Shown in pieces: positions 1 to 35,075 of a stretch of DNA of 35,075 nucleotides. A program made the translations under genes and the position numbers. Under the pieces are notes generated by a model. The model was given only the letters and a program-made list of their open reading frames with translations, was not told where the DNA came from and ran no database searches. The DNA is from a virus (Duplodnaviria; Caudoviricetes), in IMG/VR virus record IMGVR_UViG_3300033814_000039, positions 1-35,075 of that record. The stretch is one strand, 5' to 3'. The first letter of the stretch is position 1. Every line of letters begins with the position of its first letter.

Positions 1-256
1 GTCCTCGGCTCGTCTGCCTCGATGTAGGTGTCGATGAGGTGCCGCATGTCGGCCTCGTAGGCCTTGAGGTCGAGGCTCTCGCCGCTTGCCTTGCGGATGA
101 TCTCGCGCACGTTCAGGTAGTGGGCGAGCTGCTGCTTGATACGGCTAACATCGGCCGCGCTGTAGCCAGCTGGCTCCAATTCGTCGGCGATATTGGCGTA
201 GGCCCGCACCAGGGCCACGGTCGCCTTGTAGAGCGTGGCCCGCTGCTGAGCGCGCG
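1..256 (-). pseudogene. hsdR: Host type I restriction enzyme R subunit, downstream (C-terminal-region) fragment, interrupted by the prophage end; continues off the window
   Basis: Manual minus-strand translation gives RAQQRATLYKATVALVRAYANIADELEPAGYSAADVSRIKQQLAHYLNVREIIRKASGESLDLKAYEADMRHLIDTYIEADEPR, which I recognise as HsdR C-terminal region (LDLKxYExDMRHLIDTYI). The resemblance stops abruptly at 256/257. It has no start codon of its own, so it is not in the ORF track. Confidence 0.8.
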
Positions 257-350
257 TGGGGGAAAAATGGGCAATTGTTGCGTGAACGTGTTTTTTGATT
301 CGGTGCTATTTCAGGTCAAAAAACAGGCTGATTTCGGCTGTGGATAAAGT
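257..350. repeat. Prophage terminal region: terminal TG, AT-rich, with a perfect 10-bp inverted repeat (candidate transposase-binding sites)
   Basis: TG at 257-258; TGTTTTTTGA (289-298) and TCAAAAAACA (316-325); sharp drop in GC relative to both flanks. Confidence 0.65.
339..347 (-). promoter_or_regulatory. Consensus DnaA box (TTATCCACA)
   Basis: Plus strand TGTGGATAA at 339-347 is the exact reverse complement of TTATCCACA. Single copy; function not shown. Confidence 0.35.
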
Positions 351-352
351 CC

Positions 353-378
353 CGGCGAGGGGTCCTTTTCGCTCGCCG
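353..378 (-). terminator. Possible weak hairpin/terminator after the last late gene
   Basis: CGGCGAG (353-359) and CTCGCCG (372-378) form an inverted repeat just after the stop at 387; only a short U tract follows. Confidence 0.25.
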
Positions 379-386
379 ACTGGTCC

Positions 387-710
387 TCACCCGATCCACT
401 CGTCCGGGATAAACTCGCTGACGTCGATGGGCACCCGATCCCGCTCCAGCGCCGGGCTCCCGAGCGCCTGCCAGAGCTGGAGCTTCTGCCGCCGCTCGAC
501 GGCCGCCTGGCAGTCCGGATCCCCGCAGAACCAGGCGTCAGGGACGTCCTGGGGGAACTCGTAGTGATTGCCCTCGTTGACCGTCCCATCGCTCCGGCAC
601 TTGACCGTGTAGCCCGGCTTCGATGGGTGCGGCGTCAAGTCTGCCGGGACCCGGCTCTTGATCAGCTCCTGGTCCGACGCCATCCTGGCCGTGCGCTCAC
701 CTTTCGCCAT
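387..710 (-). CDS. Hypothetical protein (107 aa), last late gene; possible fibre-associated protein
   Basis: Coupled to the fibre gene stop (TAATG); contains CGDPDC. Confidence 0.65.
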   Translation of the reverse strand: MAKGERTARMASDQELIKSRVPADLTPHPSKPGYTVKCRSDGTVNEGNHYEFPQDVPDAWFCGDPDCQAAVERRQKLQLWQALGSPALERDRVPIDVSEFIPDEWIG

Positions 711-2014
711 TAGGGAAGCACCTCGTCAAGGGTCTGGCCCGCCGCCCCCGCGCCGCCGGCCGCGGCCGCGCCGGACGCGGTCCCACCCGTCCCGCCCGTC
801 ACCGTCGCCGTAAAGGTTCCCGCGAGGGTTCGTCGCCTCAGCACAAAACACCCGCCGCCGCCGCCCCCGCCGCCACCCGTTCCGCCAGCGCCCGAGGCTC
901 CGTTCGATCCCGTGGCGGTGAAGGAATACCCGGCCGTGAGCGTCACGCCGGGCGCCTCAATGCACAACACCCCGCCGCCGGCTCCGCCTGCCCCGCCGCC
1001 GGCGGCCCCACCCCCGCCGCCGCCTCCAGGGCCAAAGAGCCCGGCCGCGAAGCCCAGGTCGGAGAGAAAGGCGCAACTGCCTCCGGCGCCGCCCGCAGAC
1101 GCCGTCGTCCCATCCCAGGTTCCACCGTTTCCTCCGGCGAGCCCTGACCCGTCGGCGCCGTTGGGGGGGGGGCCATTCGCGCCGCCTCCTCCACCGGCTG
1201 AGATGATTCCGCCGCCTCCCGTCGCGGCCGCCGCGCCGCCAGCTCCCCCTTTCGCATTGAGGTTTACCGTGCCGTTCGCGGTGGCGGTGAAGGAGCCCGT
1301 GCATTTGATGTGAAGGGCTCGGCCGATGTCGTGGGTCAGGGTCGTGGCCGATCCCCCGCCGATCTGGTAGGTGGTGAAGTTGAGGACCCCGTTCCGAACG
1401 ACGGTCCCGCCGCCCCCATCCGTGACGGCCCCGCCGCTCCCGGTCCCGAAGATCCCCCCCGCCGCCTTCTTGATCGTGACCCCGTAGAGGAGCGCCTTGA
1501 AGGTGCCCGCGGCTGCAGCGGTCAGAGACTCCCCACACGTCCCGTCCGGCGGCCCCCCGCTGTCGTTCGCGGCGACCCCCGTGTCCTCAAACACTTTGGT
1601 CGTCGCCGACTTCCGAATGAACTGACCCCTGGCGATCGTGCCCGTGGACTTGGCGGTCGCTTCCCCCGCTCGGGCGAACGGACCGCGGGCGGTGTTGGCG
1701 ATCGTCCCCAGCGCAACGACGAACCGTTTGAGCGAGGCGGAGACGTCGTCCAGCGCGACGGCCTCGTCATTGGCTGCGGAGATCGCCACGACATCCCCGG
1801 CAACCAGGCCTCCCCCGGTCTGGTTGATGAGGCTGATGGGGTCACAGCCGACGAACTCCCAGCCGTCCGTGATGGCGGAGTTCCGCATCGGCTTGTCGCC
1901 GTCGTTGCCCTCCGACATCACCATCGAGTCGTTCTGGTTCGACGGACGGACGAGCAGCGCGTCGCCGCCATCGGCTTTGCCGCTCTGGAACCGATTTTTG
2001 ATCTTGCCAGCCAT
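710..2014 (-). CDS. Putative tail fibre / receptor-binding protein (434 aa) with glycine-rich C-terminal domain
   Basis: Lies after the tail tip genes. N-terminal FxSxKADGxDxxLVxPSNxN motif, middle segment resembling DUF2190/beta-tulip (NQTGGGLVAGDVV...GTIARGQFI), and polyglycine blocks starting at GIFGTGSGG. Confidence 0.7.
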   Translation of the reverse strand: MAGKIKNRFQSGKADGGDALLVRPSNQNDSMVMSEGNDGDKPMRNSAITDGWEFVGCDPISLINQTGGGLVAGDVVAISAANDEAVALDDVSASLKRFVVALGTIANTARGPFARAGEATAKSTGTIARGQFIRKSATTKVFEDTGVAANDSGGPPDGTCGESLTAAAAGTFKALLYGVTIKKAAGGIFGTGSGGAVTDGGGGTVVRNGVLNFTTYQIGGGSATTLTHDIGRALHIKCTGSFTATANGTVNLNAKGGAGGAAAATGGGGIISAGGGGGANGPPPNGADGSGLAGGNGGTWDGTTASAGGAGGSCAFLSDLGFAAGLFGPGGGGGGGAAGGGAGGAGGGVLCIEAPGVTLTAGYSFTATGSNGASGAGGTGGGGGGGGGCFVLRRRTLAGTFTATVTGGTGGTASGAAAAGGAGAAGQTLDEVLP

Positions 2015-2493
2015 TAGAGCGGAACCTCTTCCCCATGCACGCCGGCGTGACTGATCGGCGTCAGGCTCACGGCACGCAGGTCGCCCAGGTCCACGGAGAA
2101 CCGCCCGAAGCGATCCCCATGCAGGAGAAACTCGCGCTCCTGTCCGTCCGGCTGGCGGGCCCGGAGGAGATACTTCTGGTCAGGCTCTGCGGCCTGCCCG
2201 CGTACCACGCGCCCGTCGAGCTCCACCTGCTTGACGATCGGCCCCCAGGGGCGCTCCATCTCGAACTCCCAACCTTCCAGCCACGCCGCCCACTGGCGCG
2301 TCCGACGCTCTCGGCCCTCATGGTCAACCTGCCCCAGGGCGCCCAGGAGCGCCCGCTGCACGCGCGCCCGGAGTTCGTCTCGACGCTCCCCGGACCTGGT
2401 TTCAACCTCTGCCATGACAGACGTCCCCTCGAAGTCAGCGGTGATCTCTAGCCGGTACCCCTTGGCCTGACAACGCCTCACCCGGACGATCAC
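2014..2493 (-). CDS. Hypothetical protein (159 aa) in the tail module
   Basis: GTGA and TAATG overlaps with both neighbours. Confidence 0.7.
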   Translation of the reverse strand: MIVRVRRCQAKGYRLEITADFEGTSVMAEVETRSGERRDELRARVQRALLGALGQVDHEGRERRTRQWAAWLEGWEFEMERPWGPIVKQVELDGRVVRGQAAEPDQKYLLRARQPDGQEREFLLHGDRFGRFSVDLGDLRAVSLTPISHAGVHGEEVPL

Positions 2494-5400
2494 AGCGGCA
2501 CCTGGAGCATGGTCGCCTCTTCCGTCACCCCGGTTGGGTCCACGGGGTCAAGCCGGAGCTGGGTGACTTTGGCCGTTGTGGCGAGGGCGGCGTAGATCTG
2601 GTTGTTCCCCCGATCCATCGCCCCCCAGGCGAACCGAACGGCCGTGGGGAGGGCAAAGAACAAGACGAGCGGGACCACGAGGACAGCGGCCTTCGTCATC
2701 CGCCCGTAGGAGAGCGTGAGCCCCGTGCCGAAGTAGGAATAGGCCAGGACGTGGACGGCGTCGAAGGTATCCACGAGGACGGCCGCAGGCGAGACGAGCG
2801 AGGAGCCCGGGGCCGGCGAGAAGGGCACTGAGACCGCGATCAGGACCGTGCCGGCGTTGTTGACCTTGACGTACTTCATCGTGTCGCTCGTGGCGATCTG
2901 GAAGGCGTCATTCTGGAAGGCGTCCGCCTGGAAGGCCAGGGCTGACTGGAGCTGCCAGAGGATGTGCGAGTTCCCCTCCGAGTCCGTCCCGATCCGAACC
3001 TCCTGGCCCTGCTGAGGGAAGTTGGCGCCGGTGATGTCCACTGGGGAGACTTCCACGGTGCCCGTGAGCGAGGTCCGGGCGAACATGACCCGGCATTCCG
3101 TGAACGGGCTCCCGACGTTCTTCAGAATGGCCCAGTAGATCGAGCTGCCCTGCCGGGACATGACGGCGCGGACGTAGCTGTCGTTGGCTCCCGGGGTGAA
3201 CTTATCCGCCAGGGCCGTCACGACTCCGCCGTCCTTATCCAGCCGTCCCCACCGGACGACCCCGCTGAGGATGGTGGCCACCTGGACGTTGGTCCCGTCG
3301 AACTCGGTCGCCACGAACGTCTCCCCGGAGAACTTGAGTCCGAGCGCCGTCGCTAAGAATCCCTGCGCGGTCGTCTCGCCGAAGTGGAGATCCCCGCTCT
3401 GGCGGATCAGCCAGTCGATCTCCCGGTCCGTCGTGTCCACCGCCATCGAGAGGGTCCCCACGCTATCCACGAACGTCCCCGTGAAGGGATCGGCCTCAAG
3501 CGTGAGCTTGTAGCCGATCTTGCCCGAGGTGGTAATCGTGAGGCCGCTGGTATCCCCGGCGTGAAACGCGGACTGGTTCCCGCTGAAGTCGATCGCACGG
3601 AGCCAGTAGTAATACGTCGTCGCCTGGAGGAGCCCTTCGTCGAAGAACGTCGTCCCCCGGCTCTCCCCCACCTTGGTCGAGGGGCCGCGGTCATTGGCCG
3701 TATGCCGCCAGATCTCCACCCGGTCGAAGTCATCGGCCGTCGGATTCGTCCAGCGGATCAGCGAGCTCTCGGACCCCCCGGCCCCGGTCACGCTGGTCGG
3801 GGTGCCGGGCGCCGCCACGTCCTGCGCGGTGACGATCGTGACGATCGTGCTGAAGGCGGACGGGTTCCCCGAGATGTCAACCGCCCGAATCTTGGCCTCA
3901 TAGGTGATGTTGCCGATGACGCCGACTTCCCGGTTCGCCTGCGTCCCCTTCCGGATGAACCGGGTCGTGAAATTAGTGTCCCCCTGCCGGCGGAACTGGA
4001 GCTCGTAGTAATCGAGATCCACCTCCGCGTTGGCATTCCAGGAGGCGTCGAGGAAGACCTGCACCGTGCCGTCCGGCGCGATCACCGTTCCGGTCGCCAG
4101 CCCGAGCCCCGTGGGGAACGCCGGGGCCGTCGTGTCGGTGATCTCGAAGCCCGGCTGGGTGACCGCTCCGCCGGACGTCGGGGCCGACTGGGCGGGAATA
4201 TCGTTGATCCAGAGGAGCTGAATCCGCACCCGCCCCTCGCCGAAACTGAAGTTGATGATCTGGAAGAGCTCGCTCGTCAACCCCCGAAGGCCCGTCCGTG
4301 GGTTCGGGATTCCTGAGTGGGTGACCGTGATGTTGTCGCCAGCCTCCAGGACGTGCTTGGAATAGAAGACATCCAGCGTCAGCGTCAACGGCGGCTCCGC
4401 GAACCGCTTCACCACCTCAAACGCCCGATTGTCCAGGATCGCCTGGCCGCCGCTGGCCGTGCGGATGCCCTTGGCGGAGACCCCCAGGGGCGGCCGACGG
4501 CCGTACTTGTCGATCGAGCTTCGACCGGTCGGGAGATCGGCCGTGTAGATCTGGGTTTTGCTGTAGACGCCGCGCGCCCCCTCAAGATCCCAGTCGTACT
4601 CGACCTCGACCACGTTGATCATCTCCTGGTCCCCCATGGCCCAGGACCACCCGATGATGGAGGCCTCGTCCAAGGTCATCACGGAGGCTCCGGTCTGCTT
4701 GTACCGCTTGGCCGAATACCGGCCATCCTGCTTCACCACGGGGTAGACGTTGAGGGTCTTCCACAGCTGCTCCTCGATAAAGGTCTTTCCGTCCTCGCGG
4801 TCCGTCAAGGAGAAGACGTAGGTATCCGACGGAAACTCCGCCGCCCGGAGCGCCTCCAGGCCGGCCGTGTCCACGAGCGCCTGCGGGACGCCCAGGCCGT
4901 TGACCGCCGGGAGCACGTCATAGGCCCCATTATTGGCGAGCCCCGTGGAGGTGAGGATCTGGAGCGCCAGGGTGATCGGGTTCCCGCTGAGTATGACCGG
5001 CGCGTCCACGCTCGCCGCCAGGAAGATCGTGCGGCGGAGGCTCCGCTGGATGTCCGAGCACTGCACTTCATAGGTCACCCCGTCCTGGCCCGGCATGGCG
5101 CGGCGGGTGACCTCGCGCTTCACGTCCGCCATGTAGTCGGCCTCGGCGATCGGCGCGTAGCCGAAAAAGAGCTGCACGCGCTGGCCGGGGCGGATCTGTT
5201 CCCCGTTCGTCACGGCGTCCCCGATGGCGTGAGAGGCGGCCACCGTCCCGTCCACGCCCCGCGTGATGCCCGTCACCTGGTCGCCGGCCGTGTTGACCCC
5301 CGTGTAGCGGATGCGCTCGACGACCCCACCCGTCACGATCTCGATGGTCCCCTTGGCGGGGAGGCCTCCGGGGTCTTGCCCCAGGTTAACGCTCCCCCCG

Positions 5401-5741
5401 TTGGCCGGGCTCGAGGGCGTCATCGTCGAGCCGACCGTCAGCGCCGGGGCGGCGAGGTACTTCAGAAACTCCCCCGACATATCCTGGAAGCGGAGCGGGA
5501 TAATGCCGATGGAGGACCGCCCGTTCTCGTGCTCGATCGTCTGCGTGTGACCGCTCGGGAAGAAGAGCATCGCCTTCTTCGTCGAGGTCGGCGACGCGAC
5601 GGCATCCGTGGAGAAGTCCACGCTGAAGGCGTAGTCCGTGCCGTCCCCGTACTTCTTGACGTGATAGAAGCGCGCGAAGGCGACCGGCTGGGTCTGGAGC
5701 TTGACCCGCTCGATTTCATACGCGGCCGTGGTGGTCTTCAC
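2490..5741 (-). CDS. Tail tip / central hub-fibre protein (1083 aa) with two fibronectin type III domains
   Basis: Second gene after the tape measure. FN3 signatures (DTTAPAFPTGL...ASWNAN...YEAKIRAVDISGNPSAFS; APGTPTSV...IRWTNP...YYYWLRAIDFSGNQSAF), an ExIxY...TRGxxGTxAxxHxxG insertion, and a beta-rich C-terminal domain. Confidence 0.8.
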   Translation of the reverse strand: MKTTTAAYEIERVKLQTQPVAFARFYHVKKYGDGTDYAFSVDFSTDAVASPTSTKKAMLFFPSGHTQTIEHENGRSSIGIIPLRFQDMSGEFLKYLAAPALTVGSTMTPSSPANGGSVNLGQDPGGLPAKGTIEIVTGGVVERIRYTGVNTAGDQVTGITRGVDGTVAASHAIGDAVTNGEQIRPGQRVQLFFGYAPIAEADYMADVKREVTRRAMPGQDGVTYEVQCSDIQRSLRRTIFLAASVDAPVILSGNPITLALQILTSTGLANNGAYDVLPAVNGLGVPQALVDTAGLEALRAAEFPSDTYVFSLTDREDGKTFIEEQLWKTLNVYPVVKQDGRYSAKRYKQTGASVMTLDEASIIGWSWAMGDQEMINVVEVEYDWDLEGARGVYSKTQIYTADLPTGRSSIDKYGRRPPLGVSAKGIRTASGGQAILDNRAFEVVKRFAEPPLTLTLDVFYSKHVLEAGDNITVTHSGIPNPRTGLRGLTSELFQIINFSFGEGRVRIQLLWINDIPAQSAPTSGGAVTQPGFEITDTTAPAFPTGLGLATGTVIAPDGTVQVFLDASWNANAEVDLDYYELQFRRQGDTNFTTRFIRKGTQANREVGVIGNITYEAKIRAVDISGNPSAFSTIVTIVTAQDVAAPGTPTSVTGAGGSESSLIRWTNPTADDFDRVEIWRHTANDRGPSTKVGESRGTTFFDEGLLQATTYYYWLRAIDFSGNQSAFHAGDTSGLTITTSGKIGYKLTLEADPFTGTFVDSVGTLSMAVDTTDREIDWLIRQSGDLHFGETTAQGFLATALGLKFSGETFVATEFDGTNVQVATILSGVVRWGRLDKDGGVVTALADKFTPGANDSYVRAVMSRQGSSIYWAILKNVGSPFTECRVMFARTSLTGTVEVSPVDITGANFPQQGQEVRIGTDSEGNSHILWQLQSALAFQADAFQNDAFQIATSDTMKYVKVNNAGTVLIAVSVPFSPAPGSSLVSPAAVLVDTFDAVHVLAYSYFGTGLTLSYGRMTKAAVLVVPLVLFFALPTAVRFAWGAMDRGNNQIYAALATTAKVTQLRLDPVDPTGVTEEATMLQVPL

Positions 5742-5743
5742 GG

Positions 5744-6496
5744 CTAGAGGCCCTGCCGGAAGAGGAGCTGGAGCGCGTAGAGGTTTCTGACAAGGACGGA
5801 CCGCCCGGGCTGGAAGGGGTCCAGGACCAGCTCAGCCTTCGTGAAGGTGCGGTTATAGACGTCCGTCTCCCAGCTCCCCGGCCACGGCACGGCGGCGACG
5901 AGGGAGCCGTCCGCCACGTTGTCCGTCAGAATCGTCGTCGTGTTGTCGCTGATCGTCCCGACGAGCTTGTGGCTCCCGGTGTCTCCTGCGACCGTCCGGT
6001 AGATCTTTCGCGCCGTCGTTCCGGTCGGACCGATCGCAATGGACGTCAGGTTGACCTGCTTCGCTGAGGACGAGATCGTCAGGACGTTCGACTTGGGGCC
6101 CGCCCGGTGCTCCACACTCCCGGCCACGAAGGTCACCACCCAGGAGTGGTCCCCGATGTTGACGTTGCCGCCCGCCCCGGCGGCCGCCACGCAGGGGGAG
6201 GGAGTCTGCCGATCCAGGACGAGCGTGGATTGCCGGCCGAGCCCGGCGTGGGTATTCCACCACGACCGCACACTCGTCAGCATCGCCACTTCGAGATGGC
6301 GGAAGCGGAGCGCGGCTCGGCTCTCGATCCGTCGATGCAGCCGCTCGCGCGTCCCGTTATCCGAGATGTTTTCGGTCCCGATGGGCAATTCCACGGGTCC
6401 GACGAGCTCCGCTGGATCGTCAAAGCGGATGGTGAAGCCGCCTCCCACGATCTCCGGGTAGAAGAAGGTCGGCTTCGGGTCGCCGGAGAGGGGCAT
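5744..6496 (-). CDS. Putative distal tail (Dit-like) protein with an inserted Ig-like domain (250 aa)
   Basis: Immediately after the tape measure. The internal segment VVTFV...IAIGPTGTTARKIYRT...TISDNTTTILTDNVAD resembles a common phage Ig-like module. Confidence 0.6.
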   Translation of the reverse strand: MPLSGDPKPTFFYPEIVGGGFTIRFDDPAELVGPVELPIGTENISDNGTRERLHRRIESRAALRFRHLEVAMLTSVRSWWNTHAGLGRQSTLVLDRQTPSPCVAAAGAGGNVNIGDHSWVVTFVAGSVEHRAGPKSNVLTISSSAKQVNLTSIAIGPTGTTARKIYRTVAGDTGSHKLVGTISDNTTTILTDNVADGSLVAAVPWPGSWETDVYNRTFTKAELVLDPFQPGRSVLVRNLYALQLLFRQGL

Positions 6497-6499
6497 GGG

Positions 6500-9247
6500 T
6501 TAGGTCACGCTCCCGACCGTGATCGGCAGGCGCGCTTCTGGGTCCACCCGGATCAGCCGCAGGTCATGGTCCACGTCCAGGCGGACCAGCTCCTTCAGGA
6601 AGGCGATCTTGGTCTCGTCGCTCATCCCGACCAGGCTCTCTTCGAAGACCATGAGGTCCTTGCCGGCGGGGAGCGCTTGGAGCGGCGTGGCTCGTTGGAT
6701 CGTGGTCCGAGTGACACCCTCGGGGGCGAGGAGGTCCTGGAAGGCCACCATCGCGCCGCCCGCCTCGCCCTGGAGTTGCTTGATCTTGTCCCGGAGCTGC
6801 TGGGTGAGGTCCGCCCGCGTGCTCGTGGCCCCGGTCTGCCCGACGGCCACCTCAATCTTCTCGGCCACCTCCGGATCCAGCACGTCCGCGACCGTCCACC
6901 GGAACGGCAGGGGGTCGTCGAAATCCCCGATCCACATCCCGCCCTTGGTGGAATGCTCCCGAACGAAGACCTGGACCTCTCCGTGGGGTCCCCAGTCGGT
7001 GTTGAGAATCTCGACCATGCGTTCCAGGCTGGCCGCCCCGCTGATGGCGTTGGAGAGGGCCTGGGCTCCCGCCTCTCCGGCCGCGGCGCTCCGGGATGCC
7101 GCGCTGGGCTTCTTGCCGCCCTTGCTTTTCCCGAAGAAGGACGCGCCGCCGCCGAGAATGCCGCCGACGATGGCCCCCACCGCTGTCCCGATCCCAGGAA
7201 TGACGCTGCCAATCATGGCGCCGGAGAGCGCCCCGCTGGCCGTGTTCGAGATGACGCCCAGGGGGGTCGGCGGGCCGCCGGTCACGGCATTGAAGATCGT
7301 CAGGCCCAGGCCAGCGAAGCCCGCCGCGACGCTGAGGGCAGTCCCGAGGCTGATTGATCCCGTCCCGATAAGGCTTGCCCCCCGGAAGGCTTCCTCGGCC
7401 CCGATGAGGCCGGTCTGCACACCAGAGCCCAGGAAGAGGGGCGTCGCCATGGCCGACGTCAAGAAGCCGGGCTGGGGGAGGAAGGAGAGCGGAACCGGCG
7501 GGACCGAAAAGCCCAGCCCCGTCCCCGACGCCGGCGGGGCCAAGAGCTGCCCGGTGCCCGCTTGAAGGGATGAGAAGGTGGTCCCCGCCGCGACCTGGAC
7601 GCCCTGAGCCTGCAAGGCCGCAGCCTGTGAGAGGGCGACGGGGACTATCCCGCTCGCGATTCCGGCGCCGGGCAGCGCGCCAAACGGCAGCATCGCCCCG
7701 AATCCTTGAAAGAGCTGTGAAGTCGCGAACCGACCGAAGAGGTCGGTCAACTGCCGGATGGTGGACATCGCGAGCTGCTGCGGCACCTCCACCAGGGCTC
7801 GTTTCCACCCGCGCTCAATGGGGACGAACAGGAGGTCCGAAAAATAGCGCTGAGAGTTGCTCGCGAAACCGCGGATGACCTCCTGCCCGGCTTGCCCCCA
7901 ATTCTCGAGCTCCTCCTGCGTGTCGCGGAGGCCGCGGCGCATCCCCGCCCCGAAGTCCGTCCGCTCCAGCTCCCGGCGGAGGACGGACTGGGATCGGATG
8001 GTCGCTTCCAGGGTCGCCAGCGCCTCCCGGCCTTCATGGCCCTGGGCGGCCTGGACCTTCACGAGCCGTTCGCCTTCGATGACCTGGAGCTCCATGGCGA
8101 CCCGTTGCGTGGCCGTCAAGCCCTCCTGTTCCAGCAGGAGCGCGACGCGGTCTCGGGCGAGCGCGACCTCCCGCTGATCGGCGCTGAGGACAGCCTGCCG
8201 CCCCCGCTCGATCTCCGCCGGCGTCGGCGGCCGCTCGAAGCGTTCGACCTCGGAGAGATCCGCCGCCGGCGGGAGCCGGCGCTCGCGGAGCTGCAGGATC
8301 CGCTGCCGCACACTCTCCATCAGGGCCTCAAATCGCGCCCCGGCCTTCAGAGAGAGCGTCTCGATGTCTTTATCCAGCTCCTCGAAGATCACCTTGATCT
8401 CTTCGCCGGGGGCCCCACGGGCCACGGCCGCGGCGCGTTTCTGTTCCGCCTGTTTGCGAAGCCGCGTCTCCTCCGCGGCCGCCTCGTTTGACATGGACTG
8501 CGCGATCCGGAGCCGGAGCTCGAGCACCTTGGCTTCGTCCGCCTCGAGGTCCGCCTGCTCCATCAGGACCTGCAGGAGCCCCTGGCGCGCCTGCTGCTCG
8601 CTCATGACCGCGGCGGCCATCCGGAGTTGTCGCTCCACCGGGAGGACCTTCACGAGCGCCTCGCCCGTCTCGCCGAGCTGCTTCTGCAGCCGCTCGGCCT
8701 CCGTCTGGGAATGCCCCCCAAAGATCCGGTCCATGATGCTCGTGAGAACCTCTCCGACCTTCCTGAGCTTGTTGACCGGGCTCTCCACATTCAGCCGCTC
8801 GAGCTGCTCGGAGAGCCCCTGCATCTGGGACCGCAGGCCTTGCGTATCCAGGCCGCGCACGGCCAGATTGACCTTCGCCTGGACGTCGGCGAACTGCTCA
8901 GCCCGTTGGATATAGATGGAGACCGCCGTCGCGGCGGCAGCCAGGCCCACCGCGGCCACCGACCAGGCGAGCGGCAAGCTGCGCGTCGCGCTCGCGGCGG
9001 CCGATGTGGCCACGACCATCTGGCCCAGCGCCGGGTTCAGTTCCTGAAGGAGCCCCACGCTGAGCACCCGCATCGTCCGGGTCGATTGGGCGAGGTTCGT
9101 ATCGACCTTCGCGACTTCCTGCGACGTGGGCCCCAGCTGCCCGCGGAGCTGCGCCGTGGCCCGGCTGATGGTCTCCATGCCCTTGGCCAGCTGGGCCGAC
9201 GCCTCATCGTGGGCCTGCAGGATGAGCGCGATCGTGTTCTCACTCAT
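6500..9247 (-). CDS. Tail tape measure protein (915 aa)
   Basis: N-terminal IALILQAHDEASAQL, long Ala/Glu/Arg/Gln-rich helical region, hydrophobic Gly-zipper segment (GAMIGSVIPGIGTAVGAIVGGILGG); lies after the tube and chaperone genes. Confidence 0.85.
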   Translation of the reverse strand: MSENTIALILQAHDEASAQLAKGMETISRATAQLRGQLGPTSQEVAKVDTNLAQSTRTMRVLSVGLLQELNPALGQMVVATSAAASATRSLPLAWSVAAVGLAAAATAVSIYIQRAEQFADVQAKVNLAVRGLDTQGLRSQMQGLSEQLERLNVESPVNKLRKVGEVLTSIMDRIFGGHSQTEAERLQKQLGETGEALVKVLPVERQLRMAAAVMSEQQARQGLLQVLMEQADLEADEAKVLELRLRIAQSMSNEAAAEETRLRKQAEQKRAAAVARGAPGEEIKVIFEELDKDIETLSLKAGARFEALMESVRQRILQLRERRLPPAADLSEVERFERPPTPAEIERGRQAVLSADQREVALARDRVALLLEQEGLTATQRVAMELQVIEGERLVKVQAAQGHEGREALATLEATIRSQSVLRRELERTDFGAGMRRGLRDTQEELENWGQAGQEVIRGFASNSQRYFSDLLFVPIERGWKRALVEVPQQLAMSTIRQLTDLFGRFATSQLFQGFGAMLPFGALPGAGIASGIVPVALSQAAALQAQGVQVAAGTTFSSLQAGTGQLLAPPASGTGLGFSVPPVPLSFLPQPGFLTSAMATPLFLGSGVQTGLIGAEEAFRGASLIGTGSISLGTALSVAAGFAGLGLTIFNAVTGGPPTPLGVISNTASGALSGAMIGSVIPGIGTAVGAIVGGILGGGASFFGKSKGGKKPSAASRSAAAGEAGAQALSNAISGAASLERMVEILNTDWGPHGEVQVFVREHSTKGGMWIGDFDDPLPFRWTVADVLDPEVAEKIEVAVGQTGATSTRADLTQQLRDKIKQLQGEAGGAMVAFQDLLAPEGVTRTTIQRATPLQALPAGKDLMVFEESLVGMSDETKIAFLKELVRLDVDHDLRLIRVDPEARLPITVGSVT

Positions 9248-9822
9248 CAGGTCACCTGGTCCAGCAAGGCCGGATCATTCGTATAGAGCGGCGGGGCCGC
9301 GGCCGCCGCCTCGTCGTCCCGGGCGAACCACTCCGGGACCAGGATCCTGGCGTTCGCGTTGAATTTGTCGGCCGGGTCGGCGAGCCACTCGGCCGGCGAG
9401 CGGCCACCACGGCGCGTCATCCGACGGAGGAGGTCGTGGAGCTGCGGCGGGTAGGCGGGCTGGGAGGGATCCGCGAAGACGCCGATGCGGCGCAAGTAGG
9501 CGACCACGGCGGGCCCCAGATCCTCCCCCAGGAGCCAGAGTTCTTCCGGGCGGAGCCGCGGGGCCACGAGGGCCCGGGCGAGAAGCTGTTCGCCCCAGGC
9601 CTCCCACCCGACGTCACTCCGCCAGCGCGCCGCGGGATCGAGCGCGGCGTAACAGGCGCCGACGCCCGGCCACGCCCCCGGCATTCCCCGATAGCACTCC
9701 GCCGCCGGCAGCACGCGGACCACGATCCACGCGGGTGCGCCGCCGGCCGCTGAGGCTCCGGGCAACGGGATCCGGAACGTCCTATGCTGTGGCGCCGGCT
9801 GCCGCGGCCGCGTGCGCATCAT
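9247..9822 (-). CDS. Second tail assembly chaperone (GT-like), paralogous to the upstream chaperone (191 aa)
   Basis: Lies just before the tape measure (TGATG coupling); aligns by eye to the upstream chaperone and has a C-terminal extension. Confidence 0.65.
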   Translation of the reverse strand: MMRTRPRQPAPQHRTFRIPLPGASAAGGAPAWIVVRVLPAAECYRGMPGAWPGVGACYAALDPAARWRSDVGWEAWGEQLLARALVAPRLRPEELWLLGEDLGPAVVAYLRRIGVFADPSQPAYPPQLHDLLRRMTRRGGRSPAEWLADPADKFNANARILVPEWFARDDEAAAAAPPLYTNDPALLDQVT

Positions 9823-10222
9823 CGGACGTCTTTTCGGTCGGGATGAACCCCGAGAACCGCAGGATCTCCGCGATCAGCCAGTCCGCGTCCGGCCCGAAGG
9901 CGCGGGCTTCCTCGGCGGAGACCTTGGGCTCCATGACCGAGAGCGCGATCACCTGGAAATCCACGTCCAGCCAAACCCGATCCAGGCGCCGGCGCTCGGC
10001 CTCCGGGAGCGACGCCCGCCAGTCGCGCAGGCGCTGGACCCGCTCGTCCGGCGGCCACTCCTCCTGCCCCGGGGCGGGTGGTGGGTGCAGCGTGCGGACC
10101 TCGCCGGCCGTCAGCCGCCGGATCCTTACGGTCTGGGGCTTCCCGGCCTCTTCGGACCAGGCCGGGAGGACCAGCGTGGTCGTGGCCCGGCTCAAGAGTG
10201 CTTCGCGCGTCACAGTTCCCAT
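9782..10222 (-). CDS. Tail assembly chaperone (G-like, 146 aa; start MGTVTREALL)
   Basis: Follows the tail tube gene; GAGGAG ribosome-binding site; TREALL...VRIRRLTAGE...MEPKVSAEEA pattern typical of siphophage chaperones. Confidence 0.75.
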   Translation of the reverse strand: MGTVTREALLSRATTTLVLPAWSEEAGKPQTVRIRRLTAGEVRTLHPPPAPGQEEWPPDERVQRLRDWRASLPEAERRRLDRVWLDVDFQVIALSVMEPKVSAEEARAFGPDADWLIAEILRFSGFIPTEKTSDDAHAAAAAGATA

Positions 10223-10236
10223 CTGGCTCTCCTCAC

Positions 10237-11223
10237 TTAGTCGAAGGTGATCACCAGGCTGTCCTCGCCCGTATCGCCCAGCAGATTCAGCGTGACCGGG
10301 AACGTCCGCAGCTCGTCGCGGACGCCCCAGCGGAGCTGGCTGATCTGGGCCTTGGCGCCGCTGAATTTGACTCGCGTATATTGCAACCCGGTCGTCTGGA
10401 AGCTCCAGTCCACCAGCGTCCCGGCTCTCCACGTTGAGAACCAGTCGAAGGTCGCCGCCGTCACGGCTTCGGGGTCGAACTCCATGGTCGGCGGGCGCGT
10501 CGGATCCCTCGTGAGGAAGAACCCGGCAAAGGCGTTGGCGTCGTTCGGGCCCGCAATCGGGGGCACGATGTTGTTGAGCGCCATGGAGAGGCTGCGGAAC
10601 TGGGCCGCGTAGTTGGCGGCCCCGATCTGGAAGGCGGCGGCGGCAAGGATCGGATGAATCGGCGCCGCCGCGGGCTGGCCGGTCACAAGGGCCTGGGTGC
10701 CTCGGCCTCCATGGAGCCCCGTAAACGTCGAGCGCAGGATCACCGGCTGCCCCGTCTGGAAGATCAGCGAGGCGTCCCCATGGGCGCCCAGGAGCGCGAG
10801 GCTCGGGGCATTCTCCTGCATGAACTTCAGGGCGACTGATTCGTGGCCACTCGCCTTGGGATGTTTGTACGTGACGCTCTCGGCGCCCGGCGTCGTCACC
10901 ACCGTCTCGCTGAACCCGAGCGCGCGTAGGAGGAAGCCACCTTCGGGCTTGACGGTGGCCGAGTAGGCCACGCCTTTGCCGCGAAAGCGCCAATCGAACG
11001 CCGCCCGGGCCATCAGCTCCCCGGGGATCCCCGGCAGGGCGGCGAGCAGTCCCGACAGAGCGGGAAACGGATAGAAGCCCCCAGGCTCCTCCGGACTCAG
11101 CTCTTCGATCGGCAGCAAGTCGGCCGCGACGGGCGCGCCGCCAAAGGGATCCGTTCCGTACGTGCTCTCGATCTTCGCCGCCAGGGTGGAACGGCGGGGT
11201 CGCGCAACCGTGTTCGATGGCAT
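10237..11223 (-). CDS. Major tail (tube) protein (328 aa)
   Basis: N-terminal LAAKIESTYGTDP motif, beta-rich, ends DSLVITFD; lies between the tail terminator and the chaperones. Confidence 0.85.
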   Translation of the reverse strand: MPSNTVARPRRSTLAAKIESTYGTDPFGGAPVAADLLPIEELSPEEPGGFYPFPALSGLLAALPGIPGELMARAAFDWRFRGKGVAYSATVKPEGGFLLRALGFSETVVTTPGAESVTYKHPKASGHESVALKFMQENAPSLALLGAHGDASLIFQTGQPVILRSTFTGLHGGRGTQALVTGQPAAAPIHPILAAAAFQIGAANYAAQFRSLSMALNNIVPPIAGPNDANAFAGFFLTRDPTRPPTMEFDPEAVTAATFDWFSTWRAGTLVDWSFQTTGLQYTRVKFSGAKAQISQLRWGVRDELRTFPVTLNLLGDTGEDSLVITFD

Positions 11224-11227
11224 CGGC

Positions 11228-11401
11228 TCAGCCCTCCTTCACCGCGGCGGCTTCGCGCTCGACGATCGTCAGCGCGGTCCCCGCTGGATAGAAGATTCGC
11301 GTCTCGCTATCTCGCTCCTTCACCCGGATTCCGTTCTCCGCGATCTCTTCGACGATCGCCAGCACCCCATCGGGCGTGCGCACCAGGTCTTGGACGTCCA
11401 T
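11228..11401 (-). CDS. Small hypothetical protein (57 aa, MDVQDLVRTPDGVLAIVEEI...)
   Basis: Manual translation; AAGGAG RBS; fills the gap exactly; below the ORF-track size cutoff. Confidence 0.65.
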   Translation of the reverse strand: MDVQDLVRTPDGVLAIVEEIAENGIRVKERDSETRIFYPAGTALTIVEREAAAVKEG

Positions 11402-11415
11402 CGGTTTTCTCCTTT

Positions 11416-11874
11416 TCAGAAGGTGACCTCCTCGGTAGCCGGCATCGTGATCTCCACGTAATGGACCAGATAGTCGCTGAACGTCCGGATCTCCGCGATC
11501 CGCACCGACGGCGGCCCCACCAGGAGCGCCGTCCCATCCAGATGATCGAGCTCCTTCACCCGGAGCGCCGCGCAGACCGTCTCGACCAGGTCCTGGAAGT
11601 CCTTCTCCGTGGATCCCTCCTGGTCGAGCGCCCGGTAGCCCCGGATCACCATCAGGTGGCGCCGGCTATTCACGCGCTCCTGGTCCCGCTTCGTCTCGAC
11701 CGTGGACTCTCGGGTGATCGTCCAGCCCTGCATGTAGGCGAGCGCCTCGGACTTGAAGTAGGCCAGGAAGCGCTCCTTCCGCGTCGCCCAAGGCTCGAAA
11801 TCGGTGACGACGCCGATCGCGGCCACGCCATCGAGGACGGCCTTGAGCGCGGTGCGGAGATCGCTCAGCGCCAT
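11416..11874 (-). CDS. Putative tail terminator/completion protein (152 aa; start MALSDLRTAL)
   Basis: TGATG coupling; size and position between the HK97 gp10-like gene and the tail tube. Confidence 0.65.
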   Translation of the reverse strand: MALSDLRTALKAVLDGVAAIGVVTDFEPWATRKERFLAYFKSEALAYMQGWTITRESTVETKRDQERVNSRRHLMVIRGYRALDQEGSTEKDFQDLVETVCAALRVKELDHLDGTALLVGPPSVRIAEIRTFSDYLVHYVEITMPATEEVTF

Positions 11875-12383
11875 CAGCGGCCTCCGAGCTGGCGGGCCAG
11901 CCGCTCCCCGAGCGCCTGAAAGCGCTGGCGGGCGATCGGGTCCAGCCGCTGCGCAGCCTGAAAGAACATCGACGCCCCCGTCGTGCCCACGCGGCCGATC
12001 TTGCGGGCGATGAGGAACGCCACGCTCCGGGCCCGGCGCGCATCCGAGATCCCGAGCTTCCGGACGACCCAGAGCAGGAGCGCCTTCGTCGGCGGTTGCT
12101 TGCCCGGCCGGCGGCCGCGCTCGACGATCGGCAGATAGAAGAGCGAGGACGCGACCACGCCCGTCCGCGCCCCCGGACGCCCGCGCAGCTCCGTGAAGAT
12201 CGACCCGCGGCCGAGGCCCGAGGCCCCCCGCGGCGTGCCGCCGACCACGAGCCGCTGGCCCATCGACGACAGCTCCGTCAGCTCCGCCGAGATCTCCTGG
12301 TCGAAGAGCGCCTGAAACGACCGCGATTCGAAGAGCGGCCCGGCCGTCTTGAGCTCGATCGTCAGGGGATCCCGTCCCGCCAT
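11874..12383 (-). CDS. HK97 gp10-like neck / tail-completion protein (169 aa)
   Basis: TPRGASGLGRGSI...YLPIVERGRRPGKQPP...IARKIGRVGT...FF pattern. Confidence 0.75.
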   Translation of the reverse strand: MAGRDPLTIELKTAGPLFESRSFQALFDQEISAELTELSSMGQRLVVGGTPRGASGLGRGSIFTELRGRPGARTGVVASSLFYLPIVERGRRPGKQPPTKALLLWVVRKLGISDARRARSVAFLIARKIGRVGTTGASMFFQAAQRLDPIARQRFQALGERLARQLGGR

Positions 12384-13075
12384 CAGCGCCACCGCCGCGG
12401 GTGATAGAAGCGGTCCCCGCCCGGCTGGAGGTCCACGTCCAGGTCAATCGACGCGCCCGCCGCCGGTACCTGGTCCTGATCCTTCAGCCCCAGGTGCTCC
12501 TTGAACGCTTTGAGGAGCCGGTCGGCGAGCATCGTGTAGTCCTGGGCCTTCGTGCGGTAGTTCACCGCGTCGGCGGCGAGCGTCGGGTCCTGGGTCTGCG
12601 CGTAGTACGCCGCCAGGGCGCGAGCGCCGAAGCTCGCGGCCAGCTTCGCGGCCGACTCCCGGTCGAAGACGGCCACCGTGTCCTGGGTCGCATCCACCGC
12701 GTGGCGCACCGTGTAGAGGAAGCGCACTTTTTCGCTCGCGGTCGGGGTGTGACGGATCAGTCGGAACCGAAGCCCCTGCGTGGGATCCCGGTACACCAGC
12801 CAGTCCTCGCGCTCGATGAATTCCGGCTCCCGCTTTCCGGCCGGATACTCGACCTCTCCGCGGAGCGTGGAGAAGCCGTCTTCCCAATCCGTCGGCACCG
12901 CGAATTCAAAGGCCGACCCCGTGCCCGTGATCTCGTGCACGCGCTCGCGGGGGCGGTGCTTCGAGTACTCCTTGATGGCCTCGGTGACGGCCTTGAGCTT
13001 CTCGGCCGGGGCGAGGAGGTTGGCCGTGTCCTTGAGCTCCTGATCGAACAGCGTGAGCCAATCAGCGAGGGCCAT
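12383..13075 (-). CDS. Putative head-tail adaptor/connector (230 aa)
   Basis: First gene of the neck block; helical N- and C-termini (AVTEAIKEYSKHRP; AAKLAASFGARALAAYYAQ). Confidence 0.65.
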   Translation of the reverse strand: MALADWLTLFDQELKDTANLLAPAEKLKAVTEAIKEYSKHRPRERVHEITGTGSAFEFAVPTDWEDGFSTLRGEVEYPAGKREPEFIEREDWLVYRDPTQGLRFRLIRHTPTASEKVRFLYTVRHAVDATQDTVAVFDRESAAKLAASFGARALAAYYAQTQDPTLAADAVNYRTKAQDYTMLADRLLKAFKEHLGLKDQDQVPAAGASIDLDVDLQPGGDRFYHPRRWR

Positions 13076-13081
13076 GGCGCC

Positions 13082-13399
13082 TCATTTCCGCACGATCCAG
13101 ACGTCCGAGTCGGCGTTGGGGAAGAAGACGTCCTTCGAGGTCGCGTCGGTGACCTTCCAGCGGGCGGTGTAGGGGCTCTTCGACATAAGAAGATCGGCCG
13201 CTACGGGCGCGTAGCGCGCCTTGGCCAGAACGGCGTCCACCCAGCTCGACACGCCCCCCAGCGTCACGAGGGCGCCCGCATTGTCCCGGAGCACCAGCGC
13301 CACCGTCGTCCCGGTCATGTTCCCGGCCACGCCATCCATCGTGAGCTGCATGTCGATCGGACCGGTCCACCCCTCGACAAGCGGGAGCGGCGCGTCCAT
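13082..13399 (-). CDS. BppU-N-like Ig-fold fibre attachment protein (105 aa)
   Basis: GNMTGTTVALVLRD...ARYAPVAADL...YTARWKVT...FFPN pattern; directly follows the repeat fibre gene. Confidence 0.55.
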   Translation of the reverse strand: MDAPLPLVEGWTGPIDMQLTMDGVAGNMTGTTVALVLRDNAGALVTLGGVSSWVDAVLAKARYAPVAADLLMSKSPYTARWKVTDATSKDVFFPNADSDVWIVRK

Positions 13400-14785
13400 T
13401 CACAGCTTCTCCGTGGTCCGTCGGGGCATGAGGGTCGCCGTCTCCCGCGCCGGAACCAGCGAGAACATCGCCCGGCGCGCCACGAGACTCGCCGCCGCTC
13501 GCGCCGGGATGAGCGACGCCACGGCCCGTCGGGGCATCAGCGAGATCGTCGTCGCGACGATCACATCCCCCAGGCTCGTGACCGCGAACGCTTGGAGGGC
13601 TTCCGCCAGATCCACGGTCTCGGGAAAGGCGCGCGCCACGGTGAGAATCCTGGTCTCCGTCAGGCCCAGGCCCTCCTGGACGGCGCGCCCGATCTGCGCC
13701 CGCCGCGCCTCGTCCAGGAGGGCCACATCCTCCAGCCGACGGGCGAACGCGGTCATCAGCGCCTGGGCAAGCCCCAGGCTCTCGGTGATCGTGCGCCGCG
13801 CCTGGCGGACCTGGCTCTCGGTGAATTCGACCGTCTCCTCGAGGAGGCGCGCCGTCAGGCGATCCACCTCCTCCGCGAGGAGGACGGTCTCCGCGATGGG
13901 GGCCCGCGCCGCCATGCGGCGGAGCGTTTCGGTTGCCTGAAGATCTTCCGCGAGTCTGACCGCGCTGGCCAGCGTCAGCGTCTCCCCCAGCAACGCGGCC
14001 TCCACGAGCGCCCGCCGAGTCTCCCGGGGGAGAGTTTCCACCAGGCTGACCGCGTCGGCGAGGTTCGACGCCTTGCCAACGCTCCGCGTGAGCGCCTCGG
14101 TGAACAGAACTTCGTCGCCCAGGGAGACGAGGACCGTCTTGATCGCCGTGAGGGCCTCCGCGAGCTCCGGGCTCTCCGCGAGCACGCGCCGCGTCTCCCG
14201 CACCAGCTGCTCTGTGAAGGCCGCCGCCTCGGCCTCCGTCCGGCGCGTCTCCCGGCGCTGGGCCTCCGTCAGGCCCAGCGTGTCCGCGACCTGGAGGATG
14301 ATCAGCCTGACGGGCGCCAGCGACTCCTGCAAATCGGCCGCCTCCGCGATCGTGCGGGCGATCCGGTTCAGCACCATATCTGTCAGATTGACCGTCTCCT
14401 CGATCTTCGCATCGACCCGAAAGATCAGAGCTTCCGCGAGCCCCAAGCCTTCGGCGATCGCCTTGCCGGGCTGTCGTGTCAGCGCCTCCGTGGGGATCAG
14501 CTCCTCGGCGATGGTCCGAAGCACCAGGCGCGTCAGCACGCTCGTCAACCCCACCGTCTCGACGAGGAGCTTGCCCGTCTGCGGCGTCAGCGCCTCCACG
14601 AGGTTCGGGGCCTCGGCCATCGTGCGGTCGGCGCGGCGGAGGAGCGCCTCCGTCGCCTCGAGCGTGTCGGCGAGGGCCTGCTCGAACGTGACGCCGCCGA
14701 ATAGGGTCATTGAGCTACGGCGGCGAGGCGGCCGCAGCAGGAGGAGCCCGGGCATCGACCGCAACTGGAGGTAGTAACCCGGCAT
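13400..14785 (-). CDS. Repetitive fibre-like protein (461 aa): ~20 x 18-aa repeats plus 5 x 9-aa C-terminal repeats
   Basis: Repeats such as TIAEELIPTEALTRQPGK, AIAEGLGLAEALIFRVDA, LLEETVEFTESQVRQARR; C-terminal MPRRAVASL, IPARAAASL, VARRAMFSL, VPARETATL, MPRRTTEKL. Confidence 0.75.
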   Translation of the reverse strand: MPGYYLQLRSMPGLLLLRPPRRRSSMTLFGGVTFEQALADTLEATEALLRRADRTMAEAPNLVEALTPQTGKLLVETVGLTSVLTRLVLRTIAEELIPTEALTRQPGKAIAEGLGLAEALIFRVDAKIEETVNLTDMVLNRIARTIAEAADLQESLAPVRLIILQVADTLGLTEAQRRETRRTEAEAAAFTEQLVRETRRVLAESPELAEALTAIKTVLVSLGDEVLFTEALTRSVGKASNLADAVSLVETLPRETRRALVEAALLGETLTLASAVRLAEDLQATETLRRMAARAPIAETVLLAEEVDRLTARLLEETVEFTESQVRQARRTITESLGLAQALMTAFARRLEDVALLDEARRAQIGRAVQEGLGLTETRILTVARAFPETVDLAEALQAFAVTSLGDVIVATTISLMPRRAVASLIPARAAASLVARRAMFSLVPARETATLMPRRTTEKL

Positions 14786-14788
14786 CGC

Positions 14789-15046
14789 CTACTCTATATC
14801 CTCGTCCGTCACCAGGATCACCGCACCAGCCGCTTCCGCGGATTCCTCGGCCGGCGTCATGCTCAGCATTGCGGGTGTGAGACCGCGGCCATCCAGCAGC
14901 ACCTTGTAGCGCGGCCCTCGGGTCTCGTCCGGTCGCCTCGGGTGGTTGGGATCCATCGCGAAGTGCCCACAGCTCCTGAGGATCATCCCCTTGCGTCCAT
15001 CGAGCAACGTCACCGCCTCGTTATCACTAAAGCGTCCAGGCTTCAT
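14789..15046 (-). CDS. Hypothetical protein (85 aa; start MKPGRFSD)
   Basis: Strong AAGGAGGAG RBS before the ATG at 15046. Confidence 0.65.
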   Translation of the reverse strand: MKPGRFSDNEAVTLLDGRKGMILRSCGHFAMDPNHPRRPDETRGPRYKVLLDGRGLTPAMLSMTPAEESAEAAGAVILVTDEDIE

Positions 15047-15057
15047 GGGCTCCTCCT

Positions 15058-15528
15058 TTACTGGAGCTCGCGCGCGACCAGCGTCGCCCGCCACGTCCCC
15101 GACGCGGGCGCCACCGGAAACTTCATGGCGATAATCCCGCCTTGTGGGACCCAGATCTCCCCGGGCCGGACCGGGGTCCAGAGCCACCCGTTCAGAATGT
15201 TGAACCCCTCGTCTATGAGAACCTCCCCATCCGTGCCTTCGGCCGACCCCGTGTAGCCCGTCGCCGCGGTTCCTCCGACAGCCAGGGAGGAGGGATTTCC
15301 CGGGTTCGTCTTCCGAGGCGTGAAGCTCGTGACGGTCGCCGCGGCCGTTTTCCTGAGCAGCTGGACCTGTTCCTGGGTGCTCGTCTCCGAGAGCCCCTGG
15401 GTTAGTACGGCCCGGATCACTTCGAGGGCTGCGGCCCCGGCCTTAATTTGGAGAAGCGTGATCGCCGTCGAGATGACGACCCCAGCGTCCCCGTTCTTCA
15501 CGATGTAGATATAGCCATCCGTCGGCAT
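15058..15528 (-). CDS. Hypothetical beta-rich virion-type protein (156 aa)
   Basis: TGATG coupling, AGGAGG RBS, Thr/Gly/Ala-rich composition. Confidence 0.7.
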   Translation of the reverse strand: MPTDGYIYIVKNGDAGVVISTAITLLQIKAGAAALEVIRAVLTQGLSETSTQEQVQLLRKTAAATVTSFTPRKTNPGNPSSLAVGGTAATGYTGSAEGTDGEVLIDEGFNILNGWLWTPVRPGEIWVPQGGIIAMKFPVAPASGTWRATLVARELQ

Positions 15529-16220
15529 CAGGCTGCCTCCTGATACAGCGTCTGAGGGCGCCGCAGGAGCGGCGGAAGCACCGTCACCTCCGCCGCGGGA
15601 TGCACGGCCAGCGTGCAGGCGTTCCAGTCATCAGACGGCGACGTAAACGTTCCTGGATCCTGCGATGCGGCATTCAGTTCGAGTCGAGCCGCACCCATAC
15701 ACACGTGCCCCGAACCCCCCGGCGACTCCTGCGCGAAGAGATTAGTAAAGTTTGTAGGAGCCACAGTGGGTTGGTTCCCCGATCCGTCGATCGCCGCGAA
15801 TGCGATCCAGAGGTAGTCCTTGGCGCCCCCGGTTGGAGTCAGTCCATCGGGGTTTGCGTTCGAGCTGAGCCCCCCGGCGCCGGCCGAGACCTGCGGCGGC
15901 GTCCCGGCCCCCGCGTGCCCCGTGATGCGGTAGGACTGATGCACGGACGCCTCCGACGTCCCCGTCGTGACCGTGATCGTGCTGCCCTCGGTCCCGTCGG
16001 CGATCCGATACCCGATAGAGAGCGTAGACTCCGTATTGGCATTGAGGTCGATGAGCTCGGTCCACCCGCCCGGCCAGCCGACCTCCTCGTTCGAGTCGGC
16101 ACCGAAGAGGACAATGAGGAGATCGCCGGATACGATTCCGCTCGGTAGATTGACCGCGTGATCGGTCTGGTTCACCGTGCTCGCGCCGGAATTGGTCGCC
16201 GCGACTTGCGGAAAAGCCAT
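15528..16220 (-). CDS. Putative virion surface/adhesin domain protein (230 aa)
   Basis: LPSGIVSGDLLIV...WPGGWT...YRIADGTE motif resembling a common phage surface beta-sandwich; locally lower GC. Confidence 0.65.
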   Translation of the reverse strand: MAFPQVAATNSGASTVNQTDHAVNLPSGIVSGDLLIVLFGADSNEEVGWPGGWTELIDLNANTESTLSIGYRIADGTEGSTITVTTGTSEASVHQSYRITGHAGAGTPPQVSAGAGGLSSNANPDGLTPTGGAKDYLWIAFAAIDGSGNQPTVAPTNFTNLFAQESPGGSGHVCMGAARLELNAASQDPGTFTSPSDDWNACTLAVHPAAEVTVLPPLLRRPQTLYQEAA

Positions 16221-16484
16221 CTAGGGACTCCACACCGCACTCCACTCCACATCGAACGACGTAATCTCTCTCCCTGTCCCATCCTCGTTGACCACTCGAC
16301 GAACCGCCAACTGGCGACCGCGCACGTTGAGCTTCTCCCGTGCTCCTACTCGGATCGAGGATCCCGCGATCGTGAAGGTGACGGCACGATCTCCGGTGGA
16401 TTCGATCGTCATCGCCCCCGTCCCGTCATGCTCCAGCACGAGGAACTGGTCCCGGTTGCGACGGAGCAGATTATGAAGCGCCAC
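16221..16484 (-). CDS. Hypothetical protein (87 aa)
   Basis: GGAG RBS before GTG; stop abuts the next start. Confidence 0.55.
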   Translation of the reverse strand: MALHNLLRRNRDQFLVLEHDGTGAMTIESTGDRAVTFTIAGSSIRVGAREKLNVRGRQLAVRRVVNEDGTGREITSFDVEWSAVWSP

Positions 16485-16566
16485 ACCAGAGTCTCCCGAG
16501 CGCCCACGCCCAGACCGCGCCAGTCAGCAGAATCAACCCGCTCGTCACGAGGACCCGCTCAGTCAT
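16471..16566 (-). CDS. Possible single-TM micropeptide (31 aa, MTERVLVTSGLILLTGAVWAWALGRLWCGAS)
   Basis: Manual translation; overlaps both neighbours; one hydrophobic helix. Confidence 0.35.
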   Translation of the reverse strand: MTERVLVTSGLILLTGAVWAWALGRLWCGAS

Positions 16567-16783
16567 CGACCCACCCGGCCTTGAGACACGCTTGGTGGAC
16601 TGCCTCACCGATGCCCTCCGGGCTTGACCCCTGCACGTTTGCCTTGCCGACTCGCACCGTGGCCTTGCAGGTTTGAAGGACGCGCCCGTGACGGGTGAAG
16701 GAGCCGCGACGGAGAATCAAGCGACCGCCCCGAGACCGCTCCACCGCCCGTCGCACGAGGACGCCGAGCTCGGCATCCGTCAC
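16559..16783 (-). CDS. Hypothetical protein (74 aa; start GTG, MTDAELGVLV)
   Basis: GTGA coupling to the upstream stop. Confidence 0.5.
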   Translation of the reverse strand: MTDAELGVLVRRAVERSRGGRLILRRGSFTRHGRVLQTCKATVRVGKANVQGSSPEGIGEAVHQACLKAGWVDD

Positions 16784-17154
16784 GGGGGCGGCACCGTTAC
16801 GAACTTCGGTCCCGGCACCGTGTACCAGACCGCGTTCCAGCGAAATACCTCCCGGTCCGGGTCTCGATACACGGCCGCCGCCATCCACCAGGTCCGGCTG
16901 TCCGGGATCGGCACCGTGAAGCCGGGGGTCGTCGATTCGGCCACTCGCCTCCAGGCCGTCGGAATCCGGTTCACGTTCCAGCAGTTTGACGCGCACCGAT
17001 AGAGCCGGTAGGCCGTGGCCCCCTCGGACATCGCCCAGGAAAACGTCTCCGTGCGGGGAGGGGTTTGGGGCGAGGATGGATTCACCCAGAACAGCGCCCC
17101 TGCAATCGTCGCGGCAAGCCAGAGACTTGCGATCAGGAGAAGCCGAGCGATCAT
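16780..17154 (-). CDS. Signal-peptide/anchor-bearing FN3-like protein (124 aa)
   Basis: MIARLLLIASLWLAATIAGALFW hydrophobic N-terminus; TFSW...GATAYRLYRC FN3-like strands; CASNC cysteine pair; ATGA coupling. Confidence 0.65.
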   Translation of the reverse strand: MIARLLLIASLWLAATIAGALFWVNPSSPQTPPRTETFSWAMSEGATAYRLYRCASNCWNVNRIPTAWRRVAESTTPGFTVPIPDSRTWWMAAAVYRDPDREVFRWNAVWYTVPGPKFVTVPPP

Positions 17155-17573
17155 CCCGTCGTCACCCGTGGGGTCGGAAAGAGCCAATCCTCGACCGCCG
17201 TCAAGCCGAGCGCCCGGAGGAACGCGATCAGGAGGTTCGTCGGCCCGCCCGGAGTGGGGAGCGTCGTCCCGGCCGCCTCATTGGAGGGCGCGGACATCCC
17301 GGCCGCATTGAAGGCGCGAACGCGATAACAGACGGTTTCTCCGGGACCCAGCGGGGCATGTGTAAACGCCTTGACGTTCACCCCCACGCGCGCGAGCTCC
17401 GTGAACGCCGTCCCCGGACTACACGGTCCCACGTGGGACTCGATCGCAAACCCGTCCTCGTTGGTCGCGTTGTCGTTCCAGGACAGGTCCAGTTTCCCGA
17501 CTCCCGCGTGACCCAAACCGGGCATGAGCAGCACCAGCAACACGATCAGCCCCATGACTCCGACCCTCTTCAT
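17151..17573 (-). CDS. Secreted fibronectin type III domain protein (140 aa)
   Basis: Sec-type signal MKRVGVMGLIVLLVLLMPGLGHA; LSWNDNATNEDGFAIE...CYRVRAFNAAGMSAPSNEA is a classic FN3 signature; two Cys. Confidence 0.8.
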   Translation of the reverse strand: MKRVGVMGLIVLLVLLMPGLGHAGVGKLDLSWNDNATNEDGFAIESHVGPCSPGTAFTELARVGVNVKAFTHAPLGPGETVCYRVRAFNAAGMSAPSNEAAGTTLPTPGGPTNLLIAFLRALGLTAVEDWLFPTPRVTTG

Positions 17574-18121
17574 CGTGTTCCTCCTCTGCGCCTCAGTTGA
17601 TTGTGAGGGTCACTCGCGGGAAGCTCTCCCATGTATCCGAAGGGCCGGCACTCCTCACAGTAAATGGGGGTCGGACCGGGTCCTCTTCTCGTCTTGGCGG
17701 GGTGAATTCCACACAGGCGGCAGGGGAGCGTCCCGGTGACCGCCTTGGGGGCAATCGGCTCGTTCCGCTGGATCAGCCGGCCGTCGGCTCCCCGGTGCCG
17801 ATGCGGCAGCTCGCAGCGTTTGCAGCGGGTCGCTGTCGGCGTGATCGGCCGGAGACAGTCCACGCACCGTTTCAGGAGCGTCGCGGCCAGTGCCCGCTCG
17901 ACCCGGGCCACGGCCTCTGAGGCCGGGCCGTCGCCGGACAGGCCCGACGGCGCGGGGGGAACCCCGTGGCGATCGAGGAGCACCAACCCCTCTCGCGGCG
18001 TCAGCTCTCCCAGCCCGATCCGCTCGATGATCCGCCGAAGTTCTGCTCTCTCCGGCAGCCACGTCGCTGCCAGGAGGAGCAGGGCCGCGACTTCCGTCTC
18101 CAGAGGGACGACCTTCGTCAT
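17570..18121 (-). CDS. Zinc-binding protein with four CxxC motifs (183 aa)
   Basis: CVDC, CKRC, CRLC, CEEC; ATGA overlap with the next gene. Confidence 0.6.
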   Translation of the reverse strand: MTKVVPLETEVAALLLLAATWLPERAELRRIIERIGLGELTPREGLVLLDRHGVPPAPSGLSGDGPASEAVARVERALAATLLKRCVDCLRPITPTATRCKRCELPHRHRGADGRLIQRNEPIAPKAVTGTLPCRLCGIHPAKTRRGPGPTPIYCEECRPFGYMGELPASDPHNQLRRRGGTR

Positions 18122-18141
18122 CGTTCAAGCCGTAGGGTCGC

Positions 18142-18948
18142 TCAACTCCCGGGTGGCATGATCTGCGCCCGAACCAACCTTCGGCCGACCCGCCAGGGGA
18201 TGAAAAGCTCGATCAGGAAGACCAGCAGGAGTGCTCGCAGCGCGAAGATGTCTTCAACAGTGAGGTCATACGTCGTTTGAAGGGAATCGGCCGACGCCAA
18301 GTTGATCACGGAGAACACGACGCGGCTCCAGAGCGTCCCGCCACCAGTCGCCGCCTGGCTGTGGAGACCCCACTCCGTGACGGCAGCGGTCGCGTCCACC
18401 GTGTTCGTGCCGACGGTGCGAAAGACGCTGGCCGAGGCTTCCGTCAGGGAGCCCGTGGCGCGGGTGTTGTCGGGGTTATATTGGGTCGTCAGCTCGGTCC
18501 CGAGGGCCGTGTCGCCCTCAGCCGCCGCGACGGCACCCGTCCCAATGCCGTGGAACTTCATGATCTCCAGCTCGACGAGGTTCTGCCACGCGTCGATCAG
18601 GAATGCTTCGCCGGCGTTGACGATCAGGTTCCGGACATGTCGGTCGGCGAGGACCTGGCAGGTCCCGGCCATGGCGTGCGCGGGCCCCGGCCGGAGCCAG
18701 GCCGCGAGGGTGCGCTTGGCCTGCTGCTCCAGGGAATACCGCTCCCACGCCTGCACGAGCTGGTCGGGCCGCTGGCACCCGCCCTCCACGATCGGACGGA
18801 GCTGGACCGCCGTGAGCCAGCCGGAGAGCTTCGCGGACTCGCGGACGTACCGGTGGTAGATCCCGCTGGCCGTCCAGCCGACGCTGACCGACGCGAGGAT
18901 CAGCAGTGCGAGGCACGTCGTCATCTTGAGTCGGGCGTATCGCTTCAT
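18142..18948 (-). CDS. Phage fibre-base/collar-like structural domain with an N-terminal signal/TM and a hydrophobic C-terminal tail (268 aa)
   Basis: Core NLIVNAG...GIGTG...DTALGTEL...VTEWGL...GGTLWSRVVFSVIN...DSLQTTYDLT; N-terminal MKRYARLKMTTCLALLILASVSVGW; C-terminal IFALRALLLVFLIELFIPWRVGRR; AGGAG RBS. Confidence 0.7.
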   Translation of the reverse strand: MKRYARLKMTTCLALLILASVSVGWTASGIYHRYVRESAKLSGWLTAVQLRPIVEGGCQRPDQLVQAWERYSLEQQAKRTLAAWLRPGPAHAMAGTCQVLADRHVRNLIVNAGEAFLIDAWQNLVELEIMKFHGIGTGAVAAAEGDTALGTELTTQYNPDNTRATGSLTEASASVFRTVGTNTVDATAAVTEWGLHSQAATGGGTLWSRVVFSVINLASADSLQTTYDLTVEDIFALRALLLVFLIELFIPWRVGRRLVRAQIMPPGS

Positions 18949-18977
18949 CGTCCCTGGTCTCCTCTTCTCGTTGGAGC

Positions 18978-19166
18978 CTAGGCGTTCTCGTAGCCGAGAG
19001 CGCGGTAGACCTTTACCGTTTGTTCGTCCGCTTCGCCCGGGTGCGCGATGACGTCAACTTTCGAGATCGAGACGTCAGCCGCGATCGCGGCGCGCGCCTT
19101 CTCGGCGGCCTGCACCGCCATCTCCAAATAGGTGAACCCCTCGATCACGATGCGACACAGACCCAT
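18978..19166 (-). CDS. Hypothetical protein (62 aa)
   Basis: AGGAGG RBS; fills the gap between neighbours. Confidence 0.65.
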   Translation of the reverse strand: MGLCRIVIEGFTYLEMAVQAAEKARAAIAADVSISKVDVIAHPGEADEQTVKVYRALGYENA

Positions 19167-19178
19167 CGGCTCTTCCTC

Positions 19179-19721
19179 CTATGGTGTGATCGTCACGCGC
19201 CGGACAGAGACCCAGCCGTCCGGTTCCGTTTCGGTGTGCAGCACGCCCCGCCCGCGGAGCTCCCCATCCCGGGTGCGGACGGCGATCGAACGCACCGCCA
19301 CCCCGGTCGCGGTCCCCGCGGGATCACGAAGGATAGACAGCCCCACGACGGGCGGCAGCATCGTCACGTCCCGAAGGGCATAGAGCCGGCCGGCGACCTC
19401 CACGGGCGTCGCCGGATCGAGCGCGAGGCGAGGCACCTTCGGCGGCGTGCTCGGTCCGCCGCCCCAGCGGATCAGAAAGGCGAGCGCGGCCTGGACCTGG
19501 CGCGGCAGCTTCTGGGCGCGGAGCTCGCCCTGGATCGTTTTCGGCCGCTCCCCGGGCTCCTGCTTGACGGTGATCTCGTACTCGCTCGTGTCGGGGCGGA
19601 TGACCTTCGCTTTGAAGTCTTCACCCACGCCCAAGCGGTCGCGCTGGGCAGGACTTGCGGCCGGCCAGGCGAGCCCCAGCGTGACCAGCGCGATGACGAG
19701 AAGACGCGCCGGCCGGTTCAC
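19179..19721 (-). CDS. Signal-peptide-bearing hypothetical protein (180 aa; start GTG, MNRPARLLVIALVTLGLAWPAASPA)
   Basis: GTGA coupling; basic n-region, hydrophobic h-region, SPA cleavage-like site. Confidence 0.7.
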   Translation of the reverse strand: MNRPARLLVIALVTLGLAWPAASPAQRDRLGVGEDFKAKVIRPDTSEYEITVKQEPGERPKTIQGELRAQKLPRQVQAALAFLIRWGGGPSTPPKVPRLALDPATPVEVAGRLYALRDVTMLPPVVGLSILRDPAGTATGVAVRSIAVRTRDGELRGRGVLHTETEPDGWVSVRRVTITP

Positions 19722-20182
19722 CGCCGGCCCGTTACGATGACGACCGTGATGTTGTCGATGGTCGGCGAGGTGCCGCCCGTGATCACCAGGTCCACGGTGA
19801 TCGCCGCGTCCTTGGCCACGCTCTGCTGGGCCGCGGTCAGCGTCGCCTCCACCACCGTGCCGGCGGCCGGCGTCCCGATGTCCATCGCGTTCGTCACGCC
19901 GGTCCCGGCATTCAAGACCTGCACGGTGGACGTGCCCTGCGTGCCGCCCTTGGCCTGGATCGCGACTTCGACGTAGAGGATCCGCAGGTCGAAGGGGGCG
20001 TTGAACTTGACGATCCCGGTCTTCGAGGCGGTGTACTGCCCCGAGAGGTGGAAGGTCATCACCTGGAGGTCCGAGCCCTTCGCCGGCAGGGCCGGCGCGG
20101 CCGCCTCGAGCGACAGCGCCCACACGGCGAGGCACGCCGCCAGGAGCATGAGGATCAGGGGTCGCTTCGTACGTGCGATCAT
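19718..20182 (-). CDS. Putative head decoration-like protein carrying a signal peptide (154 aa)
   Basis: First gene after the capsid gene; AAGGAG RBS; MIARTKRPLILMLLAACLAVWALSLEA signal; beta-rich mature domain (AKDAAITVDLVITGGT). Confidence 0.7.
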   Translation of the reverse strand: MIARTKRPLILMLLAACLAVWALSLEAAAPALPAKGSDLQVMTFHLSGQYTASKTGIVKFNAPFDLRILYVEVAIQAKGGTQGTSTVQVLNAGTGVTNAMDIGTPAAGTVVEATLTAAQQSVAKDAAITVDLVITGGTSPTIDNITVVIVTGRR

Positions 20183-20211
20183 TGCGCTCGTCTCCTTTTT
20201 CCGCGATCCGA

Positions 20212-20238
20212 GGCGGGGGCCCGTCATGGACCCCCGCC
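20212..20238 (-). promoter_or_regulatory. Strong RNA hairpin after the capsid gene, with no U-tract (attenuator or mRNA-stabilising element)
   Basis: Minus strand GGCGGGGGTCC-ATGAC-GGGCCCCCGCC: 11-bp stem with one G-U pair. Confidence 0.5.
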
Positions 20239-20257
20239 CGCTCGCTCACGGGCCGGG

Positions 20258-22606
20258 TTAGCCGGCCACGACGTTCTTGGTCGCGCCCTTGACGCCGAGG
20301 ATGTCCCCGCCGTACTCGTGGCGGATCTTGTACTGGATCTTGTCGCCCAGGAACGCCTGGCCTACCGTCGGCTGCTCGGCCAGGAAGAACTCCGGCTCCT
20401 CTCGGCCCTGGAGGAAGTCCACGCCGACGCTCGGCCGCCCGCCGGCGCCGGGGCTCACGTGGAGCCCCCAGTCCGTCACGTCGGTGAAGAGCGGGTTCAC
20501 ATTGATGCGCTCGCCCGCCTGGCCGAAGTGCTTGAAGACCGGGTTCACGTTGCCCGCGCCGAACTCCATGGAGTTGTTGATCTGCATCGCCACGCCGTAC
20601 AGCGCGTGCGGGACGTCCAGCCAGAGGCTCTCGATCGGCGGCAGCCCGAGCTTTTCCGCCGAGCCCTCCTCCGTCATGTCCGCGAGCTGGATGATCTTGG
20701 CGAGCACCTCAGTGGCGCCCGTCAGATCCGCCGTGAGCGCCGTGGCGCCGGTGTTGGCGTGCGTGGCGTGGAACCACGCCAGCGCATCCACGTCATAGAC
20801 GGCGTTGGTGCGCCAGAAACTCCAGATGAACCGGGCCAGCGTCCGCCGGGCGGCGCGGCCCAGCCGGCCGACCAGGCGCGACACCGCGCCCAGATCGTCG
20901 TTGATGATCGTTTTCCGGGTGATCGTCAGGATGTTGCCCTTCTGGCCGACGGCGTAGGAGACCTTGTCGTCGCCCGGCGCCGCGATCTCCACGTAGTCGG
21001 CGAGCTCGGGATCCACGTCGGCGAGATCGCCGAAGTAGTGCTGGACGATGGCTTCCTTGGTGCGGAAGTCCGCGGCCCGGCCGAACTCGGCGATCGAGCC
21101 TTCGTTGTAGCGCGGCTGGGCATAATCCTGGAGCAGCCGCCGGTAGAGGGTGTTGCCCAGGATGTCCCCCCACGTGGCGCTCGTGATCGTCTCCGAGACC
21201 CGCTGGATGCGCCCCGTGATCTCCGGGTCGCCTGTGATCTCCGCGTAGGCCCGCCGGAGCGAGCCCTGGAAATCGAGCCCGCGATCCTTGTGGGCCTCCA
21301 CGTTCGGCGCCAGGCTCTCCCGGACCCTCGTCAGGGTGCGCTCGTTGAACGGCGCGGACTCGAGCGCCCGTGTGAACCGCTCGGGGCTCACGTCGAAGAG
21401 GCGGTCCATCGCCGCCTGCACCTTGTCGAGCGGGGCCGCCAGGATCTCGATCCGACCCTGGCCGAACCCCCGGACGTCCCCCGTGGGCGAGAGCTTCGCC
21501 AGCGTCTCGACCTCTTCCTGGACGACCGACTGGATCTCGGCCGCCTCGGCGGCGCGCCCGGCAAAACGCTTGGCGATCTTCTCCTTCACCGGCGCGGGCA
21601 GCTGGGTCGCATCGAGTGCCTCGGTCACGCGCGCCTGGGTGTCCCGCACCGCCAGGTCCTGCTTGAGGCGCTTCGCCCACTCGGGCTCGCCCGCGGCCTC
21701 GGCCGGCGGCTTGAGCGCCTCACGGACCAGGCCCTTGAGATCCTCGTCCGTGAGCGTCTCCATCGTCCGGCCCTCGAGCAGCTGCGGCCGGTGCTCCTTG
21801 ATTAGCGCGATCAGCTCCTGCCTTGTCATCGGGTGATCCTCCCTCTCTCCAGTGGTGAGCAACGGCCCGGCCGTCGCCCGAATGAAGCGCCCATCTGCCG
21901 CAGGCGCCGTGACGATGTCCACAGACAGCAGCCGCTTGATCTCACGGATCCAGCGGGCCATCCCTTCCCGGACCCGGACCGGCACGTAGCCCGTCAGGGT
22001 ATCGACCGAGAGCCCCAGGACCTTCTGGAGCACCCCTCGGGCCTCGAGGCCCAGGAGTTTCCGCCGGAGCCAGCCGGCGTCCTCGTGGATATGAGCTTCG
22101 GCATAGAGCCCGTCGGCCTCCAGCCGCGGCGCCTGGAGGTCGCCCACGATGTTCCGGACGACGGGGCCGCCGGCCTGGACGAGCGCCTCCCCATCCGCGT
22201 GGAGCTGGGCCCCGGTCTGGTAGGCGTACACCCCGATCGGTGCCCCGGTGATATGCGGCAGGAGCGCTTCCGCGCTCTCCCGTGTCCAGAGCCACCCGTT
22301 CTGGCTGAGCCCGAGCTTCAGGACCCGCACATCCCACACGGCCCCGGTTTTGTCCCGCGAGCGCTCGAACGCCACGGATTCGCCCACCGTGGCATAGAGG
22401 GTCTCGACCTTCTCCCGGTCGCCGAGCGTCACCTCGCCGTCGGCCGCGACGGTGTAGTGGATCCGGTAGCGCTCCGGCCCGATGTTGAAGACGACGGCAT
22501 CCAGAAAGGTCGCCTCGATATAGGGCCCGGCGGCTTGGTCCCCCGCCGGGTAGCGGGCCTGGAGCGCGGCCCGGAGTTTCTCGTGGAGCTGCTCGAAGGA
22601 GTGCAT
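20258..22606 (-). CDS. Prohead protease-scaffold-major capsid fusion protein (782 aa; Mu gpT-like capsid domain)
   Basis: N-terminal protease-like region (GLSQNG...H...NIVG...GLSVD...SVDIVTAPAADGRF), helical linker, and C-terminal ITRKTIINDDLGAVSRLVGRLGRAARRT...FLQGREEP...YKIRHEYG capsid signature. Confidence 0.85.
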   Translation of the reverse strand: MHSFEQLHEKLRAALQARYPAGDQAAGPYIEATFLDAVVFNIGPERYRIHYTVAADGEVTLGDREKVETLYATVGESVAFERSRDKTGAVWDVRVLKLGLSQNGWLWTRESAEALLPHITGAPIGVYAYQTGAQLHADGEALVQAGGPVVRNIVGDLQAPRLEADGLYAEAHIHEDAGWLRRKLLGLEARGVLQKVLGLSVDTLTGYVPVRVREGMARWIREIKRLLSVDIVTAPAADGRFIRATAGPLLTTGEREDHPMTRQELIALIKEHRPQLLEGRTMETLTDEDLKGLVREALKPPAEAAGEPEWAKRLKQDLAVRDTQARVTEALDATQLPAPVKEKIAKRFAGRAAEAAEIQSVVQEEVETLAKLSPTGDVRGFGQGRIEILAAPLDKVQAAMDRLFDVSPERFTRALESAPFNERTLTRVRESLAPNVEAHKDRGLDFQGSLRRAYAEITGDPEITGRIQRVSETITSATWGDILGNTLYRRLLQDYAQPRYNEGSIAEFGRAADFRTKEAIVQHYFGDLADVDPELADYVEIAAPGDDKVSYAVGQKGNILTITRKTIINDDLGAVSRLVGRLGRAARRTLARFIWSFWRTNAVYDVDALAWFHATHANTGATALTADLTGATEVLAKIIQLADMTEEGSAEKLGLPPIESLWLDVPHALYGVAMQINNSMEFGAGNVNPVFKHFGQAGERINVNPLFTDVTDWGLHVSPGAGGRPSVGVDFLQGREEPEFFLAEQPTVGQAFLGDKIQYKIRHEYGGDILGVKGATKNVVAG

Positions 22607-22854
22607 CAGGGCGCCTCCACCTCGGCCTTCTTCGGCGGCCGGCCGGCGTGAAAGTCGCTGAGCGGCTTCACGTCGGCGCCTTTCTTCCAGCGGACCTTGT
22701 GGGCGCCGTTCGTGACGATCGTGACGTCATCCTTCTTGACGCCGACGGCCATGATCTCCTTGTCCGGATCGAGCTTGTAGGCCTTGCACGCGGCCTCGAC
22801 CATCGCGATCGCGACATCCGTGAGTCCCTTCCGCCACCCATTGCTCGCCATCAT
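22606..22854 (-). CDS. Hypothetical protein (82 aa)
   Basis: AAGGAG RBS; TGATG coupling to the capsid fusion gene. Confidence 0.7.
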   Translation of the reverse strand: MMASNGWRKGLTDVAIAMVEAACKAYKLDPDKEIMAVGVKKDDVTIVTNGAHKVRWKKGADVKPLSDFHAGRPPKKAEVEAP

Positions 22855-22866
22855 TCGGCTCCTTTC

Positions 22867-23718
22867 TTACGCGGGCCAGTCCGCCTTGTAGGGCAGGCTC
22901 AGGCATCCGCAGTTGACGCTGTTGGCTGCGCTCGCCCGCGGATCCCGCGGGTAGAGCAGCTGCTCCGCCGGTCGGTTCGCCGCCGGCGCGATGTCGAAGA
23001 AGTCGTGCACGTCCCGCACCTGGCCGTCGGCCAGCTTGTGAGTCGGCCGGAAATCGATCGCCCCGCTGTGCCGCCACTCTTTCTGGAGGTCCGGCACCAG
23101 GCGCCGGCTCTCCTCGAGCGTGGCCTGGCCGGCGATCGCCTGCAGGCGCCCCAGCTCCGTTCGTGTGATGGCTTCGGCCCGGGCCGCGATCGACGCGAAC
23201 GGCCCCGGGCGCCGGAGCGAGCCGGCTACCTCCTGCATCACCTCGAAGACGCTCTTGCCCTCGAGCGCCCCGAGCCGGAGCGCCTGGGTGATCCGATGGC
23301 CGGCGTCGCGGCTCAGGCCCGTGATGAGATCCGCGTGGAAGTCCTGGGCCGCTTCCACGAGCCGGCGTGGGATCTCCGGCACCCCGAGCGTGAGCCCGCC
23401 TTCGACGACGGGCTGGGCGATCAGCGCCCGGCCGAGGCCCACGGCCTCGGCCTGGAAGGGCTGGATCGCCGTGCCATAGCGCGAGGCGAACTCCCCCGTG
23501 ACGTCCTGGATCCGGCCAGCCAGCGCCCCCAGGCGCTGCGCCGAGAACCCCTCCGCCCCAGCCAGCTCGCCCAGGACCCGGCGGCGGAGGGCCTCGAGCT
23601 CCTCGAGCGCGGCGCGCACGGCGTCATCGGGCAGGCGGTCGATCCGCGCCCGGATGATGTCGATGCGCTGCCGGAAGCGCTCCTGGGGCGTCGAGGCCAG
23701 GGCGGCGCGCGCCGTCAT
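22867..23718 (-). CDS. Minor head morphogenesis protein, Mu gpF / SPP1 gp7 family (283 aa; start MTARAAL)
   Basis: RAEAITRTE...KEWRHSG...RPTHKLADGQ...YPRDP...NCGC signature; follows the portal gene. Confidence 0.85.
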   Translation of the reverse strand: MTARAALASTPQERFRQRIDIIRARIDRLPDDAVRAALEELEALRRRVLGELAGAEGFSAQRLGALAGRIQDVTGEFASRYGTAIQPFQAEAVGLGRALIAQPVVEGGLTLGVPEIPRRLVEAAQDFHADLITGLSRDAGHRITQALRLGALEGKSVFEVMQEVAGSLRRPGPFASIAARAEAITRTELGRLQAIAGQATLEESRRLVPDLQKEWRHSGAIDFRPTHKLADGQVRDVHDFFDIAPAANRPAEQLLYPRDPRASAANSVNCGCLSLPYKADWPA

Positions 23719-25232
23719 CACGGCCGCTCCAGGCGATCGCGCAGCTGGCGCACCTTCGCGGGATCGTAGTCGCGCATCGCCTCTCGCGTTGGCTCGCCGA
23801 GCGGGAGCAGTTCTTCCTCTGCCTTGATCTCCAGGCCGAGCTGGCTGCTGACGAGGGCAAAGAGTTTCGTCGCCGTCTCTTTCCGGATCCACCCCTGCTG
23901 CTCGGCCTGGACGAGCGCCACCGTCAGCGAGGTCAGGGCGGTCGTGATCGCCGTCGTGTCGCGCATCGAGATCTCGGGCAGCGTGACGGCCAGGGTTTGA
24001 TCCACGTCCTTCGCCAGTCGCCCGTGACGGATCGCCTGATGAACGGCGAAACGCGCTACGTCCTGGAGCATGAAGCGCACGACCTTCTGCCGGCGTGTCA
24101 TCCGCTTCTGGGTCGGCAGGCCCATCTCTTTCGCCGTGGCCAGATTGACGTCGCCGCCCAGGCCGTAGTAATGCTCCGGCAGGCTCCGGCTTCCCAGGAG
24201 ATGGCCCCGGAGCATCCGGGCGAGGGTGTCCTTGTCGGCGGCCTTGAGATCCGGCGCGATCGCGGACCACTTCACCTTTTCGTTATGGGCGCGCACCATG
24301 CCCCGCCGGATCTTTGCGTTCTTCTGGAGGAACCCTTGGAGCTCCTCCTCCGTCGCCCCCTGGACCTCCGCGTCCCAGAAGAAGCTGTCCAGCAGCTGGG
24401 CCCGCTCCATCTGGCTGAAGAGCATGTCGTCGTACCCGTCGAGCCAGTCGATGAGCGCCAGGAGATCCGAGCGCCCCCGGCGGGCGTTGGACACTTTGTT
24501 GACCTGGAAGAGGAGGCAGGAGCCGTCGTAGAGGCGCCCGCTGATCAGATCCGTCTCGTTCGGGAGCGCCGGCATGAGCGACCCGAATCCCGGGCTGCCG
24601 CGGCGCTCGTCCAGCCGGACGACCTTCAGGTAGCGCCGGCGCGTCCCGGCGGCCGTCGCCTTGAGGACCACCGTCCAGGGGACCAGGATGTTGTTCGGGT
24701 CCGTCTGGATCTCATCGATCTCCGCGGGGTCCACATAGCCCAGGCGCACGTGGCCGTCCACGTCGTTGACGAACACGGGCAGGCACAGCTCCCCCTGGAG
24801 CCCCAGCTCGCGGACGAAGGTGTCCATCCGAAGCTCGAGCTGGTTGACGGGATCCTGCCAGAAGCCCTGGACGACCTCCCGGACCTTCGGGTCGGTGGCC
24901 GTCACATTTCCGCCCTCGCCCCAGACGAAGTCCACGACCACCTCGACCAGCCACTGGGCCAGCGGGTTCGACTCCCAGAGCCAGTACGCCAGGGCGAGCA
25001 TCCGGTCCTGGGCGAGAGGCGTCAGGTCCCGGGCCGCGTACTTCGAGTCCTGTGTCAGCCGGCGGAAACCCTGCTCCATGAGTTGCTGGTCGGCGCGCGT
25101 GAGTCCCACCGAGAGCGCCTCGCGCACCCGAGTGTCGGCCTCGGCCTGGAGCCGGGTTTCGGCTTCGCCCACCCGCCGGCGAATCAGATCGCCGGCCAAG
25201 AACTCCCCCAGACGCTCCCGGATGGGCCTCAC
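23718..25232 (-). CDS. Portal protein (504 aa)
   Basis: Size and position between terL and the gpF-like gene; NPLA...DFVWGEG, GELCL, RGRSDL, GDVNLATA motifs. Confidence 0.85.
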   Translation of the reverse strand: MRPIRERLGEFLAGDLIRRRVGEAETRLQAEADTRVREALSVGLTRADQQLMEQGFRRLTQDSKYAARDLTPLAQDRMLALAYWLWESNPLAQWLVEVVVDFVWGEGGNVTATDPKVREVVQGFWQDPVNQLELRMDTFVRELGLQGELCLPVFVNDVDGHVRLGYVDPAEIDEIQTDPNNILVPWTVVLKATAAGTRRRYLKVVRLDERRGSPGFGSLMPALPNETDLISGRLYDGSCLLFQVNKVSNARRGRSDLLALIDWLDGYDDMLFSQMERAQLLDSFFWDAEVQGATEEELQGFLQKNAKIRRGMVRAHNEKVKWSAIAPDLKAADKDTLARMLRGHLLGSRSLPEHYYGLGGDVNLATAKEMGLPTQKRMTRRQKVVRFMLQDVARFAVHQAIRHGRLAKDVDQTLAVTLPEISMRDTTAITTALTSLTVALVQAEQQGWIRKETATKLFALVSSQLGLEIKAEEELLPLGEPTREAMRDYDPAKVRQLRDRLERP

Positions 25233-25429
25233 CGGCGCCCTCCCGGTACATCGGCGTTCTGGGGACGTCCTCGGTTGAATGCGTCGGCCCCGGAACCGGT
25301 GTCACAATCTGTCAGAGGGGTGTCAAAATCGACGCGGCGAGGCGCCGAGCCGTAGAGAGGTTCCCCTCGGGGAGATCGTCGATCCTGGGGGAAATTCGTT
25401 CCGAGCCAAAAAACGCGGCGCGCGCTCAT
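25229..25429 (-). CDS. Questionable 66-aa ORF spanning the terL-portal gap
   Basis: ATGA/GTGA coupled on both sides, but the protein looks random and overlaps a DNA repeat; may mainly maintain translational coupling. Confidence 0.35.
   Translation of the reverse strand: MSARRVFWLGTNFPQDRRSPRGEPLYGSAPRRVDFDTPLTDCDTGSGADAFNRGRPQNADVPGGRR
25299..25330. repeat. Three helically phased TGTCA repeats (candidate protein-binding site)
   Basis: TGTCA at 25300, 25310 and 25321; GTGTCACAATC and GTGTCAAAATC are near-identical 11-mers. Confidence 0.55.
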
Positions 25430-26877
25430 TGCCCCCGCCCCCAGAAGCGCGCCTGGCCGCGAGTGAACCCGCCCGGCCCCACGCCAACGACCAGCGGCTC
25501 TTCCTCCGGCTCGCCCACGTCGGCGGCCTTCGCCCCCGACCCGGCCGCGGCCTGAAGCGCCAGGGCGAGGGCCCAGGCGTGGTCCGCATGACCCGTCGTC
25601 TCCGAGCGGTCGGCGTCGAAGCGGAAGTTCCCCGTCGCCGTCTGAAACCGCTTGAGGCTGTGCAGGCTCTCTCGGACCCGGCGGTCCACGGGGATCCGCA
25701 CGCGGCGATCTTCGAGCGCGGTCTTGAGCCCCACCGCCAGGGCCTCCTTGGCCGACCCGGTGAAGGTGATCCCCTCCACCCGCCAGGCGCCGAAGCGCTC
25801 GATGGCGCGCTCGGCGAGCTGCATCCCCAGGCCCGATTGGTCCACGTCGGCCCGGCGGACGGGCAGGCGCGCGAGGAGCGTCCAGAGCACGCGCTCTTGG
25901 ACGCCGAACGGCTGCCGCGCCAGATCGATGGCCGCGACCGTCTCCTTCGCGGGGCCACGATCTCCCAGGAGCCAGATCACCGTCAGATCGCGGCGGCGGC
26001 CGATATCGAGCCCCACGAAGGCCTCGCCGGCCAGGCTCGGGAGCTCGACATTCATGAGAGGCTGCACCTCGAGGGGCGCCCGGGCGTGGGCGGCCTGCGC
26101 CGCCTCAACCAGCGCCTGGGCCCAGGGCGGCATCGCGGCCAGCGCGTCATCTTCGGCCTCGGCGATCAGCTCGTAGGAGAGCCAGGCCGTCGCCTCGTCG
26201 AGGAACTGGACCTCATACTCCTGGAGCCACGCCTCCTCATCGTCGAGCCCCGCCCGGAGCGCCGCGGGACTCGTCGGCTGCCCCGTCTCGTCCCGGAGCT
26301 CCAATCCCTGGGCGACGGCGTCCCAGATCGTGAGCACGTGCTGGGCGTACTCCGGGTTCGTGCTGAGGTCGTAGAACTTGTTCTGCTTGCCCTGGGGCGT
26401 GGACAGCACCCGGATCCGCCAGCCGCGGGTGATGGTCGGGAAGAGCGCGGCCCAGATCTTCCGGCTGTCCCGGTGGAACGCGAATTCGTCCAGGACCACG
26501 TTGGCCGAGTGCCCGCGAGCCGTGTCGGGGTTCGCCGGCAGCCCGATCAGGCGTCCGCCGTTCGGCAGGCGCAGCTCGTGGACCTTGTAGGTCGCCTCCC
26601 CGAACACGTCATAACCCTCGAGGGCCTGGGCGCCTGCGCCGATGGCGTGCAGATGCCGCTGGGTCATCTCGACGTTCTCCCGCGAGGCGCGCTCGCCCGA
26701 GGAGAGCAGGACCCAGGGCGCGCCCGCTTCGGCCATGTCGAGGGCGGGCTCGAGCGTTCCCGCGAAGGTCTTCCCCGTCTGGCGCGCCCAGCGGGCGAGC
26801 TTGAAGCGGGCCCGGTCCGCGACCCAGCGCCGCTGGTACTCCGTCAAGCGGACGATGCTCTCAGGCGGGGATCCCAT
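25426..26877 (-). CDS. terL: Terminase large subunit (Mu gp28-like, 483 aa)
   Basis: YQRRW, Walker A ARQTGKT, Walker B VVLDEFAFH, STPQG, nuclease motifs GLDIGRRRD and HADHAWALAL. Confidence 0.93.
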   Translation of the reverse strand: MGSPPESIVRLTEYQRRWVADRARFKLARWARQTGKTFAGTLEPALDMAEAGAPWVLLSSGERASRENVEMTQRHLHAIGAGAQALEGYDVFGEATYKVHELRLPNGGRLIGLPANPDTARGHSANVVLDEFAFHRDSRKIWAALFPTITRGWRIRVLSTPQGKQNKFYDLSTNPEYAQHVLTIWDAVAQGLELRDETGQPTSPAALRAGLDDEEAWLQEYEVQFLDEATAWLSYELIAEAEDDALAAMPPWAQALVEAAQAAHARAPLEVQPLMNVELPSLAGEAFVGLDIGRRRDLTVIWLLGDRGPAKETVAAIDLARQPFGVQERVLWTLLARLPVRRADVDQSGLGMQLAERAIERFGAWRVEGITFTGSAKEALAVGLKTALEDRRVRIPVDRRVRESLHSLKRFQTATGNFRFDADRSETTGHADHAWALALALQAAAGSGAKAADVGEPEEEPLVVGVGPGGFTRGQARFWGRGQ

Positions 26878-27412
26878 AGATCTCCTCCTTGATCCGGCGC
26901 ACCGTCTCCGGATCGAGCTTCGCCCGCTTCAACTCCTTCTCCACCTTGCCCGCCGCCTGGCCCACCTTGCGCTCGAGGGTGCGCTCACGGAGCGCCACCT
27001 CCCGCTCCTTGAGGCGGAGCTTCCGGTCTTCCACGTCGAGCCACCCCAGCTCCACCGGGTTGGGCCGCTTGTCCTCCGTCATGGCGTTCAAGCGCTGGGC
27101 CTGGAGGAGCTGCCGGATCACCGCTTCGATCTCCGGCGTGGGATGGTCCTTGAAGGCCCGGACCAGCTCCTCCGTCCGCTCGGCCGCCTCGATCTGCGGC
27201 CGTTGCGTCGTGTCCCACCATTCCCGATAGCGATTCAACGAGGCCGTGGGGATCGTTTCCTCGAACGTGGCCGCGAGGGCCGCCACGATCGCCGTGGTGG
27301 CATCGTTGGCGCGGAACCCTTCCACGGCCCGCTGGCGCGCCGCGGCCGACAGGCGATAGAACGCCCGGTGATGCGGCCGGTGCTTCCAGGGCGCCCCTTT
27401 CCGTCGGCTCAT
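26861..27412 (-). CDS. terS: Terminase small subunit (Mu gp27 / DUF3486-like, 183 aa)
   Basis: Directly upstream of terL; N-terminal HTH-like region (IPTASLNRY); C-terminal LDPETVRRIKEEIYGI. Confidence 0.8.
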   Translation of the reverse strand: MSRRKGAPWKHRPHHRAFYRLSAAARQRAVEGFRANDATTAIVAALAATFEETIPTASLNRYREWWDTTQRPQIEAAERTEELVRAFKDHPTPEIEAVIRQLLQAQRLNAMTEDKRPNPVELGWLDVEDRKLRLKEREVALRERTLERKVGQAAGKVEKELKRAKLDPETVRRIKEEIYGIPA

Positions 27413-27424
27413 CGGGCCGGCTCG

Positions 27425-27745
27425 TCATGCACCGGCGACGCCCGGCACGGTCTTCGTGCCCTCCAGCACGTCCACGCCGTCGGCCGTGATCCGCCAGGCC
27501 CAGTAATGCTCCCGGCCGATCTTCGTCTCGTGGAGCTTCACCAGGGTCTTGTCTCGCAGGTAGAAGAGATGGGCGCGGACCTGGCTCATCAGCATCGGCA
27601 TCCCCATCTTGTCGAGCTGCCGCTGGATCAGCTCCTCGGCCGTGTACGTCGAGGGATCCTCCGTCCGTTCCCGGTCCCGCGTCCGCGCCGCGTCGAGAAC
27701 CATGAGGATGTACCGCCGGATCAGCTCAGCTCGCGCGTCCGCCAT
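27425..27745 (-). CDS. Mu gp26-like winged-helix protein (106 aa)
   Basis: RRYILMVL...VRAHLFYLRDKTLV...ITADGVDVLEGTKTVPGV pattern; lies before terS. Confidence 0.75.
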   Translation of the reverse strand: MADARAELIRRYILMVLDAARTRDRERTEDPSTYTAEELIQRQLDKMGMPMLMSQVRAHLFYLRDKTLVKLHETKIGREHYWAWRITADGVDVLEGTKTVPGVAGA

Positions 27746-28070
27746 CGGGCACCCGCTTCTTCAGCTCGGCCAGCTCCCGCAGGATCAGCTCCTGACCGAT
27801 CAGGAGGTCCTGGAACTTGAATTCATCCCGCCGAGGCACTTCGTGGAGCTCCCGCGCCAGCATCGCCATCGCGTCGGCCTGCTTTTGCGCCGCCCGGACG
27901 AACGGGGGCACCGATTGTGCGATCACGAGAAAGATCAAGAGCCCGGGGCCCCACTTGAGGAGCAGCTCGCGCATCTCCGGGCCCACGTCGCCCCAGACCG
28001 CTGCGCCCGTGAACGCCGCGAGGGCGCCCCATGGCAGGAGCTCCTTGGCGAGCGCCCGCGTGCGCTCCAT
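27726..28070 (-). CDS. Membrane protein, holin candidate (114 aa)
   Basis: Two hydrophobic segments followed by a charged coiled-coil tail; within the lysis cassette. Confidence 0.55.
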   Translation of the reverse strand: MERTRALAKELLPWGALAAFTGAAVWGDVGPEMRELLLKWGPGLLIFLVIAQSVPPFVRAAQKQADAMAMLARELHEVPRRDEFKFQDLLIGQELILRELAELKKRVPDGGRAS

Positions 28071-28168
28071 CAGCCGCACCAGCTCTGGCGGGCCCGGCCA
28101 TCGTAGGGCCGCGCCAGCCCGGCCTCGACCAGAACGCCCGCGCCCGCGCAGAACACCGCCCGCGTCAT
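28070..28168 (-). pseudogene. 32-aa remnant resembling the C-terminus of a thermonuclease (SNase-like) protein
   Basis: MTRAVFCAGAGVLVEAGLARPYDGRARQSWCG; the LxxxGLARxYDGxxRxxWC ending is typical of SNase-like nucleases. Confidence 0.5.
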
Positions 28169-28470
28169 AGCGGCCCCGGCCCCGCGACGGTTCGGGCGAG
28201 ATCGACGGCCCGATCCGCCAGCTCCTCTTCGAGCGCCGCCTTCCGGTCGGGATCCGATTCCAAGAGGACCGTGTCCAGCAGGCGACGGATCTCTTGTCGG
28301 AGCTTCCGGATTTCCTCGGTCTGATCTGTCTGCGCCCCCCGATCTTCCCACCGCTGGTAGATGCTGATGCCGCTGGAGAGGAGCCCGCCGATCCCGAAGA
28401 CGATCTCGACGCATCCCCCGAGGGGCAGCGCCAGGGCGATGACGAAGAGCCCGGCCAGGGCGCGCCTCAC
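28165..28470 (-). CDS. Lipoprotein (101 aa), spanin candidate
   Basis: MRRALAGLFVIALALPLGG|C lipobox; +2 residue is Val; coiled-coil C-terminus. Confidence 0.7.
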   Translation of the reverse strand: MRRALAGLFVIALALPLGGCVEIVFGIGGLLSSGISIYQRWEDRGAQTDQTEEIRKLRQEIRRLLDTVLLESDPDRKAALEEELADRAVDLARTVAGPGPL

Positions 28471-28712
28471 GGGATCCTCGATTCACAGACGAGCCGGCCC
28501 TCGATCCCCCAGTCCCGATGGACGTCCGCCAGCCGCGCTCGCGTCCTGACCGGCGGCGATGCCGGCGGCGGCGCCTGGACCACGGGCGCGGAGGGCGGCG
28601 GCACGACGATGACGTCTGGCCGCAGGCTCCACCGATCCAGCGCAAAGGCGGCCGCGATGAGCAGGGCCAGGACGAGAACCCGACCGAACGCCCCCAACCC
28701 CGGGACCTTCAC
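28467..28712 (-). CDS. Single-TM, proline-rich protein (81 aa), spanin candidate
   Basis: GTGA coupling; VLVLALLIAAAFAL TM segment followed by VVPPPSAPVVQAPPPASPP. Confidence 0.6.
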   Translation of the reverse strand: MKVPGLGAFGRVLVLALLIAAAFALDRWSLRPDVIVVPPPSAPVVQAPPPASPPVRTRARLADVHRDWGIEGRLVCESRIP

Positions 28713-29155
28713 GCCACGGCCTCCGTCTCCAGCTCCGGCCGCCGCCGAGCGAACTGCCAGAACGGCGACTGCGTCGGGCGATCGCGCCCGGGCGGCTCGA
28801 GCACCCGACCCGTGTCGAACTCGCTGATCACCACGCCCGCGATCGAATCCCGCGCCTCCACCACGCGCCCGTCGCCGAGCGACACGCCCACGTGCCAGCG
28901 CGGTGAGGACCGAAAGACGAGCGCGCCCGCCAGACCCCGCGCCTCCGTCAGCGTGCAGACGATCCCCTGGCGGGCCTGGTTGGAGGAGCCATCCGGCATC
29001 GAGAGACCGATCTGGCGGGCCGCGTACTCGATCAGCTCCGAGCAGTCCCACGGCCCCTTGGCGTTCGGGTCTTGGAGGGTTACCTCGGCGCCGTAGGAAT
29101 AGCGCTCGCCGACGTGGCGCAGCAGCTCATCGACGAAGCGCTGGGCCTGTTTCAT
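28709..29155 (-). CDS. NlpC/P60-family peptidoglycan hydrolase, putative endolysin (148 aa)
   Basis: YSYGA...WDCSEL (catalytic Cys) and GALVF...HVGVSLGDGRVVEA (His); first late gene. Confidence 0.8.
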   Translation of the reverse strand: MKQAQRFVDELLRHVGERYSYGAEVTLQDPNAKGPWDCSELIEYAARQIGLSMPDGSSNQARQGIVCTLTEARGLAGALVFRSSPRWHVGVSLGDGRVVEARDSIAGVVISEFDTGRVLEPPGRDRPTQSPFWQFARRRPELETEAVA

Positions 29156-29220
29156 TACGGCCCAGGCTACGGCGGATCGGCGACGAGGGATGAAAACCGT
29201 GGGGGCGGTGAGAAAGAAAC
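29156..29220 (-). promoter_or_regulatory. Candidate late (lysis) promoter region
   Basis: One of the few non-coding gaps, at the early/late boundary. TAGCCT (-10-like, 29169-29164) lies 8 nt before the ATG; no SD and no good -35. Confidence 0.4.
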
Positions 29221-29412
29221 TTAGCGGGAGCGGGGGGGGCGGGAAAGGTCCGGGAAGCGCGTGTGGAAGAGCTCGATCGGGATCCGATAGAGCCCCCCGA
29301 TCCGGATGGAGGGGATCTCGCCGTCCTCCAGGCGCCGGTAGACCGACATCAAGCTGATCCGAAGGATCCGGGCGACTTCCTCGGGCCTATAGGTCTGGCG
29401 TTCGATCCTCAT
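29221..29412 (-). CDS. HTH_17 / excisionase-like DNA-binding protein (63 aa)
   Basis: TYRPEEVARILRISLMSVYRRLEDGEIPSIRIGGLYRIP is a classic HTH_17 signature; ATGA coupling. Confidence 0.85.
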   Translation of the reverse strand: MRIERQTYRPEEVARILRISLMSVYRRLEDGEIPSIRIGGLYRIPIELFHTRFPDLSRPPRSR

Positions 29413-30143
29413 GCCACGCTCCGGCGGCGGAGCCAGGGATTCCGCTGCAGGAGCATCCGGCCCTCCTGGAGGCTCTGGAAGCACCGCTGGACCAAGTCCA
29501 GGGCCTCGGCCTGGCTCGGGGTCCCTTCCAGGCTCAGCAGCTCGAGGCGCACCTGCTGGATCGTCCGATCGGACCCCGTCGCCAGTTTCCAGGCCCGCCG
29601 AAGCCTCCGCTCGGCCCAGTATGCCCGGCGCTGACACCGGACGCATTTGCGCGAGATCGAGCGGCCGGGCCGTTCACCACAGGCCACGCAGGGGCCGTGA
29701 TAGCGCGGACGCGCCCCGTGCGCCCGCTTCCAGTCGCGGTTGTAGCAGCTGGTACACCGGCCGTCCTTGTACTTCGAGGGCTTCCCACAGGCGCACCGCC
29801 GCTCCGCCATGGACTCTGCACTGTCGCGGTGCACATTCTCAGAAGTCGCCTCGCCCTCGAACGGCGCCGCCGGCGCCGCGGGGACCGGGCCGGGCATGAC
29901 CAGACGGACTCCATAGCGGGCCTTGAGCGTTGCCGTCGCCCGGGGATCCCCGCGGCGCGCCCCAGCCAGCAGGCGTTTCCGGCGTCGCGCTTCGTCTTCA
30001 GGGATGAGCGGCTGCCGATAGCCCTTCGCGTAGGCGTTCCGAAGACGCTCGGACTGGCGCATCTCGGTGGTGACCGACTTGGCCACCAGCTCCATCGGCA
30101 CCGCTCCATCGGGCAGATCGTGCGCCGCGCCAAAGACTCTCAC
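29409..30143 (-). CDS. Cys-rich putative zinc-finger protein (244 aa)
   Basis: CAC, CTSC, CVAC and CVRC motifs; Arg-rich; start uncertain. Confidence 0.6.
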   Translation of the reverse strand: MRVFGAAHDLPDGAVPMELVAKSVTTEMRQSERLRNAYAKGYRQPLIPEDEARRRKRLLAGARRGDPRATATLKARYGVRLVMPGPVPAAPAAPFEGEATSENVHRDSAESMAERRCACGKPSKYKDGRCTSCYNRDWKRAHGARPRYHGPCVACGERPGRSISRKCVRCQRRAYWAERRLRRAWKLATGSDRTIQQVRLELLSLEGTPSQAEALDLVQRCFQSLQEGRMLLQRNPWLRRRSVA

Positions 30144-30171
30144 AGGAGCGTCCCCGAAGTCGCCGGCGCGA

Positions 30172-30444
30172 TCACGGCGCCGCCAGTTTTTCCATCCGCT
30201 TGAGGAGCCCGGTGAGCCGGCGCGCCTCGACGATCGTGAGCTTCGAGATCGCGCGCGTGCGCTCGTCGGAGGCCCACTCCACCAAGTCGTGGAGCTGCTC
30301 GTCTCGAAGCCCCAGCCGGCCGGTGACGGCGAAGATCAGCCGCCGCTGACCGGGGCGGATCCGGATCGCCTGGGCCTTAAGCGCCTCGAAGTTCCGCTGC
30401 TGCAGCGCGGCGAGGGTGGCCCGGATCGGCTGCGGAGCACTCAC
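30172..30444 (-). CDS. Short GemA/DUF1018-like protein (90 aa; start GTG, MSAPQPIR)
   Basis: QRRLIFA...LGLRDEQLHDLV...ISKLTIVEARRLTGLL resembles the GemA N-terminal half. Confidence 0.6.
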   Translation of the reverse strand: MSAPQPIRATLAALQQRNFEALKAQAIRIRPGQRRLIFAVTGRLGLRDEQLHDLVEWASDERTRAISKLTIVEARRLTGLLKRMEKLAAP

Positions 30445-30908
30445 GCGGGCTCCTTCGGCAGCTCGCCGGCGGCCGCGCGCGCCAGGACGGCCTTGAGGGC
30501 TTCGATCATCTTCTCCGCGTCGTGAGAGGTCTGAGGCGCCGGCCGGCCGCAGGCCCGCTGCATCACGCCGGCCAGATAGGGGGAGGAGACGCCGGCCTCC
30601 AGGCAGTCCCGCGTGAGCTGGGCGAGGCGTTCCCGCTGGGCCGGGGTCGCGAGCATCGCCACGGCGCCCGCCTCGGCGAGCCGCCGTACCCGCCGGCGAT
30701 CGCGCTCGAGCGGGCGCGTGGGGACCTGGCCCGCCCGGCGCTTCAGCTCGTCGATCACGCGATCGGCCTCCTCGTTGGTGAGGTCGCGGAATGAGGTCTT
30801 CCCGGGGCAGTACTCGACCACCAGACGCTCTTTGTCCTGGACGCTCAGCTTGAGCTTCCCGTAGGCCAGCGCCGCCATGCAATTGACCCGACCCGCCGTC
30901 GGCGCCAT
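30441..30908 (-). CDS. gemA: GemA (Mu gp16 / DUF1018)-like protein (155 aa; start MAPTAGR)
   Basis: GKTSFRDLTNEEADRVIDELK, ATPAQRERL and AEKMIEALK motifs. Confidence 0.7.
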   Translation of the reverse strand: MAPTAGRVNCMAALAYGKLKLSVQDKERLVVEYCPGKTSFRDLTNEEADRVIDELKRRAGQVPTRPLERDRRRVRRLAEAGAVAMLATPAQRERLAQLTRDCLEAGVSSPYLAGVMQRACGRPAPQTSHDAEKMIEALKAVLARAAAGELPKEPA

Positions 30909-31051
30909 CAGCCCTCCGCGAACCTTTTCCGGGCGCGGGCCACGGCCTTCATGAAGTGCTCTCCGAGCCGAGACCGCAGGAGCCACCGCAAGCGCCGGCG
31001 CCATCGCGCCTGGGCTGCATAGTACGAGATCATGTCCCTCGAGGTCCTCAT
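30908..31051 (-). CDS. Small basic hypothetical protein (47 aa)
   Basis: ATGA and TGATG coupling on both sides. Confidence 0.55.
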   Translation of the reverse strand: MRTSRDMISYYAAQARWRRRLRWLLRSRLGEHFMKAVARARKRFAEG

Positions 31052-31371
31052 CGCAGCTCCCAGATCGTGATGAGCCGGCCATTGTTCCGGAGCAACGTCG
31101 AGGGCGTTCGCCCGCGCGCCCGCCATACCGGCCGGCCCCGGTCGTCCAGCTCCTTGAAGATCGCCCCCCACACGTGAGGATCCGGGTCATCCACGCCCCG
31201 GACCTTGGCGACGGTCCGGAGATCGTCCGTCGTGACCCGCCCCACGCGGCGGCAGATCGTCCGCGCTTCCTCGCGCATGGCCTGGAGAAAGCCGGCGTAG
31301 TGCGCCTCCAGGCGCCCGAGCGCCTGGTCGCGCTTTTGAAGACCCCGATTGAAGAGATCGGTCTGCATCAT
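31048..31371 (-). CDS. Hypothetical phage protein (107 aa; start MMQTDLF)
   Basis: ATGA coupling; VTTDDLR...PHVWGAIF motif, possibly a winged helix. Confidence 0.65.
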   Translation of the reverse strand: MMQTDLFNRGLQKRDQALGRLEAHYAGFLQAMREEARTICRRVGRVTTDDLRTVAKVRGVDDPDPHVWGAIFKELDDRGRPVWRARGRTPSTLLRNNGRLITIWELR

Positions 31372-31589
31372 CGCTTCCGTGAGGCCGGACGGGGGACCTG
31401 TTCCACTCGACACGCAGGCCGGACTTCGACCAGCGCGCCGGCCGAGTTCTGAATGCTGGCCACCCAAAAGCCGCCGCTCTTGGGATTCCGGGTGTAGAGC
31501 TCCCAGGCGGCACTGTCGGTTTTGTACACGAGCCAGTTCGCCTCGTTGTAGGTGATCGACAGGCCCGAAGGGTACCGCACCGTCATCAT
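31368..31589 (-). CDS. Hypothetical protein (73 aa)
   Basis: GAGG RBS; coupled to the next gene. Confidence 0.65.
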   Translation of the reverse strand: MMTVRYPSGLSITYNEANWLVYKTDSAAWELYTRNPKSGGFWVASIQNSAGALVEVRPACRVEQVPRPASRKR

Positions 31590-31593
31590 GGCC

Positions 31594-31803
31594 TCACCTC
31601 AACCCCAGCGGCGCCAGCGCCTCAGCCAGCCGGCGCTCCAGGTCCTGGAGATCCGGCTGGCCTTCCGTCCGGAGCCACAGTTTGATCAGGACGGGCTCGC
31701 CGGCTTTGGCCCGGTTGATGGCGTCGCCGGCCGGCAGCTCATGGTCCAGGTCCGGCTCGACGCGCCCCGGGCGTCCCTTCACCGCGTAGAAGTCGATCTT
31801 CAC
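31594..31803 (-). CDS. Hypothetical protein (69 aa)
   Basis: GTGA overlap with the stop of the frameshifted upstream ORF. Confidence 0.6.
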   Translation of the reverse strand: MKIDFYAVKGRPGRVEPDLDHELPAGDAINRAKAGEPVLIKLWLRTEGQPDLQDLERRLAEALAPLGLR

Positions 31804-32014
31804 TCGCCGAGCTGCTCCAGGGCCGCGATCGCGGCGTCGATCTGGGCGCGCTGCTCCCGCAGCCGCGTCAGCACGTTCCTAACCGCCCCCCCCCCCCCGA
31901 CGTTTTCACGCGGCGCGGGCGCCGAGGCGGGCGCGCTTTCTCGACGGCGTTCTTCGGGCAGCCCCGTTTGTTATGCCCCGTCTGTCCGCACGCCTTGCAT
32001 GTTTGCGTCCGCAT
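31800..32014 (-). CDS. CCHC zinc-knuckle protein split by a G13 homopolymer (out of frame as assembled); alternative start at 32065
   Basis: CKACGQTGHNKRGC matches CX2CX4HX4C. After G13 (31886-31898) the shifted frame reads AVRNVLTRLREQRAQIDAAIAALEQLGE* and ends in a GTGA overlap with the next gene. Confidence 0.65.
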
Positions 32015-32064
32015 CGGCATCTCCCTTCGTGGCTGCGGGTTGACCTCATGAACGAACTCCAGCA

Positions 32065-32547
32065 TCACTCGACGGCGACCCGCTGGTCGTCGATCTCGTA
32101 CCAGAACTGGTCGCGGCTTCGCACCCGGGCTCCGCAGGCCTTGAGCACTTCCGGCGGCGCGTCCCGGAGCGTCTCCTTGTTCAGCTCGTGCTTGACCCGG
32201 AGGTAGGCCCACCGTTTCGACTCGACGAGCCAGGCGATGGCCTTCTTCACGGAGCGGATCCCGACCTCATGGACCAGGAGGAATCCCACCCGGCCAAAGG
32301 TCAACTGCTTCGAGCGCCCGGCCAGGTCCTCCTGGTGCGTCAGCGCGAAGCGATGCAGTTCGGCTTCGAGCGCGGCAATCCGGTCCAGGATCGGCGCGCC
32401 CTGCCGGTCGCAGTCCGCCTTGGCCCGCTGCACCTGGTCATCGCGGGCGATCGCCAACGTCTCGAGTTGCCGCCGGCCGAGCGCCAGGTTCGCCAGCACC
32501 TGGTCGGCCTCCTCCCAGGTCGTGATCTTTTCGAGGGTCTTCATCAT
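32065..32547 (-). CDS. gam: Mu Gam-like host-nuclease inhibitor (160 aa)
   Basis: ITTWEEADQVL...RSKQLTFGRVGF...YLRVKHELNKETL...DQFWYE; AAGGAG RBS. Confidence 0.85.
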   Translation of the reverse strand: MMKTLEKITTWEEADQVLANLALGRRQLETLAIARDDQVQRAKADCDRQGAPILDRIAALEAELHRFALTHQEDLAGRSKQLTFGRVGFLLVHEVGIRSVKKAIAWLVESKRWAYLRVKHELNKETLRDAPPEVLKACGARVRSRDQFWYEIDDQRVAVE

Positions 32548-32824
32548 GGCTCTCCTTGTCCGCCGGGGCGATGGCCCGCACCCGCCGGACCGTATCATCG
32601 ATCCCTTCAAGAATCTTCCGCGCTCGCCGGATCGCCAGGTCATGGAGCGGCTGGATGGCGACCAGGTCCGTTCGGGCCAGGCACTCCAGCACATGGAGCA
32701 GGGTCTCGGCGTGAACCCGTGGGGACTGGAGGCCGTTGCCAATCTCGTGCTGGACGTCCGAGAACCGGACGAGCCGGTCCGAGGGGGCGAGGATCTCCAG
32801 AAGGGTCCGCGGCGTGTCGGTCAC
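32438..32824 (-). CDS. Hypothetical protein (128 aa; start GTG, MTDTPRTLL)
   Basis: GTGA coupling; the 3' end overlaps gam by ~110 nt. Confidence 0.5.
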   Translation of the reverse strand: MTDTPRTLLEILAPSDRLVRFSDVQHEIGNGLQSPRVHAETLLHVLECLARTDLVAIQPLHDLAIRRARKILEGIDDTVRRVRAIAPADKESHDEDPRKDHDLGGGRPGAGEPGARPAATRDVGDRPR

Positions 32825-33009
32825 GCGGCCCTCCGGATCCGGCGCGGGCGCCGGGCAGCCCGCCGCCGGTCCCACCAGGCCTGGAGGACATCGGCGAGCG
32901 CGGCGACCGCCATCGCGAGCACAACGGCGCCCGCGTAGATCACGATGAACCAGAAGCCCAGCTCGAGGTCGCCCTCCGCCGAGCCTGTCCAGAATTGGAT
33001 CCTCGTCAT
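32821..33009 (-). CDS. Small membrane protein (62 aa)
   Basis: AGGAGG RBS, ATGA coupling, TM segment FWFIVIYAGAVVLAMAVAALA, Arg-rich tail. Confidence 0.6.
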   Translation of the reverse strand: MTRIQFWTGSAEGDLELGFWFIVIYAGAVVLAMAVAALADVLQAWWDRRRAARRPRRIRRAA

Positions 33010-33254
33010 CGCAGCGCCTCCTGCTTCGGCGGCTTCCAATTCTTCCACCACTTCGGGAGCCCGAGCCGCCCCATCAGCGCGTCCACCTGATCCCGCGCCA
33101 ACTGCAGGCGCGCCTCCTGTTCCTCCCAGCGGACCTGCTGCACGCGCGACTCATATCGGGCGTGGAGCCATGTCTCCCGCCAGCCCCCCGCCAGCAGGAG
33201 GCACGCCGCCAGGAGCGCTGCAATCGACAGCCAGTATCGGCGCGGCGTGATCAT
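33006..33254 (-). CDS. Small membrane-anchored protein (82 aa)
   Basis: ATGA coupling; N-terminal TM segment WLSIAALLAACLLLAGGW. Confidence 0.6.
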   Translation of the reverse strand: MITPRRYWLSIAALLAACLLLAGGWRETWLHARYESRVQQVRWEEQEARLQLARDQVDALMGRLGLPKWWKNWKPPKQEALR

Positions 33255-33649
33255 CGCCCACGCCTCCCGCCCCCGAAGAGACCGGCGAAGATCGAGCGGC
33301 CGTACTCGATCGGGGGACGGGCCGCAGCGGTGCTCGTCTCCGGCGGCGGCCCTTGTTGCAGGGGCTTGCGAGCGGGCGGCAACGCGTCCTCACAGAGGGG
33401 GTCGCGGCCGAACTGGTCCGGGAGTGCCGGCGACTCCCGCCAGAGGAGCGGCGGCTCGTTCGGATGCACGCGGACATGTTCCCAGAGTGTGCGCGCCGCC
33501 CCGAGGGGATCCGGCGCTCGGCACGAGATCCACCAGCGCACCTGGGCCTGTGGATAGCACACCCACTCCTGGGCCTCCGCGTAGAGCACGGGCTTCCAGC
33601 CGCGATCCGCGAGCTCCCGGAGCATCTGGGCCAGATCGGGCTCGCTCAC
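33251..33649 (-). CDS. Hypothetical protein (132 aa)
   Basis: GGAGG RBS; GTGA coupling. Confidence 0.6.
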   Translation of the reverse strand: MSEPDLAQMLRELADRGWKPVLYAEAQEWVCYPQAQVRWWISCRAPDPLGAARTLWEHVRVHPNEPPLLWRESPALPDQFGRDPLCEDALPPARKPLQQGPPPETSTAAARPPIEYGRSIFAGLFGGGRRGR

Positions 33650-34917
33650 CCCGCCACCTCCTCCGTCTCCTCCGCCGGCATGGCCTCCTCGACGTGCTCG
33701 CGGCCGATCGGCTTCTTCTTGTTGTCATAGGCCTCGATCAGGAGCTGGGCGAAGAGGACATTGGCGTCCAGCGGAAACGCGCAGCGGGTGCCGATCGCCT
33801 TGAGCGCCGCGGGGGTGATGACGTCCCCGATGCTGCCTTCGGCGCGCTGGATCTTGTGGCGAAGGTAGTCGGGGATTTCCTGGTTCATGGGCTGCAGCCG
33901 ATACGTCTGCAGGCGCAGCGTGACCTCGCTCAGGTCCCGCGTCCGCGGATTATAGGCCGCCTCGGGGTCCTGGCCGATCAGGACGATCCCCAGGAGCCGC
34001 CGGCCCAGGCCGTCCACTTCGTCCAGGAAGCGCTTGAGCGAGAGATACGTCGCCGCCCGGAGCTCGTGGGCCTCATCGATCCAGACGACCACCTGGCGGT
34101 TCTGGCGGCGTTGCTGGATCAACAGATATCGCATCGCGAGCGCCCGCTTGACGCGGTTCTGGGCTTCGGGGAATACTTCGTCCTTGGCGTCCGTCTTGCG
34201 CTTGATCGCCTGGATCACCGCGCTCACCAGGTCCAGCTCGCTGAGCCCGTGGGTGATGACGGCGCTCGGCTGGACCAGGGTGATGTCGTCGCGCTGCTTG
34301 AGCTCCTGCTCCACAGCGGCCGCCACGAGCGATTTCCCGGCGCCGCGCCGCCCCGCCAACCGGATAAAGCGCGCCTGCTCGGCCGCCTCGATGAGGACGG
34401 CCTTGGCCTCCTTGTGCTGGCTGCCCCACCAGACGTCCCGGGGATGTTTGATCTCGTCGAAGACCGGGTTCCGGGTGAACCCGAAATACCGGAGCATCGG
34501 TGCGGTGAGCATGGGGACTTCTTTCACCTCCTGATCGGCGCCGCGGCCCAGCTTCGCCTGGAGCGCCTCGGCTTTCTTGCGCCAGTACCATTGCGTCCAC
34601 GGGGACGCTCCTTTGCGGGCGAGGACCGCGTCGCGTTCGGCGAGGACTTCCCTGGGGAGGGCCGGAATCACTCCGAGCGCGACCATGGCCTCCCAGATCG
34701 CGTGGCTTTTCGGGTGATAGTGCCGCCGCCCCGCGTGGCCCCCTCGGAGCATGCAGACGAGCGGCCGGGACACGGTCACGCCGTTCCGGGCAATCCCCCA
34801 GCGCCGGAGAATCTCCGTCGCCCGCCGGGCAATGACCGCATCAGACACAGGCGGACGCCGCGAGGCCAAATAGCTCCGCACGTCCTTCAGGGTGGGCGCG
34901 CTCCTGGGGACCTTCAT
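33646..34917 (-). CDS. Transposition AAA+ ATPase (MuB-equivalent, ExeA-like), 423 aa from MKVPRS
   Basis: Walker A GRRGAGKS, Walker B VWIDEAH, IVLIGQ, YFGFTRNP; ATGA overlap with the upstream ORF places the start at 34917. Confidence 0.85.
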   Translation of the reverse strand: MKVPRSAPTLKDVRSYLASRRPPVSDAVIARRATEILRRWGIARNGVTVSRPLVCMLRGGHAGRRHYHPKSHAIWEAMVALGVIPALPREVLAERDAVLARKGASPWTQWYWRKKAEALQAKLGRGADQEVKEVPMLTAPMLRYFGFTRNPVFDEIKHPRDVWWGSQHKEAKAVLIEAAEQARFIRLAGRRGAGKSLVAAAVEQELKQRDDITLVQPSAVITHGLSELDLVSAVIQAIKRKTDAKDEVFPEAQNRVKRALAMRYLLIQQRRQNRQVVVWIDEAHELRAATYLSLKRFLDEVDGLGRRLLGIVLIGQDPEAAYNPRTRDLSEVTLRLQTYRLQPMNQEIPDYLRHKIQRAEGSIGDVITPAALKAIGTRCAFPLDANVLFAQLLIEAYDNKKKPIGREHVEEAMPAEETEEVAG

Positions 34918-35075
34918 CGGGAGACGCTCACGATCTTGGGCGAGGCGATCGGGACCCGGGCCAGGCACCAGGCGATGAACTCCTCCACCTTCGCCTCGGG
35001 TAACGTGGCCGCCGCGCTGAACCATCGATCGCGCTCGGCCCCTTCTTCTTCCGCGAGCGCCCGGCCGAGTTTCGC
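34914..35075 (-). CDS. C-terminal 53 aa of the upstream gene, probably the MuA-like transposase (partial)
   Basis: Open frame AKLGRALAEEEGAERDRWFSAAATLPEAKVEEFIAWCLARVPIASPKIVSVSR* ending in an ATGA overlap with the ATPase. Identity inferred from position only. Confidence 0.5.
   Translation of the reverse strand, partial: AKLGRALAEEEGAERDRWFSAAATLPEAKVEEFIAWCLARVPIASPKIVSVSR

Follow-up and report, generated by a model that had tools for sequence, protein, structure and literature searches.

A predicted capsid cement with a Sec-type leader in Mu-like transposable phages: a candidate for export ahead of virion loading

Tailed-phage particles are taken to be finished in the cytoplasm. What, then, are genes with export-type leaders doing directly behind the capsid gene of such a phage? 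The question is raised by a viral sequence of 35,075 nucleotides (the window; IMG/VR record IMGVR_UViG_3300033814_000039). The phage is of the Mu-like transposable type, with a MuB-type ATPase, Gam, GemA, a Gp27-type small terminase and Mu F present; the record ends just short of the MuB-type gene, where a MuA transposase and host-joined ends would bear on this call. An earlier note had proposed that five of the seven genes behind the capsid gene encode virion-type proteins that may be exported and loaded onto particles at or after lysis. The genes concerned (named below by their start coordinates) and their neighbors are as follows.

20258..22606, minus strand: fused head protease-scaffold-major capsid protein, 782 aa, without a leader (PF25209 Phage_capsid_4, E 2e-30; PHROG 4523 major head and protease, E 3e-28)
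20183..20257, minus strand: capsid-cement spacer with predicted GC-rich hairpins (MFE −40.5 kcal/mol, with no shuffle control for this spacer) and the AGGAG Shine-Dalgarno (SD) sequence of the cement gene
19718..20182, minus strand: cement-like protein of 154 aa with a predicted jelly roll and a predicted Sec leader (1-27), the cut being predicted after Ala27 (fold prediction, family, synteny)
19179..19721, minus strand: 180-aa protein with a Sec-type leader, no Cys and no family; partner of the 18948 gene (homology to a gene of locus L083)
18978..19166, minus strand: 62-aa gene without a leader (weak PHROG 18949 match, E 0.0015)
18142..18948, minus strand: collar/fibre-adaptor-fold protein, 268 aa, with an N-terminal signal or anchor and C58/C97 (AF2 model, structure search, homologues)
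17570..18121, minus strand: 183-aa gene rich in Cys (8, arranged in CxxC motifs), without a leader (sequence, leader rule)
17151..17573, minus strand: 140-aa protein with one FN3 domain, a Sec-type leader (1-23) and C51/C82 (PHROG 31, E 6e-6; profile matches)
16780..17154, minus strand: 124-aa orphan with a leader or anchor and a CxxxC pair (leader rule; FN3 unconfirmed)
12383..13075, minus strand: conserved 230-aa gene, head-tail adaptor by position only (67 homologues among the locus genes; no Pfam or PHROG match)
27726..29155, minus strand: likely lysis cassette of an NlpC/P60 peptidase (28709-29155; PF00877, E 5.5e-9), two spanin-like genes (one with a lipobox) and a holin-like gene, the latter three labelled from anatomy and without a family match

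All leader calls come from our own fixed n/h/c heuristic rather than from SignalP or DeepTMHMM: the best uncharged 11-residue window must reach a mean Kyte-Doolittle value of at least 2.2, with net positive charge ahead of it. By this rule the five genes singled out by the earlier note (20182, 19721, 18948, 17573 and 17154) are indeed positive, 19166 and 18121 are negative, and the only positives among 27 correctly framed late genes outside the cluster are the two spanin-like lysis genes, 28470 and 28715. The five starts proved real, all on the minus strand; 20182, 18948 and 17573 are preceded by an SD sequence (AGGAG or GGAGG), and the other two, 19721 and 17154, start in overlap with the stop codon of the gene before them and show no clear SD. 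The cysteine pairs reported for 18948 (C58/C97), 17573 (C51/C82) and 17154 (C54/C58) are also present. As for the structural domains that had been proposed, the jelly-roll cement-like fold of 20182, the collar/fibre-adaptor fold of 18948 and the FN3 domain of 17573 held up; the FN3 domain of 17154 was not confirmed. In 18948 and 17154 the leader may be an anchor that stays in place, not a signal that is cut off.

The idea of one conserved five-gene system did not survive comparison with related loci. An adaptor-type gene comes next after the cement gene in 38 of 44 leader-bearing loci, a further leader gene lies downstream in only 5 of 27, and leaders are rare beyond the cement (2 of 250 genes from the adaptor onward). 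The conserved core is the single gene 20182-19718, and the other four leader genes are a variable cassette that recurs in few phages.

The product of this core gene is predicted to be a capsid cement, a jelly roll encoded beside the capsid gene. Its model (AF2 pLDDT 79.6) is a single jelly-roll/Ig-like beta domain that aligns with the cements of cyanophage Pam1 (7eel_H; Z 9.2, rmsd 3.0, 117 aligned), Bordetella phage BPP-1 (3j4u_H; Z 8.3, rmsd 3.1, 107 aligned) and Ralstonia phage GP4 (8h89_J; Z 8.1, rmsd 3.2, 117 aligned). Jelly rolls that are not cements score as high (TNF ligand 4-1BBL, Z 9.6; IBDV VP2, Z 9.5), and 42 chains score Z 8 or more, so that membership of the cement family does not follow from the fold by itself. 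The sequence found no relevant PDB match and no Pfam or PHROG match that would tie it to a solved or curated cement family, and in the ESM Atlas it met only unnamed viral clusters, the nearest Pfam-bearing clusters scoring below 0.8. By analogy with Pam1 and GP4 we would guess that the cement is a trimer; a dimer, our first guess, was dropped, the cements of those two phages being trimers.

The gene has a fixed place. Synteny was counted over 47 leader-bearing cement loci and 11 scored as leaderless: the cement lies directly behind the capsid gene in 45 of the 47 (the other two are at contig edges), and leaderless orthologues occupy the same slot in 8 of the 11. Related capsid-cement spacers of at least 35 nt have z < −2 in 26 of 45 cases. 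The annotated start is supported as well: in 46 of 47 loci an SD stands where the leader begins, and only 1 of 47 offers another start, with its own SD, close to the mature end, which argues against an internal restart. The homologues, to which the earlier note had pointed as a check, come in both forms, 42 with a signal peptide and 42 without. Two cement queries searched by tblastn against 50,697 cultured-phage records gave no match; in Microcystis phage Mae-JY22, whose capsid is of this type too, no cement-sized gene is annotated between the capsid gene and the one that follows it, which encodes 226 aa. Two leader-bearing prophage loci are present in a cultured strain, Dongia deserti SYSU D60009. 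All 22 genome loci belong to diderm lineages, and DsbA-family matches occur in 3 of 4 host genomes.

The anatomy of the leaders was compared across 57 leader-bearing and 56 leaderless family members, which also served for the cysteine and composition counts. By the heuristic, the leaders have a basic n-region, an uncharged h-region and small residues at −3 and −1. At the predicted cut Ala occupies −3 in 35, −1 in 41 and +1 in 45 of the 57 (the window's cement has Leu at −3 and Ala at −1), and the leaderless forms have Met at the −1 position of this Ala-x-Ala cut in 34 of 56. Among 18 homologues the leader is 36% identical, as against 71% for the mature part. The Tat route was rejected, no twin-arginine motif being found in the 57 leader forms, as was the lipoprotein (SPase II) route, with a lipobox-like Cys in only 2 of 57; one of the two is the window's own leader, which has a lipobox-like stretch at 14-17 that is missing from a 91% identical relative.

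Leader-bearing and leaderless cements share an N-terminal motif as well as their slot, and are interleaved on the tree with 15 changes, at least 4 of them forced. The tree suggests a repeated origin of the leader, with a single origin not rejected (AU p 0.06). The near relatives L035 (leader) and L036 (none) have the same gene order. Half of the cement family works without export.

Oxidised exported proteins keep their cysteines even. An even count is found in 53 of 57 leader-bearing cements versus 30 of 56 leaderless ones, counts that are not phylogenetically independent (4 independent pairs only, for which a sign test is not significant), and within the same loci in 41 of 47 cements versus 21 of 44 adaptors of the same phages. 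The pairs occur at six different positions, five of which join strands that are adjacent in the canonical jelly roll. This bias is consistent with an oxidising compartment. However, 36 of the 57 leader-bearing cements lack Cys, among them that of the window, whose mature part is Cys-free, and therefore disulfide formation cannot be the general reason for export.

Taken together, the proposal of export is well supported for the cement, by leader anatomy, the register of the leaderless forms and even cysteines, and supported for 18948 and 17573, but it does not extend to all five genes as one system. Because the cement gene has an export-type signal peptide in this phage and in dozens of relatives, its product is likely finished in the periplasm and would reach the particle only when the cell bursts. 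We slightly favor a course in which the cement is exported and then binds mature heads at lysis. It would probably leave by the host Sec system and be cut by signal peptidase I to the N-terminus at which leaderless orthologues start; lysis would mix periplasm and cytoplasm, and the cement would bind the outside of DNA-filled heads. The likeliest benefit would be timing, with cement kept off immature heads, and some lineages may have acquired disulfides later. Late co-expression and cleavage are inferred here, as are oligomer state, capsid binding and timing. Three metatranscriptome contig sets hold scattered pieces of 150-290 bases, at depth 2-5, that fall on the capsid, cement, insert and neck genes, but such contigs cannot rank genes or exclude DNA and are thus of no use as RNA evidence.

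That the cement is exported but no longer belongs to the virion is an unlikely reading. It would act in the periplasm or medium as a glycan-binding decoy, lysis helper or exclusion factor, its slot kept by descent. The evidence for export holds without capsid binding, the fold also resembles CBM, C1q and TNF domains, and the 18948 homologues of L004, L038 and L078 have longer N-termini resembling uncleaved anchors. Against this stand the interleaving of the two forms, their shared motif and slot and the common gene order of L035 and L036, since repeated switches of function without change in the core are unlikely.

We give less credence still to a leader that is no export signal, by which cement would be parked at the inner membrane, on its cytoplasmic side, or held inactive until the head protease cuts, with assembly remaining cytoplasmic. 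Against this, a basic N-terminus predicts a periplasmic C-terminus by the positive-inside rule; moreover, the tripartite, Ala-x-Ala leader has no conserved sequence, and the even-Cys bias comes with several different pair positions. Such a leader would need no new assembly route, and there is a precedent: the Nixviridae of Porphyromonas gingivalis are likewise tailed prophages with SignalP-positive genes, including capsid genes, and the accessible part of the report on them reads the capsid leaders as head-protease substrates, assigns others to outer-membrane modification and proposes no exported cement (PMC10367356).

Glycosylation is a poor contender as the reason for export. A periplasmic O-oligosaccharyltransferase would add host-type glycans to the cement, which would then coat the virion. 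In L013 a gene of the O-antigen ligase family (PF04932, above cut-off) directly follows a leader-bearing cement, Ser plus Thr reaches 0.22 in leader forms versus 0.19 in leaderless ones, and Thr-Asn is seen 53 times versus 36 expected in leader forms (26 versus 22 in leaderless). These shifts are small, however, a near-identical copy of the window lacks the ligase gene, and PF04932 occurs in 0 of 35 and 0 of 2 phage records (4 at least 90% complete). We rejected a phage-encoded O-antigen ligase as a general cause on these counts, which do not speak to a host enzyme.

Finally, that all five genes are ordinary lysogen-expressed morons resembling virion parts by chance is hardly credible: the variable insert 19721-13082 does have a lower GC3 (0.77-0.87 versus 0.92-0.95), and the loci contain no homologue of 18121 or 17154, but starts and stops overlap, 20182 and 18948 have virion folds, and a search of 12000-23000 for sigma-70-type promoters, a weak test, found 0 versus 0.6 expected. 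For the cement in particular it is unlikely, given the fixed slot with its leaderless orthologues, a GC3 of 0.95 and a strong SD; it may hold for 18121 and 17154 alone.

How does a cement that would bind mature heads at lysis compare with known systems? It resembles the Pam1, GP4 and BPP-1 cements in predicted fold, length (~125 residues) and an N-terminal arm ahead of the first strand, but differs in having only 12-14% identity to them, a Mu-like protease-capsid fusion as the capsid protein and a cleavable-type leader in half of the family. In the part of the source available, the trace of GP4 gp1 begins at Ala2 of its 157 residues, so that it has no leader, and the Pam1 cement grips the capsid by an N-terminal loop (PMC9698820). 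Phage L Dec, T4 Soc/Hoc and lambda gpD likewise bind expanded or mature heads, but have other folds. They are made in the cytoplasm. Filamentous phage pVIII and pIII are virion proteins that use host signal peptidase; they stay membrane-embedded during non-lytic extrusion, whereas here we have a soluble domain, a tailed phage and a likely lysis cassette. Decoration proteins are late additions to capsids that have already matured and also attach in vitro, Dec among them (PMC7602432, a review whose main text lacks the word 'signal'), and addition after lysis is therefore chemically possible. The accessible literature on phi24B and HFTV1 makes no mention of export, and a search of mostly titles and abstracts, with few subscription papers, found no description of an exported virion cement in tailed phages.

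It is conceivable, at somewhat short of an even chance, that many transposable phages of diderms complete their virions outside the cytoplasm. Cement, with or without collar and FN3 proteins, would accumulate in the periplasm, where oxidation and at times glycosylation take place, and would attach to heads during or after lysis; signal peptides, added or dropped, would be a switch on the same gene, and free cement may end up on other particles or serve as a decoy. If so, a Sec-exported cement would be a compartment-crossing last step of morphogenesis, virion surfaces would gain access to disulfides and envelope glycans, and the annotation of late-operon signal-peptide genes, now mostly morons, would change. 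Having leader-bearing and leaderless orthologues in one slot, the family is a natural experiment, and an exported, disulfide-tolerant decoration protein would serve as a useful display scaffold.

The variable insert ends at the adaptor-type gene 12383..13075. We suggest with some reserve that 18948, its partner 19721 and the FN3 protein 17573 form an optional cassette that likely takes the same export route and may add surface appendages. Among the remaining genes, 18121 has no homologue among the genes of loci L002-L074 and is likely an unrelated insertion. 19721 aligns along its length at 36% identity with L083:2265-2780 (E 3e-25), a gene that likewise has a leader and lies just ahead of a homologue of 18948; 19721 has an N-terminal homologue in L004 and, by eye, in L077, and its best ESM Atlas score (0.79) is uninformative. 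The 18948 model (AF2 pLDDT 80.6) matches, over residues about 108-230, HFTV1 tail 9h4p_BD (Z 10.5), GP4 fibre/adaptor 8jou_a (Z 8.6) and Sf14 neck 9c39_K (Z 6.2), and shares its fold with Bas63 9mt4_K; it differs from these collar-adaptor domains in its N-terminal signal or anchor and in a Cys pair in an inserted segment. It has 1965 homologues, and its 36-aa C-terminal tail is not in those aligned. A leader is present in 41 of 115 scored close homologues, and all 41 have 0 or 2 Cys, whereas the count is odd in 27 of the 74 without a leader. The profile matches of 17573 are to myomesin, titin and FN3con (E 1e-5 to 4e-3), and its homologue P0299 matches PF00041 at E 0.0025, short of cut-off. 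Leaders occur in all six other 17573 homologues, and in L038 the homologue comes after that of 18948.

The window spans all 35,075 bases of a virus record and is, judged from its sequence, a Mu-like phage, with Pfam and PHROG matches to a MuB-type ATPase, Gam, GemA, a Gp27 small terminase, large terminase, portal, Mu F and a tape measure, as well as a weak match to a tail tube. An IMG/VR contig is 99.996% identical to it across 22 kb, and its sequence is present in sediment metagenomes. The scored genes are on the minus strand, and three features concern us here:

29155-27726, minus strand: NlpC/P60 gene (by family match) with spanin-like and holin-like neighbours (labels read from anatomy)
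22606-20258, minus strand: fused protease-capsid gene (Pfam/PHROG)
20182-19718, minus strand: cement gene, 154 aa (AlphaFold2 fold, homologue family and locus position)

The first of these suggests, at the level of gene content, a lytic exit from a diderm host. Behind the tail-tip gene lies a glycine-rich 434-aa protein (710-2014, minus strand) with no family match, whose N-terminus resembles by eye L073:5053-5589 in a related locus.

In the AlphaFold2 model of the cement, the leader forms a helix (7-23) and ten strands make up a jelly roll. A structure search of 48,161 chains placed three capsid cements among its matches, those of Pam1 (Z 9.2, rmsd 3.0, 117 aligned), BPP-1 (Z 8.3) and GP4 (Z 8.1), and Pam1 ranked second in a Foldseek search; TNF, C1q, CBM and viral jelly rolls reach equal scores among the same chains, so the fold alone is not decisive. 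The cement has no sequence match in Pfam, PHROG or PDB, and its product is predicted to be a jelly-roll capsid cement, a known kind of protein. Homologues number 23 close proteins and, in a wider search, 210 cluster representatives, 150 of these listed. When all 172 homologues were rescored with a mature-only profile, which does not favour leader-bearing forms, 42 with a leader, 42 leaderless and nine others passed E<=1e-10, and the family holds both kinds of homologue that the earlier note had proposed looking for.

The five starts at which that note described Sec-type leaders (20182, 19721, 18948, 17573 and 17154) are all real, and each protein begins with a basic N-terminus and then a hydrophobic, uncharged stretch. 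A single fixed rule, our own heuristic rather than a trained predictor, scores five of the seven genes behind the capsid gene as positive versus 2/27 other late genes, both of them lysis genes, once three mis-framed rows are set aside. Within the cement family, 18 close homologues are 36% identical to the window in the leader and 71% in the mature part. Ala occupies position −3 in 35, −1 in 41 and +1 in 45 of 57 leader forms, and Met falls at the −1 position in 34/56 leaderless forms, so that either route would yield an identical N-terminus. By these features the leader looks like a cleaved signal. No Tat motif occurs in the 57 leader forms. Two have a lipobox-like stretch, one being the window's, which we take as chance because a 91% identical relative lacks it. 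The Pam1 cement, according to PMC9698820, holds the capsid by its N-terminal loop.

We collected 74 loci, with heuristic gene calls, and left out 16 (duplicates, window copies, a Microcystis phage, one without a match and one with a fused distant match). The cement bears a leader in 47 of the 58 kept, directly behind the capsid gene in 45 and at contig edges in the other two; an SD precedes the leader start in 46/47, and an alternative start with an SD near the mature end was found in 1/47. Eight of the 11 loci scored leaderless are truly so and use the same slot, two are cut by contig ends and one has no capsid gene next to it. From the adaptor-type gene onward (13075-12383 in the window, 230 aa, read as a head-tail adaptor from position), just 2/250 genes carry a leader. 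Among 22 genome loci (leader 17, none 3, cut 2) the named hosts are Alpha-, Beta-, Gamma- and Deltaproteobacteria, Nitrospirae, Thermodesulfobacteriota and one Planctomycetota bin, although most are bins whose host assignment may be wrong; we take all these lineages to be diderm. The isolate Dongia deserti carries two loci.

L035:9986-10444 (leader) and L036:9971-10342 (leaderless) are close relatives with identical gene order, a ready allele-swap pair, and the 70-base spacer of L036 has no visible remnant of a leader. An exported protein appears to have filled the post-capsid slot at least twice, since L077:5930-6727 encodes, behind the same capsid type, a different 265-aa leader protein (2 Cys; PHROG 4368, unknown). 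By eye, L033:1941-2144 is a cold-shock-type protein gene inserted between cement and adaptor. The protease-capsid fusion of Microcystis phage Mae-JY22 (PP438414.1, 6029-9174) is of the same kind, 30% over full length and annotated hypothetical; the annotation shows no gene of cement size behind it.

Exported proteins are biased to an even Cys number. Mature leader forms (n=57) lack Cys in 36 cases, have one in 4 and two in 17, and leaderless forms (n=56) have 0/1/2/3/6 in 24/22/5/4/1 (even vs odd, Fisher p 1.5e-6). The 17 pairs occupy six different position pairs, most of them presumably on strands adjacent in the canonical jelly roll, by topology. Within loci, Cys number is even in 41/47 cements versus 21/44 adaptors of the same phages. 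In the 18948 family (115/120 homologues scored), the inserted segment has 0 or 2 Cys in 41/41 leader forms and an odd number in 27/74 leaderless ones. This parity is sequence evidence for an oxidising compartment for leader-bearing cements and leader-bearing 18948 homologues. Against it, leader states are shared by kin and give four independent pairs in all, too few for a sign test to reach significance. A quick tree requires 15 switches between leader and leaderless, four of them forced, and a single clade of leader forms is not rejected (p 0.06).

The earlier note proposed export followed by assembly. On balance we think it probable that the cement would be made from the late transcript, exported by Sec, cut by SPase I, folded in the periplasm and freed at lysis, and would then bind mature heads, a putative step that we liken to phage L Dec, able to bind mature heads in vitro according to PMC7602432. 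That the cement is exported and does not return to the virion is a lesser but real prospect. It is rather doubtful that the leader parks the cement in the cytoplasm until head-protease cleavage, a reading given to capsid leaders of Porphyromonas phages in PMC10367356. Export for glycosylation is improbable: a gene of the O-antigen ligase family (above the PF04932 cut-off) stands directly between leader-bearing cement and adaptor-type gene at L013:2327-3361, but L013 is unique among the loci seen and 0/37 phage records have such a gene. That the five genes are morons is very improbable. Search listings of the literature returned nothing relevant on an exported-cement route, and such trafficking, if confirmed, would be without precedent as far as those listings go. 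The locus adds a family whose leader and leaderless forms share one slot, together with the start register, a parity control and a cultured host.

The adaptor directly follows the cement in 38/44 leader loci having one and stands 6.6 kb past it in the window, so 19721-13082 is an insert and, on comparison of loci, is not random in content. The 18948 family has 1965 members, and its core matches chains of the HFTV1 tail at Z 10.5, of the GP4 fibre/adaptor at Z 8.6 and of the Sf14 neck at Z 6.2, which upholds for that core the collar-like domain suggested earlier. L083 (36% identity), L004 and L077 also have the 19721-18948 pair, leaders included, and L038 and, by eye, L078 have a leader-bearing FN3 protein after the 18948 homologue. 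A hydrophobic N-terminus on the 18948 homologue goes together with a leader on the post-capsid gene in the window, L004, L038 and L077; L079, L086 and L095, of the same capsid type and with an 18948 homologue, have neither, in a small set of non-independent loci. Downstream genes are leader-positive in 12/334 cases in leader loci (six of the 12 in L038) versus 0/70 in leaderless loci. Several 18948 homologues look anchored, not cleaved.

The window's 18948 ends in a 36-aa hydrophobic C-terminal tail (18142-18255, minus strand) absent from aligned homologues; a run X5 contig covers 18104-19389 without any difference. GC3 falls to 0.55 at codons 221-240, beside the orphan Cys-rich gene 18121, which suggests a recent junction; 17154 is also an orphan. 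In L038:5532-8683 six successive leader/anchor genes follow the neck genes, the first two being 18948 and 17573 homologues, and most of the six have 2 or 4 Cys. A 461-aa short-repeat protein without family (13400-14785, minus strand; homologue in L004) has a repeat that looks, by eye, like the N-terminus of mature 19721 and like the first strand in the 18948 family, a hint of possible strand-donation assembly.
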